Assembly (NCBI GenBank): GCA_045593885.1
Contig: JAZNXN010000033.1
Coordinates: 1,682 to 65,681 of the forward strand
From: Eubacteriales bacterium
Lineage (GTDB): Bacteria > Bacillota > Clostridia > Oscillospirales > CAG-272
DNA: 64,000 nucleotides
Reading direction: 5' to 3'
Of the stretch, positions 1-64,000 are shown piece after piece (positions within the stretch are counted from its first letter, which is position 1; the number at the start of each line of letters is the position of its first letter). The position numbers and the translations under genes were made by a program. The notes under the pieces were generated by a model that was not told the DNA's origin, did no database searches, and saw nothing but the letters and a program-made list of their open reading frames with translations.

Positions 1-1
1 A

Positions 2-1567
2 AACGGTATCGCGGCAGGTGTGAGGCTTCAGGGCTACACCCTCAACGTATCGGGATATAAAAACGTACAGAGGATAAAAGCGAACGGCGAGGAGTTCGGC
101 ACATACGAGGGCTTTCTGCCCCAGACACTCTGCCACGAGGGGCTTTTGGTCGATAACCGCGATTGCACCGAATTTTCGGCAAGACATTTTTCAAAGTATC
201 AAAACGTCGTAAACCATCAGATGTATAACGAGCCCGATTACAGCGTGGACTTCAACCCCGCGGCAATAGACGCATTCCGCACCTGGCTCGTTGACAGAGG
301 ATATATGACTGCTGACAAGGCAAAGGACATGTATCCGCCGAAAAGAAGGATAGACGGTGCCGACCAAAACGGATATAACGAGCTTTTCTTCCGCTACTCT
401 ACGTTTTTGCATGAGAGGCTTTGCGATTTTCTGTGCGATATGGATGATGCAACCAAGAGGGGAAATCCACGTTCCGAGAATTTCACCTGCTGGGTATCCG
501 ACAACAGCTATAATTTTGCGAAGTATTTCAGAACGGCCAAATCAATGGGAATAATAGGCATAACGCATTATTTTCCCTCGCAGGGCTCGCGCGTTTACCG
601 CTCGTCTATGATAATCGACGTGCCCGAGAGCGCGGCGGCGGTTAACGGCAAGCACGCGTGGCTGGTCGAATATAACGCTAATACGAAAATGAAGCCTGAC
701 GAATGGGAAAGGGAAACCTACTCTGCCATAGGCTCGGGGCTAAAGGGTATTTCCTACTATCAGTGGCGCGGCGATTATGCCGCAGAGGGCTCGCCCGAAA
801 CCAACCTTTTCGGTCTTATCAACAACGACAGAACGAAAACTCAGGTGTTCGACAGGGCGGTTATGGTCAACGCCCTGATAAATTCGCTTTCCGAGAAAAT
901 CGTCACTACAGAAAAATACAGGGCCGGCGTTGCGATTCTCATATCCGAGAATGTAATTCATAGCCTTGATTCATACTCAACGACCAAGGCGGATATTTAC
1001 ACCGACGGACAAAATTTTGCGTACTATGAGCTAAGAAGAGATGGGTACCCTGTGGATTTCGTGACCGCCGAGGACCTGAAGAAAAACCCGCTCGGCGTGC
1101 GCGTGCTCATACTGCCCGCGACAGAGGGGCTGTCGCGCGAGGAGCTTTCGGACATTTCCGATTTTGCAAAAAGCGGCGGCTTGGTTTACAGCTATGAGTA
1201 CTGTGCGTGTGCGTACAAGGAATTTGGCGGCGACAGCTCGCTTTGCTCGATTTATGATATAATGAAAGCCTCGGGTATTTTGCCGACGGTCAGCTTTGAC
1301 AAAACCGACAGGCTTGACGCAAAATTGCTCAAGGGTAGCAGTCATAGCATTATAACGCTTTGCAACATTCACACCGACGGTCTTTACACCCAGGATGGCG
1401 CTCTGCTGACGGTGAATGCTGATTACCTCACAAAAAAGGAAATTCGCAGTGCGGCACTTCACACCCCCGACGAAATCACGTCACTTTCTTTCGAAAGAAC
1501 CGACACGGGTGTTAAAATCACCCTGCCCGAAATAAAGGCAGGCGGAATTATTCTTATAGAGCACTAA
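2..1567 (+). CDS. GH42-like beta-galactosidase with trimerisation domain (5'-truncated by window edge)
   Basis: Frame is open from the window start. MYNEP acid/base motif, WLVEYN nucleophile-like motif, ISYYQWR, and C-terminal VAILIS...GYPVDFV..VRVLILP class-I GATase-like trimerisation domain. Confidence 0.65.
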   Translation, partial: NGIAAGVRLQGYTLNVSGYKNVQRIKANGEEFGTYEGFLPQTLCHEGLLVDNRDCTEFSARHFSKYQNVVNHQMYNEPDYSVDFNPAAIDAFRTWLVDRGYMTADKAKDMYPPKRRIDGADQNGYNELFFRYSTFLHERLCDFLCDMDDATKRGNPRSENFTCWVSDNSYNFAKYFRTAKSMGIIGITHYFPSQGSRVYRSSMIIDVPESAAAVNGKHAWLVEYNANTKMKPDEWERETYSAIGSGLKGISYYQWRGDYAAEGSPETNLFGLINNDRTKTQVFDRAVMVNALINSLSEKIVTTEKYRAGVAILISENVIHSLDSYSTTKADIYTDGQNFAYYELRRDGYPVDFVTAEDLKKNPLGVRVLILPATEGLSREELSDISDFAKSGGLVYSYEYCACAYKEFGGDSSLCSIYDIMKASGILPTVSFDKTDRLDAKLLKGSSHSIITLCNIHTDGLYTQDGALLTVNADYLTKKEIRSAALHTPDEITSLSFERTDTGVKITLPEIKAGGIILIEH

Positions 1568-1571
1568 AAAG

Positions 1572-1599
1572 AAAAGAGGACTTCAAAAAGTCCTCTTTT
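1572..1599. terminator. Bidirectional intrinsic terminator
   Basis: AAAAGAGGACT-tcaaaa-AGTCCTCTTTT inverted repeat between convergent genes. Confidence 0.85.
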
Positions 1600-1631
1600 A
1601 TTATGAAAAAATTTGAGATATCCAAACCGAT

Positions 1632-1733
1632 GCGCACGAATTTTGGATGAATATTTCCGTTCTTCTCCCCGAAGGTGTAGTTTGCCTATGTCGAGCTTGG
1701 GGAAAACGGCGGAAGGCACCGAAATACAAAACC
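1632..1733 (+). repeat. Dispersed ~100-nt imperfect hairpin repeat, copy 1
   Basis: GCGCACG.ATTTTGGATG...CCGAAG-stemloop-CGAG.TTGG...CCGAAATAC shared with 48531-48632 and 36784-36886. Confidence 0.75.
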
Positions 1734-1743
1734 TATTGCAAAG

Positions 1744-2328
1744 TTAAAAGCCGTGAGTGTATAAAAGCTTCCTTATTTTCATAGAGTCGTCGGTGTTAGC
1801 TTGTGAAAGAAGCTCCTTTTTTGCCGCGTCAAAGTCGATAGTGCCCTCATCAAGCGCGCGCTCGATTGCCGCGTGTATGCGCTCGGTAGAATACCCCTTT
1901 GATACGAGGGCGGGTATCAGCCTGTTTTTACCCATAAGCTTCTTGCTTACGTTGTACTCAACGAGGCGCAAAAGCTGCTCGTCCTCGTTGATGTAGCCAA
2001 GGCTGATAACCTTTGCCGTTGCATACTCCGCGCTCTCGCGCGAGAAGCCGCGCATTACGAGCTTTTGGCATAGAGCTTTTGCACTGTTGTCGCCCATCGA
2101 CACGATTCTCAGCGCTCGGTCAAATGCCTCATTCTGCTCGGTTTTTCTGATTATAACGGCGATTTCCTCGTCGTAAATCTCGTCACCGACAGAAAGATTG
2201 CCGAGGCTCTCCCAATCCGAGCTGTCAACCTCATAGCGCCTTTTTTTCTCCTTCTCGCCATCGTGGGTGAGAAGGGTGACGGTAACGCCGCCGCTGTAAT
2301 TTCCGATTCCCGCTATTTTAGCAATCAC
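1744..2328 (-). CDS. recX: RecX regulatory protein
   Basis: Directly downstream of recA and overlapping it; ALRIVS..DNS...L.QKL..RGF, LGYINE motifs, ends in LLYTHGF. Confidence 0.85.
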
Positions 2329-3422
2329 TGCTCGTCGTCAAGCTCGAGGGGACGGATATCGAGGTCGTCCGCAAGCTCGAATTCCTCCTGAAGATCGACC
2401 TTATCGGCGCGGGCCCTTATTTTGCCCTCAATTTCAGCCATAAGCTCGGGACTTGCCTCGATGTACGCAACCGTCTTATCCTTACCCTGACCTACGCGCT
2501 GACCGTCGTATGAGAACCACGAGCCGCTCTTTTCAAGCACGCCCGTCATAACGCCGAGCTCAACTATCTCGGATGCCTTCGAAATTCCCTTACCGTAGAG
2601 GATATCAAACTCCGCAGTTTTGAAGGGGGGTGCCACCTTATTCTTAACAACCTTGCACTTGACGTGGTTTCCGTAAACCTCAGTGCCCTTCTTCAAAACC
2701 TCGCCCTTTCTGATGTCTATGCGGACAGATGCGTAGAATTTGAGCGCACGTCCGCCCGTAGTCACCTCGGGGTTTCCGTACATAACGCCAACCTTCTCGC
2801 GAAGCTGGTTGATAAATATAACAACGGTGTTGGTTTTTGCAATAGTACCGGAAAGCTTACGCATAGCCTGTGACATAAGTCTTGCCTGCGCGCCGACGTG
2901 GCTGGCACCCATATTTCCGTCGATTTCCTGACGGGGAACGAGTGCGGCAACAGAGTCGATAACGATAACGTCGATAGCTCCCGAATGAACGAGTGCATCC
3001 GCGATTTCGAGCGCCTGCTCTCCGTCGTCGGGCTGGGAAACGAGAAGGTTGTTGATATCAACGCCTATCTTCTTCGCATACGAGGGGTCGAGTGCGTGCT
3101 CCGCGTCGATGAACGCTGCCTCACCGCCTGCCTTCTGCACCTCTGCCACGATATGTAGAGCAACGGTTGTTTTTCCTGAGGATTCGGGGCCGTATATTTC
3201 TATAATTCTTCCCTTAGGCACGCCGCCTATTCCGAGTGCCATATCGAGAGTGAGCGAGCCTGTGGAAACTGCGCTGACCTCGAGCTTCTGCGCGTCACCG
3301 AGGCGCATGATTGCGCCCTTGCCGCATTCCTTCTCTATTCTCTCAATCGCTGTGGAAAGCGCGGACTTCTTGTCCTTTGGGGTTGCTATTTCTGCCTTTT
3401 TTGCTTCTGCTTTCTTTGCCAT
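2325..3422 (-). CDS. recA: Recombinase A
   Basis: GPESSGKTT Walker [29 protein letters not shown]. Confidence 0.99.
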
Positions 3423-3445
3423 TTTTAATTCTCCTTATATTTTAA

Positions 3446-4723
3446 TCAGAGTTCTATCTGTGTTGCGCCAAAGGGCCTAATGTTCAGTATCATACATGCG
3501 TCCTTTCCGAAAATACTGTTCATTATATCCGAATATTCAGAAACGTATTCGTTTTTAACGAATGCCTGAATTGTTCCTGCAAAGCCGCCGCCGTGAACGC
3601 GCCAAGCGCATCCCTTTCCCGAAAGAAGACTGTCGGTAACAGAGAGCGCGAGTGAGAGCCCCTGCTCGTGAACGTTTTTGGTGGTGTAGACGTTTTGCAG
3701 ATATTTGAAGCTGGAATCTCCCGACGCCATAACTCCCGAAAGGAAGCCGTCAATATCCGATGCCCTGAGAGCCCTTGCGGTTGTGCATACGCGCTCGTTT
3801 TCCGCTACAAAGTGCAACGCGCGCAGAACTGCTCTGTCGCCAACCGCCTCGCGCAGAACCGAAAGGTTTGCTATTATATCCGCCGAGGTTATACCGCGGA
3901 GCACATCCTTGCCAAAATACGCCGCAACGCTCTTCATCTCATGCGGAACCGATGCGTAATCGTCGTTCAGGTCAGCGTGATTTCCGCCCGTATTCACGAT
4001 ACAGAGCGAATAACCCTTCTTTGCAAGAGAGAAATCTATCGGCTCTATAACGGGATTTTTGGGGTCGGCAAAGTCTATATAGACAAAGCCTCCGACGGCA
4101 CACGCCATCTGGTCCATAAGTCCGCAGGGCTTGCCAAAATACTCGTTCTCGGCAAACTGCGAAATCTTCGCTATCTCCTCGTTGGGAATTTCACCGTTGT
4201 TGTAGAGGTGGTTGAGGATATTTCCTATCATAACCTCGAATGCGGCAGATGAGGAAAGTCCTGAGCCCTTGAGCACGCGGGTGGTGAGGTATGCGTCAAA
4301 CGCGCCTGTTTTCGAGCCGCGCATTCTGAGTCCCTCAAACAGTCCCGAGATGAGAGCCGCGGATGAGAAATTCGGGTAAGCATCCCTGTCGTCAACAGTA
4401 TCCAAATCAACGACACACTCGTCGTAGCCCTCGCTCTTTATGCGGGCAACCTTGCCCTCACTCTTAGCCGCAACCGCTATAATATCACGGTCTACCGCAC
4501 CTGCGAGCACGCAGCCGCGGTTGTGGTCTGTGTGATTTCCGAGTATCTCGCTTCTTCCCGATACCGAGAAAAGATATATATCCCTGTCATCACCGTAGAG
4601 TGAGCAGAAATTCTCAATAGCACGTATATATCTTTCGGTTTCCAGTGTCATATCTGAGTATATCACTCTGTATTTTTCGAGTGCTCCGCCCTTTATTTTT
4701 TCGATAAGCTCGTTTGCCTTCAT
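3446..4723 (-). CDS. galK: Galactokinase (GHMP kinase)
   Basis: GRSEILGNHTDH, GSGLSSSAA, GKPCGLMDQ, RVHGGGFAG motifs. Confidence 0.9.
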   Translation of the reverse strand: MKANELIEKIKGGALEKYRVIYSDMTLETERYIRAIENFCSLYGDDRDIYLFSVSGRSEILGNHTDHNRGCVLAGAVDRDIIAVAAKSEGKVARIKSEGYDECVVDLDTVDDRDAYPNFSSAALISGLFEGLRMRGSKTGAFDAYLTTRVLKGSGLSSSAAFEVMIGNILNHLYNNGEIPNEEIAKISQFAENEYFGKPCGLMDQMACAVGGFVYIDFADPKNPVIEPIDFSLAKKGYSLCIVNTGGNHADLNDDYASVPHEMKSVAAYFGKDVLRGITSADIIANLSVLREAVGDRAVLRALHFVAENERVCTTARALRASDIDGFLSGVMASGDSSFKYLQNVYTTKNVHEQGLSLALSVTDSLLSGKGCAWRVHGGGFAGTIQAFVKNEYVSEYSDIMNSIFGKDACMILNIRPFGATQIEL

Positions 4724-5685
4724 TCTGTATCTCCATTAATAAATTTTTCTATTTTCTCCATAACGGGTGCGAGCGCCTCGTATGCGTCCAGCATCTCGCC
4801 GTTTCTGTCAACCGTTATCCATTCGACGTCCGGATTCGCGCGGAACCACGTCAGCTGTCGCTTCGCATATCGGCGGCTGGCTGTTTTGAGCTGCTCTATG
4901 CAATCCGCAAGGGGTGCGCCGTCGTCTATATGGGGCAAAATCTCCTTATACCCTATCGCCTGCGCGGCTGTCAGCTCAGGGGACAGATACCCCCGCTCGC
5001 AGAGCATTTTTGTTTCCTCTACAAGTCCGCTCTCTATCATCTTGTCCACACGCATATCTATTCTTTGATAAAGAACGTTGCGCGACGAGGTGTCAAGCCC
5101 TATGATGAGCATATCTATATCGCCCGACCTCTCGCGGCTCTTTTCGTCAAGCTCGCTCTTGGGAACGCCCGTCGCGTGAAAAATTTCGAGGGCGCGTATC
5201 ACGCGCTTAACGTTATTTTTGTGTATTTTCTCCGCAGAGGCAGGGTCTACGTCAAACAGCATTTTGTGAAGGACGTCTGCGCCGTCCTTACGCTCGGATA
5301 TCGCCAAAAGCTCGGCTACGTACCCACTGTCAGAGGGATCGTTGTCGGCATGCCTGCCCGTCCGCACGGCATCAAGATAGAGGCCCGTGCCACCGCAAAA
5401 GAGGGGAATACGCCCTCTTTTCGTGATTTCCCTCGCACATGCGAGCGCATCACGCGCATAGTCTGCGGCGCTGTACCTTTTATCAGGCTCGAGGAAATCG
5501 AGCATATGATGAGGTATTTTTTTCCTCTCCTTCTCCGTCGCCTTCGCCGTGCCAACATCCATATGCTTATATATCTGCATTGAATCGCATGAAATAATCT
5601 CTGCACTTATTTTCTCGGCAAGGGCAATTGAGAGCGCGGTCTTTCCAACCGCAGTCGGCCCTACTATCGCTATTGCCTTTATCAT
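4720..5685 (-). CDS. miaA: tRNA dimethylallyltransferase
   Basis: GPTAVGKT, DSMQIY..MDVGTAK, GGTGLY, AIGYKE, YAKRQLTWF. Confidence 0.97.
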   Translation of the reverse strand: MIKAIAIVGPTAVGKTALSIALAEKISAEIISCDSMQIYKHMDVGTAKATEKERKKIPHHMLDFLEPDKRYSAADYARDALACAREITKRGRIPLFCGGTGLYLDAVRTGRHADNDPSDSGYVAELLAISERKDGADVLHKMLFDVDPASAEKIHKNNVKRVIRALEIFHATGVPKSELDEKSRERSGDIDMLIIGLDTSSRNVLYQRIDMRVDKMIESGLVEETKMLCERGYLSPELTAAQAIGYKEILPHIDDGAPLADCIEQLKTASRRYAKRQLTWFRANPDVEWITVDRNGEMLDAYEALAPVMEKIEKFINGDTE

Positions 5686-7940
5686 TTTAGGACTACCGCC
5701 TTACACCTTTTACGCCTTGCGGAATCGAGATTTTTATCGTTGACTGCGGAAAACAGAAGCATCTGCTCGCCGCTTGCGGCAAGCACCTCGGCAGTATCAA
5801 CTATCTGCGAGAGAGCCTCGGGCGTTGCCGCCTCCTTTGCAAGCTCAATGAATATCGGTGCCTTCTCTGTACAGAAGAATCGGGATAGCGCCACCTTCGC
5901 CGCTACGTAAACTATTCCGCGCTTTATTCTCTCAAGCACCCTTACGTTTTCCTCAAAGGTCGGCGTGTCAGCCGCCTTCTCCTTATCCTCGGGCAAGGGC
6001 TCCTTCTCCTTGGAATTAAGCCTTGCCGCCGACTCGGCAATCTCGCGGGCTGTTCTGACTATGCTGTCCGAAAACTCCACCTTGACCTTTTCCTTGGCGT
6101 CGTTGATTATTGATATTGCACTCTGCCATATTTCGTTACGGCGCAGAAGCGCGTCAGCCGAGCTCTCAAGCTCGAGTATTTTTTCGCGGATATCAGAGGC
6201 GTTATTTTTTCTCTCATTTATTTCAGCCAGGCTCTTTTCCATATCGAAAAGCTCCTCTGAAAGAGCGTTATGAATATCGCGCTGCTCGTTATACTGGGAA
6301 AGAATAGCGCTGTAATCCATAGCGCGATACGCCTCGCGCTCAGCAGGAAGAACCCCTGCGCGAACGTCTATCTCGTCATACTCCCGAAGCTCCTTTCTAA
6401 GCGCGGCTATTTTCTCAACGGTTGCATCAAGCTCGCCCAAGAGCTCGCGCTCGCCGTCGATATAGGTACGGATATCAAGGTCGAGCGAGTACATAAAATC
6501 GTCAACGTTATTTCCCGGCAGATGCCTTCCCCACTGCTCGACAGCCCGCATATACTCGGAAAGAGCCGCATCGCAGGCAACATGCGTTTTGTCGCACAGC
6601 GCGTTTATAGCGGCGAGTGTTTCCATTCTCGCCTTAACCGTCGCCCTTGCATCCTCTACCTTTTTAAGAACGCTCTGAAGCTCGGAGCGCTCCTTGACAT
6701 TGAAATCGCTCGCCATTTTAAGCGAGAGAACGTGATGCTTACGCGCAAGATACGCCGTGATGACCGATGCACCGAAGGTTGCAAATATTGCGCCAACCCA
6801 CGTGTAGTAATACAGCGGCTTCTCTGTGACGATGTCGGAAACCGAGCCGAACACCGCAATCAAAAGGCAGGTGACCACAGCTATTATACTGAAATTGATA
6901 AGGATTCTGAAGCTGGAGCGCGATTCATTATACCTTGCGCGAACCTTTTCGGTGCCGCCGAGAGCCTCCGCGCGCCTTATAATTTCCTCTGTCTTCTTAT
7001 CTATCGAGCTTTGCGCGTTGAACTGACAGTACTGCATTACTGCCTCATTATATTCCTTGTTGGTGCGGCGCATCTCGCTATATGCGAGAGCAACCCTCTT
7101 TCTGTAATCCTCAGAGGGACAGAAGCCCTCGTAGCCGTTTTCGAGTCTGTACTGCTCAACCTGCTTTTTCTGCGTCTCGCGCAGCTGCTCCATTGAGTGC
7201 AGGCGGTCAAAGTCGGAAATTACGTTTGCGTATCTGACGGTGCGCTCGAGCAAAGCCTTTTCTTCAAGCTCCGCGCGTGCACGCTCGCACTCCTCGACCT
7301 TATCAAGCATTGCCTCTCGGCATTCGATTGCACGCCTGTTTTTATCGGTCACCCGGGATAGCTCCGAGCGAAGCTCGTTTGCCTTCGCCCTCTTTTCCGA
7401 TATAGAGCTCTCGCAGCTCTCGGATACGGCGGAGTTGTGGAGAGTTGTTAGTATCGCCGCACCTCTGTCAGCGGAAATGCGCTCGTCAGCCGAATACAGC
7501 ACGTTCTCGGTTTCGGGAGAAAATCCCGTGCTGTCGCAATCGTCGGGGAAGCGTGTGAGAAACGCCGCATCTGAAAAGGTATAGCAATCCGCGCCGAGAA
7601 GGGGGGAGCCCACGTCGGCAAGAAGATATTTCTCCTTGTTCGTTGCGATATCGAGAACGCTGGCACAGCATGCCCCGATTTCAAGCGAGGTGTCGTCGTG
7701 TCTGGTTATTCTGTACGATTTCTTGTTTATCTTAACCTGCATGCTGCCCTCGCAGACGGGAGTATTCTCATTCAGGTATTTCTTTCTCTTTTCCTCATCG
7801 GTAAAGCCATAAAGCATGAAAGCGATAAAATCCGCTATCTCGCGGTGCTCGTAGTCGATTAGGTTTATCTTCTCGGAAAGCTCAGCCCTGACAGACGAAA
7901 GCGAGCCGAATGCCGCTATATTAATTTTTTCGATTATCAA
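5682..7940 (-). CDS. YhaN/SMC-like long coiled-coil protein with two TM segments; ATPase motifs degenerate
   Basis: N-terminal IEKINIAAFG..FIAFMLYG and GSMQV..YRITR resemble AAA_27/SbcC heads; long coiled coils with a central hydrophobic hairpin; no GxNxxGKS. Confidence 0.6.
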   Translation of the reverse strand: MIIEKINIAAFGSLSSVRAELSEKINLIDYEHREIADFIAFMLYGFTDEEKRKKYLNENTPVCEGSMQVKINKKSYRITRHDDTSLEIGACCASVLDIATNKEKYLLADVGSPLLGADCYTFSDAAFLTRFPDDCDSTGFSPETENVLYSADERISADRGAAILTTLHNSAVSESCESSISEKRAKANELRSELSRVTDKNRRAIECREAMLDKVEECERARAELEEKALLERTVRYANVISDFDRLHSMEQLRETQKKQVEQYRLENGYEGFCPSEDYRKRVALAYSEMRRTNKEYNEAVMQYCQFNAQSSIDKKTEEIIRRAEALGGTEKVRARYNESRSSFRILINFSIIAVVTCLLIAVFGSVSDIVTEKPLYYYTWVGAIFATFGASVITAYLARKHHVLSLKMASDFNVKERSELQSVLKKVEDARATVKARMETLAAINALCDKTHVACDAALSEYMRAVEQWGRHLPGNNVDDFMYSLDLDIRTYIDGERELLGELDATVEKIAALRKELREYDEIDVRAGVLPAEREAYRAMDYSAILSQYNEQRDIHNALSEELFDMEKSLAEINERKNNASDIREKILELESSADALLRRNEIWQSAISIINDAKEKVKVEFSDSIVRTAREIAESAARLNSKEKEPLPEDKEKAADTPTFEENVRVLERIKRGIVYVAAKVALSRFFCTEKAPIFIELAKEAATPEALSQIVDTAEVLAASGEQMLLFSAVNDKNLDSARRKRCKAVVLK

Positions 7941-8097
7941 GACCTCACCCCCATCCTAAGAATTTCATATTGATTTTATCCCGAGTGTGTAGTATAATAA
8001 ATGTACGCGGAATATATCTTTTAATTATTATACACTATATTATTAAGTTTTTCAAGAGAGAGTGAAGAAATACTTCAAGTATTTTTTGTGAGGGCAT

Positions 8098-8988
8098 ATG
8101 TTTACTAAGAGCACGGTATACGTAAACGGAATAAAAAGCATATCTGTCGGGGGCGTACAGCCGTATTCCCTTGCCGATACGCTCGAATGCGGACAGTGCT
8201 TCCGCTTTGAAAGAGTTTTTGACAGTCAATTTGTCAGCGAATATACAGGTGTTGCCTTCAACAAATTTGTAAGGGTTGCACAGGACAGCGACGGCAGTCT
8301 CATATTCATTGGCACGAGCGACGGAGATTTTGATGAAATATGGGTGAAATACTTCGCGCTCGACTCTGACCTTTCACAAATACGGAGCGAAATACTGAAA
8401 AATGCCCCGAAGGGCAACAAGCTCCACCTCGCCGCAGAGGCGGCAAAGGGAATTGCGATACTCCGTCAGGAGCCGTGGGAGGCGTTGTTTTCATTCATAG
8501 TATCACAAAATAACAACATCCCCAGAATCAAAAAAATAATAAAAAAGGTATGCGAGCTATACGGAAAAAACGCAGAGGGGGGTATGGGCTATGCCTTCCC
8601 TACCGCAAGGGATATAGCGGACGCGCCCGAGCTCTTGGCAGAGGCTCGCGTGGGCTTTCGTCTGCGCTATCTTGCCGATGCGGCAAAACGCGTGAGTGAA
8701 AATACCGTTGACCTTGCGCGTATACGTACCCTCGGCGATTATAACGCCGCCAAGGCAGAGCTTATGCAGATAGTCGGGGTGGGCAGCAAGGTCGCGGACT
8801 GCGTGCTTTTGTACGGAATGAATTATCTTTCCGCATTTCCCATTGATGTATGGATAAAGAGGGCTATGGGCGAATACTTCACCGATAGCTTCACCCCCGA
8901 GTCGCTGGGCGATTACGCAGGGATAGCCCAGCAATACATATTCCATTACGCGCGGGTGCTGGAGAGAGAGGGCGGTATACCGAAATGA
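8098..8988 (+). CDS. 8-oxoguanine DNA glycosylase (HhH-GPD, OGG N-terminal domain)
   Basis: TLECGQCFRF, ILRQEPWE..SFIVSQNNNIPRI, GVGSKVADC, AFPIDVWI, AGIAQQY. Confidence 0.92.
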   Translation: MFTKSTVYVNGIKSISVGGVQPYSLADTLECGQCFRFERVFDSQFVSEYTGVAFNKFVRVAQDSDGSLIFIGTSDGDFDEIWVKYFALDSDLSQIRSEILKNAPKGNKLHLAAEAAKGIAILRQEPWEALFSFIVSQNNNIPRIKKIIKKVCELYGKNAEGGMGYAFPTARDIADAPELLAEARVGFRLRYLADAAKRVSENTVDLARIRTLGDYNAAKAELMQIVGVGSKVADCVLLYGMNYLSAFPIDVWIKRAMGEYFTDSFTPESLGDYAGIAQQYIFHYARVLEREGGIPK

Positions 8989-10115
8989 AAATACTAATCC
9001 TCACCGTAACCGTCGGGGGCGGTCACAACGCGGCGGCGAGTGCGCTCGCCGAGGGGCTTATCAGTAGGGGGGCAGACGTATCGCTTGCCAACCTATATGA
9101 TATAACCTCACCGATTAAGGGTAAGCTGCTCGATTGGGGATATAGATTTGCTACCTCGTATCTTCCGAGAGCCTACGGATTGTTCTATCGCAGACAGGAA
9201 AACAGAAAATCAAGCTCATATAAAAGCTCAAGAAGGCGGAGAAGGACGGCGAAAAAGGCTGTTAAGTTAAAGGAATTTATAGATAATAACTCGTATGACG
9301 TTATTCTGTTCACGCACGTTTTCTGCGGAGAGCTTCTCGATTCGATAAGAGAAATTTACGGACTGAGCGCGCAGGTAATCGGCGTGGTCACCGACTATAC
9401 CCTTCATCCCTATTGGGAGGAAGCTCTGCGCGCTGACAAAATTCTGGTGGCGAGTGAATACACCGTCGAGAGTGCTGTCAAAAAGGGCTTTTTGCAGGAA
9501 AAAATACTTTCCCTCGGAATACCCGTGCGCGAGCGCTTTTATGATAGAAGGGAAAAGGGTGCTGCAAGAAAGGAGCTGTCGCTTGATGAAAGTGTCTCCA
9601 CCGTTCTTATTATGAGCGGAAGCATGGGCTACGGCGGCATCGCAAAAACTGTAAAGGCTATTGACAGGGCGGCAAAGGGGCTTCAGCTCATATGCGTTTG
9701 CGGCGACAATGGGCGCGCAAGGAAAAAAATCGACAGGCTCAGGTCAAATAACCGCATCCTAAACCTCGGATACACAGAAAACGTTGACGTCCTGATGGAT
9801 GCATCCGACGTAATAGTTACAAAGCCCGGCGGAATTACGGTGAGCGAGGCGATGGCTAAGCGCCTGCCGATAATAATATACAAAGAGATACCCGGTCCCG
9901 AGCCTCATAATGCAAAATATCTGACAGAACTCGGAGTCGCCGTCGAGGCGAAAAGCAGGCGGGAGCTATGCGAGCACGTTAAACGCCTGACGGGCGCGCC
10001 GTCGCTGTTGGAAGGAATGAAAAAAAGTATTGAAAAAAATCGCACCGACGGGGCGGTAGCCGCTATCTGCCGCGAGATACTCAAATCTGACAAAAAAACC
10101 GAAAAAAGCAATTAA
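8985..10115 (+). CDS. MGDG/processive diacylglycerol glycosyltransferase (GT28, UgtP-like)
   Basis: GGGHNAA, VTDYTLHPYW, GIPV, SGSMG, TKPGGITVSEA motifs. Confidence 0.88.
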   Translation: MKILILTVTVGGGHNAAASALAEGLISRGADVSLANLYDITSPIKGKLLDWGYRFATSYLPRAYGLFYRRQENRKSSSYKSSRRRRRTAKKAVKLKEFIDNNSYDVILFTHVFCGELLDSIREIYGLSAQVIGVVTDYTLHPYWEEALRADKILVASEYTVESAVKKGFLQEKILSLGIPVRERFYDRREKGAARKELSLDESVSTVLIMSGSMGYGGIAKTVKAIDRAAKGLQLICVCGDNGRARKKIDRLRSNNRILNLGYTENVDVLMDASDVIVTKPGGITVSEAMAKRLPIIIYKEIPGPEPHNAKYLTELGVAVEAKSRRELCEHVKRLTGAPSLLEGMKKSIEKNRTDGAVAAICREILKSDKKTEKSN

Positions 10116-10158
10116 AAAACCGAACTGCATTTTTGCTTGGTTCGGTTTTTCTTTTTTT
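10114..10158 (+). terminator. Intrinsic terminator after GT28 gene
   Basis: AAAAAACCGAAC...GTTCGGTTTTT followed by T-rich tract. Confidence 0.8.
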
Positions 10159-10161
10159 CTC

Positions 10162-10208
10162 AAAGTCCCGTTTCCCCTTATTTTATCGGGGAAAATCGGG
10201 ACTTTTTT
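10162..10208 (+). terminator. Second tandem intrinsic terminator upstream of the virion cassette
   Basis: AAAGTCCCG-TTTCCCC...GGGGAAAA-T-CGGGACTTT-TTT. Confidence 0.7.
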
Positions 10209-10354
10209 GTCCCGAAATTTTGGTTACCAAATCAAGTAGCTTTTGTGGTAGAGTATTTATGCCGAGGAAAAAACGGGAAGCAAGGGCGGCAAAAAACTGC
10301 ACATTCGACAATCGAAAAGATATCCCGTTCGGTAATGAAAAGGGAGGTATAAGA

Positions 10355-10480
10355 ATGAAGGAAAACAGAAATCCGTACGCAACAAACGGCTCAACGGTCA
10401 GAGTCAATACTGCCGACACAAAGGAGCCGTGCAGTACCAAAATCTCGGGCAACGACCTGAGAATTAAGAAAGGAAGCTGA
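10355..10480 (+). CDS. 41-aa hypothetical protein, first gene of the cassette (MKENRNPYATNG...GNDLRIKKGS)
   Basis: Strong RBS GGGAGG at 10342-10347 before ATG 10355; stop lies 2 nt before the next ATG. ORF track over-extends it to 10133. Confidence 0.7.
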   Translation: MKENRNPYATNGSTVRVNTADTKEPCSTKISGNDLRIKKGS

Positions 10481-10482
10481 AA

Positions 10483-10959
10483 ATGGAAGAAGCAATAAAC
10501 GAAGCAGTATCGGAAAACACTCTCTCACCCGAGCTCGCGGCAGATAATTCAGAGGCTGTCGAGCTTGCAGAGGTATCACCTGAGATAAAAGACGCGGAAA
10601 ACGGCGACGGTGAGGAGATTTTTATACACGATGCCGAGAGCGACCTCTCGGAAATCAGGGAGATGTTTCCTCAGCTCGCAGACGTAAACGAGCTATCCGA
10701 GATAGAAAATTCCGAGAGATTCGTTGAGCTGCGCGCAATGGGACTGTCGGTAAGAGAGGCTCTGCTCGCAACAAACGGAACGGCAAAGGCAAGGGGTTCT
10801 GCATACGACAACCGCTCGCATCTGAAATCGTCAGTGCCGAAGGCGGGCGGAAGCAGCGGAATACAGATGAGCCGCGCTGAATTACAGGCGGCGAGAGATT
10901 TGTTCGGCACGCTGACGGAAAAGGAAATCAAGGAGCTCTACAAAAGAGTTCGTAATTAA
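10483..10959 (+). CDS. Putative capsid scaffolding protein
   Basis: Acidic disordered N-terminus, helical core and short helical C-terminal tail; immediately upstream of the capsid gene. Confidence 0.55.
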   Translation: MEEAINEAVSENTLSPELAADNSEAVELAEVSPEIKDAENGDGEEIFIHDAESDLSEIREMFPQLADVNELSEIENSERFVELRAMGLSVREALLATNGTAKARGSAYDNRSHLKSSVPKAGGSSGIQMSRAELQAARDLFGTLTEKEIKELYKRVRN

Positions 10960-10974
10960 GAAAGGAAATAATCA

Positions 10975-12012
10975 ATGTCAATCATTTATTCCAAGTCCTC
11001 AGGACTTAATAACGCACAGATAGGTAAGCTTGAAACACCTATCAAAATGGTAATAGAGCACGAGAGCGACCTCCTCACGAAGAGAGGCGGTATTTGCGAC
11101 TGGCTCTTCAACATCGAAAAGTCAAACAAGTTCGGTGAAACGATAATAGGTCAGAACGAGTTCGACGTATTCTCCGCTACCGCCGAGGGCGCAGGCGCTG
11201 AGAGCGACGACCTTCAGGAAACCTACAGAAAGTTTATCGAGCACATTCAGTTCATGAAGGAATTCACCATCACCGCTGAGATGATGGAGGATGCGGCGTA
11301 CGGAGTTGCCGCAGATGCAAAGCGCCGCGCAGAAAACTTCACCCGCGCATACTACAAGACCATGCACAAGATATGCGAGTATGCTCTCGCAAACGGAACC
11401 TCTACCACCGGTACGTTTGCAAAGGCGGAGCTTGACCTGACCGCTCCCGACGGTATGCCCCTCTTTTCAAATGCTCATAAGTGGGGCTCTGAGAGCAAGG
11501 CGAACGGCACTCAGTCCAACTACTTTTACGGAGATATTTTCTCCTCTACCGAAACCTTCGAAAACGCACTCGGTGAGCTTGCGTTCAAGATAAGAAATAT
11601 GAAGGACGAGAACGGCGATATTCTCGGCTACACCGCAGACACCATCATTCTCCCCGGCAACAGACCTGCCGCTGAGGTTATAGCAAAGAAGGTGTGCGGC
11701 TCGGAGGGCGCTCTCGGCAACGGCTACAACGACGTTAACCTTCAGTTCGGCAACTGGAACATCATCGTTATGCCCAACTGGCAGACCGAGGACAACCGCT
11801 GCATGATAATGTCGAGCGAGGCAAACAAGAATCTTTGCGGAAATATGTTCTTCAACCGCATACCCCTCACGGTTTCCAACTGGGTTGATAACCATACGGG
11901 CAACTACATCTGGAACGGCAGATGCCGCTTCGGCGTAGGCTTTGGAACCTACAAGCACATTCTTCTTGCTGTAGATTCGAGCGAGGCTGTAGAGGGCGCA
12001 GACGCTCTCTGA
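10975..12012 (+). CDS. Major capsid protein (HK97-fold, Mu gpT-like family)
   Basis: 345 aa; APDGMPLFSNAH motif, MKDENG.IL...ADTIILP, C-terminal GRCRFGVGF; strong RBS; codons look like those of highly expressed genes. Confidence 0.8.
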   Translation: MSIIYSKSSGLNNAQIGKLETPIKMVIEHESDLLTKRGGICDWLFNIEKSNKFGETIIGQNEFDVFSATAEGAGAESDDLQETYRKFIEHIQFMKEFTITAEMMEDAAYGVAADAKRRAENFTRAYYKTMHKICEYALANGTSTTGTFAKAELDLTAPDGMPLFSNAHKWGSESKANGTQSNYFYGDIFSSTETFENALGELAFKIRNMKDENGDILGYTADTIILPGNRPAAEVIAKKVCGSEGALGNGYNDVNLQFGNWNIIVMPNWQTEDNRCMIMSSEANKNLCGNMFFNRIPLTVSNWVDNHTGNYIWNGRCRFGVGFGTYKHILLAVDSSEAVEGADAL

Positions 12013-12023
12013 TAATCTAAAAA

Positions 12024-12069
12024 CGGCGATGCCGCAGCCGTCGCCGTAAGGGTGACGGCTGTGCCGCCG
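12024..12069 (+). promoter_or_regulatory. GC-rich hairpin after the capsid gene with no U-tract (likely mRNA stabiliser or attenuator)
   Basis: CGCAGCCGTCGCC-gtaag-GGTGACGGCTGTG, ending just before the RBS of the next gene. Confidence 0.6.
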
Positions 12070-12082
12070 AGAAAGGATAATT

Positions 12083-12625
12083 ATGACAGGCAAAGAACTT
12101 ATAGAACAGATAAAGGCACTCGGCTTTGACGGCGATGCTGACCCGACGGACAGACTGTACTCGGTGATAACGCTTTCTATGCGGCTGCTTGCCGCACAGT
12201 ACCCGAAAACCTCATCAAAGGAAATAGTTAAAAGCAAAGGCTCTGCCCTGCTGATAACGCCTGCCGATATAGAGGGCTGCAAGGAGCTTGCCCCCTATCC
12301 TATATTCAAGGATTTTCTGCCCTACAGCTCTGCCATAATACTCGACGGAGCGGCAATTATTCCAAGGGATGCGGATGGGGTATTCACCGTAAGATACATA
12401 GAGGACGTGCCCGCGTTTTCAGATGAGCTGTACGACGAGGAGCTTTGTCTCTCCCCGTGCGCTCAGCACCTCTTGCCTCTGCTCACAGCAGGCTATTTCT
12501 GGCAGGATGACGAGCCCGAAAAGGCAGACGTGTATATGCGGCAGTACGCAGAGGGGGCGCGGCTTTTACGCTCGCAGAGAGTGAAAAGCAACACTATCCC
12601 CTATCAATGCGAAGGCAACTGGTGA
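12083..12625 (+). CDS. Putative head-tail adaptor protein
   Basis: 180 aa directly after capsid; helical N-terminus, beta core ending VRY, then LLPLLTAGYFWQDDE...Y..Y helix as in podovirus adaptors. Confidence 0.55.
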   Translation: MTGKELIEQIKALGFDGDADPTDRLYSVITLSMRLLAAQYPKTSSKEIVKSKGSALLITPADIEGCKELAPYPIFKDFLPYSSAIILDGAAIIPRDADGVFTVRYIEDVPAFSDELYDEELCLSPCAQHLLPLLTAGYFWQDDEPEKADVYMRQYAEGARLLRSQRVKSNTIPYQCEGNW

Positions 12626-12630
12626 ACGGC

Positions 12631-15381
12631 ATGAGCAAAAAAAGAGTATACAGGAAAACCTATTCCTCCTTTTCGGGAATAGACACCTCGGCTCCCCCCT
12701 CTATGATTGAGGACTTCCGCATGGCAAATGCGGAGAATATGTACATAGATTACGAGGCGGGGCACGGGCTCATGCTCGAAACCGTACCGGGATTTCGTGA
12801 AATACACAATTTCAACGATAAGATATACGGAATTTTCCACTACCGCTTTTCCGACACCGAGGATGGCGGTAACGAGTACCTTGTTATTCACGCGGGAAGC
12901 AGTCTTTACCGCTTCCCTGTCGGAGAGCGGGATTTCATTGACACACCCGAACCGATAATGGTCGGACTCGCGAGGAAGCACTCATGCGCCTTTGCGGCGG
13001 GTGACTCGCTATATATTCTTGATTCCGAAGCCTATTACCGCGTTGACAGTGACGGCTACTGCAAAAGGCTGACGGATGAGGATGCCTACATCCCAACCAC
13101 AATGTATCGCGGTGAGGAGTGCGAGGGAAAAAATATTCTTACCGATAAATTCAGAAACGCATTTGTCCTGACAGATGCAACCGAGATGCTCGGAGATGAG
13201 AGCGAGTTTACCTTCGAGGTGATAAGCGAGGAGCTTTTAACCTGCCGCGTGACAGGAATGCTGGACAAGAGGCAGCACGTTGCCATTGTACCGTCAACGG
13301 CAACCATTAACGGAAAGAAGTATGCCGTTACGAGAATCGGTCCCAATGCATTTGCAAGCACCGATATTTCGCTGGTTTCTCTCCCCTCAACTCTCTACGA
13401 AATAGAGGGGCATGCGTTTTTTGGATGCAAAAAGCTTACCTGCGTTTCTCTTCCCGATAACATATGGTCGATAGACACGTATGCGTTCAGCGAATGCTCC
13501 TCTCTTTCCGAGGTGTATTTGGGCTCCGGGGTGTCGAAGATTTTCTTGGGAGCATTCTATGGAATAGCAAGCGATGCTACTCTATACTATAACGGCGATG
13601 AAGAAAAATTCAAAGGCATCAGTATAGACAATACACAAAATTATTTTAACTATACCCCCGTATATTCAACAAAGCAGCCGCAATACCGCTTCTTTTACCA
13701 CACCGTTTCAAGGGGATGTGTCAGCATAAGCTCGGTTAATATCGACGGAAACAGCGTAGCCGCCAACGATATGCGACCGAGTGTATCGTATGCGATACAG
13801 AAATCCGCAGTTGACGAGGTTGAAGGCATCTATATATGTATTAAGAGCGATGTTATCATAAAAAGCAGGGAGATAGAGGTTTTTGCAAAGTTCAATCCGC
13901 TTTTGGACAGCATTGCTGACCGCAAGAGCTTTTTCTCTGCACATCCCGAGTATACAAACGGCTTCTTCGACGCTATTGCAAAATGCACAGCGGCTGAAAT
14001 ACACGGAGAGAGCGTTTTTCTTACCGGAAATCCTCTGTTGCCAAATACCGTCTTCTATTCATCCAAGGATCTTGGCGGCTGCATGAATCCGTTGTATTTC
14101 GGCGCTCACAGCTTCATTGAGGATGGCATTGGAAACACTCAGAACGTGGCAATGATCAGCGCCGACGAAACCCTGGTCGTTATAAAATCCGAGGCAAATC
14201 ACGGCTCCTCGGTATATTATCACACCAAAAAGAGTGAGGGCGAGGACGGCGAGGATGTCTATTCAAGAGGTCAGAGCTCCGCCTCAATAGGCAGGGTGCT
14301 GGCGGCGGCAAATTTCCTTGACGACCCTGTTGTTTTCAGCGATACAGGTCTTTTTGGAATAGACATAGATAACGTAAATCTCGAAAGAAGCATTAACCGA
14401 CGCTCATCAAACATTGATTCGGTTATGTTAAAGGACACACTCTCAAGCGCAAGGCTCGCCGAATGGCTCGGATATCTGTGCGTGCTCATCGACGGAGAAA
14501 TATATCTTGCCGACAGCAGAGGCAGATTTACTCACCGTTCGGGAAGCAAGGAATACGAATGGTTCAGGCTGACGGAAATAGGCGTTTTCGAAGGTCAGCA
14601 CACCGTGTATTTCACGCTTACAGAGCCAAAATCCGAGCACACGCATATCACGTGGAACGGGATTGACTGTCCCATAGTGTACGACGGTGAGGAGCGAGAG
14701 GTCGGCTCTGACGGAGAGCTTATATCGACCTATCCTCTACCTGCGGACGAAAATCCCACGGCCTATCCGTTTTTGCTCACAACCGGTGAAAGCGGAGAGC
14801 CGTTGGCGGTGGCGTGTGACACCCGAGGCGAGTTATCGGGCGGTGAATTTTCTCCCGCTTGCGAGCTGTGCGCGGTTGGTGAGCTTCTGTTTTTCGGATG
14901 TGAAAACGGAAGTATCTGCTGCTTCAATAACGACAAAAGGGATAAAACAACCGACGATATTTCCGTTTTTGGCAGAATACCGCGAAAATACTACACGCAC
15001 AACGGACGAAGATACCGAAGCGGATTTTCTACCGCATCGGATAGCTGTAAGGAGCTGGGCTCGGCAAAGAGCACCGTTCCGAAAAGCACCGTAATAAGAC
15101 TGAGAGCCCATTCGGGCAGCCGTTTGCACGTAGCGATACTCACGGACAGAAACGGACGGCAAAGGACCGAGGAGATAAACGCAGGAGCGTTTGACTTCTC
15201 TGACACCGATTTCTCGGCATTATCGTTTGCTACTCACGAAAACGTGTCGATTGTCATTCCCGAAAAGGAGAAAAGATGGTCGGAAAAGCAATACGAAATA
15301 TATACAAACGATTTTATGCGGCCGTTTGGAGTTTACGATTTATCGTATGACTACACAGTCGCGGGAAGGATTAAAAAATGA
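12631..15381 (+). CDS. Tail nozzle/DNA-stabilisation-like protein (P22 gp10/T7 gp12-like) with inserted BspA-type LRR domain
   Basis: FSGID...AENM....L.TVPG N-terminus, propeller-like repeats (VFLTGNP..PNTVFYS), C-terminal PFGVYDLSYDY; IG.NAF/IE..AF.GC..L..V.LP repeats at ~13280-13560. Alternative start at 12607. Confidence 0.6.
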   Translation: MSKKRVYRKTYSSFSGIDTSAPPSMIEDFRMANAENMYIDYEAGHGLMLETVPGFREIHNFNDKIYGIFHYRFSDTEDGGNEYLVIHAGSSLYRFPVGERDFIDTPEPIMVGLARKHSCAFAAGDSLYILDSEAYYRVDSDGYCKRLTDEDAYIPTTMYRGEECEGKNILTDKFRNAFVLTDATEMLGDESEFTFEVISEELLTCRVTGMLDKRQHVAIVPSTATINGKKYAVTRIGPNAFASTDISLVSLPSTLYEIEGHAFFGCKKLTCVSLPDNIWSIDTYAFSECSSLSEVYLGSGVSKIFLGAFYGIASDATLYYNGDEEKFKGISIDNTQNYFNYTPVYSTKQPQYRFFYHTVSRGCVSISSVNIDGNSVAANDMRPSVSYAIQKSAVDEVEGIYICIKSDVIIKSREIEVFAKFNPLLDSIADRKSFFSAHPEYTNGFFDAIAKCTAAEIHGESVFLTGNPLLPNTVFYSSKDLGGCMNPLYFGAHSFIEDGIGNTQNVAMISADETLVVIKSEANHGSSVYYHTKKSEGEDGEDVYSRGQSSASIGRVLAAANFLDDPVVFSDTGLFGIDIDNVNLERSINRRSSNIDSVMLKDTLSSARLAEWLGYLCVLIDGEIYLADSRGRFTHRSGSKEYEWFRLTEIGVFEGQHTVYFTLTEPKSEHTHITWNGIDCPIVYDGEEREVGSDGELISTYPLPADENPTAYPFLLTTGESGEPLAVACDTRGELSGGEFSPACELCAVGELLFFGCENGSICCFNNDKRDKTTDDISVFGRIPRKYYTHNGRRYRSGFSTASDSCKELGSAKSTVPKSTVIRLRAHSGSRLHVAILTDRNGRQRTEEINAGAFDFSDTDFSALSFATHENVSIVIPEKEKRWSEKQYEIYTNDFMRPFGVYDLSYDYTVAGRIKK

Positions 15382-16250
15382 GCATAGAAAAAATAAGCGA
15401 AGCGGAGTTTAAGCGCGCAAGCGTGTCCTCACTGCCGACAAGGCCTAATTCGGGCTCGCTGTACGGCGGAGCCTCACTTTCGCCCACAGAGCTGAAGAAT
15501 GCGTTCGATAAAGCTCCTGCGCTGATTATGGCCAAGCTTAACGAGCTGATAGACTCAATAACCTCAGTCGCGGACAGCGACGGACATATTTCCGGGCAGC
15601 TGCTGACAGGGCTTGCGGACGGACACACACTCAAAAATCTCTTTGAGGATATCGTGAGTGGCGAGCTGTCGAAATATCTGTATGTCGAAAATGACACCTT
15701 ATATGGCAAGATTCACGCCGTCGAGGACAGGCAGGGCTCTGCCATATCGAGCATAACCTACGATGTTGCGAATAATCGCATTGCGTACAAGAGCCTTGAC
15801 GGTGTGGAATACTCGTTTTCTCTCGGAAAGGGCGGAATCAACGATTACGTTGAGGAGAAAAAGCTTGAAATTGACAGCTTCATCGACGAAAACCTGAACG
15901 GCTTTCGGTACGTTGATTTTGAGGGGGCTGATGCAACCTTCTGCATAGAAGCAGACACGGAGTGCGCGCTCACAAACTTTTCCTCGCTCGACATAGCAAC
16001 GCCCCCCTCCGTAGAGCCGGGCTTTTGCTCAATCGTTCATCTGACGGTTTCCGATTCCTCCAATATATATATTCCTGCTTGGGCAAACACGTACACTCAA
16101 AGCCAAGGAGTAACCGAAAAGGAAATCGTCTATCTTGGAGATGATGTTTCTTCAGGAGCGGTATCTTTGTGTGACGGATACAGATACACCCTCTTTTTCA
16201 TTCACGACGGAGAGGCGCTCACCTGTACGGTCAACAGAAGGGTGGCATAA
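15378..16250 (+). CDS. Putative tail fibre/spike protein
   Basis: N-terminal VSSLPTRP...LSPTELKNAFDK..I.AKLNELID anchor-like segment and beta-rich C-terminal domain; ATGA overlap with the upstream gene. Confidence 0.45.
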   Translation: MSIEKISEAEFKRASVSSLPTRPNSGSLYGGASLSPTELKNAFDKAPALIMAKLNELIDSITSVADSDGHISGQLLTGLADGHTLKNLFEDIVSGELSKYLYVENDTLYGKIHAVEDRQGSAISSITYDVANNRIAYKSLDGVEYSFSLGKGGINDYVEEKKLEIDSFIDENLNGFRYVDFEGADATFCIEADTECALTNFSSLDIATPPSVEPGFCSIVHLTVSDSSNIYIPAWANTYTQSQGVTEKEIVYLGDDVSSGAVSLCDGYRYTLFFIHDGEALTCTVNRRVA

Positions 16251-17228
16251 ATGCTAAGACTCAAAAACCGAAAGCTATACAGAAAAAAGCCGAAGGATAG
16301 GGTGGAAATAGGGTATGAAAAAAGCGAAAGCGGCTTTCATGCCGATTGCAAAAACGCAACCGACTGCGCGGTAAAATCTCTGGAAATTACAGGAGCTCGC
16401 TACAATTTCATAGCATCGCATCCCATAACCGACGCAAACCACGCCCATTACGGAGAATACGAAACAACCGTTGCAATCGCAGGAAAAAACTGCATAAAGC
16501 AGATTGGCGAGAAAACCCTCGAAATACCTGACCAAAGCGCAAAAAATCACGGCATTATAGGCTTTGACAAATGGCGTTCTATTTTCTATAACAGATACTA
16601 TTTTATATCCTTTGATTACGAAATAGAACCCTTCGATGACGGAACGGTTCCGCCCGTATACATGACCTTCGCCTACGGAAAATTATCGTCACCCCTTGAT
16701 TATGTCATACAGTATAACGGAACACCATCTCACATAAATCCAAACGGCGAAGCCTCGTCAAGCTTCTCGGTTATTCTGATAAGAGTTTCATACACCGAGT
16801 ACACTACAGGTGCACCTCTGCTCAAATTCTATTTCAACGCTCCGTCGGAGCAGGCAATGACGGGCAACGGAAAAATAACCGTCAAAAACGTCGTTTGGAG
16901 CGAGGTTCAGGACTGGGGAAAAACCGAAAGCGCAGACGATTTCGTTGAGGAAAGGATAGTTCAGAATTTCTACACCGAGCAGCCGATAGCCTCTTGCGCT
17001 ACGGCATCGGACGAGGTGTCAATCGAAGCCTCGACGGGCAAAGTCAAGATAATCAAGAAAACGGCGTATAAAGACAAAACCGTCTATGAAATAGACACCC
17101 CCTATGAGATAACTATACCGACGGACACGCCGATAATGCTAAGGGCAGGCGAGCCGAACAGAGTTTATCTGAAATCGCCAAGTCCCCCCTTGAGCATGAC
17201 TGTAAAATACTTTTCAAGCGTGAGGTAG
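16251..17228 (+). CDS. Putative receptor-binding/tail accessory protein
   Basis: Beta-rich, aromatic-rich 325 aa with xGKNx motif; AT-richer central segment; located in the tail module. Confidence 0.4.
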   Translation: MLRLKNRKLYRKKPKDRVEIGYEKSESGFHADCKNATDCAVKSLEITGARYNFIASHPITDANHAHYGEYETTVAIAGKNCIKQIGEKTLEIPDQSAKNHGIIGFDKWRSIFYNRYYFISFDYEIEPFDDGTVPPVYMTFAYGKLSSPLDYVIQYNGTPSHINPNGEASSSFSVILIRVSYTEYTTGAPLLKFYFNAPSEQAMTGNGKITVKNVVWSEVQDWGKTESADDFVEERIVQNFYTEQPIASCATASDEVSIEASTGKVKIIKKTAYKDKTVYEIDTPYEITIPTDTPIMLRAGEPNRVYLKSPSPPLSMTVKYFSSVR

Positions 17229-17233
17229 CAAAT

Positions 17234-17455
17234 ATGAAGTACTACAAGCTTATAAACAAGGGGAGAGTGGTAGGGGCAGACGAAAAAATCTCTCTTTTAT
17301 CAGAGGAGAGGGCACGCGAGCTCGGCTACTATCCCCTCAAGCACGGTGTTCTGCCGAGCGAGGCAACCGACAGCTGCTGCACTATAATCACCTACACTCA
17401 GGAGAGTGACTGTATAAGAGTGAATTTCAATATGCAAGGAGATAAGATACAGTGA
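17234..17455 (+). CDS. 73-aa hypothetical (tail-fibre-associated)
   Basis: RBS GAGG; ELGYYPL motif; overlaps the next gene. Confidence 0.5.
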   Translation: MKYYKLINKGRVVGADEKISLLSEERARELGYYPLKHGVLPSEATDSCCTIITYTQESDCIRVNFNMQGDKIQ

Positions 17456-17853
17456 AATACTTACTTTTTCCGGATATGAGCGGATACGCGGTTGATAAAA
17501 CCGAAAAAATCAAGGGCGGCCTAATCAGCGTCAGCTTTGACGGAGTCAGCCGCGGAACTCTGTTCATATCCGATGCGGCCATACCCATAACTGACGGGTA
17601 TGCGGCTGTAACGGCACGCGACGTGTCCGAGGGCAGAAACCCCGTCAGCGTTTTCAAGGAGCACAGCAGAGAGAGCTTTGACTGCGGCTATATCGTGAGA
17701 AGCGGCAATACCCTCTCTGCCGAGCCTGAGGATACGCAGCGGGATTTCATATACCTCAAGCGTGAGCTGTACGCGGAGAGAAACGCGCGCCGCTCGCTCG
17801 AAAAGAGGATTGCCGGCCTCGAGGAAAAGATAAACGGCTACAAAATTTTTTAG
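17452..17853 (+). CDS. Hypothetical protein with C-terminal coiled coil
   Basis: RBS AAGGAG, GTGA overlap; RRSLEKRIAGLEEKI heptads. Confidence 0.6.
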   Translation: MKYLLFPDMSGYAVDKTEKIKGGLISVSFDGVSRGTLFISDAAIPITDGYAAVTARDVSEGRNPVSVFKEHSRESFDCGYIVRSGNTLSAEPEDTQRDFIYLKRELYAERNARRSLEKRIAGLEEKINGYKIF

Positions 17854-17863
17854 GAGATGTATT

Positions 17864-18472
17864 ATGAAGAAAATACTTATATCATTAATTATTGCGCTGA
17901 CGCTCCTTTTCTCTCTCGGAGTATCCGTATATGCAGAGGAGATAGACAACGCAGTCGCTGAAGCCGAAAGCACCGAGGCTGCACCGACAGAAGAGGACAC
18001 GGTGAGTGGACAGCTCTCCTCGCTCCTTTCGGATAACATAACCGAGATATTCAGCGTACTCACGCTGGTGAGCTCTCTCTTCGTCGCATTCCTTTACAAG
18101 AAGGGGCTCTTGCCCTCGGTGAGCAAATCGCTCGGACTGATAAACGAGAGCACGGGCGCCGTTCTGAAAAGAGTATGCGAATACTCGGAGAGCACGGATA
18201 CCGCGATAAGCGAGCTTGCAAGGAGTGCAGCCCCCGTGCTTGAAGCAATATCAAGCTTTACCGAAATGGCAGAAAGGATTTTTGCCGACAGTGAAAGGCT
18301 CGCAGAAGATCTGTCCCAGGTCGGCTCGGACACCGAGAGGCTTCAGAAAATAATCTCGATGCAAAACGAAATGCTCTACACCGTCTTTATGTCGGCAAGC
18401 ATTCCTCAGTATCAGAAGGACGCACTTGGCGAGGTCTACTCGAAGATAAAGACTCTTACAAAGGAGGGCTGA
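17864..18472 (+). CDS. Membrane protein with signal peptide, TM helix and cytoplasmic coiled coil
   Basis: MKKILISLIIALTLLFSLGVSVYA signal; IFSVLTLVSSLFVAFLY TM helix; RBS AGGAG. Confidence 0.7.
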   Translation: MKKILISLIIALTLLFSLGVSVYAEEIDNAVAEAESTEAAPTEEDTVSGQLSSLLSDNITEIFSVLTLVSSLFVAFLYKKGLLPSVSKSLGLINESTGAVLKRVCEYSESTDTAISELARSAAPVLEAISSFTEMAERIFADSERLAEDLSQVGSDTERLQKIISMQNEMLYTVFMSASIPQYQKDALGEVYSKIKTLTKEG

Positions 18473-18476
18473 TACC

Positions 18477-18830
18477 GTGAGGGGCGGCGTAATAAAAATA
18501 TGCCTGCGGGTGCTGGGGCTATTTCTCTCCACCGTGCCCGCAGCGGTAGCGGTGCTTGAGCATTTTCCGATATGGATAGGGGCGGGAATACGCCCCGCCC
18601 TGTCCGCTATGTCGGTGATTATGCTGGCGCTGGCGGCAGTGCCGCTGAAAAGAGTGATTGCCAGATATCTTGAAAGTCCGTCGGCGTGGATGCTGTGGCT
18701 GGTGATATGGGCAATTACAAGCCTGCTTGCAGGAATAATAGAAAGTATCGCGAGCATAGCACTGGTTGCGTTTGTGGGAAACGCGCTGGGTGCTGTATGC
18801 TTCAGAATAGCAAAGGGAAGGGATAGTTAA
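18477..18830 (+). CDS. Small four-TM membrane protein (holin-like size)
   Basis: 117 aa, almost entirely hydrophobic; RBS GGAGG. Confidence 0.6.
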   Translation: MRGGVIKICLRVLGLFLSTVPAAVAVLEHFPIWIGAGIRPALSAMSVIMLALAAVPLKRVIARYLESPSAWMLWLVIWAITSLLAGIIESIASIALVAFVGNALGAVCFRIAKGRDS

Positions 18831-18831
18831 G

Positions 18832-19725
18832 ATGGAAAAAGGCTTTGACGCATGGCAAGCGGCGAACAGGCTCGGCGAGAGCACGGCGGAAAGGGCGAGG
18901 CGCGGATTCGGTGAATACGTGAACGAGATATGCCTTGCGGTTTGTATACTGTTCACGGTAGCAATACCGCTCGTTACCGTACAGTTCGTAAATCCCCTCT
19001 CCACAGAATTTCTGGCAAACACCGTGTATATGGCAATATCCACCTACACCTGCTACCTCGTATTCATTCCAAGCGGAAAGCGCGACGAGCTGGCAGCGAG
19101 CAAATACACGGGCAAGGAGGTCTGGGAGAGACTGTGTGATAAAATACGCGACGGCGCTATGATTTCAAAATTCTGTGCCTATTGCGAGAGCGAGTCAGAG
19201 AGGGAGAGACGTGAGAGGGTACGCCGCCTTGCTGCTGAGGCGTACATAGAAAGTGACAGATATTTCTCATTCTTCGCCCCTATGAAAAAAGGAGAGCTAC
19301 GCACCGAGCTGCGTGAGGAAAGGATAACTAAGGAGCAGTACAGGCTTCTTTGCCGCGCGCTCGCGCAAAGGCAAAAACCTATATCCCCTGCCCTGATTCT
19401 GTCCTCTGCACGCGAGATAAACATAAATGACGTTGGAAGGAAACGGCTGTCATACGAGCAGACCGCCGCGATACGAAAGCCATTTCTGATACTTCTTACC
19501 TCGATGTCGCTGGCGTGTGCGGTGCTCGTACCGACAAACACCTTTGGCGTTGCCGTGGTGGTCAGCATTATAAGCAGAATTTTCGGAATATGTATGGCAT
19601 CGTTTGCAGGCTACAACGTAGGCGTGCGGCAAATACGGTGGGAAAACAGTCGCATTGACGGAAGAATCCTTTTTCTCAAGAAATTTCTCGAAAGCGTTGA
19701 GAGCCATGAAAAAGTTCAAGAGTGA
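18832..19725 (+). CDS. Four-TM membrane protein with large charged loop
   Basis: Two TM pairs flanking an R/E-rich helical loop; overlaps TerS. Confidence 0.65.
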   Translation: MEKGFDAWQAANRLGESTAERARRGFGEYVNEICLAVCILFTVAIPLVTVQFVNPLSTEFLANTVYMAISTYTCYLVFIPSGKRDELAASKYTGKEVWERLCDKIRDGAMISKFCAYCESESERERRERVRRLAAEAYIESDRYFSFFAPMKKGELRTELREERITKEQYRLLCRALAQRQKPISPALILSSAREININDVGRKRLSYEQTAAIRKPFLILLTSMSLACAVLVPTNTFGVAVVVSIISRIFGICMASFAGYNVGVRQIRWENSRIDGRILFLKKFLESVESHEKVQE

Positions 19726-20065
19726 ATACACAAAAAAGCTCCTTGACTACACCTCTCTCTGCCTCGGCAGAGAGAACCGTATGCGCGAGCTTCTGCGCGA
19801 CGGACTTCCCTCTCTCGAAAAATTTGCGTTTTCGATAAACGTGACAAGAGAAACCCTCGATTATTGGGCGGGCAAAAAACGCGAGTTTTCGCTCGCCCTC
19901 GCCGAGGCAAAGGCAAGAATAAACGATATTATAACAGATGCGGCGGCATTCAAGCTCATAGACCCCACCTTCGTTAAGTTTTTGCTGACCGAGGTATACG
20001 GCAAAGGCGAGGGGGATATAGAACAGGGACGTCCGTTTGAAGTGAATCTTACGGTGGTGAAGTGA
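19706..20065 (+). CDS. Putative terminase small subunit
   Basis: PSLEKFA..INVTRETLDYW...EFSLAL..AKARI HTH-type signature; directly upstream of TerL; ATG at 19706. Confidence 0.65.
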   Translation: MKKFKSEYTKKLLDYTSLCLGRENRMRELLRDGLPSLEKFAFSINVTRETLDYWAGKKREFSLALAEAKARINDIITDAAAFKLIDPTFVKFLLTEVYGKGEGDIEQGRPFEVNLTVVK

Positions 20066-21426
20066 TGGATATATCAGTCAGCGAAAAGCAATACCTTTTC
20101 ATAACCTCAGAGCATACCGAAACTCTTTTCGGAGGGGCGGCGGGCGGGGGAAAATCCTACGGTCAGCTCGTTGATGCTATGCTCTACGCGCTGAAATACC
20201 CAAAATCAAAGCAGCTGATACTGCGGCGCACCTACAACGAGCTTGAAAAATCGCTGATACGCGTGAGTCTTTCGCTCTATCCGCGTGAAATCTACTCCTA
20301 CAACGCATCAAAGCATACGGGAGTATTCATAAACGGCAGTATTCTCGATTTCGGCTACTGCGCGACGGAGAACGACGTTTATCAGTATCAGTCGGCGGAG
20401 TACGACGTAATACGCTTCGACGAGCTGACGCACTTTACCGAGTTTCAGTACCTTTACCTCATATCGAGAGTAAGGGGTGCAAACGGCTACCCAAAAATGA
20501 TAAAATCCTCGACTAACCCCGGGGGTGTGGGACATTCCTGGGTGAAGGCACGCTTCGTTGACATAGGAGAGCCGAGCACGGTATATACCGACGTAGACGG
20601 GCGCACGCGCATTTTCATTCCTTCAAAGATTGATGACAACACCTTCCTTATGCAGAGCGACCCCGATTACAAGAAACGCCTGCTCGCACTGCCCGAAAAT
20701 CAGGTGAAGGCACTTCTCTTTGGCGATTGGAACATATTTGAGGGACAGTACTTTTCCGAGTTTGACTACTCGGTGCATACCGTGTCCCCCTTCGAGATTC
20801 CGTCGGAATGGCGGCGGTACAGAACTGTAGACTACGGTCTTGACAGACTGGCGTGCCTGTGGGTTGCAATAAGCCCCTTGGGCGAGATATACGTATACCG
20901 CGAGCTGTGTCAGAGCAATCTGATGATAAGCGAGGCGGCGGAGAGGATAACAGAAAAAACCGACAAGGGCGAGAAAATATATGCAACTCTTGCGCCCCCC
21001 GACCTATTCAGTCGCTCGCAGGAGTCGGGAAAAAGCAAGGCGCTTCTTTTCGAGGAAAACGGCGTGAGATTCACAAAATCCTCAAACGACAGAGAGGCGG
21101 GCTGGCTGTGCATAAAGGAGCTTCTAAAGCGGGATGCAAACGGCGAGAGCAGGCTGAAAATTTTCAGAACCTGCACCGAGCTGATAAAATGCCTGCCTAT
21201 GCTTGAAACAGACCCTTATAAGCCAAACGACACAAAAAACGAGCCGCACGAGATAACGCACGCGCCCGATGCTCTGCGAGGCTTTGCAATCTTTTATACA
21301 AGACCGAATGCAAAAGGAAACGCAAGGGTAAAAAGAAGCTGGAGCGAGGATATGTGGCAGGACTATTACTGTGCAGATGCAAAGGGGCGGGAATATTTGA
21401 TTAAAAAATACGGAGAACCGAAATGA
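20062..21426 (+). CDS. Terminase large subunit (Terminase_6-like)
   Basis: Walker A GGAAGGGKS, Walker B IRFDELT, STNPGG motif, nuclease VDYG and HAPDALR; all intact. Confidence 0.93.
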   Translation: MMDISVSEKQYLFITSEHTETLFGGAAGGGKSYGQLVDAMLYALKYPKSKQLILRRTYNELEKSLIRVSLSLYPREIYSYNASKHTGVFINGSILDFGYCATENDVYQYQSAEYDVIRFDELTHFTEFQYLYLISRVRGANGYPKMIKSSTNPGGVGHSWVKARFVDIGEPSTVYTDVDGRTRIFIPSKIDDNTFLMQSDPDYKKRLLALPENQVKALLFGDWNIFEGQYFSEFDYSVHTVSPFEIPSEWRRYRTVDYGLDRLACLWVAISPLGEIYVYRELCQSNLMISEAAERITEKTDKGEKIYATLAPPDLFSRSQESGKSKALLFEENGVRFTKSSNDREAGWLCIKELLKRDANGESRLKIFRTCTELIKCLPMLETDPYKPNDTKNEPHEITHAPDALRGFAIFYTRPNAKGNARVKRSWSEDMWQDYYCADAKGREYLIKKYGEPK

Positions 21427-23240
21427 AAACAGAAAGAAACGAAAAAAGACTCGAATTTTTCGAAAATCTCTACCAGAACGCAAAGAGCGAGCTTGGCGAT
21501 ATATACGACAAATTCGAGCAGAATACCGAGCAGTATTACGGCAGTGACAAAATAGACAACTCATACGAAAGAGCCGCAGCCGTAAGAAATATAACCTACG
21601 AGATAGTAGAGTCGCAGGTGTCCTCCGAGATACCCGCCCCCTACGTTTCCCCGAAAAGGTACAGCGAAAGGCGCGAAAGAAATGCAAGGAGCATAGAGCG
21701 CCTGCTCGCGCAGGTGAGAGATTCTCTGCCCTTTGAGCAGCTCAACGATATCGACGAAAGATATACCTACGTTCTCGGCGGTAGCGTATGGTTTGTCGAA
21801 TGGGATAGCAGTATTATCACCGGCAGAGAGCGCGGCGGCGTCCGCATTCACTGCATAAATCCAAAGGATTTCATACCCGAGCCCAACATTTTCAGAATAG
21901 AGGATATGGAATACTGCTTTATGAGATTTGACACCACGCGCTCCGACGTAATATCGCGCTACGGTGTCAGTGAGGACAATATACCCAAGCTTTCCTCAGA
22001 GGGCATTGGTGTTGACGAGGGCGCGGCGGCAACGGTTATCGTGTGCTTCTACCGAAATGAGTATGGACGCGTATCGCAGTTTTCCTTTTGCGGAGAGGTC
22101 ATACTGACCGACATTGAGGATTACTACGCAAGAAAGGTGCCCGTCTGTCCGGTATGCAACGAAAAAGGCGGTGTTTGCTCGTGTAATAAGGAAATGACAC
22201 TGACAGACGAGCTGTTCGAGTGTGTTTCTGCCGACGAAATTACAGATGACAGTGGCGAGCACGCTCAGTCGGACGGAACTGTTTTGCTGCCATACTACAC
22301 CCCCTCGTTTTTCCCGATAGTTATAAGGAGAAATACCTCGAAGGACCGCTCACTGATGGGACAGAGCGATTGCGAATTTATCCGCTGTCAGCAGCAACAG
22401 ATAAACAAAATTGAGAGCAGGATAATGCAAAAGCTCATGCGCTCTGGAATAACACCCATCGTGCCCGACGATGCCGAAATAGCCCTCAATAACCAGATAT
22501 TCGGTCAGGTCTTAAAGCTCCGTCCGAGCGAGAACAGCTCAATGTACGGCACGATAGACACAACCCCCGATATATCCCAGGATATTCAACAGGCAGACAG
22601 GCTATACGAGCAGGCAAAGAGGATAGTCGGAATCAGCGACGCATACCAGGGCTTTTCCGAGGACCTCGCTGCCTCGGGAGTTGCAAGACAGCTAATGGTA
22701 AACCAGTCGGCAGGCAGACTCGAATCAAAGAAAAATATGAAAAATTCCGCATATGCTGAGCTGGACAGAATAATCTTTTCGTACTACCTTGCCTACGCGG
22801 ACGAGCCGAGGGCGTTGGCATTCAAGGATTCCTTCGGCAGAATACACAACCTTCAGTTTGACAGACACGATTTCATCGAGTACGACCAAATCAGCGGCGA
22901 ATACTATTATGACGACGGATATATCTTCACCGTTGATAAGAGCAAGTCGGTAGAGCAGCAAAGAGAGTATATTTGGCAGAAAAATCTCGAAAATCTGCGC
23001 TCGGGTACGCTCGGCGACCCTCTCGCCCCCGAAACGCTTCTGCGCTATTGGCAATGCCAGGAAAGAGCGCATTATCCGTTTGCACGCGACAACGTTGAAT
23101 ATTTCAGCATATTGCTTTCACGCAAGGATAAAAATGAGGAAAAAAACCACAAAAACGGCGAAGGCGAAGGCGATGTGAGCGCAAGCGCAGCCGACAAGGC
23201 GGAGACACTTATTGCAAACAGCAAGGAAAGTACCGTCTGA
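21423..23240 (+). CDS. Portal protein (P22/podovirus-like) with Cys4 insert
   Basis: 605 aa after TerL; IVESQVSS.IP.P.V.P, ARSIERLL, FFPIVIRRN...SLMGQSD, GISDAYQG...ASGVA..L..NQSAGRL; CPVC...CSC insert. Confidence 0.8.
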   Translation: MKTERNEKRLEFFENLYQNAKSELGDIYDKFEQNTEQYYGSDKIDNSYERAAAVRNITYEIVESQVSSEIPAPYVSPKRYSERRERNARSIERLLAQVRDSLPFEQLNDIDERYTYVLGGSVWFVEWDSSIITGRERGGVRIHCINPKDFIPEPNIFRIEDMEYCFMRFDTTRSDVISRYGVSEDNIPKLSSEGIGVDEGAAATVIVCFYRNEYGRVSQFSFCGEVILTDIEDYYARKVPVCPVCNEKGGVCSCNKEMTLTDELFECVSADEITDDSGEHAQSDGTVLLPYYTPSFFPIVIRRNTSKDRSLMGQSDCEFIRCQQQQINKIESRIMQKLMRSGITPIVPDDAEIALNNQIFGQVLKLRPSENSSMYGTIDTTPDISQDIQQADRLYEQAKRIVGISDAYQGFSEDLAASGVARQLMVNQSAGRLESKKNMKNSAYAELDRIIFSYYLAYADEPRALAFKDSFGRIHNLQFDRHDFIEYDQISGEYYYDDGYIFTVDKSKSVEQQREYIWQKNLENLRSGTLGDPLAPETLLRYWQCQERAHYPFARDNVEYFSILLSRKDKNEEKNHKNGEGEGDVSASAADKAETLIANSKESTV

Positions 23241-23274
23241 ACCAAAAATAGTCGAAGATATTTTGCGATTTCTA

Positions 23275-23303
23275 TTGACAAATTTCAGCATTTATGGTAT
23301 CAT
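23275..23303 (+). promoter_or_regulatory. Sigma-A promoter
   Basis: TTGACA-17-TATCAT with TG extension. Confidence 0.75.
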
Positions 23304-23341
23304 TAAATTGCCAAAAATTGTCAAATACAGGAGAATTTCAA

Positions 23342-23527
23342 ATGCAACGCAATATGTACATAGAAAATTTTCTGAAAACAACTGATATAGAGAAGCTGTC
23401 GTTTGCCAGAACGAGAATTATACCCCTTATCGATGGGGCTCGGAGCACCGACACACTATGGCTGTGCGCGCTCTGCTACGAGCTTGGGCGCAGAGAATGC
23501 AATGAGTCGGAGAAAGAGGTTGAATGA
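23342..23527 (+). CDS. 61-aa hypothetical protein (monocistronic)
   Basis: Own promoter, RBS AGGAG and downstream terminator. Confidence 0.55.
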   Translation: MQRNMYIENFLKTTDIEKLSFARTRIIPLIDGARSTDTLWLCALCYELGRRECNESEKEVE

Positions 23528-23531
23528 CGGG

Positions 23532-23564
23532 GTGCCCCTTCAAGCTGTGAAGGGGCACTTTTTT
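23532..23564 (+). terminator. Intrinsic terminator
   Basis: GTGCCCCTTCA-agctg-TGAAGGGGCAC-TTTTTT. Confidence 0.85.
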
Positions 23565-23604
23565 ACTGAAAACCGAATAAATTTTACTTATTTTGACAAA
23601 GCAC

Positions 23605-23633
23605 TTGACATACCGCACCCTCTATGATATCTT
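23605..23633 (+). promoter_or_regulatory. Sigma-A promoter
   Basis: TTGACA-17-TATCTT with TG extension. Confidence 0.6.
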
Positions 23634-23673
23634 TAGGGTGGAACCACAAAAAACTTATAATGAGGTTTGGAAA

Positions 23674-26040
23674 ATGAGTATCATCAGGCATATTTCAGGT
23701 TCAATCAAGGGCGGTTATCTTTCGGTCATTACCGGCGATAACATGATGAAGGCGAAAAAGGTATTGCTCACCGATACGGCAAAAAACTCGTATGAGTGCG
23801 AGGTTCTCAACAAAACAGTATCCACCGCTACCTTCCGCGTGCCGAAGGGCGAATACCGCTGCTTTAAGGTCAAGGTTGTTTACGAAAACGGCGAAAGCAA
23901 CGAAATTGCTCTGAACTCACCTAAAATTCTTTGGGTGCTTGAAAACAGTCTTGTTTCGGGCGGAGAGCTTCGTGTTATAGGCGAGAGCCTTATAAATATA
24001 GACGTTTATGAGGAAAGAGAGGGTACAAGCACCAAGGGAGGATACGGAAGATATGCCGAAAACCGCGACACCCGTCTTATTCTCAGGGGTAAAAGCGATT
24101 ACGAGCTGAATATAAAGCGTATCAGCAATTACGAGGTATGCGCTGATATTCCAAAGGATATCGAGTGCGGTGAATACGACGTATACGTTATACGCGACTC
24201 GGTATCCGAGCCGTACAGAATAACGGTAAGAGAAAACATAGCTTATCCCGACAAAACATTCAACGTTTTGGATTTCGGAGCAAGGGCTATCCCTCTGCGC
24301 GACGTTTATTACGAGAATTTCTTTGATAGCGCTGACGCGTTTCAGGCGGCTCTCAATGCCGCGCGCGACAACGGTGGCGGAACTGTATTCGTGCCAAACG
24401 GACGCTACTGCCTCAAGAAGGGCATCCGCATATATCCTCACACAAGGCTCGTAGGCGAGGACAGCGACAGAGTCTGGATAGAAACACCAAAGGGAATGGG
24501 CGGCGAGGACGGCTGGGGTACCTTCACTGAGGGGCGCGCCATTTACGCCGTAATTGCAGGCGAGGACGGTGATTTCACTATTGAAAACCTGAATATCCTC
24601 ACAGTATATTCCCCTGCGATAATTATGGCTCCTATGATACACGGCGACCCTGTGCTCGGAGATGATACCTACAATTACAGGCCTCTCTACTCTAACCTCA
24701 TTGACGAGGGAAAGCACGCGGAAAATATAGTTATACGCAATTGCTGCCTCGTTCATCAGCCGACCTTTATCGGACAGAGGAAGAAGGCGGGAGACCCCTA
24801 CTATACAGGTCACTACAATAACCGAGATAAATACGTTGAGAATCCCACAGAGGGATATTTTGCGGCGCTCGAGCATTACAGCGCGATTGCCATTAAGGGC
24901 GACAAAATAACCGTTGAGAATAACAGAATCTTCGGTGCGGGCTCCTGCGTACGTCTGCTCGGCACACACAATGCAAGCCTTTCATCAAACGAGCTGTTCA
25001 GCGGAACTCTCGGTAACTGCTTCGGTATGTTCTCGCAGAATTACAACCCTAATTCAACCTGGGTACGTCAGGTAAATAATATAGTTATGGAAAATAACCT
25101 CATGAAGCCCATGACAGACAATGCACGCGGAACGATGTGGATAATGGAGGACCATTCCAACTACTATATGAGAGGCAACAAGCTCGAGCCGTTCTCCTAC
25201 ACGAGCGACAATGAGGGCTTCTGCTTCCACTATTGGGGCGAATATTACAGAATAAAGGCGCTCGGCGGTCAGCGCGAGATAAGGCTCAATATGGACAGTC
25301 TCATTGACCGCTATCCCGCATATAAGGGCAGAATTGCCGAGGGCAAGAAATTCATAAGGGACACCTTCAAGGATTGGTATTTCTACGTTACGGGCGGTAC
25401 GGGTGTATGCCAGATGCGCCGCGTCGTTTCAAACACAGAGGACACCCTCACCCTTGACGCACCCCTTGACTGCGAGCTTGACAGGAGCTCTATAATCTCG
25501 GTATCTAACGTTGCGAAGTTCACGAACAACATCGTTACCGACAACGAGGTTGGTGACCTTGGCCGCGGAGTTTACTACTGGGGCGGCTGCGTGGGCGCTA
25601 TTTCCGACGGAAATACCCTCTCGATGAACAGCGGTGTGCTCTACGAGGACCTTAGCATTAACTACGAATACAAGTGGCATTGGCAGAGTGCAGGCGCTAT
25701 GCTTGGACAGATAATAAACAACAAGCTCACAAAGCCACGCGGCTTCTGCTCAAACTACGGCGTTATCGGCGTCAAGTGCGGAACTCTGGCGGCAAGCTCT
25801 GTATCGGTCATCATCCGTTCAAACGTCTGTGAGGATGATTCGGTGCTCGTGGCTAAGCCGAAAAGAGATGCGGAGGACGGACTCAACTACGAGGGCATCG
25901 TTATGGAGAACAATATCTCTGTTGACTGCGAGATAGGAATTGAAACCTCGCCCGCCGTCGGCATAACGATTTCGAGCAACGAGTGCGTAAACGTTAAAGA
26001 GCCTATCGTGGGCGCAGGCGCGTGCGCGGTTATTCTTTAA
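23674..26040 (+). CDS. Pectate-lyase-superfamily right-handed beta-helix glycan-active enzyme
   Basis: FNVLDFGA..DSADAFQAALNAA...GGTVFVPNGRY motif and Asn-ladder repeats; start moved to ATG 23674 after RBS GAGG. Confidence 0.75.
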   Translation: MSIIRHISGSIKGGYLSVITGDNMMKAKKVLLTDTAKNSYECEVLNKTVSTATFRVPKGEYRCFKVKVVYENGESNEIALNSPKILWVLENSLVSGGELRVIGESLINIDVYEEREGTSTKGGYGRYAENRDTRLILRGKSDYELNIKRISNYEVCADIPKDIECGEYDVYVIRDSVSEPYRITVRENIAYPDKTFNVLDFGARAIPLRDVYYENFFDSADAFQAALNAARDNGGGTVFVPNGRYCLKKGIRIYPHTRLVGEDSDRVWIETPKGMGGEDGWGTFTEGRAIYAVIAGEDGDFTIENLNILTVYSPAIIMAPMIHGDPVLGDDTYNYRPLYSNLIDEGKHAENIVIRNCCLVHQPTFIGQRKKAGDPYYTGHYNNRDKYVENPTEGYFAALEHYSAIAIKGDKITVENNRIFGAGSCVRLLGTHNASLSSNELFSGTLGNCFGMFSQNYNPNSTWVRQVNNIVMENNLMKPMTDNARGTMWIMEDHSNYYMRGNKLEPFSYTSDNEGFCFHYWGEYYRIKALGGQREIRLNMDSLIDRYPAYKGRIAEGKKFIRDTFKDWYFYVTGGTGVCQMRRVVSNTEDTLTLDAPLDCELDRSSIISVSNVAKFTNNIVTDNEVGDLGRGVYYWGGCVGAISDGNTLSMNSGVLYEDLSINYEYKWHWQSAGAMLGQIINNKLTKPRGFCSNYGVIGVKCGTLAASSVSVIIRSNVCEDDSVLVAKPKRDAEDGLNYEGIVMENNISVDCEIGIETSPAVGITISSNECVNVKEPIVGAGACAVIL

Positions 26041-26060
26041 TATTTTATTTTGAAAACCTA

Positions 26061-26089
26061 TTGACAATATTATAAAAGAGTGATATATT
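26061..26089 (+). promoter_or_regulatory. Sigma-A promoter for the ABC exporter operon
   Basis: TTGACA-17-TATATT with TG extension. Confidence 0.65.
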
Positions 26090-26163
26090 TAATTTAATAG
26101 AAAAACGAGTGGTGTAAACAAGTGTTAGCACTGCTCGTTTTATTGTGAAAGGATTGATAAAGG

Positions 26164-27909
26164 ATGATAAAAACCTTAGCAAAAAGCATAAGGGAATACA
26201 AAAAAGCGTCAATTCTCACCCCCCTCACCGTAGCCTGCGAGGTAGTGCTCGAATGTATAATTCCGTTCATTATCGCAGAGCTGGTGAACAGAATCAAGGG
26301 TGGGGCGGGCATTGACACCATCGCAAAATTCGGCGGACTTTTAATCGTGATGGCTATACTGTCGCTCAGCTTCGGCGTTTTGTCGGGATATACCGGCTCT
26401 ACCGCCTCCTGCGGATTTGCAAAGAATTTAAGACACGATATATTTTACAGCATACAGGACTATTCCTTTGCAAATATAGACAGGTTTATGACCTCATCTC
26501 TGGTCACGCGACTCACAACAGACGTTACCAACGTGCAGATGGCGTATATGATGCTGATTCGCGTTGCAATACGCGCGCCGCTGATGCTGACGTTTGCATT
26601 CATTATGGCGTTTGTGATGGGCGGCTCTCTTGCCTGGATATTTTTGTTCGTAGTACCTATATTGGCAATAGGACTTTTCTTAGTCGCAAGGAGCGCCATG
26701 CCGCTTTTCAGGCAGGTTTTCAAGAAGTATGACAGACTCAATTCCTCGATTCAGGAGAACGTCAAGGGCGCAAGAGTGGTAAAGTCATTCGTGCGCGAGG
26801 ACTTCGAGCAGAAGAAGTTTGATATGGCAGCGAGCGAGGTGTGCATGGACTTCACGCGGGCTGAGCGAATAGTGGCGATAAACTCACCGCTTATGCAGTT
26901 CTGTCTTTATTCGGTTATGGTGTTTGTTCTCACCTTCGGCTCTTACACCGTAATAAGCACCTCGGGAGCCGACGTTGACGTCGGACAGATGTCCGCTATG
27001 CTCACCTACGGCTTTATGATACTCTCGAGCCTTATGATGATATCAATGATTATGGTAATGCTGACCATGGCTCAGCAGTCGGGCAGGCGAATTGCGGAGC
27101 TTCTCAATGAAAAGAGCACGCTGAATAATCCCGAAAATCCCATATATGAGGTAAAGGACGGCTCAATCAGCTTCAACGGCGTTGGCTTTTCCTATTCTGA
27201 AAACGCGAGGAAGGCGGCGCTGTCAGGCGTAAATCTTGAAATCCGCTCGGGCGAAACGGTAGGAATTATCGGCTCAACCGGCTCGTCGAAGACCACGCTG
27301 GTACAGCTGATATGCCGCTTATATGACACAACTGAGGGCACGGTATCGGTGGGCGGACACGATGTGCGCGATTACGATATAGAAACGCTTCGCAACAGCG
27401 TTGCTATGGTTTTGCAGAAAAACGTGCTGTTCTCGGGAACGATAAAGGAAAATCTGCGTTGGGGAAATAAGGATGCGAGCGACGAGGAAATGAGGCACGC
27501 GTGCGCGCTTGCCTGTGCTGACGAGTTTATCGACACCTTCCCTCTCGGCTACGACACCTACATCGAGCAGGGCGGTGCTAACGTTTCGGGCGGACAGAAG
27601 CAAAGGCTGTGCATCGCACGCGCGCTTCTCAAGAAGCCCAAGATACTGATTCTTGATGATTCAACCAGCGCGGTTGATACGAGAACCGACGCAAAAATCC
27701 GCGCTGCAATGAAGGAATACATTCCCGAAACGACAAAAATCATAATCGCGCAGAGAATTGCCTCTGTTGAGGACGCCGATAGAATTATAGTTATGGACGG
27801 CGGACAGGTGAGCGCTATCGGCTCGCATAAGGAGCTTATGCGCGACAGTGAAATATACCGCGAGATATACGAATCTCAATGCAAGGCAGGTGCTGAAAAT
27901 GAAGACTAA
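26164..27909 (+). CDS. Heterodimeric multidrug-type ABC exporter, subunit 1 (degenerate site)
   Basis: Six-TM domain; GSTGSSKT, VSGGQKQR, ILDDST (Asp in place of the catalytic Glu), IAQR. Confidence 0.93.
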   Translation: MIKTLAKSIREYKKASILTPLTVACEVVLECIIPFIIAELVNRIKGGAGIDTIAKFGGLLIVMAILSLSFGVLSGYTGSTASCGFAKNLRHDIFYSIQDYSFANIDRFMTSSLVTRLTTDVTNVQMAYMMLIRVAIRAPLMLTFAFIMAFVMGGSLAWIFLFVVPILAIGLFLVARSAMPLFRQVFKKYDRLNSSIQENVKGARVVKSFVREDFEQKKFDMAASEVCMDFTRAERIVAINSPLMQFCLYSVMVFVLTFGSYTVISTSGADVDVGQMSAMLTYGFMILSSLMMISMIMVMLTMAQQSGRRIAELLNEKSTLNNPENPIYEVKDGSISFNGVGFSYSENARKAALSGVNLEIRSGETVGIIGSTGSSKTTLVQLICRLYDTTEGTVSVGGHDVRDYDIETLRNSVAMVLQKNVLFSGTIKENLRWGNKDASDEEMRHACALACADEFIDTFPLGYDTYIEQGGANVSGGQKQRLCIARALLKKPKILILDDSTSAVDTRTDAKIRAAMKEYIPETTKIIIAQRIASVEDADRIIVMDGGQVSAIGSHKELMRDSEIYREIYESQCKAGAENED

Positions 27910-29785
27910 GAAAACGAAAATCTTCGCCCGCCTTGTAAAAACAATGTTTTCCTTCTATCCGAGAATGCTGCCGCTTGCCCTGTTTCTCATTTTGTTCAGC
28001 GCGCTCGTCAGCTCTATTCCCTCTTTGTTTATGCAGAGGGTTATAGCGGTTATTGAGGAATACTCGGTTATCGGCGATTGGTCGCTCGCATCGAGAGAAA
28101 TTCTGTCAGCGGTGGCTCTGCTCGCCGTATTCTACGTATTATCTCTGATATCTACGGCGTTTTATAATCAGCTGATGGCAATAATAACGCAGGGAACGCT
28201 CAAGCGTATGCGCGAGAAGATGTTCAACCGTATGCAGGTTTTGCCTGTGAAGTATTTCGACTCGAACAACCACGGCGATATTATGAGCTATTACACCAAC
28301 GATATCGACACCCTGCGTCAGATGATATCGCAGAGCTTTCCGCAGATAATCATATCCTTTACGACGGTAATCACGGTGTTCTGCATTATGATTTATTTCA
28401 GCATCTGGTTGGCTCTTATAGTCGTATGCGGCACCTTCCTTATGACCTTCGTTATTAAGAAAGTCGGCGGCGGCTCTGCCAAGCATTTCTTCCGCCAGCA
28501 GACCGCTATCGGTAAGGTAGAGGGCTTTGCCGAGGAGATGATGAACGGACAGAAGGTTGTCAAGGTTTTCTGTCACGAGAAGGAGAGCTGCGCGGACTTT
28601 GACCGTATAAACGACGAGCTTTTCCTCGAAGCAGAGCGCGCGAACAAATACGCAAATACTCTTGGCCCTATTCTGAACAACATAGGAAACGTTTTGTACG
28701 TTATCGTTGCATTCGTTGGCGGCATGCTCTTTGCGTTCAAGGTACCCAACCTCAGTATTCTGGGCTTTTCCGCTATGCAGATAAGCGTTTTTGTGCCCTT
28801 CCTCAATATGACCAAGCAATTTTCGGGAAATATAAATCAGGTGTCGCACCAGATTAACTCGGTTGTTATGGGTATGGCGGGTACACAAAGAATATTCTCG
28901 TTGCTCGACGAGGAGCCCGAAAGGGATGACGGCTACGTCACTCTCGTAAATGCAAGAGAGGTTGACGGAGAAATAGTTGAGTCCGAGGAAAGAACGGGCG
29001 TATGGGCGTGGAAGCATCCTCACTCTGACGGAAGCGTTACCTATACAAGACTCGCAGGCGACGTCAGAATGTTTGACGTTGATTTCGGCTACACCCCCGA
29101 AAAGACCGTGCTTCATAATCTTTCGCTGTATGCAAAGCCGGGACAGAAGGTTGCCTTCGTCGGTGCTACGGGCGCAGGAAAGACCACTGTCACAAACCTC
29201 ATAAACAGGTTTTACGACATAGCCGACGGAAAGATACGGTACGACGGAATAAATATCAACAAGATAAAGAAAAGCGCCCTTCGGCGCTCGCTCGGCATAG
29301 TTTTGCAGGACACCAACCTGTTTACAGGCACGGTTATGGATAACATCCGCTACGGCAGGCTTGATGCGAGTGACGAGGAATGTATGCGCGCAGCAGAGCT
29401 GTCTGGTGCTGACGATTTCATATCAAGGCTGCCCGATGGCTACGACACTATGCTCACCGAAAACGGTGCCAATCTCTCGCAGGGACAGCGCCAGCTTCTG
29501 TCGATTGCAAGGGTTGCGGTTGCAGACCCGCCCGTTATGATTCTTGACGAGGCGACCTCGAGCATTGACACGCGCACCGAGGCAATAGTTGCTCGCGGAA
29601 TGGATGCTCTTATGAAGGGAAGGACGGTATTCGTTATAGCGCACCGTCTGTCAACCGTCAGAAATTCCGACGTTATTATCGTTCTTGAAAAGGGACGGAT
29701 AATCGAGCGCGGAAGCCACGACGAGCTTATCGAAAAGCGCGGTCAGTACTATCGCCTGTACACAGGCGCATTCGAGCTTGAATGA
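27899..29785 (+). CDS. Heterodimeric multidrug-type ABC exporter, subunit 2
   Basis: GATGAGKT, LSQGQRQ, ILDEAT, IAHRLST; overlaps subunit 1. Confidence 0.93.
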   Translation: MKTKKTKIFARLVKTMFSFYPRMLPLALFLILFSALVSSIPSLFMQRVIAVIEEYSVIGDWSLASREILSAVALLAVFYVLSLISTAFYNQLMAIITQGTLKRMREKMFNRMQVLPVKYFDSNNHGDIMSYYTNDIDTLRQMISQSFPQIIISFTTVITVFCIMIYFSIWLALIVVCGTFLMTFVIKKVGGGSAKHFFRQQTAIGKVEGFAEEMMNGQKVVKVFCHEKESCADFDRINDELFLEAERANKYANTLGPILNNIGNVLYVIVAFVGGMLFAFKVPNLSILGFSAMQISVFVPFLNMTKQFSGNINQVSHQINSVVMGMAGTQRIFSLLDEEPERDDGYVTLVNAREVDGEIVESEERTGVWAWKHPHSDGSVTYTRLAGDVRMFDVDFGYTPEKTVLHNLSLYAKPGQKVAFVGATGAGKTTVTNLINRFYDIADGKIRYDGININKIKKSALRRSLGIVLQDTNLFTGTVMDNIRYGRLDASDEECMRAAELSGADDFISRLPDGYDTMLTENGANLSQGQRQLLSIARVAVADPPVMILDEATSSIDTRTEAIVARGMDALMKGRTVFVIAHRLSTVRNSDVIIVLEKGRIIERGSHDELIEKRGQYYRLYTGAFELE

Positions 29786-29823
29786 ACGACGGCGTCCGCT
29801 GAAAATTAAAATCCCCCTGATTG

Positions 29824-29906
29824 AAAATGCCCGACAGTCGTCGGGCATTTTTTTGCTATTGACTTATGAAATGAAATGCCCGACGACTCGTCGGGCATTC
29901 TTTTTT
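29824..29906. terminator. Duplicated terminator hairpins between convergent genes
   Basis: AAATGCCCGAC-agtc-GTCGGGCATTT at 29825 and AATGCCCGACG-act-CGTCGGGCATT at 29875. Confidence 0.8.
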
Positions 29907-29911
29907 GTTTT

Positions 29912-31291
29912 TTAGCTGATGAACGGAGAGATGATTCCGTAAACGAGAATTACGCCGATTATCAGGGGAAGGACGTAGGTGAAATAGACACGCATCCAAT
30001 TCTTAACCTTCAGTCCCTCTCCCATATTAGCCTCTGCCTGATAATTTTTGAAGCCCCAGCCGAATTTCTGAGTGCAGAACAAAATCATAGTGAGAGAGCC
30101 TATGGGAAGCAGAATATTGCTGACGAGGTAGTCCTCAAGGTCAAGGACGGTCCAGCCCTGCTTAATAAAGTCAAGCGAGGGGATAAGGTTAAAGCCTAAA
30201 AGGCAAGGCAGTGCAAGCACAAGCATTCCTACTCCGCATATAATGCAAACCTTCTTTTTGCTCCAGCCCGTCAGCTCCTGAACGCAGGAGATTATATTCT
30301 GGAATACCGCAAGGACGGTTGAGAACGCCGCAAAGGACATAAACACAAAGAACAGAGTTCCCCATATTCTTCCGCCAGTCATTTCCATAAATACGCGTGG
30401 CAGGGTTATGAATATAAGGCTCGGTCCTGCATCGGGTGTAATGCCGAAGCTGAAGCACGCGGGGAATATTATCAATCCCGAGGTTACCGCAACGAAGGTG
30501 TCGAGCACCGCGATGTTAATGCTCTCGCCGAGGAGCGAGCGTTCCTTACCGATGAAGCTGCCGAATATAGCCATAGAGCCGATACCGAGGCTGAGCGTGA
30601 AGAACGCCTGATTCATAGCGGCAACTATTATGTTGAATATACCCGCCTCTCTCATTCTGTCAAGCGACGGAACGAGGTAGAACCTCAAGCCCTCGGATGC
30701 GCCGTCGAGCAAACAGCTGTTTATCGCGAGAATTACTATGAGCGCCAAAAGCGCGAGCATCATATATTTGGTTACCGCCTCAAGCCCCTTCTGCATATCA
30801 AACGAGCAGATGAGAAATCCGAGAACCACGACTATTGCAAGGAAAATGAGAAGCACCCACGGCTCTGAGAGCATACCGTTGAATACGCCCTCTACTGCCT
30901 CAGGAGTTTTTTCAACGCTGTCAAACTTGCCCGTCAGCATATAGTAAAAATACTGGAACATCCAGCCACAAACCGAGGTGTAGAACATCATAAGAAGGAT
31001 GTTTCCCGCGAGCGCGGCATAGCCGTGCCACTTCCACCTATTTGGCTTATCGGTGAGCTTGTCATACATCCTGACAGGGCTTGCCTGCGAGGCACGTCCC
31101 ATAGCAAATTCCATAGTCATAACGGGCATACCCATAATGATGAGGAACAAAAGATAAATGAGGACGAAGATTCCGCCTCCGTACTGTCCCGTTATATATG
31201 GGAATTTCCATACGTTACCGATTCCTATTGCACAGCCTGCACTCAGGAGTATAAAACCGAGGCGGCTGCCAAGCTTTTCTCTCTTTTCCAT
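29912..31291 (-). CDS. Sodium-dependent transporter (NSS/SNF family)
   Basis: GCAIGIGNVWKFPY, QAFFTLSLG, GPSLIFITLP. Confidence 0.93.
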   Translation of the reverse strand: MEKREKLGSRLGFILLSAGCAIGIGNVWKFPYITGQYGGGIFVLIYLLFLIIMGMPVMTMEFAMGRASQASPVRMYDKLTDKPNRWKWHGYAALAGNILLMMFYTSVCGWMFQYFYYMLTGKFDSVEKTPEAVEGVFNGMLSEPWVLLIFLAIVVVLGFLICSFDMQKGLEAVTKYMMLALLALIVILAINSCLLDGASEGLRFYLVPSLDRMREAGIFNIIVAAMNQAFFTLSLGIGSMAIFGSFIGKERSLLGESINIAVLDTFVAVTSGLIIFPACFSFGITPDAGPSLIFITLPRVFMEMTGGRIWGTLFFVFMSFAAFSTVLAVFQNIISCVQELTGWSKKKVCIICGVGMLVLALPCLLGFNLIPSLDFIKQGWTVLDLEDYLVSNILLPIGSLTMILFCTQKFGWGFKNYQAEANMGEGLKVKNWMRVYFTYVLPLIIGVILVYGIISPFIS

Positions 31292-31334
31292 AACAAATCT
31301 CCAAGTTAGTTTAGTATGTCATTTTTTTTAATTA

Positions 31335-32120
31335 TTAACCGTTTTTTCCGTCAGGCTCGGATAGCATTGAGAGCCATGCGAGAGTGAGTATTTTGTCGGG
31401 CAGAAGCTTGAACATAAGATGCTGAAGCTTGGTAAACCAATTGGTGACCGACATAACCCTTCCGCGGCGTGCATCCCTTATCGCCTTGGCAACGACTCGC
31501 TCGGCGTCGAGCATAGGGCGATATTTTTTCGGCATTCTGACCTCGCTCTTTTCGGATGCTATATCCAAAAACTCGGTTTTTACCCAGCCGGGACAAAATG
31601 CTGTTGCGCTGATACCCCTCGGCTTCAGCTCATATTTAAGTGCCTTCGTATAATGAAGGACGAAGGACTTGCCCGCCGCATAAACGTTGAAGTGCGGAAG
31701 CGGTGTGAAGCAGGAGCCTGAGCCAAGCTGAATTATATGAGAGCCGCGCGGCATATAGGGTATTGTGATATTGGTGATAAGCACAAGAGCCTTGACGTTC
31801 AAATCAATCATATTTGAAACGTCACCTTCGGTGAGCTGTGACCAATCACCGAATTTGCCAAAGCCCGATGCGTTTACAAGGTACTGAACCGTGGGGTTGT
31901 CCTCGGCGAGCGCCCTCCTCACCGCCTCAATACCCTCGGCGGTTGTGAGGTCAGCCTCTATAATTTTTGCGTTACCGCCAAGCTCGTCTGCAAGAGCCAG
32001 AAGGCGCTCGCGACGGCGTGCAACGATATAGAAAAAATCCGCTTCCTTCTTTTCATATAACTGAAGCGCAAACTGTCTGCCGATTCCCGAGGATGCGCCC
32101 GTAATAAGAGCCGCTTTCAT
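31335..32120 (-). CDS. Short-chain dehydrogenase/reductase
   Basis: TGASSGIG, NASGFG, YAAGK, CPGWVKT. Confidence 0.92.
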   Translation of the reverse strand: MKAALITGASSGIGRQFALQLYEKKEADFFYIVARRRERLLALADELGGNAKIIEADLTTAEGIEAVRRALAEDNPTVQYLVNASGFGKFGDWSQLTEGDVSNMIDLNVKALVLITNITIPYMPRGSHIIQLGSGSCFTPLPHFNVYAAGKSFVLHYTKALKYELKPRGISATAFCPGWVKTEFLDIASEKSEVRMPKKYRPMLDAERVVAKAIRDARRGRVMSVTNWFTKLQHLMFKLLPDKILTLAWLSMLSEPDGKNG

Positions 32121-32197
32121 TTAGCTCTCCTTCCATAATTATTACAAGTATTATAATAGCAGATTTTTAGGGATTTTGCAAGAGTAAATTTGCTCGC

Positions 32198-32226
32198 TTG
32201 ACAACAACCTGTGCGTATGGTAAAAT
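32198..32226 (+). promoter_or_regulatory. Sigma-A promoter
   Basis: TTGACA-17-TAAAAT with TG extension. Confidence 0.75.
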
Positions 32227-32253
32227 TATTTCGTAAAGAAAGGGGGTGAGCGT

Positions 32254-34626
32254 ATGAAATATCTTGAGAGCGAGGGAAGAATCCTTATGACCGCGCCTGA
32301 GCTTATAGAGATTTCAATTCGACGCTCCCTTACCTTCTATCTTCCACAGGAGGCAGGACGGCTGCGCCGTGCCACGTTAGCCGAGCGCGAGCGCCTTGTT
32401 GATACGAGGGATGATTATTCCTTTGATTTTGATTTTGACCTGCTCGAAAGTTATTTTCGCACAGAGATTTCCCCCGATAAAATCGAGGGTGATGAGATAA
32501 GCTATATTTTTTCGGTCAACCACGCGCCCGACGCAATTGAGAAGGAGGAGGCAAAACGCGCAAGGGGTGAGGCGTTTTTGTGCGCCTACGCCCTTCAAGC
32601 CACTAAAAAAATAAAAGCCCCTCGCATAAAAATCATCTATGTAAACGAAGATGATGGGGAAAGCTATACCGTAAGGGAAAATCCGAGCGAAAAGATGCTC
32701 TCAAAATTCTTCGCAAAGCTATCGGGCGCAGCCTTTGCCTTCGCTCAAGGAGAGATAGAGCGCGTATCGGTGCGCCTGCCATCGATGAAAAAGGTTCGTT
32801 TTCCATATAAAAGCGTGCGCGAGGGACAGAGTGATTTCATCGAGAGCGTTTACCGCACCGTAAAGCGCAAAAGGGTTCTGTTCGCCGCCGCACCTACAGG
32901 CACGGGCAAGACGATTTCGGTGCTCTACCCTGCTATCAAGGCTATGGGCGAGGGGGAAATAGATAAAATTTTCTATCTCACGCCAAAGACCACGACGGCT
33001 ATGGCGGTTATGGATGCGATAGACGAGCTAACTTTGGCAGGCGCACAGATTCGCGCCTGCCAGATAATCGCCAAGGACAGAATATGTCACTTAAAAACCG
33101 TCTGCCGCGAGGATATGCGCTCGTGCAGCTTTACACGCGTTTCAAACGAGAAGCAGGATATTGCGCTATCGCGCGTTTCGGCACTCGGCAAGAGCATGGT
33201 CTTGCGCGAGGATTTTCTCAGCGTTGCGCGCGAGGTAGGTGTATGTCCCTATGAGTTATCGCTCGATTACAGTATGAAATGCGACATTATCGTATGCGAT
33301 TACAACTACCTTTTCGACATACGGGTATATCTCCACAGATATTTTGACGACAAGGGCAGATACTGTTTCCTTATTGACGAGGCGCACAACCTGCTCGAAA
33401 GAGCCAGAGAGCTGTATTCAGCAGAGCTTCGGCTATCTGAGGTAGAGGCTTTTATAGAAAAGCTGCCCGACGGCGCATTCCCCGAAAAGGCGCAAAGGCT
33501 TGCAAGGATAATTTCAAACGCGGTAAAAAGAGAAACAAAGGACACAACAACGACTCTTGCCTCAGGTGAGGTTGTGGGCTTTTCTGCTACCTCACAGTTT
33601 CCCGCAGAGGTGCGCCGTGCCTGCCTGAAATTTGCGGATGAGTGCCGTGCCTTGCTATCCGACAAGGAAAAGCTCAAAAGCACATCCGAGGCAACCGTGA
33701 GGGCGATAAGGGGCTTCTACTACACCCTTGACACCTTCAACTCACGGCTATGGCTGTATGGGCGGCAGTTCAAGACCTTCTATGAGAAAAACGGGGAGGA
33801 TATGTCTGTTAAGAGCGTATGCCTTGACCCCGGGGAGATACTGAAAAGCAAGCTATCTCTCGGAACGAGCGCCGTTCTGTTTTCCGCGACTATGCACCCT
33901 CTTGATTATTACAAGACAGTGCTTGGTGGAGAGAGAAGCGACGACGAGCTGGAAATTCCCTCACCCTTCGACCCTGACCGCTTGTGCATAACCGTGATGG
34001 ACAAGATTCGCACCTCGTATTCGGCAAGAGAGGAAAGTCTGTTTGATGTGTGCGAGGTAATATACGAGACATTCTCGGCAAACCCCGGAAATTATATGGT
34101 ATTTGCACCGAGCTTTTCTTACGCAGAGGCAATATACGAGGCGTTTTCCGAGGCGTTTGGCGAAATACCCTCAATAATACAGAAAAGGAATATGAGCGCA
34201 AGGGCGCGCGAGGAATTTTTGAGTCACTTTACTCCAAATTCAGAGGGGGTAGTAGGCTTTTGCGTGCTGGGCGGTATATATTCCGAGGGCATCGACCTTG
34301 TGGGTGAGTCGCTGATAGGCGCAATAATCGTCGGTGTCGGCATACCGCAGATATCAAACGAGCGCGAGGCAATACGCGAGTATTTTGACGACAAAATGGA
34401 GATGGGCACCGAATACGCCTACACCAACCCCGGAATGAACAGAGTTTTGCAGGCAGCGGGCAGAGTTATTCGCCGCGAGGATGACAGAGGAGTCATAATT
34501 CTCATAGACGAGCGTTTTTCCTCGCGTCCGTACCGCAAAATATTTCCCGAGCATTGGCACGGGCTTCGCTATGCGGGGGATATCGAATCGCTCGCAACGT
34601 TGCTGGAGCGTTTCTGGAACAATTAA
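32254..34626 (+). CDS. ATP-dependent DNA helicase, DinG/XPD (Rad3) family with Fe-S cluster
   Basis: APTGTGKT, four Cys (IC..C..C..CPYE), DYNYLFD, DEAHNL, SAT, EGID, QAAGRVIR. Confidence 0.92.
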   Translation: MKYLESEGRILMTAPELIEISIRRSLTFYLPQEAGRLRRATLAERERLVDTRDDYSFDFDFDLLESYFRTEISPDKIEGDEISYIFSVNHAPDAIEKEEAKRARGEAFLCAYALQATKKIKAPRIKIIYVNEDDGESYTVRENPSEKMLSKFFAKLSGAAFAFAQGEIERVSVRLPSMKKVRFPYKSVREGQSDFIESVYRTVKRKRVLFAAAPTGTGKTISVLYPAIKAMGEGEIDKIFYLTPKTTTAMAVMDAIDELTLAGAQIRACQIIAKDRICHLKTVCREDMRSCSFTRVSNEKQDIALSRVSALGKSMVLREDFLSVAREVGVCPYELSLDYSMKCDIIVCDYNYLFDIRVYLHRYFDDKGRYCFLIDEAHNLLERARELYSAELRLSEVEAFIEKLPDGAFPEKAQRLARIISNAVKRETKDTTTTLASGEVVGFSATSQFPAEVRRACLKFADECRALLSDKEKLKSTSEATVRAIRGFYYTLDTFNSRLWLYGRQFKTFYEKNGEDMSVKSVCLDPGEILKSKLSLGTSAVLFSATMHPLDYYKTVLGGERSDDELEIPSPFDPDRLCITVMDKIRTSYSAREESLFDVCEVIYETFSANPGNYMVFAPSFSYAEAIYEAFSEAFGEIPSIIQKRNMSARAREEFLSHFTPNSEGVVGFCVLGGIYSEGIDLVGESLIGAIIVGVGIPQISNEREAIREYFDDKMEMGTEYAYTNPGMNRVLQAAGRVIRREDDRGVIILIDERFSSRPYRKIFPEHWHGLRYAGDIESLATLLERFWNN

Positions 34627-34654
34627 AAAGGCTGTGTCAACCGACACAGCCTTT
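34627..34654. terminator. Bidirectional terminator
   Basis: AAAGGCTGTGTC-aacc-GACACAGCCTTT. Confidence 0.8.
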
Positions 34655-34661
34655 GTTTATA

Positions 34662-35774
34662 TTACAAAATTCCTTTCATTGTAGGATACAGAGCCTCTGC
34701 CCACGCAGCGCCGCCCTCACTGTTGGGATGACCGCCGTACTTTGCCATATTTCTGTGCTCCGAGTCAAGCGAAAGGACGGGTACGCAGTCAAAAACTGCA
34801 TCAACAAGGTCACATAGGGTGTTCTGTATATAGTAGTTTACCTCGTTCCATTTAGCCGTTACCGCCTCGGAGTAATTAAAGGGCGGTACGGTCTGGAGAA
34901 GAACAGTCTTTCCTTCCTTTTTGAGTATGTTAACTATAGTTGTCAAATCCTGCTTCAGCTGCTCTGCGCTCGCCCCCTGCAATAGGTCGTTGACTCCAAA
35001 GCAAACCGCTATTACGTCATTCTGCTTTGCCTTGTAGAGCCACGCTCCGTCGCTTGCCGCATCGCTCGCTCTGCCGTAGCCGAGTCCTAAATTCCAGTAG
35101 GAATATTTGTCACCGATTTTTTCGGAAACACGCGCAGTCCAATGCGCGTAGGAGTTTATTGGAGCACCTATACCCTGAGTTATTGAGTCGCCGAGATACG
35201 CAACCCTCTTTTCCACCCCTCTGTCGCAGCCAATCATTGCGGGGAATGGAATGTTTGTTGAGTATTGCCAGCCGTTTTCTGTTTTTATGAAGGCGGGGAT
35301 TCTCGTTTCGGGGTGGTTGGGAATCATTTTGCCCTCATAGGTGATTTCAAGGCACAGGTATTCCCCCTTTTCAAAGGAAAGAGGTACCGCGTCCGTGGCG
35401 AAAAACTCACCGGGGACTACGGTTTTTTCTGTTTTTCCTTCAAAGGTGAGCGGTATGAAATCCGAGAGGTCAATTTCGTACTTGTCGGTAAATTCATCGT
35501 ACATATCATCACTCTGACCGAAGGTACATAGTCTCGTTTTCGCCACCCTTATACCCTTTATCCGCCACTCGTGGCAAATGAGGTTTTTGTGACTTTCAGA
35601 GCCGTTGGCAAACGTACTGTCAATTACGTTATTGAACAGAACGGAGTAGTTATACTCCCCGCCAACGCTGATTTTGTAGAACAGTCTACCCGTGTTCACT
35701 CCGTCAGAGGAAAAGAATTTCTGGCTTCCGCTGCCTGCATATGTATTCGATACAAATTTTTCAAAGTATTTCAT
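34662..35774 (-). CDS. SGNH/GDSL hydrolase (carbohydrate esterase-like)
   Basis: GDSITQG, GVND, GGHP catalytic blocks. Confidence 0.85.
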   Translation of the reverse strand: MKYFEKFVSNTYAGSGSQKFFSSDGVNTGRLFYKISVGGEYNYSVLFNNVIDSTFANGSESHKNLICHEWRIKGIRVAKTRLCTFGQSDDMYDEFTDKYEIDLSDFIPLTFEGKTEKTVVPGEFFATDAVPLSFEKGEYLCLEITYEGKMIPNHPETRIPAFIKTENGWQYSTNIPFPAMIGCDRGVEKRVAYLGDSITQGIGAPINSYAHWTARVSEKIGDKYSYWNLGLGYGRASDAASDGAWLYKAKQNDVIAVCFGVNDLLQGASAEQLKQDLTTIVNILKKEGKTVLLQTVPPFNYSEAVTAKWNEVNYYIQNTLCDLVDAVFDCVPVLSLDSEHRNMAKYGGHPNSEGGAAWAEALYPTMKGIL

Positions 35775-36586
35775 AAGCTATCCTCATAATACGGTTTTTC
35801 TATATCAAGGTCACGCTTTATTACCGACTTGAATCGGTCAAGCTCACAATAGAAAACGTCGCCAACCCTCTCGATTTCGTGAGCTGAAAGAATCGTTCCG
35901 TCCCTTACGACACGGTTCCACAACGCTTTCACAGGCATAAGAAGACTATGCACATTGTTTTCCTTTTGCTCAAATTCGGGAATTTTTACTACTCGCTCGC
36001 CCTTACGCGAAAGAATGTACGAGCTTACCCAGAATATTCGGCTATACGGCAGGCGCACCTCTATAACCTCTCCGTTTTTCATTTGAAATCTTAGCACGGG
36101 CGTTTCTATTTTCCCTGGGGAAGCCTTCGTGATGCAATAATAGTCGCGGTTTATGAGAGTGAAAACTCTTCTGCTCGGAAATATCACATCAACGAAATGC
36201 AGATGATAGGTTTTACCGTTATCCTCTATAATCACGTCGCTCTTTTTACCAACGCCGAAAAGAGAAGCGAAGGGGAATCTGCCTATTTTGAAGCTCTCTC
36301 CCTCGATAAGCGTCAGCTTCGCAAGCGATATGTAAAGCCCTACTCTTCTGAAAACGTACCTTATAGCAGGAATTACGTAACGTATAAACGCATAAATCGC
36401 TATAACGAACAGAATAAAACCAAAAATCAATATAAGATTCGTGGAGCTGGAGAATATTTCAGAAAATTTATTACCGATAATCGTACCCATACCCCATATC
36501 AACAGAGCATAGGGAAACAATACCGTCGAGAATAAAAGAAGCGCAACGAGTATGATTATAGCAAACAGGTGTATTCTTTTTTTCAT
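35771..36586 (-). CDS. Hypothetical membrane protein
   Basis: Two N-terminal TM segments; RBS GGGGA; overlaps the SGNH gene by 4 nt. Confidence 0.6.
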   Translation of the reverse strand: MKKRIHLFAIIILVALLLFSTVLFPYALLIWGMGTIIGNKFSEIFSSSTNLILIFGFILFVIAIYAFIRYVIPAIRYVFRRVGLYISLAKLTLIEGESFKIGRFPFASLFGVGKKSDVIIEDNGKTYHLHFVDVIFPSRRVFTLINRDYYCITKASPGKIETPVLRFQMKNGEVIEVRLPYSRIFWVSSYILSRKGERVVKIPEFEQKENNVHSLLMPVKALWNRVVRDGTILSAHEIERVGDVFYCELDRFKSVIKRDLDIEKPYYEDSL

Positions 36587-36700
36587 TGATATCCCCCTTA
36601 AATATTATTACAAAGTGATTTTACTTGTGCTGTTTAATATATTATAACATATTGGGCTGATTTTTCAATATATTTTGGCGGGATTTTATGTGTTCACATA

Positions 36701-36725
36701 AAAAAGCAGGTGAAAAACCTGCTTT
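36701..36725 (-). terminator. Terminator downstream of hpt
   Basis: AAAGCAGGT-gaaaa-ACCTGCTTT with an A-run on the left. Confidence 0.7.
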
Positions 36726-36783
36726 ACATATGTTTTTATATTGGTTGGAAGCGCCAAAACGCAGAAAAATGTCAATCGCGCAG

Positions 36784-36886
36784 GACGCCGTAGATTTTGA
36801 GCGAATTTCTGTGATTTCAATCCGAAGGCGTATAGAATACGTCGAGCTTGGTTGAAAGCGCAAAATTAGCCAAAAGATACAAGCCC
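36784..36886 (+). repeat. Dispersed hairpin repeat, copy 2
   Basis: CCGAAGGCGTAT-aga-ATACGTCGAGCTTGG core within a long imperfect stem; ends GATACAAGCCC. Confidence 0.65.
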
Positions 36887-36890
36887 CTCT

Positions 36891-37445
36891 TTATTCTTCT
36901 GAATATTCCGCTATGTAAGGCAAGCTTCTGTAATACTCGCCGCAGTCAAGACCGTAGCCTATTACGAAAAGGTCGGGAATGGTAAACAGGGAGAGATCGG
37001 GGTTGAATTCGACTATTCTCCTTGATGGCTTGTCGAGCAGGGTGACAACGCGGAGCGAAAGCGGATTTCTTCCGCGCAGAAGCTGAACTATATCGTTAAG
37101 AGTTCTGCCCGTATCAACGATATCCTCAATAATTACCACGTGGTAGCCGCTGATATCGCGGTCAAGGTCCATGGTTATCTGAACGACGCCTGAGGACTGC
37201 GTGCCCTCGTAATAGCTCTTGGCGCACATAAAGCCTATCTCGCAGGGAACAGATACCGCACGGCATATGTCTGCCATAAACACAAACGCGCCCTTGAGTA
37301 TGCTGACGAGAAGTATTGGTCTTCCATCATAAATTTTATCTATTTCCTTGCCTGCCCTTGCAATAGCGCTGTCAATTTCTTCCTTAGTTATTATAACCTT
37401 CTTTATTCTTTTGTTGAAATCCTCAATAGAGCTGATAGCCTTCAT
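36891..37445 (-). CDS. hpt: Hypoxanthine phosphoribosyltransferase
   Basis: ILKGAFVFMAD, IIEDIVDTGRTL, LLDKPSRR, FVIGYGLD. Confidence 0.95.
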   Translation of the reverse strand: MKAISSIEDFNKRIKKVIITKEEIDSAIARAGKEIDKIYDGRPILLVSILKGAFVFMADICRAVSVPCEIGFMCAKSYYEGTQSSGVVQITMDLDRDISGYHVVIIEDIVDTGRTLNDIVQLLRGRNPLSLRVVTLLDKPSRRIVEFNPDLSLFTIPDLFVIGYGLDCGEYYRSLPYIAEYSEE

Positions 37446-37524
37446 AGTAACCTCATAAAAATTGATGATAAAGTAATTGTATCACAAAATACGACACATT
37501 TCAACCTTTTTAGGTATAAAATTT

Positions 37525-38277
37525 TCAGCCGAGAAGCACGTCTGTTACAAGCATAATGCAAAAGCCGAAAAGAAGGGCGTAGGTTGCACCGCGTTGATGA
37601 CCGTGCGCGTGAGTTTCGGGTATCATCTCGTCGCTTATGACGTACAGCATCGTTCCGCCCGCAAACGCAAGCGCAAAGGGCAGAATAGCAGTGGCGATTT
37701 TTACCGCAAAATATCCGATAAGCGTGCCTACCACCTCAACGACTCCCGTCAGCATTGCGAGCAAAAAGGTCTTTCGGGGCTTCACCCCTGCCGCGAGCAT
37801 AGGCCCTATTATAACCATACCCTCGGGTATATTCTGGAGCGCGATACCGCCTGCAATCATTAGTGCCTCTGCGGTGTTTCCCGCGCCAAATCCTACACCT
37901 GCCGCAATTCCCTCCGGCAGATTGTGTATGGCTATTGCCATTACGAACAAAAGCACCTTGCCGAGATTTGCGTTGTGATGTGATTCGTCCTCGCTGCCCA
38001 CGAGCTTATGAAGGTGGGGAACGAGCCTGTCCACAAGGCTAAGGCTCACAGCACCCACAAAAATGCCCGCAACGGTGATGAGAAGCCCCCACTTACCGCC
38101 GTATTCAACCGACGGAAGAATCAGTCCGAGCACCGCCGCCGCAAGCATTACGCCCGCCGCGAAGGACAAAACGATATCCGAAAAGGTATGAGAAAACCGC
38201 TTGAAAATAAATCCTATAACAGCTCCGACGACGGTAGCGCCACCAACACCCAGAGCCGTGAGTAAAACCATTGTCAT
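37525..38277 (-). CDS. ZIP family metal transporter (ZupT/GufA-like)
   Basis: SFAAGVML, IAIHNLPEG, LQNIPEG, EMIPETH. Confidence 0.92.
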   Translation of the reverse strand: MTMVLLTALGVGGATVVGAVIGFIFKRFSHTFSDIVLSFAAGVMLAAAVLGLILPSVEYGGKWGLLITVAGIFVGAVSLSLVDRLVPHLHKLVGSEDESHHNANLGKVLLFVMAIAIHNLPEGIAAGVGFGAGNTAEALMIAGGIALQNIPEGMVIIGPMLAAGVKPRKTFLLAMLTGVVEVVGTLIGYFAVKIATAILPFALAFAGGTMLYVISDEMIPETHAHGHQRGATYALLFGFCIMLVTDVLLG

Positions 38278-38330
38278 AAGCTAACTCCTATATGTAGGGC
38301 TCCCTTTTTTAAGAGGGAGCCACAGCTTCT

Positions 38331-38489
38331 TTATGCTTCGGAAAAGCTATCCTTGCCGGCTCCGCAGAGGGGGCATTCAAAATCGTTGGGAAGGTCCTCG
38401 AATTTCGTACCGGGGGCTATTCCGTTTTCGGGAGAGCCCTGTGCCTCGTCATACTCCCAGCCGCAAAGGTCGCATACGTACTTTTTCAT
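38331..38489 (-). CDS. Rubredoxin (52 aa, not in ORF track)
   Basis: Hand translation: [52 protein letters not shown]; RBS GGAGG. Confidence 0.97.
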
Positions 38490-38509
38490 AATCTATATCC
38501 TCCAAAAAA

Positions 38510-40300
38510 TTATTTTATAGGCTCAAAATCAGCGGCGCCGTGCTTGCAGAGAGGACAGATAAAGTCCTCGGGAAGCGGATCGCCCTCGTATACGTAGCCG
38601 CAAATCTTGCACACGTAGCCCTTCTTGCCCTCGGTTTCGGGCTTGGGCTTGACGTTGTTCTGATAATAGGTGTAGGTCATTGTTTCCCTGTCGGAAAGAA
38701 CGCGGGATTCGGAAATTGAGCAGATAAACATTCCGTGAGTATCAAGGTCTATATACTGCTCAACCTCAAGTGACATAAAGGAATTGATATACCTCGGCAA
38801 AAAGACAAGTCCGTTATCCGAATAGAGAGGCTCGCAGTCCTTAAATTTGTCAACGTTTCTGCCACTCTGGAAGCCAAAGGTTTCAAACACCCTGAAGGGT
38901 GCGTCAACCGTAAGACAATTGATGTTCATTTTGCCCGTCTGTCTGATTACGTGGTGGGAATAATTCTGCTTGTTTATCGTTACCGCTATTCTGTTGGGGG
39001 TGTTGGTAACCTGAGTGACGGTGTTGACTATAAGACCGTTGTCCTTCTTGCCGTCGCTTGAGGTCACAACGTATAGGCCATAGCCTATGTTGAACAGTGC
39101 AGTGAGGTCGTTTTTGTTTGCGGTATCGCTCTTTATTGCAATATAATCGCGGCAAAGCTCGGATACAAGGGTGTTAAGCTGCTCCGTGCTGTCATCACTC
39201 AGTGCGGAGAGAATTTTAACCGTCGTGTCTGTGAAGGTGAGGTTTTTGCACTTGGAGAGCATTTCCCTCATAACCTTCGCCGCAAGAGGAGCCCAGCTGC
39301 CGTTTTCGATAAGAGCAACGGTGCGGTTGCTGTAATTGCGCTCTGTCAGATGATTTATAAACTCACGCATAAACGGGAAAATATCCGCGTTATAGGTAGT
39401 GGTTGCCAGAACCAGCTTGCTGTAACGGAAGGCATCCTCAACCGCCTCAGCCATATCGGTGCGGGCGAGGTCGTGAACGACCACCTTGGGTGCGCCGTTT
39501 GCCTCCAGCTTCTCCTTGAGCTGCATAACTGCCCTCTTGGTATTGCCGTAAACCGAGGTGTATGCGATAACCACACCCTCGTCCTCGGGCTGATAGCTCG
39601 ACCAGGTGTTGTATAGTCCTATATAGTAGCCGAGATTTTCGGTCAGCACAGGACCGTGCAGGGGACAGATTATCTGAATATCAAGCCCCGCCGCCTTCTT
39701 AAGAAGGCTCTGAACCTGCGCGCCGTACTTGCCGACGATACCGATATAATAGCGGCGAGCCTCGCACGCCCAATCCTCCTCGGTGTCAAGCGCACCGAAC
39801 TTGCCAAAGCCGTCGGCGGAAAACAGCACCTTATCTGTGCTATCATAGGTGACTATAACCTCGGGCCAATGCACCATAGGTGCGGTGACGAAGGTCAGAT
39901 TATGCTTGCCGAGCGAGAGGGTATCGCCCTCGCCGACAACTACCTGCCTTTCGGAAAAATCGTTGCCGAAGAAGTTTTTCATCATAGCAAACGCCTTCGC
40001 GGACGAAACTATTTTAGCATCGGGATACGCCTTTATAAAGCTGACGATGTTTGCGGAATGGTCGGGCTCCATATGCTGAACTATAAGATAGTCGGGGCTT
40101 CTTTCACCGAGCGCGTTCTGGATATTGTCAAGCCACTCGTGAGTGAAATTGATATCCACAGAATCCATTATAGCGATTTTCTCGTCGATTATCGCATAGG
40201 AATTGTATGCGATTCCGTTGGGAACTGTATACTGTCCCTCGAACAAATCAACCTTGCGGTCGTTGACTCCAATGTATTTTATGTCATTTGTTATATTCAT
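38510..40300 (-). CDS. fprA: Flavodiiron protein fused to flavin reductase and C-terminal rubredoxin-like domain
   Basis: HMEPDH, HWPE, SADGFG, CPLHG, flavodoxin SVYGNT, GYGLYVVT flavin reductase start, CKICGY...CPLC. Confidence 0.9.
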   Translation of the reverse strand: MNITNDIKYIGVNDRKVDLFEGQYTVPNGIAYNSYAIIDEKIAIMDSVDINFTHEWLDNIQNALGERSPDYLIVQHMEPDHSANIVSFIKAYPDAKIVSSAKAFAMMKNFFGNDFSERQVVVGEGDTLSLGKHNLTFVTAPMVHWPEVIVTYDSTDKVLFSADGFGKFGALDTEEDWACEARRYYIGIVGKYGAQVQSLLKKAAGLDIQIICPLHGPVLTENLGYYIGLYNTWSSYQPEDEGVVIAYTSVYGNTKRAVMQLKEKLEANGAPKVVVHDLARTDMAEAVEDAFRYSKLVLATTTYNADIFPFMREFINHLTERNYSNRTVALIENGSWAPLAAKVMREMLSKCKNLTFTDTTVKILSALSDDSTEQLNTLVSELCRDYIAIKSDTANKNDLTALFNIGYGLYVVTSSDGKKDNGLIVNTVTQVTNTPNRIAVTINKQNYSHHVIRQTGKMNINCLTVDAPFRVFETFGFQSGRNVDKFKDCEPLYSDNGLVFLPRYINSFMSLEVEQYIDLDTHGMFICSISESRVLSDRETMTYTYYQNNVKPKPETEGKKGYVCKICGYVYEGDPLPEDFICPLCKHGAADFEPIK

Positions 40301-40366
40301 ATCCCTTACCTCTTTTTCCTCATAAATATATTATGCCATATTCTCCCTAAATAAAGCAATGCAAAT

Positions 40367-41764
40367 TTATTTCTGCTTATTTTTCTTTTTACGGAAGAAT
40401 ATCTGACGCCTGAAAAGAATGACGTTCATCACCGCGAAGAACAAAATGAATATTACAAGACAGATTATAGGATGCACAGGCGCGAGAGTCGCAAGGAAAA
40501 TCATCGGAAATCCGAATACTATAGCAGGGAAATTCTGATATACGAGGTTGTCCGAGGCGGGCGTTCTGAAATCGCCGTCCACCTCTCGCAGAAGGATAAT
40601 TCCCGTGCTCGCCGTTCCTGTGAGCATTCCGTACATAGCGAGGAACTGCTCCTCTGCGTAGTCCTTAAAAAGCACCTTCGCAACAATGCGGTTGTAAACG
40701 TAGGTGATGATTGCACCGACAACACCGAGAATAAGCATAACGCCCCAGTATCTTTCGAGTATATCAAGGCGGATGGCGGCAATTCCGGCAACAACCATTA
40801 TATCAAAGAAAAAGTTGCTTGCGCGAGTCATCAAAAAGTTGTTGGTGTACTTTTTCTTTATAACCTTTTTCTTTCTCAAGAAATTCATTATTACCTTGAT
40901 AAGAGTTGCCGACAAAACACCTATGAGGAAGTTAAATCCGTATATTACCGAGCGCATACCGGGGAGCAGGCTGCCAAGAGCATACATAATAAGGAACGCT
41001 ACAAAATATGCAACAATAATCAGCGCTATCTGTACCGTCATCTTGTCCATACTCTCCTGCATAGGAATCTCGCCCTCGGATTCCACCTCGTCGGTGTGAA
41101 GACTGCCGTCAACACGGTTAGAAAGCACGAGCCTTCCCGTTCTCTTCATAACGTTGAGGTGAATAACGCCGCCGATAGAAGCGGATAGGAAGCCGAGTAC
41201 CGCGATGGTGAGACCAAAGCTCTTGCCGCCCTCAAAGCCAAAATCCTTTTCGTATATATTTCCGTAGTTGAGCGCCTGTCCCGAACCCTGACCGTAGCCG
41301 AAGGGCAAAAGCACGCCTGCGGCGGTGAAGAAGCCCTCGATTACGAGCGCAACTATGAGAGTGATTGCCAAGCCGAATATTGCCTGAATAAGATATGTAG
41401 ATACGGTAGTAACGCCTGTGTTGAATATTTCGTTTGACCTTTGCTTCGTCAGCTTGCCGCCCGTGGTCTTGAACGCCGAGGCGATAAAGCCGAGCGCGAG
41501 CGCGTGGTAGGTAACGACTTCAAGATTAGTCATACCCTTACCCGAGAAGAACGCCGTGTCAAACATAACGTCGCCGGTGATAGCCTTATAAACACCCGCC
41601 ACTATGAGCAGAATAACTCCTCCGACAACAGAGGTCGGTATCAACGATTCCTGTAAAAACGGTATACTCTTTTTCAGCACGTTTGCTACAAGCAGGCTAC
41701 CGAGCAGGGCTGCAAAAAGCATCATCCAGCCCCATACACTAAAGTCCCAAAAATTTTCCATCAT
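40367..41764 (-). CDS. Sodium/glutamate symporter-like (ESS family) membrane protein
   Basis: IPTSVVGG, GYGQGSGQA, GMLTGTASTGIILLR.VD; RBS AAGGAG before 41764. Confidence 0.75.
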   Translation of the reverse strand: MMENFWDFSVWGWMMLFAALLGSLLVANVLKKSIPFLQESLIPTSVVGGVILLIVAGVYKAITGDVMFDTAFFSGKGMTNLEVVTYHALALGFIASAFKTTGGKLTKQRSNEIFNTGVTTVSTYLIQAIFGLAITLIVALVIEGFFTAAGVLLPFGYGQGSGQALNYGNIYEKDFGFEGGKSFGLTIAVLGFLSASIGGVIHLNVMKRTGRLVLSNRVDGSLHTDEVESEGEIPMQESMDKMTVQIALIIVAYFVAFLIMYALGSLLPGMRSVIYGFNFLIGVLSATLIKVIMNFLRKKKVIKKKYTNNFLMTRASNFFFDIMVVAGIAAIRLDILERYWGVMLILGVVGAIITYVYNRIVAKVLFKDYAEEQFLAMYGMLTGTASTGIILLREVDGDFRTPASDNLVYQNFPAIVFGFPMIFLATLAPVHPIICLVIFILFFAVMNVILFRRQIFFRKKKNKQK

Positions 41765-42953
41765 AATCTCCTTTGATAATATTTCTGTAGCGGTTATAGA
41801 GATGAACATACTTCAGGGCATTGAAGCGCTTGTCACCCTTTATCTGATATATATCACCGTCGATATATATATCAAGCTTGTTTTTACCGAGTACAGTGAC
41901 CGCATAGGTCTTACCAAAGTTGAAAATGTGCTCGCCACTCTCGGATTTTATCTCAATTCTGTCGCCGAACAGAGAAATGTCGGCGTTTTCGTAAAGAATA
42001 TGCTTTTTCTCATACGGAACAACACGAAAAACCGACACCCTCTCGGTATAAAGCGGTGAATCGGTGTATTTTGTAACGTCAAGCGAATTTATAAAATCGT
42101 TCTGATACTCATACCAGTCGTTTACGAAGCGGAAGGGGAAATCAAAGCCCTCGCCCGACAGCTCCTTTGTGGGAAGATAGCGTATCCTTTTTCCGCACCG
42201 AAGGCACTCGATTGTATCACCGCGGCTCTCGAAGGATGAAAGTCCGCAGTCATTGCACACGTACATCGCCCTTTCAAGATACTCGGCACTGTTTTTATGG
42301 TAGAATTTTTCGTCCGCATTTGCCTCATTGACGTAGAGGCCGTCGCGTATGCGGGCAAAAAGCTCGTCGTCGGAGAGGTCGGCGTACTCCTTTGGCGGTA
42401 TTACCTCGGAAACGTAGCCCCTCATTTTTCCCTTACGCACGCAGTCGCTCCAGCGCGGATGAACTCCGTAGCCCCCTTCAATTCGGTATAGCGCTATCGG
42501 CATACCGAGCTTGCGCGCCAACGTGACGATTGACGGACTCATATATTCGGTTTTTCCGCTGTACGTGCGGTTGCCCTCGGGGGCAATTGCTATCGTGCCG
42601 CCCTCCTTGGCTACGCGCATACAGTTGAGAATTGCCTTGACATCCGTCGTTTGCTTTTTTATAGGAATAGGTGCGACGAGATAGCGTATCAGCGATGACA
42701 CCCAGCCGTTTGAAAACAAATCCTCGGATGCAAGATAATAAACAGGTCCCTTGAAGGACACGCCGACGAAGAACTGGTCAAACGCCGTCTGGTGATTTAA
42801 GAGTATAAGATAGGGGCGCTTTTCCTGCTCCCTAAAGCGTTTTATCTTTATTCTGTACTTGATTCTGGAGTACACGCCAAGAGTTATAGCCAGAATGTTT
42901 CTGACTATACGGTGGCGGAATTTTACCCACTTTTTATTTTTCTTTTTTACCAT
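41739..42953 (-). CDS. 1-acyl-sn-glycerol-3-phosphate acyltransferase (PlsC-like) with Cys4 C-terminal extension
   Basis: NHQTAFD, APEGNRT motifs; CNDC...CLRC. Confidence 0.85.
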   Translation of the reverse strand: MVKKKNKKWVKFRHRIVRNILAITLGVYSRIKYRIKIKRFREQEKRPYLILLNHQTAFDQFFVGVSFKGPVYYLASEDLFSNGWVSSLIRYLVAPIPIKKQTTDVKAILNCMRVAKEGGTIAIAPEGNRTYSGKTEYMSPSIVTLARKLGMPIALYRIEGGYGVHPRWSDCVRKGKMRGYVSEVIPPKEYADLSDDELFARIRDGLYVNEANADEKFYHKNSAEYLERAMYVCNDCGLSSFESRGDTIECLRCGKRIRYLPTKELSGEGFDFPFRFVNDWYEYQNDFINSLDVTKYTDSPLYTERVSVFRVVPYEKKHILYENADISLFGDRIEIKSESGEHIFNFGKTYAVTVLGKNKLDIYIDGDIYQIKGDKRFNALKYVHLYNRYRNIIKGDYDGKFLGL

Positions 42954-43158
42954 TGAGCCTCCCGAGTGACAAATGCCTTGCCAACCCAATTAAACATTTT
43001 ATCATTTTTTACACTTTTTGTCAATAAAAACGCCCTCATTTTTCGACAATGCAGGGATATGCCAAAAATTGAGCCTCATACGCTATCGCTCATCTTACCG
43101 AGCAATCCCATATTGATGCGATAACAGACAGGTTAGTATACAAGGCGCGGGGTTTTTG

Positions 43159-43187
43159 TTGACACGGTGAGCTTTGTGTGGTATAAT
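43159..43187 (+). promoter_or_regulatory. Consensus sigma-A promoter
   Basis: TTGACA-17-TATAAT with TG extension. Confidence 0.85.
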
Positions 43188-43250
43188 AAATACGTTAGAT
43201 TATCCGCAGCAGCCGATAGGCGACGGCGGATATATTTTTGGAGGACGGTT

Positions 43251-44618
43251 ATGAAATACGATGTTATAATAATCGGTGCGGGCCCGGGCGGTATTTTCTC
43301 CGCATACGAGCTTTCGCTCATCAACCCGACGCTCAGAGTTGCGGTTTTTGAGGCGGGACACGCCCTTGGAAAAAGGCACTGCCCTATCGACGGAAATAAA
43401 ATAAAGAGCTGCATTAACTGCAAGAGCTGCTCTATTATGAGTGGCTTTGGCGGCGCGGGAGCTTTTTCCGACGGAAAGTACAACATAACCAACGATTTCG
43501 GCGGAACTCTGCACGAGTACATAGGTAAGGAAAAGGCACTCGAGCTCATGCGCTACGTCGACGAAATCAATATGCGCTACGGCGGCGAGGGCACAAAGCT
43601 CTATTCCACCGCAGGCTCGAAGTTCAAGAAGGAGTGTATTCAGCACAACCTGCACCTGCTCGGCGCATCGGTACGCCATCTCGGAACGGATATAAACTAT
43701 GTAGTGCTTGAAAATATGTACGATTACCTCAAAGATAAGGTTGAGTTCTTCTTCGACACGCCGGTTTTGTCGGTAAAGAAGCTTGACGGCGGTTACGAAA
43801 TACTGACCGAGAAGGAAAGCTATACCTGCGAAAAATGTATAATCTCGGTAGGCAGAAGCGGCAGCAAGTGGATGGAGAAGGTATCGGGCGAGCTTGGCAT
43901 CAAAACGAGCTCTAACCGAGTTGATATCGGCGTGCGCGTTGAGCTTCCCGCAGAGGTTTTCTCGCATCTGACCGACGAGCTTTACGAGAGCAAAATCGTG
44001 TACCGCACCGAAAAATATGCAGACAAGGTACGCACCTTCTGTATGAACCCGAAGGGTGCTGTCGTTAACGAAAATACCAACGGTATCATAACCGTTAACG
44101 GTCACAGCTACGAGGACCCCGAGAAGCAGACCGAGAACACGAACTTCGCCCTTCTGGTAGCGAAGCATTTTTCCGAGCCGTTCAAGGATTCAAACGGCTA
44201 CGGCGAGTCGATAGCGCGCCTTAGCAACATGCTTGGCGGCGGTGTTATCGTTCAGCGCTTCGGCGACCTCATTCAGGGACGCCGCTCAACCCCCAGCAGA
44301 ATCGAGGAGGCGTTTATCACCCCCACGCTGAAGGCAACGCCGGGTGATTTGAGCCTCGTCCTTCCGAAGCGAATACTTGACGGAATAATCGAGATGATTT
44401 ACGCCCTTGACAAGATAGCGCCCGGTACGGCAAACGACGACACACTGCTCTACGGCGTTGAGGTCAAGTTCTATAATATGGAGGTTGACGTTGACGAGCA
44501 TCTCGAGAGCTGCCACAAGGGGCTTTACATTATAGGTGACGGCAGCGGAATTACCCATTCCCTCTCGCACGCATCTGCCAGCGGAGTGCACGTCGCCCGC
44601 GAAATCACCGCAAATTAA
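43251..44618 (+). CDS. NAD(P)/FAD-dependent oxidoreductase (uncharacterised FAD-dependent dehydrogenase family)
   Basis: IGAGPGG, GFGGAGAFSDGK, VGRSG, VRTFCMNP.G, IGDGSG; RBS GGAGG before ATG 43251. Confidence 0.88.
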   Translation: MKYDVIIIGAGPGGIFSAYELSLINPTLRVAVFEAGHALGKRHCPIDGNKIKSCINCKSCSIMSGFGGAGAFSDGKYNITNDFGGTLHEYIGKEKALELMRYVDEINMRYGGEGTKLYSTAGSKFKKECIQHNLHLLGASVRHLGTDINYVVLENMYDYLKDKVEFFFDTPVLSVKKLDGGYEILTEKESYTCEKCIISVGRSGSKWMEKVSGELGIKTSSNRVDIGVRVELPAEVFSHLTDELYESKIVYRTEKYADKVRTFCMNPKGAVVNENTNGIITVNGHSYEDPEKQTENTNFALLVAKHFSEPFKDSNGYGESIARLSNMLGGGVIVQRFGDLIQGRRSTPSRIEEAFITPTLKATPGDLSLVLPKRILDGIIEMIYALDKIAPGTANDDTLLYGVEVKFYNMEVDVDEHLESCHKGLYIIGDGSGITHSLSHASASGVHVAREITAN

Positions 44619-44643
44619 AGGGTTACCCTAAAAACAGAATTAA

Positions 44644-44668
44644 AAAAGAGCCCCTCGGGCTCTTTTTT
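44644..44668. terminator. Bidirectional terminator
   Basis: AAAAAGAGCCC-ctc-GGGCTCTTTTT. Confidence 0.85.
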
Positions 44669-44707
44669 AGGTTTTATGCCAAATATTATCCTACAGCATT
44701 GCTATCC

Positions 44708-45010
44708 TTACATAGCCATTACAAGACAAACAATAAGAATGATGTAAAGAATAATCAATCCTATGCTCGTGCAAAGACCTGCTATTGCGCCCTTGCCTGC
44801 CGATTTTGCTTTCAACGGTGACGACTGATTGTAAATAAGATACAAAATCAAGCCTGCGATAGGAATAAAAAATCCGAGAACCGAAAATCCGGCATTAGGA
44901 GCATCATCCGGCGCAACCACTCCGCATTGTCCCGCAACAGGGCATCCGCAGTGTACGCATACAACCGCCTCGTCAAGAATTTCCTTTCCGCATTTTGAAC
45001 AGAATTTCAT
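44708..45010 (-). CDS. Zinc-ribbon membrane protein
   Basis: MKFCSKCG...CVHCG followed by two TM helices; P.KAKSAG motif. Confidence 0.8.
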   Translation of the reverse strand: MKFCSKCGKEILDEAVVCVHCGCPVAGQCGVVAPDDAPNAGFSVLGFFIPIAGLILYLIYNQSSPLKAKSAGKGAIAGLCTSIGLIILYIILIVCLVMAM

Positions 45011-45040
45011 CGTATATCTCCCATTAAAATTCACTTTGTA

Positions 45041-45319
45041 TTAGAGCAAAAATCCGATAACAAAGCCAACTACCCACGAAACGATAGCGGTGATTCCGCA
45101 CGCCTTCGCCCTCTTAGGTGTTTCCTTGTGCTTAACAGGCCAGTATATAAATCCAACAAGAGGGAAAATTGCCGACAAAATGCACAGGCCAACGCTGACC
45201 TCATCATTTACCTTATACACTGAAGTGGGAGCGGCATTAGGTTCGGTTTCACAGCCGCAATTGGGACATATTACAGCCTCATCATTAATTTCTTTTCCGC
45301 ATTTAGTACAAAATTTCAT
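45041..45319 (-). CDS. Zinc-ribbon membrane protein (paralog of the adjacent gene)
   Basis: MKFCTKCG...CPNCG followed by two TM helices; P.RAKACG motif. Confidence 0.8.
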   Translation of the reverse strand: MKFCTKCGKEINDEAVICPNCGCETEPNAAPTSVYKVNDEVSVGLCILSAIFPLVGFIYWPVKHKETPKRAKACGITAIVSWVVGFVIGFLL

Positions 45320-45341
45320 AGCTTAACCTCGCAAAGTTTTT

Positions 45342-45428
45342 TAATTCTTTTTCAGAATTATTTATATTATAATTCCATTTTAGAATTTTGTCAAGTGCTT
45401 TTTAGGGTATAATTCTAAAAAAGAGCCA
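45342..45428. promoter_or_regulatory. Minus-strand consensus promoter with palindromic operator-like sites
   Basis: TTGACA-17-TATAAT on the minus strand (45394-45366); TAATTCT-N5-AGAATTA at 45342-45360, near copy at 45370-45388, partial copy at 45410-45428. Confidence 0.65.
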
Positions 45429-45443
45429 AAAAGGATAAATTCT

Positions 45444-45689
45444 ATGAAAATCAGAAAGCAATCCTATGGAAGCGCAAATATGGTTGGAAAGAACATAGAA
45501 CGCCTACGCAAAGAAAAGGGAATCAAGCAAAAGGACTTTATAGCAAAAATACAGACATTAGGCTGCGATATGAATCCAACCAGCTACTCTAAGCTTGAGG
45601 GACAAATCAGAAGCGCGACAGACAAGGAGATTTTTATTATCGCCAAAATTCTCGGAGTGTCAATGGAGGATTTATTCCTGTCCGAGTAG
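45444..45689 (+). CDS. XRE-family HTH transcriptional regulator
   Basis: GKNIERLRKEKGIKQKD...SYSKLEGQIR...IAKILGVSMEDL. Confidence 0.9.
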   Translation: MKIRKQSYGSANMVGKNIERLRKEKGIKQKDFIAKIQTLGCDMNPTSYSKLEGQIRSATDKEIFIIAKILGVSMEDLFLSE

Positions 45690-45794
45690 AAAAAGAGGCT
45701 GAGTTATTAAGAATTCAGTAAAATTTAGATAAAGCAAGCGAAAAACGCACGGATTGCTGAATTCTTAGTTCCAAGCATCATTCGGGGCTCGCTT

Positions 45795-45881
45795 GGTTTT
45801 GAGCAGAAACCGTGGCTTTCGCTGTTGTCGGCGTACCGAGTACGGCAGAAAGTGAAAACGGCGGTAGTGAACAAAAAACTG
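45795..45881 (+). repeat. Divergent member of the dispersed hairpin repeat family (tentative)
   Basis: GTTTTGAGC...GGCGTAC-cga-GTACG core within a long imperfect stem, same architecture as 36784-36886. Confidence 0.35.
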
Positions 45882-45941
45882 TAAAAATGAAAGTCGCAGA
45901 TTCTTCCTTATTCTCGACAAGGTATAGTCTTTAGTAAAATT

Positions 45942-45974
45942 AAAGGTGAGGAACTTTTTTGTCCCTCACCTTTT
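45942..45974. terminator. Terminator
   Basis: AAAGGTGAGG...CCTCACCTTTTT. Confidence 0.7.
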
Positions 45975-46037
45975 TGTTTGCGGTTATGCCGAAATAAAGC
46001 GCAGCCCAGTTACTTTTTAACGCTTATGTAGAGTTCT

Positions 46038-46826
46038 TTATTTGTATTTTCTTCCGAAAATATTTAACCAGATAAATCTTGTATTGGTGGAAAGATAGCG
46101 TCCGAACAGACGGCACGGCTCCTGTAGCAGACGGTATAGCCACTCAAGGCAAAGTCTTTGCATCCATTTCGGCGCCCGCTTGAGCTTGCCTGCGTGATAA
46201 TCAAAGCCGGCTCCCACACCTGCCATCAGCGCATTAATCTTGCCCTTATGTGCGAGCATCCATTTTTCCTGCTTCGGTGCGCCAAGACCTACCCAGACAA
46301 TATCGGGATTTGCGGAATTTATCATCTCGATAACGCCCTCGTCATCCTCGCGCTCAACCGTATCGGAAAACGGCGGCGAATACATTCCCGCTATCTTGAT
46401 GTTCGGGTATTTTTCAAGCAGCTTTTCCTTCAGCGCGGCAAGTGTTTCCTCGGTTGAACCGTAGAAATAATGAGAAATTCCACGCTCCTCGGAGATTTCG
46501 AACACTCTGCCCATAAAATCAGGGCCTGTTACGCGCTCCGCTCCCTTAAATCCGCGCATTTTCATTACAACCGAAACGGGCTTTCCATCCGCAAAGGTCG
46601 CGGCGGATGAATTCTGAGCCTGCATAAACTCGCCATTTTTGTAGGCGGTGACGGTTGTATGTGCATTTGTAAAGCAGATATACTGACCTAAAAGTGCATC
46701 GAGCGAGTCGCAAACCGCAGACAAGGCACCGTCCATATCGGTAGCGGCAACCTCAACTCCGAGGACCTTGCAGGTAGTAAAAAGCTTTTCAGATGAATCA
46801 GGGGTATTAACCTCTATCTTATCCAT
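46038..46826 (-). CDS. WecB/TagA/CpsF family glycosyltransferase (GT26)
   Basis: ADGKPV, RVTGPD, SPPF, VGLGAPKQE, GVGAGFD, RAPKWMQ..LEWLYRL. Confidence 0.93.
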   Translation of the reverse strand: MDKIEVNTPDSSEKLFTTCKVLGVEVAATDMDGALSAVCDSLDALLGQYICFTNAHTTVTAYKNGEFMQAQNSSAATFADGKPVSVVMKMRGFKGAERVTGPDFMGRVFEISEERGISHYFYGSTEETLAALKEKLLEKYPNIKIAGMYSPPFSDTVEREDDEGVIEMINSANPDIVWVGLGAPKQEKWMLAHKGKINALMAGVGAGFDYHAGKLKRAPKWMQRLCLEWLYRLLQEPCRLFGRYLSTNTRFIWLNIFGRKYK

Positions 46827-48271
46827 TACTCCGAGCCCTTTCTCGTGAATACAACCGCAACCGTTTTGAATAGTATTTTGATATCCATAAGCAAATTCCA
46901 GTTGTCAATATATTCGAGGTCGAGCTTGACGACCTCCTCAAAATCGGTTATTTCGTTTCTGCCGCTGACCTGCCAAAGACCTGTGAGCCCGGGCTTCAGT
47001 GACAGACGGCGCTTGTGATGGCTCATATACTGATTGTATTCGTCAAGCGTCGGGGGACGCGTGCCGATTAGGCTCATATCACCAAGCAGTATGTTTATAA
47101 ACTGCGGAAGCTCGTCAATCGAGGTCTTCCTTATAAACTTGCCGACACGGGTAATACGCGGGTCGTCCTTCATCTTGAACATAAGCCCCTGCATCTCGTT
47201 TTTATCGGCAAGCTGCTTCTTCATTTCGTCAGCGCCGACGCACATAGAGCGCAGCTTATACATCTTGAATATACGTCCGTTTTTGCCAACTCGCTTCTGC
47301 GCGAAGAACAAGGGACCGGGTGATTCAATCAGAAGGGGAATTGCAACGATAAGAATTATGGGAATCGACACTAAAATGCCGAACAGCGCGCAGCCTATAT
47401 CAATCAAACGCTTGATTACAAGACCGAGCCTGTCGTGAACCTTCAGAACGTAGGTAATAGCAGGGTTGCCGTTAATATACGAGAAGCTGCGATGCTCGTT
47501 AGAGCCGCTCGACTTGTTTATAAACGGAACGGTGATGTGAACGGTAACACCCATCAGCTCAAGCTCGGTGAGTATTTCGGAAATGTACCTATCGTCCTTG
47601 AGCTCAATGTCAATGAATACCTCGTCAACCGACTCGCGACGCACCCATTCAATGAAGCTGTCGCGCCCCGCCTTTATATCCACTCCGTCGATTTTTTCAC
47701 CCTCGGATATCTCGCTTCTGTCAAAAAGAGCAATGCCGATAATCTTGCGTGACCAGTCGGACTTGAAGGAATTTATAATCTCGGGGGCGTTTTTCTCGGT
47801 GGTGTATACTGCAGTGAGGGTTGCCAGAACTCTGCTCTTGACCTTGCCCGTCATAACGAGCTTGAAAAGCGAGTGAAGCAAAAACATAAATACAAAATCA
47901 AGAAGTGCCATAACGAGAATGAGCGCACGTCTGTCTATCAGAGGACTGTCGCAGATGAACATTACCGTCGTGAGCACCAAGAGTCCCGCTACGTTAAAAA
48001 GGAATCTCGTCATCAATATTCTTTTGTACGAGCGCGTAGCGAGGTTGCGCGTAGGTGAGAAGAAAAAGAACAAAAGAAGGAAGGTGAAGGCTATTTGCAG
48101 CGCAAGCGCCTTAATCTCCCCAAATGATACCGCAAGAGCAGGATCTATTTTTCCGCCGAAAAGCACCACGAGCACAACCGCCGCAGTAATGGATACTACG
48201 TCGATTAAAAATATCAGCGCCGTCTGTATTTTTTTCAGCGTGTTATTCAGCATATCAGTCATAAAAATCAC
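46826..48271 (-). CDS. Priming polyprenyl glycosylphosphotransferase (CpsE/WcaJ-like)
   Basis: KRLIDI, YKLRSM, DPRITRVG..IRKTSIDELPQ, KPGLTGLWQVSGR; N-terminal TM bundle. Confidence 0.93.
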   Translation of the reverse strand: MIFMTDMLNNTLKKIQTALIFLIDVVSITAAVVLVVLFGGKIDPALAVSFGEIKALALQIAFTFLLLFFFFSPTRNLATRSYKRILMTRFLFNVAGLLVLTTVMFICDSPLIDRRALILVMALLDFVFMFLLHSLFKLVMTGKVKSRVLATLTAVYTTEKNAPEIINSFKSDWSRKIIGIALFDRSEISEGEKIDGVDIKAGRDSFIEWVRRESVDEVFIDIELKDDRYISEILTELELMGVTVHITVPFINKSSGSNEHRSFSYINGNPAITYVLKVHDRLGLVIKRLIDIGCALFGILVSIPIILIVAIPLLIESPGPLFFAQKRVGKNGRIFKMYKLRSMCVGADEMKKQLADKNEMQGLMFKMKDDPRITRVGKFIRKTSIDELPQFINILLGDMSLIGTRPPTLDEYNQYMSHHKRRLSLKPGLTGLWQVSGRNEITDFEEVVKLDLEYIDNWNLLMDIKILFKTVAVVFTRKGSE

Positions 48272-48466
48272 CTTAATTTACTCGCCAGAGGGAAAAACCA
48301 ATGGCGCACAAAGCGAATGCCCTCTCGGGCAGTTTTTTCTTTTTACTCCGTATATTATATAATAAAAAAAGTAATTTGTCAATAGTCCTGTATTTTCGCC
48401 CTGATTTTCGCAATCAGAGGTTGCTTTTTTTCATTATGTCTGTAATCACGCTACATCGACAAAATT

Positions 48467-48495
48467 AAAAAGAGGGCTATAAAATAACCCTCTTT
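48467..48495 (-). terminator. Terminator
   Basis: AAAGAGGGCTAT-aaa-ATAACCCTCTTT. Confidence 0.65.
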
Positions 48496-48530
48496 GTTCA
48501 CGGTTATGTGAATTTCAAGAAAGAGATCGG

Positions 48531-48632
48531 GCGCACGTATTTTGGATGGATTTCGCCGTTCTTTTGCCCGAAGCTGTATGGAATACAGCGAGATTGGCAA
48601 AAAACGTCGGAAGACGCCGAAATACGAAGCCC
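48531..48632 (+). repeat. Dispersed hairpin repeat, copy 3
   Basis: Aligns end to end with 1632-1733; core CCGAAGCTGTAT-gga-ATACAGCGAG. Confidence 0.75.
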
Positions 48633-48633
48633 A

Positions 48634-49818
48634 CTAATTAGACCATGCTGAAGGGCAGGACCTATTTGCCTTGAACCACTCGCTATCCTTCAGCCGTATA
48701 TTATTTTTGGTAAATTTGAGCTTTAGGGTTGCTTGGGTTGACTCGACTATTACACAACCGTTCATCGAATCAAATGCCTTTTCCGACCAATTTGTCGAAA
48801 TGGTGGTCACGTAGACACGCGAGGTGTAGGGCGCTATACTGTCAATGAAGGTCTGCGAGGGGAATCTGTTCTCCGCCTTCGCTCCGTGGGGGTCTGCCCC
48901 CGCAACGCACTGAACGACGCATATTTCGGGCTGAACCACCGAAAGAAGAGTGTCACTCGACGAGGTCTTTGAGCCGTGGTGACCTGCCTTGAAAAGCACG
49001 ACCTTGGGCAGATCATTCATTTCAACCAGCTTTTCCTCACCCCTTATCGTATTGCCGTTTGCATCCTTCTCGCCTGTATTTTCAAGGTCGCCTGTAAACA
49101 GGAAGTTTCTCTCGCCCTGCTTTATCATACAGCAAACCGAGTAGTTGTTTTCGTTATCCGATTCATTGTAGTAATAATAGCTGTCGAGAATCTGCAGCTC
49201 CACGCCCTCGGACAGTGTAAACAGGCTCTTGTTCTCTGTCATGCACTGCTCTGCGGTGTAGTGAGTAGCGCCCGCCGCTATCTCGTCGGCAAGCTCACGC
49301 TGGAAATTCTTGTAGAGGTACGATGTATCCTTCTGATTGGTTTTCGAGAAGGTTATAATGATCTCACACTCATAGAGGTCGAATATACTGTCATCGTCCT
49401 CAGAGGTGGCAAAGCCTGCGTAATGGTCCTCGTGCGCGTGTGTGACTATAACGTATTCGAGAACGTTATCCGTCATCTGCTGATTCAGATAATTCTGAAT
49501 GGTAGGAACGCTCGAGGTCTCCGAGCCTGCGTCAATGAGTATATCGGTCTCCCCCGCCTTTATGTACACACAGTCGCCGGGATATGTGTTTCCGAGCTCA
49601 AGGAAGTGAATCTGTAAATTACCCGTCGCGGATAGCGAGGTTTCAACCACCTCCTCGGACGCAATCTCGTAGGTTTCGATACCAAAAATCTTGTTATACA
49701 AATCGGGCTTGAAGGTTTTGAGCAACCAAAGACCTACTATCGCTATAATGAGTATAACGGCAATTATCGCTATCGCCTTCGCTGTCAGCTTAACTTTGCT
49801 TTTCTTTCTTTTAGCCAT
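48634..49818 (-). CDS. Membrane-anchored metallo-beta-lactamase-fold hydrolase (ComEC/Rec2 C-terminal-like)
   Basis: GDC..I...ILIDAG, THAHEDH, ENNYS, FTGDL, GHHGS; single N-terminal TM helix. Confidence 0.85.
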   Translation of the reverse strand: MAKRKKSKVKLTAKAIAIIAVILIIAIVGLWLLKTFKPDLYNKIFGIETYEIASEEVVETSLSATGNLQIHFLELGNTYPGDCVYIKAGETDILIDAGSETSSVPTIQNYLNQQMTDNVLEYVIVTHAHEDHYAGFATSEDDDSIFDLYECEIIITFSKTNQKDTSYLYKNFQRELADEIAAGATHYTAEQCMTENKSLFTLSEGVELQILDSYYYYNESDNENNYSVCCMIKQGERNFLFTGDLENTGEKDANGNTIRGEEKLVEMNDLPKVVLFKAGHHGSKTSSSDTLLSVVQPEICVVQCVAGADPHGAKAENRFPSQTFIDSIAPYTSRVYVTTISTNWSEKAFDSMNGCVIVESTQATLKLKFTKNNIRLKDSEWFKANRSCPSAWSN

Positions 49819-49828
49819 AATTTTTCCT

Positions 49829-52201
49829 TTACTTAATTATTCCGCACTCAAAGCCCTCAAAATCGGGAAGCGTTTTCTTTATGAGTGCAACCGCATCAGG
49901 ATTCAGCGCGGTTTTTGAGTCCGAAATCAAGGGGGTGTCGCCGATTTTTGCATCCTTCAGCACAAGCTCGCTTTCTGCGGTCATATATCCGAGATTCATC
50001 TTACCATCTTGGGTTATGTACTTGTCAAGGATTCCGACACATACGTTGTCGTACACCCTCACGCAGTCGGTGGGAATGAGATGCTTGTACCAGAACATTT
50101 CGAGCGCGAGGCGGAACAAACGGTAGAGCTTTTCCTCCTCGCTCTTGCCCTCAACGTCGGCAAGGGCAGCGTTATATATGTCGGGAAACTCCTTCTGTAT
50201 GCAATCCCAGAGGCTGCCCTCGTAGATGCTTCCGTCAGGCATTTTGTGATTCCAGCCGATATCGGCAGCAAGAAGCCTCAATCTGCCCGTAACAATTGCA
50301 TCGGGAAGCCCCTGTGCCTTCAGCTCCTTTTTGAGAGTCTGTACCCTCGCTACGTTTTCGGGGGATACGAAATCGTACATTTTACCCCAGATAGTATCCT
50401 TGTATTTCTCTCTCCATGGGTCACAAAGGAAGCCTGCGGCGGCGAGATTATCGTACTGGCGGTGCTCGGGGCAGGAGGTGAGGGTATATGCGCCGAGCGC
50501 ATCTGCTATCCACTCCGCAATACCGAAGTTATACTGATGGTCCCAAGTGCCAAGGGAATATATTCTGTTACCGCCGATAAAGACATTGTTGTGAATGTGT
50601 GAGAAGGACTCGGAATGACACTTGACGGCGGTAAATTCCACCTTCTCCTCGCAGCCCTGGCATACGTTTTCAAATATGTTGTTGTAGATATCCGCGCCTG
50701 TTCCGCCGTCAGCGTAGAGGGCACTCGTGCCCCAGCTTGCACCCGCGTATCCGCAATCGTGCAGATAGTTGTTTCTGATTATCATGCCGAGGTTTGACGA
50801 GGACATCCCCCAGTAAATAGCACCCGCGTCGTCACAATCGCGAAGGGCATCGTGTAAATCGTTATTTTCGATAATAATATCGGATGAGTTGAACGCACGG
50901 ATAAGGCAGTGGGGGCTGTCGTATATTTCGTTGTTGCGAATGGTAACGCCCGCACTCTCCCATCCTATATTAATGCCCGTGTAGCAATGGGATATCTGCG
51001 CCACCTCGTGAATTTTACAGTTCTCAATGAGGAAATTTCCCGCGCGCAGCTTGAACCTCTCACCCACAAACTCAGTGTCGGTAATGCCGCAGCCAAAATC
51101 GTAGAAATGGCATCCGCGTACCGTTATATTGAACGCGCGGCGCAGCTGCATTGCCACCTGAGTTCCGTGTAAAAACTCGCAGTTTTCAACCGTTATATTG
51201 TGGGCGTCGGTCATCATAAATATCTTGCCGTGGGTGTACTTAGTCCTTATTCCCTCAAGCCTTATGTTTCTTACGTTTATATCGAAGGTAAACATCGTTT
51301 CGTCAAGAGTAGGCAGAACGATTTCTGTCTTATCTATACTCTTTTCGGGGATAAAGTACATTATTTTTTTGTCGTAGTCGATATAGTAATCTCCCACTTC
51401 CGAGAGCTCGTCAAGGACGTTATAGAGAAACAACCTTCTGTTCTTCGCAGGCCCTGTTTTGGGATGGTAGGTTATTCTCTGTGTGCTCTCAACATATCCC
51501 TTCTTGAGATTTACCGAGGAAATTTTTACGTCAGCCTCCGACCAGTCGTGAACGAAATAGCCCTGCATCCATAGGGTGTCGAACGCACCTCTGTCCCAAC
51601 GGCTCATCCGCGCCAATGTGTCGGCGTCAAGATAGGTTTTCCACGACCTGTCGCTGCTCTCGTAGCGCATGGGCGTAACATAGGGGCCCCACGAGTTTTT
51701 GTCTCCGCCCCTCTTTGGGTAGCGCGCCATTTCCATAGCCTTACCGTTCTGGTAGAAGCGGTTGGGGAAATGCCAGCGCGCGTGGCAACTGAAATTGTTG
51801 ACAAGGACATCTCCATAGTCCGAGAGATCTACCTGTAAAACCCTCCTTCTCGCACGCTTGTCGAGAATGCGCGAGAGTATTTTTTCGTCGGTTACAGGGG
51901 AAATTTTCTCCCTTGGTATTGCTCTGCCGCCGAAAAAGGTTACCTTTTCCTTCTTATACGCCCTGTAAATTATGGGGGTATCGGTGCTTTTTCCTCCGTC
52001 GTCACAGTTGAACAGTATTCCGCGGTCAGGATAATAGTCGCCGCCGCGGATATTTACCGTCACCTGCATACCGCTGTCGCGGTATTTTCTTATGCGTTTT
52101 TTTGCCGCCTCCAGAGTTTTGAGGGGACTCTCAATGCTACCGTCGTTTTTGTCGCAGCCGTTTGTGGCAATGAAGATGTTATAATTTTTCATATTTTTCA
52201 T
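49829..52201 (-). CDS. Right-handed parallel beta-helix protein (GH141-like), paralog 3
   Basis: IATNGCDKNDGSIESPLKTLEAA, IRGGDY, ARYP, N.LDEL...G.YYID, DAGAIY, YADG. Confidence 0.75.
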   Translation of the reverse strand: MKNMKNYNIFIATNGCDKNDGSIESPLKTLEAAKKRIRKYRDSGMQVTVNIRGGDYYPDRGILFNCDDGGKSTDTPIIYRAYKKEKVTFFGGRAIPREKISPVTDEKILSRILDKRARRRVLQVDLSDYGDVLVNNFSCHARWHFPNRFYQNGKAMEMARYPKRGGDKNSWGPYVTPMRYESSDRSWKTYLDADTLARMSRWDRGAFDTLWMQGYFVHDWSEADVKISSVNLKKGYVESTQRITYHPKTGPAKNRRLFLYNVLDELSEVGDYYIDYDKKIMYFIPEKSIDKTEIVLPTLDETMFTFDINVRNIRLEGIRTKYTHGKIFMMTDAHNITVENCEFLHGTQVAMQLRRAFNITVRGCHFYDFGCGITDTEFVGERFKLRAGNFLIENCKIHEVAQISHCYTGINIGWESAGVTIRNNEIYDSPHCLIRAFNSSDIIIENNDLHDALRDCDDAGAIYWGMSSSNLGMIIRNNYLHDCGYAGASWGTSALYADGGTGADIYNNIFENVCQGCEEKVEFTAVKCHSESFSHIHNNVFIGGNRIYSLGTWDHQYNFGIAEWIADALGAYTLTSCPEHRQYDNLAAAGFLCDPWREKYKDTIWGKMYDFVSPENVARVQTLKKELKAQGLPDAIVTGRLRLLAADIGWNHKMPDGSIYEGSLWDCIQKEFPDIYNAALADVEGKSEEEKLYRLFRLALEMFWYKHLIPTDCVRVYDNVCVGILDKYITQDGKMNLGYMTAESELVLKDAKIGDTPLISDSKTALNPDAVALIKKTLPDFEGFECGIIK

Positions 52202-52217
52202 TCTCCTGAAATATTTT

Positions 52218-54596
52218 TTATTTCATAAGATCAAGCTCGAAGGGAACAAACTCGGGAAGCTTTTCCTTGATATACGCAATAGCCCCGTCGCTCATAGCGA
52301 AGGTTCTTCTGTCCTTGAACAAGGGCTCGCCGTTAACCGTTTCGTCCTCGAGCAGAAGCTCGGTTTTTGCCTGATAGAAGCCCAGCTTCACCTTGCCGTT
52401 GTCCGCGATATGATGGGGGTGTGTCGCCACGCAGATATTGCCGTGAGTTTCCACCGTATGCTCGGGAACGAGGTGACCGAAGAAATAAAGCTCCCGCACG
52501 AGCAACTCCTCTCTCTTGAGAACCTCATACTCGCTCGACGAGTCGATTTCACCCATTGCCTTATCGTAAAGCTCCTTGAACACGGTTTTCATACATTCCA
52601 CGAGGTCACCCTCATAAACCGTTCCGTCGGGGAATTTGTGATTCCAGAAGTCTGCGTAAATTTCAACCATTAGCTTGTAGCAGGCGGTTTCGCGCTCCAT
52701 ACCGCTGTTAACGTACTCATTCAGCCTGTTCTGATATTTCGCGCAGGTTTCTGCGTTTACAATACTCCACATTCTCTCCCAGTTCGTGCCCTTGAAACGA
52801 TCTCTCCATATATGGCTGAAATATCCGTCATAGGAAAGATGGTCGAAGCGTTTTACCCAGCTGCTCTTAGCGTAAATTCCCAAAATAGGGGGCAGCCAAC
52901 CTGTAATTCCTGTATTGCGAACATTGTCCCACGTTCCTATTCTGTGGTACACGCCACGGGTGAGGAATACGTTATTGTGAATATGAGAAAAGCTCTCTCC
53001 CGAAGCCTTTACGCAAATGAACTGACCGTTTTCGGACTGTGCATGGTTTTCAAACACGTTGTTGTATATATCCGCGCCCACGGCACCGTCATCGGTATAT
53101 ATTCCCGCGACGCCCCAGGTTGCGAAGTCGTTACCCCAATCGTGAAAATAGTTGTTTCTTATAACGAGGCCGAGGCACGCGGCATCTCTGCCCCAATAGA
53201 TAACACTCGCGTCGTCGCAGTCGCGCACCGCGTTGAAGAATTCGTTGTTTTCAACAACCGAGTCAATGCAGGAAAGACCTATGAGATAGTGAGGGGAATT
53301 GTAGAATTTATTTCCCCTGATTGTAAAGCCGCAGGTTTCATATCCGAGGTTTATACAGCCTGTGTAGCAATGGTTGATTCTCGTCGTGTCGTGCATTTCG
53401 CAGCCCTCGATGAGTATTTCCGCCGAGCGCAAATCACCCCTCTGACCGCAGCATTCCGCATTTATTCCGCCAAATCCGAAATCGTATATCTTACAGTTCT
53501 TGATATTGACCTTGAAGGCGCGGCGCAGGGTTATTGCCCTCTGCGTTCCGTGTGCAAATTCACAGCCCTCAATCGTTACCGGGCCCCACGAGGGACCGTT
53601 CAGCTCAACGATATCAATAACTCTGCCGCGGGTGTAGGCGGTGTTGATGTTTCTGAACACAAGGTTCATAACCGACATTCCGAAGTAGAACATTGTTTCG
53701 TCGAGAGTCGGGAAAATTATCTCGGTTTTCTCAATGCTCTTTTCTGGGATAAAGTACATTATTTCCTTATCGTAGTCGATGTAGTACTCTCCGGGCTTTG
53801 ACAGCTCGTCAAGGACGTTTGAAATAAATACTCGGCGGCGGTTGTCGCCGTCCTCGGGGTTGTAGCTGTGGATTTTTCCCCTTGTGCGAACATATCCGCG
53901 ATCAATATTTACCGATCTCGCCCTCTCGGTGCTGCAGGTCCATTCAACGCTGAAATATCCCTCTACGAAAAGCTCGCTGTACGAGGACGGATGCCACATT
54001 TTCATTCTCTCGACTGCTTCGTTTTCAAGATATATGAATCTGTCGCCGTTTTTCGCGGTCTTATATCCCTTCGTGAAGGTATAGGGACCCCATACGGAAG
54101 GGTCATCGCACCTCTTGGGCCAGCGCGCGAGCTCCATTGCCTTGCCGTTCATATAAAGCTCTATCGGAAAATTGCGGCGGTGGTATGCGTGACGGTCATG
54201 CTCCCTCATCAGATAATCCGAATAATCCGACAGGTCTACCTGTAAAACCTTCTTCCTCGCCTTTTTGTCAATAATGCGTGAGAGAACAGCCTCGTCGGTT
54301 ACGCGAGAGATTTTTTCATTCGGTATCCTCCTTCCGCCGTGGAAGGTTACCCTCTCGTTTCTGTACGACTGACATATAGTAGGATAGCGCTCATCAATTC
54401 CTCCGTCATCCGCACCGAAGAAGGTGGTGCGGTCAGGATAATAGTCGCCGCCCCTGACGTTTATAATTATCTGGTGGTCGTATCTGTACTTACGCGCTCG
54501 CTTGTTTGCCTCGGTTATCGTGGCGAGAGGGCTGTCAATAGTTCCTTTATTTTTGTCATTTCCGTTGGTCGCTACGAACAAGGTGTATTTTTTCAT
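52218..54596 (-). CDS. Right-handed parallel beta-helix protein (GH141-like), paralog 2
   Basis: Same motif series as its neighbours; ARWP, DDASVIYWG, IYTDDG. Confidence 0.75.
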   Translation of the reverse strand: MKKYTLFVATNGNDKNKGTIDSPLATITEANKRARKYRYDHQIIINVRGGDYYPDRTTFFGADDGGIDERYPTICQSYRNERVTFHGGRRIPNEKISRVTDEAVLSRIIDKKARKKVLQVDLSDYSDYLMREHDRHAYHRRNFPIELYMNGKAMELARWPKRCDDPSVWGPYTFTKGYKTAKNGDRFIYLENEAVERMKMWHPSSYSELFVEGYFSVEWTCSTERARSVNIDRGYVRTRGKIHSYNPEDGDNRRRVFISNVLDELSKPGEYYIDYDKEIMYFIPEKSIEKTEIIFPTLDETMFYFGMSVMNLVFRNINTAYTRGRVIDIVELNGPSWGPVTIEGCEFAHGTQRAITLRRAFKVNIKNCKIYDFGFGGINAECCGQRGDLRSAEILIEGCEMHDTTRINHCYTGCINLGYETCGFTIRGNKFYNSPHYLIGLSCIDSVVENNEFFNAVRDCDDASVIYWGRDAACLGLVIRNNYFHDWGNDFATWGVAGIYTDDGAVGADIYNNVFENHAQSENGQFICVKASGESFSHIHNNVFLTRGVYHRIGTWDNVRNTGITGWLPPILGIYAKSSWVKRFDHLSYDGYFSHIWRDRFKGTNWERMWSIVNAETCAKYQNRLNEYVNSGMERETACYKLMVEIYADFWNHKFPDGTVYEGDLVECMKTVFKELYDKAMGEIDSSSEYEVLKREELLVRELYFFGHLVPEHTVETHGNICVATHPHHIADNGKVKLGFYQAKTELLLEDETVNGEPLFKDRRTFAMSDGAIAYIKEKLPEFVPFELDLMK

Positions 54597-54641
54597 GATA
54601 TTTTCCCTTCCTAAAATCCCTAAGTATGTTGCCTTATAAAA

Positions 54642-57017
54642 TCACCTTTTAAGTCCGACTTCGGACAGGTCAAACGGCACGAAATCGGGTAGCTTTTCCT
54701 TAATATATGCTATTGCCTCGTCTGTCATGGCGAAGGTTTTTTCGTCCTTGAACATAGGCTTGCCGTTTACCGTAGCCTCGCTCATAATGAGCTCGGTTTT
54801 TGCCTGATAGCAGCCGAGCTTTGCCTTGCCGTTTTCGGAAATGTACTGAGGCAGCATTCCTATTGCGATGTTGTCGTGGGTGTCCACCGTGTGATTGGGC
54901 ACAAGATGTGCAAAAAAGAACAGCTCGCGGGTGAGCAGATGGAGTCTTGCCAGCACCTCGAGCTCACTCTTGCCCTCAACCTCAGCCATAGCCTTGTCGT
55001 AGAGGTCGGTGAACTTTTCCTTGATACAGTCGAAAAGGTCGCCCTCGTAGATTGTACCGTCGGGCAGCTTATGATTCCATATTATGCTGTCAACCGTCAT
55101 CGTTGCTCTCGCATTTGCGAGCAGCTCGTCGCATCCGTCGGCGAGCGCTTCTGCCTTCGTCTTGTAAATCTTAGCATAATTTTCAGGGGTAAAGAATTTG
55201 TACATTCTCTCCCAGTTAGTGCCTGCAAACGCCTGCTTCCAGCGCTGAGTATAGAAGCCCTCCGAGGTCATCTCGTCATACCAGCGGTGTCCGCCCTCGG
55301 TCATATACATACCGAACATTGCGGGCATTGAATCTGCAATTCCGCAGTTGTGTACATTATCCCACGTACCTATTTTATGGTAGAGCGAGCCTGAAATAAA
55401 GATATTGTTGTGAACGTGCGAGAAGCTCTCCGCCGATGCCTTGAGCGAGGTGAATTCGGGACAGTCGTCCTTCATACTATTTACAAATATGTTGTTGTAC
55501 ATATCGGGGCCAATAGCTCCGTCATCAGCGTAGATGCACGCAACGCCCCAGGTTGCCTGCTCGTTGCCCCAATCGTGAAAGTAGTTGTTTCTTATCGTGA
55601 CTCCAAGGGAAACCTTCGTCCTTCCCCAATAGATGACGCTCGCATCGTCGCAATCGCGCGCCGAATCATAGAACTCGTTGTTTTCAATCAGCACGTCGGT
55701 GGTGTGACCTGTTCCGAGGAGCAGGTGTGAGGCTCCGTGGAGCTTGCAGTTTCTCACGGTTACACCGCAGGTGCCGTACGAGAAGGACACGCCCGTGTAG
55801 CAGCGGGATACATTGGATACGTACGCAATCTCGCAGTTTTCAATGAGTATGTTTGCACGGTTAAGGTGGTTTACCTCTCCCGAGAACTGTGATTCGAATG
55901 CACCGTAGCCGAAATCGTGAATATAGCAGCCGCGCACGGTTATGTTGGTCGAGCGACGGACCCTTATTGCCATCTGCGTTCCGTGAACCATCTCCGCGTT
56001 CTCAATTCTGATATTCGAGGAATCGTTCATCATAACTATCGTGCCGTGGGTGTACGCGGTATTTATGCCCGACAAAACGATATTCTTTGCGTAAATTCCG
56101 AACGCAAACATCGTGTCCTCGAAGGTGGGAACTATTATTTCCGTCTTATCTATGCTCCTGGACGGAACGAAGTACATAACCATTTTATCGTAGTCTATGT
56201 AGTACTCGCCCGGCTTTGACAGCTCGTCGAGGATGTTATAGAGATATACGCGCCTCGGCGGATTAAATTCACCCGTTGCCGGCTCATAGGTAACCTTCTG
56301 TGTGGATTTAAGGCAGCCCCTCTTGAAATCAACGCTGTCAATCTTTACGTAATCGTTGCACCAATTGTGCGTTATGTAGCCTGAGAGCCACAAATCCTTG
56401 ATAACGGACTTGTCCCAGAGCTTCATTCTGTCCATAGTGTCCTTATCCATAAAGTGAAGCCTGCCCTTGTCAAGCGCCTCGGAGGCAACGGTTCCCGCAT
56501 AGGGGCCCCACTTAGCGAGGTCATCTCCGCGCTTCGGCCAGCGCGCAAGCTCCATATATTTTCCGTTCTGATAGAAAATGTTGGGAAAATGAGCACGGCT
56601 GTCGTTAGACCACGCAAACAGAGGCTTTATATGGTCGACTATATCCGAAAGGTCAACCTGAAGGAGCTTCTTTGCCGCCTTCTTGTCAATTATACGGGAA
56701 AGCACCGACTCGTCGGTGACGCGCGAAATCTTATCCTTCGGTATCGGACGTCCGCCAAAAAAGGTTACCTTTTCATTTCTATATGCCCTGTAAACTATGG
56801 GGTTATCGGTGGAAATTCCGCCATCGTCCGCACTGAACCACACGGTTTTTTGAGGGTAGTAATCACCGCCACGGATGTTTACGGTGATTTTCGCACCTGT
56901 GTCGCGGTATTTCTTAACCCTCTTTTTCGCTTCCTCGATAGTGGCAAGAGGCGCACCTATCGAGCCATCGTTCTCGTCGCTACCGTTTGTCGCTACAAAA
57001 ACCTGATACTTTTTCAT
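54642..57017 (-). CDS. Right-handed parallel beta-helix protein (GH141-like), paralog 1
   Basis: Same motif series; ARWP, DDASVIYWG, IYADDG. Confidence 0.75.
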   Translation of the reverse strand: MKKYQVFVATNGSDENDGSIGAPLATIEEAKKRVKKYRDTGAKITVNIRGGDYYPQKTVWFSADDGGISTDNPIVYRAYRNEKVTFFGGRPIPKDKISRVTDESVLSRIIDKKAAKKLLQVDLSDIVDHIKPLFAWSNDSRAHFPNIFYQNGKYMELARWPKRGDDLAKWGPYAGTVASEALDKGRLHFMDKDTMDRMKLWDKSVIKDLWLSGYITHNWCNDYVKIDSVDFKRGCLKSTQKVTYEPATGEFNPPRRVYLYNILDELSKPGEYYIDYDKMVMYFVPSRSIDKTEIIVPTFEDTMFAFGIYAKNIVLSGINTAYTHGTIVMMNDSSNIRIENAEMVHGTQMAIRVRRSTNITVRGCYIHDFGYGAFESQFSGEVNHLNRANILIENCEIAYVSNVSRCYTGVSFSYGTCGVTVRNCKLHGASHLLLGTGHTTDVLIENNEFYDSARDCDDASVIYWGRTKVSLGVTIRNNYFHDWGNEQATWGVACIYADDGAIGPDMYNNIFVNSMKDDCPEFTSLKASAESFSHVHNNIFISGSLYHKIGTWDNVHNCGIADSMPAMFGMYMTEGGHRWYDEMTSEGFYTQRWKQAFAGTNWERMYKFFTPENYAKIYKTKAEALADGCDELLANARATMTVDSIIWNHKLPDGTIYEGDLFDCIKEKFTDLYDKAMAEVEGKSELEVLARLHLLTRELFFFAHLVPNHTVDTHDNIAIGMLPQYISENGKAKLGCYQAKTELIMSEATVNGKPMFKDEKTFAMTDEAIAYIKEKLPDFVPFDLSEVGLKR

Positions 57018-57337
57018 AGTTAATTCCTCGCTTAAATATTTTATTGCTTTTAATTTAATATCTTTTCACTCACGCACACGTACGCGCATGCGCTTGTTAC
57101 GACCATTATTACATAAACAAGCGGAAAAAACAAGCCTTTTCGCAAAATTAAAAAAACTTTGGCAGGTTGCACAATTTTTACCGTTTATTTTTGTAAACAA
57201 TGCCTTCTTTTTATCAGCGAGTATAGCAAAGAGCGGCAGGCAGAGCCTAACAATACCCCTAAGCTTGAATTACAGCACCGAGCGGAAAAGCAGCAATGAA
57301 ATAAAAAAGTAAAACGGTGAGGAAAAAGCCCAGAAAG

Positions 57338-57360
57338 AAAAGCCGTGCGCTCGGCACGGC
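57338..57360 (-). terminator. Terminator after the serine hydrolase gene
   Basis: GCCGTGC-loop-GCACGGC with a U-run on the minus strand. Confidence 0.65.
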
Positions 57361-57386
57361 ACAAATCCGTCGGCGCACGGTGTAAG

Positions 57387-58829
57387 TTATTTATCGAATC
57401 TTCCGCGTACAGTATTCAGGGCAATTTTTGCGCCCTCGCGGTCAAACACAGCATCTATTTTGAACATCGTCATCGAGGCAAGAAGGTGGGTGGTAACTAT
57501 CAGATGTCCCGGCTGCTCCCAATAGAACGAGGATGCAAATTTTGAATTGTCGCACTCGTCCATGTGGCAGAACGATGTCTTAATCGGCTCGTCGGTAAGG
57601 GCGAAACCATTTCGTCCTGCGGGGTAAATTATACGCATGCCGTCGGAAAGTGTTGCATCAACAGTCAACGTATCACCCTCAAAATTGAAGGAAATTTCCG
57701 AAAGATTAGCGAGCTCTGACGTAAACCTTTGTTTACAAATAGCGCTTTCAATGGGTGATTTTGTGGAATTTATGCGGTTAACCGTGAGCTCAGACAGGGT
57801 TTTCTGCATTTTTTCCTGCTCTGTCGGGTTTTCGGGAAGGAAGTTTACGTCACCCCTCATTTTCGACATTATCATATCGTAGAATATGGGCACGACGAAC
57901 TGAATTTTCTCATTATCTGTTCCGCCCTGATAGACGAACAGCGCGTCAAGGTCGGGCATAACTATACAGAACTGACCGTATGCACCGCAGAAGCGGAAGG
58001 TGTTGTGTCTGCCGCGCCAGAACTGATAGCAGTATCCCTGCTGCCAATCTATTCCCGTGCCGCAATTTTCTGTTCCAACGTGCGCCCTCGTTGCATTCTC
58101 GCACCACTCGCGAGAGAGAAGCTGCTCGCCGTTCCACATGCCCTTGTCAAGATAGAACTGACCGAGCCTTGCTATCTGTTCCTGAGTAAACCTCATACCC
58201 GAATCCGCCCAGATAAGGCCCAACTCCGTTCTCGGCGTGGGTGGTACGGGCATTCCGAGCTTTTTGAAAAGGCGGTCATTCAGGTAATCGAGTATATCCA
58301 TACCCGTCACCCTGTTTACGAGTGCAGCCAGTGTATGCGTGAGCGAGCCGTTGTAGCCGAAAACGCTTCCCACTGGATGTACTATCGGATTTTCAAAGAA
58401 GGCTCTCACTCTGTCGGGTGCTTTCTTGGCGCCCGAGCCCTTATGTACAATTTCTCCCTTCTGTCCCACTCTCATGGAAAGAAGGTCCTCAACGGTTACC
58501 TCGAGCATCTCCTCTTGTATGTTTTCGGGGAGCTTGTCGGGGAAATAGTCCGCGATTTTATCGGTAACCTTCAAAAGCCCCTCCTGAACGCAGAAGCCGA
58601 TAGCGGTTGAGGTGAAGGACTTGCTGACCGAGCATACCATCTGCGGCGTTGTGTCGTCAAACGGTGCATATATTGCCTTCGCCAAGAGCTTTTTGTGCCT
58701 ATAAAGAGCCCAGCCGTGAGGTACCTGGTCGGGCAGCTGCCTTGCCAGCTCGGCTGCGAAGTCGGATATCCATTCGCTACTGACTCCGCAGCTCTCGGGG
58801 GTGGCGGGTGTAAAATACTTGATTTCCAT
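57387..58829 (-). CDS. Serine hydrolase, beta-lactamase class C/NylB-like family
   Basis: SVSKS (SxxK), LLSM..G, FGYNG, GQFYL.KG.WNG.QLL, GYCYQFW, GAYGQ; start at ATG 58829 after RBS GAGG. Confidence 0.85.
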   Translation of the reverse strand: MEIKYFTPATPESCGVSSEWISDFAAELARQLPDQVPHGWALYRHKKLLAKAIYAPFDDTTPQMVCSVSKSFTSTAIGFCVQEGLLKVTDKIADYFPDKLPENIQEEMLEVTVEDLLSMRVGQKGEIVHKGSGAKKAPDRVRAFFENPIVHPVGSVFGYNGSLTHTLAALVNRVTGMDILDYLNDRLFKKLGMPVPPTPRTELGLIWADSGMRFTQEQIARLGQFYLDKGMWNGEQLLSREWCENATRAHVGTENCGTGIDWQQGYCYQFWRGRHNTFRFCGAYGQFCIVMPDLDALFVYQGGTDNEKIQFVVPIFYDMIMSKMRGDVNFLPENPTEQEKMQKTLSELTVNRINSTKSPIESAICKQRFTSELANLSEISFNFEGDTLTVDATLSDGMRIIYPAGRNGFALTDEPIKTSFCHMDECDNSKFASSFYWEQPGHLIVTTHLLASMTMFKIDAVFDREGAKIALNTVRGRFDK

Positions 58830-58866
58830 AGAAAAATCCTCGCTATTCTGACAGTTTACAAGATTA

Positions 58867-58942
58867 ATTATAACGGCAAAATACAAAGTTGTCAAGGAAG
58901 GTGAACAGAATACTTGACAAAAAAATTAAAAAGTTATAAAAT
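58867..58942. promoter_or_regulatory. Back-to-back sigma-A promoters
   Basis: Minus strand TTGACA-17-TATAAT (58895-58867); plus strand TTGACA-17-TAAAAT (58914-58942). Confidence 0.75.
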
Positions 58943-58973
58943 AATAGTGTAAGGTTTGTCTTTTGGAGGAAAT

Positions 58974-60791
58974 ATGAAGGTAAGCTGTGAAAAATGCGGA
59001 AGAGAATGGGATAACGAGCACGCATCCGAGTGTCCCTTCTGCTACGAAATAACCGACAATCTTAAAAATCCCGAAATGATAATGGCGAAGGCGTATGCAC
59101 TCCAGAATGACAAAAGTCTGAGAGGCAGGCTCCTCAACAGTAAAAGGGAGATAGCCGAGCTTTACGCCGCCGCCGCTAAAATGGGCGAGGCTGAGGCTCA
59201 GTATGAGTATGCCCGCTGTCTTGAGGAGGGCATCGGTGTAAAGAAAAGCATTGATAATGCTCTCGTATGGTACAAGTGCGCCGCCCGTCAGGGACTCTCG
59301 AAGGCGCAGTATAAGCTCGCGTGTTTAATTCTTGACAACTGTACGGTAAATAATCCCTCGGATATTGCGTATTTCTGGCTGCGCGTTTCGGCAGAGTTCG
59401 GAAATCCCGATGCACAGTACAAGCTGTCGCACTGCTATGACAAGGGTGAGGGCACAACCCCCTCGCCGAAGCACGCAATATATTGGCTGGCGCAGAGCGC
59501 GGAGAGCGGCAGTGTCACCGCCGCGCTCGAAATAGCAGAGATATTCACCGAGGGCAAGGTTATTGATGCAAACTACGCCGTTGCGAGATGGTTTCTGCTC
59601 AAATACGACGGCGTGAGCAAGCAGGCGCACGCAATGCTATCCCGTCTTGACCAGGGAATTGCCGAGTCACCCGAAAACATCATAAAGCTGCGTCGCTCCG
59701 AGGAAAGATACGAGCTCGGTCAGCGCGCGCTGAAGGAAAAGGAATACACGATAGCGTACAAGCTGTTTTACCTCTCTGCAGACGAGGGCTATATGCCCGC
59801 GCAGGACCGTCTGGCATACTGCTACATAAACGGCTACGGCGTCGCCGCCGACGTTGAGGAAGGACGGAGATTGCTCGAGGCGGCTCATGCGAAGGGCTGC
59901 AGCTTTGCAACGCTCTACCTCGGCGACTGCTACCGCGACGGAATTTTCGAGCGTGACTATGCACGCGCTATGGAATATTACAGGCGCGCTGCAGAGAGTG
60001 GAAATGCTCAGGCGCAATACACGCTCGCAAACTGCTATTTTGAGGGTGACATCGTTGAATGTAACATACCCCTCGCGGGAAAATGGTATGAGAAGGCAGG
60101 CTCACAGGGCTACGAGGAAGCGCTGGCGAAGATGCAGAAAATTCATCAGTACGTTGAAAGCTCCTTTAACAGAGGAATAGATGCCGAAGGAATCGGTGAC
60201 GAGGAAACGGCATTCGCCTGCTATTCAGAGGCGGCGGAATTTAACCACAGCGGCGCACTCTGCAACCTCGGAAAATGCTATCAGAAGGGCACCGGCTGCG
60301 AAAAGGACTACAAAAAGAGCGTTGAGTGCTATATAAGAGCGATTTCCTTGGGCTCGGATATCGCGCGCTTCAACCTCGGTCTTTGTTATCTCAAGGGACA
60401 GGGTGTTGAATACAGCTACAAAAAGGCGCGTGCACTTATGACAGCGGCTCTCGACAATGGAATTACCGAGGCAAAATCGGTGCTCGACAAGATGGACGAG
60501 CGCAAGAGAAGGAAGGCGGCGCAGAGGCTATACTCCACCTCATGCGTGGTATACAAGCGAGGCGAGGCGAACAAGGCATTGCAGATTCGCCTGTACGCAG
60601 CGAAAACGGGCAGTGCACGGGCGCAATACCTCATCGGCTGTCACTACGAATTCGGCATAGGAGTTGAGGAAAACCGCACCACCGCAAATATGTGGTACAA
60701 GAAGGCGGCAGAGGGTGGCTACGACACCTCGAAGGCAAATCTCAAGCGCGAATTTCTCAACAGCGTCGTAAAAACAATGCTGGATAATTAA
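58974..60791 (+). CDS. Sel1-like repeat protein with N-terminal zinc ribbon
   Basis: Many AQY.L..CY..G.GV......A..WY..AA..G repeats; CEKC...CPFC; RBS GGAGG. Confidence 0.9.
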   Translation: MKVSCEKCGREWDNEHASECPFCYEITDNLKNPEMIMAKAYALQNDKSLRGRLLNSKREIAELYAAAAKMGEAEAQYEYARCLEEGIGVKKSIDNALVWYKCAARQGLSKAQYKLACLILDNCTVNNPSDIAYFWLRVSAEFGNPDAQYKLSHCYDKGEGTTPSPKHAIYWLAQSAESGSVTAALEIAEIFTEGKVIDANYAVARWFLLKYDGVSKQAHAMLSRLDQGIAESPENIIKLRRSEERYELGQRALKEKEYTIAYKLFYLSADEGYMPAQDRLAYCYINGYGVAADVEEGRRLLEAAHAKGCSFATLYLGDCYRDGIFERDYARAMEYYRRAAESGNAQAQYTLANCYFEGDIVECNIPLAGKWYEKAGSQGYEEALAKMQKIHQYVESSFNRGIDAEGIGDEETAFACYSEAAEFNHSGALCNLGKCYQKGTGCEKDYKKSVECYIRAISLGSDIARFNLGLCYLKGQGVEYSYKKARALMTAALDNGITEAKSVLDKMDERKRRKAAQRLYSTSCVVYKRGEANKALQIRLYAAKTGSARAQYLIGCHYEFGIGVEENRTTANMWYKKAAEGGYDTSKANLKREFLNSVVKTMLDN

Positions 60792-60849
60792 AATCCTTTG
60801 CCGAAAATGCTTGACTTTGAAATTCGATAATTAAAAACAGTAAAAAAAC

Positions 60850-60878
60850 AAAGGAACGGTTTTCACCGTTCCTTTTTT
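60850..60878. terminator. Terminator between convergent genes
   Basis: AAAGGAACGGT-tttc-ACCGTTCCTTTTTT. Confidence 0.85.
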
Positions 60879-61042
60879 GCCTGTAAACAACCGTTTACAT
60901 TTGCATTTTTAGTATTTTCTTATCCTTTGCCTGCTCGGATAATTTTAATTATCCCAATGGGAAATAATCCAACATTTCCAAGCCTTCGTTAGTGAGAAGG
61001 GGATTGTATTTGTTCTCCGAAAGCAGAACGTCCGTCCTCTTT

Positions 61043-63064
61043 TTATTCATTTACAAGGGCGAAGCGCACACGTCTGGCGGAAATATCGGTGCTGATAACC
61101 CTCACCCTGATTTTGTCAGCAAGACAGTATTTTCTCTCGCCCGAATACAGAGCTATATTTTTCTCGTCGTAAATAAAGCCTTCGCCAAGCTCGGAAAGAA
61201 GTATGAGTCCCTCGCAGGTATTTTCGAGCTCCGCGAAGATTCCAAACGAGGTAATCATAGTTATCGACGCGTCAAATTCCTCTCCGATAAATTTCTCCAT
61301 ATAGATACATTTATAGAGGTCGTCTATTGCCCTCTCCGCAGTCATAGCGCGCAGCTCTGCCTCGCTCGCCGCCGCAGCCGCACGGCGCGCGTAGCCAGTA
61401 TATTTATTGGGGGTGTCACCCGAAATCAGCGTTGCCTTTATTATTCTGTGAGTGGCAAGGTCGGACAAGCGTCTTATCGGCGAGGTGAAATGGCAGTATC
61501 TCTCAATGCCGAGTCCGAAATGCCCGACACACCTATCCGAATACTTTGCCTTCGCCATCGTGCGAAGAATTATATAGGAAACCGCATCTCCCTTGCCGCT
61601 GTCGCGCGCCTTTTCGAGTATGCGCTGAAAATCCTTGCCTGTTATATTTTTGCCGACACCCGACAAATCAAAGCCCGAGTTGTGAGCGAAGGAGAGGAAA
61701 TCATGAAGCTTCTCCGCCACGGGCGGCTCGTGTATTCTGTAAACGCATGGGTAGTCCTTTTCCTTCATAAGTGTGGCAACCCCCTCGTTTGCGGCGAGCA
61801 TAAACTGCTCTATCAGGCGCTCGGCATCTCCTCTCTCGCGGCGCAGAATATCGACGGGCTCACCCCTGTCGTCAAGCAGAATTCTCGCTTCCGCACGGTC
61901 AAGCTCCATAGCACCCCTCTCTACTGCGCGGTGCAAGAGAATGAGATAGAGCTCCCGCATTTTACAAAGCGTCGGGTATGCCGACTTGTATTTTCCGAAG
62001 AACTCCGAGTCCTCGCCCTTGTCGAACAGGTCGTTTACCTCGCTGTAAACACCCCTGATTTTTGATTCTATTACACTCTTTTCCACCCTTGTCGACTTGA
62101 TTTTTCCGTCGGGTGTAAGGGTAATAAATGCACTCAGCGCATATTTTTTCTCTCCCGCATTTAGCGAGCAGGCGCCGTTTGAGAGTGCACGGGGGAGCAT
62201 AGGCACCACCTTGTCGGTGAAATAAACGCTCGTACCCCTTCTCATTGCCGCACGGTCGAGCGCGGTTTTCGGTGTGACGTACTCGCTGACGTCAGCTATA
62301 TGAACACCCAGAAGATAATCGCCGTTTTCAAGAACGTCGAGGGATATCGCATCGTCAAGGTCCTTGGCATCTGCACCGTCGATTGTGAAAATCATTTTGT
62401 CGGTGAAATCTTTTCTGCCCTCAAGCGTTATTGGCATCTGTGACAGACACTTGGCGAGGGATATTGCCTCAGGCTCAAATTCGGTTTCTATTCCGTTCTC
62501 CGAGAGTATGGCAAGATAGTTTGCCTCTCTTGAATCCGCAGGTCCGAAGTTTTCGGTTATCGTACCGAAAAGCCCCATACGGCTCTTGCGGTCAAGCTTG
62601 ACCAAAACCTTATCACCCTCGACTGCATCGGGGGGCGGTACTACGCCGATTTCGCCGATTTTTGAGCTGTCGGGTATCACGAAATAGCGCGTTACCCCTC
62701 TCATTCTTCCCTGCCTTGCTGCATTTCTGCCTGCGGTATGCGAGCATAGCGTGCCTACCACCTCAGCACTCGAATATTCGAGGATTTCAACAACCTCTCC
62801 CTCAAGCCTTTCGTCATAGCCGCAAAAATATGAAATTTTAACCTTGTCACCGTTGAGGGCACGGGATGCCTTCGCCGCAGGGATAAATACGTCCTCGCGC
62901 AGTCCCTCTGCGCTGACAAAGCCGTAGCCGTAGCGCGTAGAGCGAAATTCACCTATAGCCGTTTTTTTCTGCGTGGGCTTATGCTTTTTTCTCTCAAGCC
63001 CACGATAGAGCTTGCTCTGCGCCCCTCTGCTCTTATGCTTTCTTATATTCTTATTTTTCTTCAT
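61043..63064 (-). CDS. rnr: Ribonuclease R (RNB family)
   Basis: TIDGADAKDLDDA, VHIADV, IEQFMLAAN, HFTSPIRR; CSD and S1 domains; downstream of secG. Confidence 0.92.
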   Translation of the reverse strand: MKKNKNIRKHKSRGAQSKLYRGLERKKHKPTQKKTAIGEFRSTRYGYGFVSAEGLREDVFIPAAKASRALNGDKVKISYFCGYDERLEGEVVEILEYSSAEVVGTLCSHTAGRNAARQGRMRGVTRYFVIPDSSKIGEIGVVPPPDAVEGDKVLVKLDRKSRMGLFGTITENFGPADSREANYLAILSENGIETEFEPEAISLAKCLSQMPITLEGRKDFTDKMIFTIDGADAKDLDDAISLDVLENGDYLLGVHIADVSEYVTPKTALDRAAMRRGTSVYFTDKVVPMLPRALSNGACSLNAGEKKYALSAFITLTPDGKIKSTRVEKSVIESKIRGVYSEVNDLFDKGEDSEFFGKYKSAYPTLCKMRELYLILLHRAVERGAMELDRAEARILLDDRGEPVDILRRERGDAERLIEQFMLAANEGVATLMKEKDYPCVYRIHEPPVAEKLHDFLSFAHNSGFDLSGVGKNITGKDFQRILEKARDSGKGDAVSYIILRTMAKAKYSDRCVGHFGLGIERYCHFTSPIRRLSDLATHRIIKATLISGDTPNKYTGYARRAAAAASEAELRAMTAERAIDDLYKCIYMEKFIGEEFDASITMITSFGIFAELENTCEGLILLSELGEGFIYDEKNIALYSGERKYCLADKIRVRVISTDISARRVRFALVNE

Positions 63065-63109
63065 AATAAATCACCAAAAAAGGTGGGACTGTCCGTCCCA
63101 CCCTTGCTA

Positions 63110-63403
63110 TTACTCAATAAACTGCTTCCAGCTCTCGCCGAACAGCGTAGACTCCGTACCCGTGTACTGCATGCAATACATTGCAATTGCGAGAACAACG
63201 AACAGGATTGCCGCAACCAGCGTTGCTATCGAAAGTATCTTTTCCTTCTTGGAGCCGAGTCCCTTACCGTAGAAGGTTTCAGCACCTCCTGCAATAGTTC
63301 CGGAAAGTCCCTGAGACTTGGACTTCTGGAGAAGAACCGCTACTATAAGGAATACGCCGAGTACCATAAGAAGTACAGCAAAAACAATCTGAAGAACTGT
63401 CAT
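63110..63403 (-). CDS. secG: Preprotein translocase subunit SecG
   Basis: VLLQKSKSQGLSGTIAGGAETF between two TM helices; secG-rnr synteny. Confidence 0.9.
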   Translation of the reverse strand: MTVLQIVFAVLLMVLGVFLIVAVLLQKSKSQGLSGTIAGGAETFYGKGLGSKKEKILSIATLVAAILFVVLAIAMYCMQYTGTESTLFGESWKQFIE

Positions 63404-63544
63404 AATTAAATCTTGCCCACCGAAAAACGGGCTTATACCTCCCAAAAATTAATCAAATTTGTCCATAAGGACACTATAACGTTGTTATTCTATCACACAA
63501 ATTTCTAAAAATCAAGTGTTTTTTCAAAAAATGTATTAAATATT

Positions 63545-64000
63545 TTATTTTGTCAGTCCGAGCGCACGGTTAACGAGGTTGTCGCAGGCGCGTGAGGACA
63601 GGGTGCGCGCGGTGGACAGGCTCTCGCCTATCGCCCGTATCACGCGTATATCGGGCAGAGGAATATTTGAATAGTCGCCTACGCTGACGAGCCCCTCTCC
63701 CGATATCACCGAGCAATATTTTTCGTAAAGGGTACTCGACAAAAGCGCGTAAAGACCGTGGAGCTCCGCGCTGTCCATTTCCCTCTCGTCCGAGTAATCT
63801 ATGTATACGAGCTTGTTATGCGTGCTGATGCTCTCATATCCGTAATTTTGCGATGCAAGATAAACGGCACACACCAGATGCCGTCCGTCAGAGCGTGAGG
63901 GCACGCGCTTCATAACAAGAATGTTCTTGTTCTGCTGGGACAGCGATGGAATTATCGGCTGAATATATTTCCTCGATACGTCCATATCAATATAGCCGTA
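63545..64000 (-). CDS. C-terminal part of a putative BsuBI/PstI-like adenine DNA methyltransferase (truncated by window edge)
   Basis: Frame is open to the edge; KR.P....R.LVCAVY...ISTHNKL.YI...GLYALLSSTLYE.Y...ISG...V......IPLP resembles, from recall, the C-terminus of that family. Confidence 0.45.
   Translation of the reverse strand, partial: YGYIDMDVSRKYIQPIIPSLSQQNKNILVMKRVPSRSDGRHLVCAVYLASQNYGYESISTHNKLVYIDYSDEREMDSAELHGLYALLSSTLYEKYCSVISGEGLVSVGDYSNIPLPDIRVIRAIGESLSTARTLSSRACDNLVNRALGLTK

Follow-up and report, generated by a model that had tools for sequence, protein, structure and literature searches.

Gene transfer agents (GTAs) are viriforms whose definition (Kogay et al. 2022, PMC9662315) asks for structural and packaging genes that derive from caudoviruses, reside in the cellular chromosome and bring no replication or integration functions, for evolution in concert with the host and for purifying selection. 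According to the same source, they fill their particles with mostly random host DNA, in fragments shorter than their own locus, deliver it to recipients and are produced under host regulation. The closest described system is the podovirus-like FpGTA of Faecalibacterium prausnitzii (Borodovich et al., Nat Commun 2026; posted 2024; PMC12946183). As that paper describes it, FpGTA has the gene order TerS-TerL-portal-scaffold-capsid, is near-ubiquitous in its genus and forms roughly 40-nm, tail-less-looking capsids with 8.4-8.9 kb of packaged host DNA; the capsids with ~9 kb of host DNA were demonstrated experimentally.

The window, the whole 64,000-nucleotide stretch of DNA analyzed here, comes from a Eubacteriales bacterium of an uncultured Clostridia genus of the gut and contains a cluster that an earlier note proposed as a new GTA. 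The note knew of no characterised podovirus-like GTA in Clostridia, a statement overtaken by the published FpGTA (PMC12946183).

Architecture of the cluster

Fifteen genes, g03 to g17, occupy positions 10356-23240 on the + strand, tightly packed and unbroken in the ORF listing. They follow the order small protein, scaffold-like, capsid, adaptor, nozzle, variable fiber-like genes, three membrane proteins, TerS, TerL and portal, with 4-nt overlaps at the g07/g08, g10/g11, TerS/TerL and TerL/portal junctions. The leader region (10120..10355, +) begins with terminator-like hairpins after the MGDG synthase gene, the one scored lying at 10196-10215, and continues through a spacer to the RBS aagggagg and the g03 ATG at 10356; the promoter of the cluster was not confidently located within it. 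Host neighbors are OGG glycosylase and MGDG synthase genes upstream, ABC exporters downstream and RecA 7 kb upstream. The composition of the cluster is host-like, its GC of 0.496 against 0.483 for the genome falling at the 82nd percentile of the genome's 12.9-kb windows.

None of the 15 genes, and neither g18 nor g19, matched an integrase, repressor, replication or endolysin family of Pfam or PHROG, and family searches found no excisionase or regulator gene in the element and no toxin-like gene in the cluster. The window contains no tRNA, and the search for flanking direct or att-like repeats around the cluster gave only short, chance-level matches. A functional temperate prophage would have an integrase or recombinase, a repressor, a replication module and att repeats, and the cluster shows none of these. 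It also differs from a capsid-forming PICI or phage satellite: integrase, replication initiator/primase and regulator are absent, and its species-level distribution is near-universal and clade-structured.

The first gene, g03 (10356..10480, +), encodes a small basic protein of 41 aa with no Pfam or PHROG match; members of its family (c16) elsewhere have 45-75 aa and always lie immediately upstream of the scaffold-like gene. That gene, g04 (10483..10959, +), encodes an acidic protein of 158 aa (pI 4.5) whose family is kept in 81/81 loci scanned, and its place before the capsid gene and its composition suggest a scaffold. The major capsid protein is encoded by g05 (10975..12012, +) and has an HK97 fold of the Mu gpT-like/Phage_capsid_4 type (phrog_371, E 9e-7); close homologues carry precomputed PF25209, and the Atlas neighbors of homologue P0075 also support capsid identity. 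The packaging module starts with g15 (19655..20065, +), a P22 gp3-like small terminase that matches phrog_3064 (E 8e-10) and PF16677 (E 8e-6, below Pfam's cut-off). The large terminase, g16 (20062..21426, +; phrog_979, E 6e-49), has the full set of ATPase and nuclease motifs: Walker A GAAGGGKS, D120/E121 and the nuclease aspartates are invariant across 62 aligned TerLs. The portal protein, g17 (21423..23240, +), is of the SU10/phrog_156 type, matching phrog_156 (E 8e-35) and SU10_portal.

The predicted folds of g06 and g07 indicate a podovirus-type tail. The AF2 model of g06 (12083..12625, +; pLDDT 88.6) is that of a head-to-tail adaptor, with Foldseek PDB matches to the adaptors of KHP30, N4, DEV, GP4, SU10, crAss001 and T7 (gp11) at E 9e-6 to 8e-3 and TM 0.34-0.58. 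The 924-aa g07 product (12607..15381, +) is a predicted tail nozzle protein with a BspA-type leucine-rich-repeat insert at about residues 197-350 (LRR_5, E 1e-16), to which its PDB profile matches are confined. The top 24 Foldseek PDB matches of its model (pLDDT 81.4) are all nozzle or tail proteins of podoviruses (E 1e-19 to 9e-9), among them those of cyanophage A4, Kp9, T7 (gp12), SU10 and P22 (gp10). The position and composition of g08 (15378..16250, +), its conserved N-terminal ~110 aa, its variable C-terminal part and its length of 121-1124 aa across loci point to a fiber-like protein. The variable slot that follows, g09, g10 and g11 (16251..17853, +; 325, 73 and 133 aa), has no family matches and holds unrelated or unrecognisably diverged genes (c18, c20, c15) in other species; against the sister species, its dN/dS is 0.12-0.22.

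Three membrane proteins are recognized by hydropathy. g12 (17864..18472, +) has an N-terminal hydrophobic segment, one TM and an acidic helical remainder. g13 (18477..18830, +; 117 aa, pI 10.4), with three hydrophobic segments and a basic C-terminus, is a holin-like candidate. g14 (18832..19725, +; 297 aa) also has three hydrophobic segments, and a PDB profile search with it returned nothing below E 0.1. g12 and g13 are conserved in 58 loci each and g14 in 57.

Much of the earlier note's description agrees with these results: an uninterrupted co-oriented run of about 12.9 kb (its start at 10355 matches), ordinary host genes on either side, no integrase, repressor, replication gene, endolysin or direct repeat, and complete TerL catalytic motifs. 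Its labels are borne out by families for capsid, TerS, TerL and portal, by AlphaFold and Foldseek for adaptor and nozzle, and by hydropathy for the membrane proteins, whereas scaffold and fiber stay putative. Its cluster description needs correction downstream of the portal gene, where g18 and g19 form a separate unit (23275..26040, +). A strong promoter-like site (23275-23303; 11 of 12) precedes the small g18 and g19 (23593-26040, +), which encodes an 815-aa, pectate-lyase-like beta-helix, tailspike-like protein (PF12708, phrog_2234). Of the 41 genomes searched, 4 match g19: G000 and its sister species G014 strongly, the other two at no better than E ~6e-4. This unit may or may not belong to the element.

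Distribution and descent within the genus

TerL is found at E <= 1e-100 in 196/213 of the genus's species genomes and, among the 74 that are at least 90% complete, in 71, and its frame is open, with no internal stops, among the matches listed for the 196 genomes. Five of the 17 genomes without TerL also lack the capsid gene; three of these five are of high quality and form one RpoB clade. Capsid identity is 75-95% among the best 80 species loci. In a scan of the family, capsid identities of 79% or more occur in this genus alone (8/8), and other genera give patchy matches of 28-56% identity in 24/292 genomes.

Forty-three other loci hold TerS to g14 within 12.0-16.2 kb in the same order, with all 11 core families present except g08, which is missing in 2. 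This usual order is TerS-TerL-portal-scaffold-capsid-tail genes, and g14 ends the element. The window and loci L049 and L050 have a permuted order in which the packaging module follows the tail genes, and the genes c10 and c11 were lost in the window clade. The flanks of the element are housekeeping genes, encoding ABC-F, amino-acid ABC transporter, GroEL, MiaB-like, MutS-like, thioredoxin-reductase-like, DinG-like helicase and SDR proteins; the type of flank goes with the clade in an element tree of 61 loci.

The element tree, built from TerL, portal and capsid, shares 17/22 splits with that of the adjacent ABC-F gene, a host marker physically linked to the element (25 loci; label shuffles mean 0.13, max 2), and 7/14 with that of the unlinked RpoB (17 genomes; label shuffles mean 0.30, max 4). 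Element dS equals the dS of the flanking host genes. For L103/L106, the value is 0.16 in ABC-F against 0.14 in TerL, 0.14 in capsid and 0.20 in portal; for L085/L099, it is 0.44 in ABC-F and 0.34 in MFS against 0.35 in TerL, 0.47 in portal and 0.34 in capsid. Element and host trees largely agree, with some deep-node conflicts. In AU tests, whose groups were picked after viewing the trees, RpoB data reject the element clade of G000, G014, G004 and G011 (p 0.006), and element data weakly reject RpoB's placement of G004 (p 0.038). Distances correlate with those of RpoB at r 0.77 for TerL and 0.64 for portal; those of the capsid show no correlation (r 0.03).

Every gene is selectively maintained: all element genes, compared in eight species pairs, give dN/dS values of 0.02-0.45, the single outlier (0.86) being g03 calculated on the over-long ORF 10133-10480. 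Capsid values are 0.02-0.10, and TerS, TerL and portal, at 0.04-0.28, rank with the genes under the tightest constraint. Core genes are all intact in 41/43 other loci, across species with RpoB 72-77% identical.

Uncultured full-size phages carry related modules. A second, divergent copy in G004 has RecE-like exonuclease, RecT, primase, primase-helicase and D5-like regulator genes ahead of TerS-TerL-portal, and a 41.8-kb IMG/VR contig has the same structural module; 18 IMG/VR contigs hold the capsid gene, and none of the 7 checked has terminal repeats. The G004 contigs C44 and C26 and the IMG/VR contig behind L043 share the module order scaffold, c10, capsid, adaptor, nozzle, fiber, g12-g14 with the element, at 51-56% identity in the capsid and 65% in TerL, but carry recombination and replication genes that the element lacks. 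Their scaffold counterparts are longer than that of the element (229-290 aa), and very large genes lie ahead of them: 613 aa in C44 (after the portal), 932 aa in C26 and 2597 aa in L043. Recombination between these phages and the element is possible, both being found in the same genus. The phage copies branch outside all element copies, which are monophyletic against them.

Origin and proposed working

We consider it probable, at about 0.6, that the cluster is the late module of a podophage that was fixed in an ancestral chromosome, lost its early genes and was vertically inherited as a GTA-like viriform. The domesticated, host-maintained podovirus-type virion operon of the earlier note is favored by presence (near-universal), synteny (kept order, clade-specific flanks), purifying selection and the phage outgroup; the trees favor it through the shared ABC-F and RpoB splits, with the deep conflicts and the capsid distances on the other side. 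Measured against the GTA definition, the cluster consists of chromosomal genes for structure and packaging that stem from a caudovirus and include none for replication or integration, and these genes are under purifying selection and evolve in concert with the host, despite the deep-node conflicts and the 17/213 genomes lacking it. No endolysin is recognized in or beside the cluster, which counts against a GTA-like viriform, as do the incomplete tree congruence (capsid-RpoB r 0.03) and the genomes without TerL.

In the proposed scheme, a podophage lineage would have left its module for virion and packaging proteins fixed in the chromosome of the genus ancestor; replication, recombination and integration genes would have been lost, with vertical inheritance under purifying selection since. 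The host would turn on the operon in a subpopulation, scaffold and capsid protein would assemble a procapsid on the portal, and TerS and TerL would headful-fill it with the DNA at hand, presumably chromosomal because the locus cannot replicate or excise. Adaptor, nozzle and fiber proteins would close a short-tailed particle, the conserved membrane proteins g12-g14 might serve release (g13 as a holin-like protein) and/or DNA ejection, and particles would carry DNA to kin cells. The comparisons establish what the genes are, that mobility and replication genes are absent, that presence is near-universal, and that the genes diverge with the host and are kept by selection; that particles form, what their capsids can hold, and that they package DNA at random and transfer it is inferred.

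Domestication evidence (presence, trees, dS, selection, flanks) fits equally well with a PBSX-like particle that packages DNA without gene transfer and serves killing, competition, defense or another host benefit, an alternative that the FpGTA authors leave open for their own element (PMC12946183, Discussion) and that the fast-evolving fiber slot g08-g11, with its possible arms-race surface function, would suit. TerS, TerL and portal are, however, among the most constrained genes, which argues that DNA packaging itself is selected; the short podovirus tail lacks a contractile killing apparatus, and no toxin-like gene was seen in the cluster. We regard such a particle as unlikely. Still mobile or helper-dependent status, as a satellite-like element or defective phage spread by related full-size phages, is a good deal less probable again. 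The second copy in G004, some deep tree conflicts, capsid distances uncorrelated with RpoB and the capsid gene on 18 IMG/VR contigs would be in line with it, but integrase, excisionase, replication and regulator genes and att repeats are missing, flanks are clade-specific, dS equals that of host flanks, element copies are monophyletic against phage copies and 7/7 IMG/VR contigs lack terminal repeats. A decaying, functionless prophage remnant kept by chance would explain the missing early half of the phage genome and the c10 and c11 losses and rearranged order of the window clade, but is already contradicted and has next to no probability, since a neutral remnant is expected to be pseudogenised at such depth and here core genes are intact in 41/43 other loci, dN/dS is far below 1 in every gene and 71/74 high-quality genomes carry it.

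If the element is a GTA-like viriform, it may, more tentatively, represent an independent and ancient podophage-to-GTA domestication, unrelated by descent to FpGTA and fixed at the genus root (at least 196 species), with the ancestral type of phage still circulating in the same hosts. We hold this combined claim to be somewhat doubtful. If true, it would offer a natural before/after pair for the conversion of a phage into a GTA, in which the early module was lost, the very large genes upstream of the scaffold gene disappeared or shrank, the scaffold protein went down from some 230-290 aa to some 160 aa, which may have set a smaller capsid, and the module order was reshuffled later, on the host side.

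Comparison with known systems

The portal-adaptor-nozzle architecture, predicted here by fold, and the SU10-type portal family are common to T7, SU10, P22, N4 and cyanophage A4. Podophages with solved tails are autonomous viruses, their identity in fold matches is 7-16%, and the BspA-type LRR insert is a feature of the element's nozzle. PBSX and PBSX-like elements of Bacillus are likewise Gram-positive, chromosomal, phage-derived and non-propagating, and package host DNA, as the element presumably does. In contrast, PBSX is a killer particle with a myovirus-like contractile tail and has retained genes for a repressor and for lysis; the element showed none of these features.

RcGTA-type GTAs of Alphaproteobacteria resemble the element in having 14-17 clustered genes for head, tail and packaging with no replication functions among them, in being inherited vertically under purifying selection and in their host-like composition. 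RcGTA is siphovirus-like (tape measure, tail tube), has an HK97-type protease, keeps lysis and accessory genes elsewhere and belongs to a different phylum; no search gave a sequence relationship between the two.

The closest likeness is to FpGTA. The likeness is one of gene order and content; a search for a bridge through a distant capsid lineage gave no named link toward it. FpGTA is described as two operons ~125 kb apart, operon I of 10.5 kb with 10 ORFs and operon II of 5.5 kb with baseplate, fiber, RBP, holin and endolysin genes, whereas the element is one contiguous cluster of 12-16 kb and 15-17 genes with no endolysin recognized. From the accession numbers quoted in the paper (portal RCH50851.1, capsid RCH50849.1, both of FpGTA I; PMC12946183), one gene separates portal and capsid in FpGTA, against up to four here. 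FpGTA is backed by experiment, and the element is known here from its genes. Both are nonetheless podovirus-type gene sets of gut Clostridia, without replication genes and near-ubiquitous in one genus, and the FpGTA order, TerS-TerL-portal-scaffold-capsid followed by tail genes, is the usual order of the element, found in 43 loci and permuted in the window, L049 and L050, together with a podovirus-type tail.

A virion and packaging cluster among host genes

The 15-gene cluster described in the earlier note is confirmed as an unbroken run of co-oriented genes at 10356–23240 on the + strand of the window, whose source assembly is 1.24 Mb in size and 76% complete. An initial ORF call placed the start of the first gene at 10133. 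Because the stop codon of the MGDG synthase gene is followed by two terminator-like hairpins, a spacer, the motif aagggagg and an ATG at 10356, the true start is the latter, and the element start at 10355 proposed from the first reading is correct.

Family searches identify the head and packaging genes. The capsid matches phrog_371, TerS matches PF16677 (under Pfam's cut-off) and phrog_3064, TerL matches phrog_979 (E 6e-49), and the portal matches phrog_156 (E 8e-35) along with SU10_portal. The catalytic motifs of TerL are complete, as had been read from the sequence: the Walker A motif GAAGGGKS, the D120/E121 pair and the nuclease aspartates were all found and are invariant across 62 aligned homologues. 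Beyond these four proteins, the element genes have no Pfam, PHROGs or NCBIfam matches except for a BspA-type leucine-rich repeat (LRR) in g07, and an NCBIfam search with the nine unassigned element proteins and the host gene h752 returned nothing meaningful. Hydropathy places two hydrophobic segments in g12 and three each in g13 and g14; with its 117 aa and basic tail, g13 appears holin-like.

Two structures were predicted from alignments of 17–18 orthologues. The predicted fold of g07 (pLDDT 81.4) matches nozzle and tail proteins of podoviruses, with E values between 1e-19 and 9e-9 for the 24 best hits; among them are those of cyanophage A4, Kp9, T7 gp12, SU10 and P22 gp10. That of g06 (pLDDT 88.6) matches the head-to-tail adaptors of KHP30, N4, GP4, SU10, crAss001 and T7. 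Fold prediction was needed for these identifications because PDB sequence-profile searches failed to give them, returning LRR proteins only for g07 and no match for g06; the same search with g14 gave nothing below E 0.1. The LRR insert spans residues ~197–350 of g07 (window 12607–15381), and is kept in 18 of 18 aligned orthologues. Its best PDB sequence match (4gt6, E 1e-70) is an LRR protein from the cell surface of Faecalibacterium prausnitzii A2-165. It is unusual for a nozzle to carry an LRR, and the insert may act as a module for receptor or wall binding. As for the capsid, the homologue P0075 in the ESM Atlas, where the window's own capsid is absent, has only viral Mu gpT-like and Phage_capsid_4 clusters as neighbours. 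A tblastn search of 50,697 phage records with the capsid gave five records, all below 30% identity, and no cultured relative.

The surroundings of the cluster are those of a chromosome. Pfam, PHROGs and NCBIfam searches of the cluster found no integrase, repressor, replication or endolysin family, and no att-like repeats flank it, which bears out the absences reported earlier; a search of the window for tRNA genes found none. The GC content of the element (0.496; GC3 0.57) is host-like. Its neighbours are, as stated earlier, ordinary host genes: RecA, galactokinase, MiaA, OGG and MGDG synthase upstream, and ABC exporters, an SNF symporter, an SDR and a DinG-like helicase downstream. The placement of recA (2325–3422, − strand) 7 kb upstream of the element is confined to the window's clade and is probably a coincidence of the rearrangement.

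After the portal gene, a strong, near-consensus promoter-like site at 23275–23303 heads the genes g18 and g19 (23275–26040 including the site, + strand). Judged by this layout, the pair would be its own transcription unit, apart from the element genes, and it has a strong match only in the window's genome and its sister species. The product of g19 (815 aa) is pectate-lyase-like and tailspike-like, and may be either a tailspike acquired recently or an unrelated enzyme that acts on polysaccharides. Three tandem paralogous right-handed beta-helix genes of 790–792 aa each lie farther along at 49829–57017 (− strand), the first and third being 50% identical. Paralogy of g19 with them was rejected, as there is a weak local match alone (E 0.002).

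Distribution, co-divergence and selection

Presence in related genomes, one of the checks proposed in the earlier note, is nearly general in the genus. TerL is found at E ≤ 1e-100 in 196 of 213 species genomes, and in 71 of 74 when only genomes with completeness of 90% or more and contamination of 5% or less are counted; its reading frame is open in all matches listed. In 301 genomes drawn from the family, capsid matches that reach 79% identity or more are confined to this genus (8 of 8). Other genera of the family have capsid matches of 28–56% identity in 24 of 292 genomes, a patchy, phage-like pattern. A scan of species genomes gave 192 stretches that encode a capsid relative; the best 80 of these, at 75–95% identity, are all from uncultured Clostridia MAGs, many on contigs of 50–390 kb. 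By their record titles, the sequenced relatives are mostly of animal-gut origin. Five TerL loci in other families (36–49% identity) were rejected as the same element; profiles found TerL and, in two of the five, TerS, with no portal or capsid, and they are different elements.

Of the 17 genomes without TerL, five were searched for the capsid, and it was missing in all five. Three of these five are of high quality (G362, G380 and G499; 91–96% complete) and group together within the genus as one RpoB clade with good support, as expected if a common ancestor had lost the element once; another genome without the element, 86% complete, sits nested within a carrier clade. TerL, portal and capsid are also missing from G009 (72% complete) and G022 (76% complete), where a gene other than TerS follows the ABC-F gene. 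This position was rejected as a clean empty site because it is also unoccupied in the window's own genome.

The genus is deep, since RpoB identity to the window's genome is 95% in the sister species but only 72–77% in other congeners, set against 62–67% in other families. Capsid identity across the genus covers 59–95%, a range like that of RpoB. A tree of TerL, portal and capsid shares 17 of 22 splits with the tree of the ABC-F gene (25 loci) and 7 of 14 with that of the unlinked RpoB (17 genomes), while label shuffles gave a mean of 0.13 common splits (maximum 2) for ABC-F and 0.30 (maximum 4) for RpoB. Element and host trees, whose congruence was among the checks in the earlier note, thus agree in large part but not fully. 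With groups named after the trees had been seen, the RpoB data reject the clade of G000 (the window's genome), G014 (its sister species), G004 and G011 (AU p 0.006), the element data weakly reject the RpoB placement of G004 (p 0.038), and they do not reject that of G000 and G014 (p 0.17). Capsid distances alone do not track those of RpoB (r 0.03); in the capsid tree this accompanies long branches in a few lineages and not replacement by phage genes. The fast capsid lineages G007, G020, G003 and G015 (loci L019, L165, L020 and L163) have 59–68% identity to the window, compared with ~80% in most, and no phage-type capsid swap.

Substitution rates were compared in eight species pairs. The dS of element genes is about that of flanking host genes (for example, 0.14–0.20 vs 0.16, and 0.34–0.47 vs 0.34–0.44). 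Purifying values of dN/dS, another point raised with the original proposal, were obtained for every element gene (0.02–0.45), apart from one value of 0.86 for g03 on an over-long ORF. The comparison left out gene pairs whose length ratio was under 0.7, saturated dS was entered as 'nan', and several values for families c19 and c21 were disregarded as coming from non-orthologous ORF picks.

Gene order and phage-type relatives

Synteny was assessed in 43 loci besides the window, each spanning the whole element (12.0–16.2 kb), with ORFs assigned by family-based picking. Gene order is kept in them, and all 11 core families are present save for g08, which is missing in two. The usual order, with all genes on one strand, is TerS, TerL, portal, c11, c16 (the g03 family), scaffold-like, c10, capsid, adaptor, nozzle, g08, a variable slot, g12, g13 and g14. 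Many usual-order loci also have a small + strand ORF (53–79 aa) in the 300–500-bp spacer between ABC-F and TerS (L122 4285–4446, L112 4884–5045, L085 4394–4582 and others).

The window, its sister species (L049/L013) and L050 instead have TerS-TerL-portal after g14. Families c10 and c11 are missing from the window and the sister species, and c10 is kept in L050; the sister loci have the same flank genes as the window, with protein identities of 42–95%. The window's order is a local chromosomal rearrangement of the resident element and not a new insertion, because the element is still next to the SDR and DinG-like helicase genes (31335–34626) that flank g14 in several other species, and the ABC-F gene, found ahead of TerS at 25 loci, sits on a different contig of the same genome. 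The locus itself is conserved by lineage, flank types being clade-specific on a tree of 61 element copies. Upstream, ABC-F marks most of one major clade, and GroEL, DUF554/MiaB-like, MutS-like and others mark sub-clades of the second; downstream, MFS, DinG-like helicase and thioredoxin-reductase-like genes are each confined to their own sub-clade. A scan of ten further flank genes assigned eight to ordinary families of cellular proteins and found no recombinase.

Phage-type copies branch outside every element copy in both the capsid and the TerL trees. They have an early module, which the element is without. G004 harbours both a reduced element (contig C12) and a full-size, divergent phage-type relative on two contigs. 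C44 (L015) has a transposase, RecE-like exonuclease, RecT, primase, primase-helicase and D5-like regulator, then TerS-TerL (65% identity)-portal and a 613-aa gene; C26 (L182) has a 932-aa gene, then scaffold, c10, capsid (51%), adaptor, nozzle, fibre and g12–g14. The resident element could possibly recombine with this relative. The same structural module occurs on a 41.8-kb IMG/VR contig, L043.

Giant genes distinguish the phage-type relatives, with proteins of 2597 aa (L043 489–8282; phrog_14770, function not assigned) and 2571 aa (L175 577–8292) just before the scaffold gene. The element has nothing comparable: between portal and scaffold it has a c11 gene of 221–307 aa, or none in the window, whereas phage copies have far larger genes. 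The scaffold-like protein is likewise shorter in the element (~145–225 aa) than in phage-type copies (229–290 aa). The c11 profile matches residues 152–295 of the 613-aa protein encoded behind the portal gene in the phage-like copy of G004 and has no match in the 2597-aa protein; c11 as a stub of a giant phage protein is a weak proposal.

Domestication and likeness to known gene transfer agents

Domestication of a phage late module is strongly supported. A podophage late module would have been domesticated once, near the root of the genus, and then passed down vertically and maintained by selection, with occasional losses and rearrangements on the host side. To our knowledge, only one class of such elements retains a capsid, portal and terminase that are under selection, namely the gene transfer agent (GTA) or GTA-like viriform; we know of very few GTA gene clusters, and of FpGTA, from F. 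prausnitzii, alone as a described podovirus-like one. By this comparison, action of the element as a GTA is plausible. If active, it would provide a standing route of gene exchange in the gut communities of a species-rich uncultured genus. Because some 200 co-diverging copies exist together with free phage relatives, the material on phage-gene domestication is unusually good, and suited to asking which genes were retained or dropped and at what pace receptor-binding parts change. The main value lies in a large natural data set on domestication and in a candidate gene-exchange device of an uncultured gut genus.

The most distant capsid lineage found in large genomes of the same family (L176; TerL-portal-scaffold-capsid and ~5 genes) was considered as a bridge to FpGTA and dropped. 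Its capsid, searched against a protein collection with 10 clusters looked up, gave no Faecalibacterium name and no FpGTA accession, and the lineage looks like ordinary phage because many members are on contigs of ~43 kb.

The earlier note knew of no podovirus-like GTA in Clostridia, a claim overtaken by the publication of FpGTA, the first podovirus-like GTA according to its authors (PMC12946183). Apart from that paper, the literature searched describes no comparable element from organisms of this type. FpGTA has ~40-nm capsids with 8.4–8.9 kb of host DNA inside and is near-ubiquitous in Faecalibacterium, and GTA-like packaging is reported in other gut Clostridia families, where the responsible genes were not found (PMC12946183). 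For genes of that kind the element is a candidate with good support, and it may be an independent domestication. FpGTA has two clusters and an endolysin, in contrast to the single cluster here with no endolysin recognised; the two are alike in the kinds of genes they have and in gene order, and each is near-ubiquitous in its own genus.
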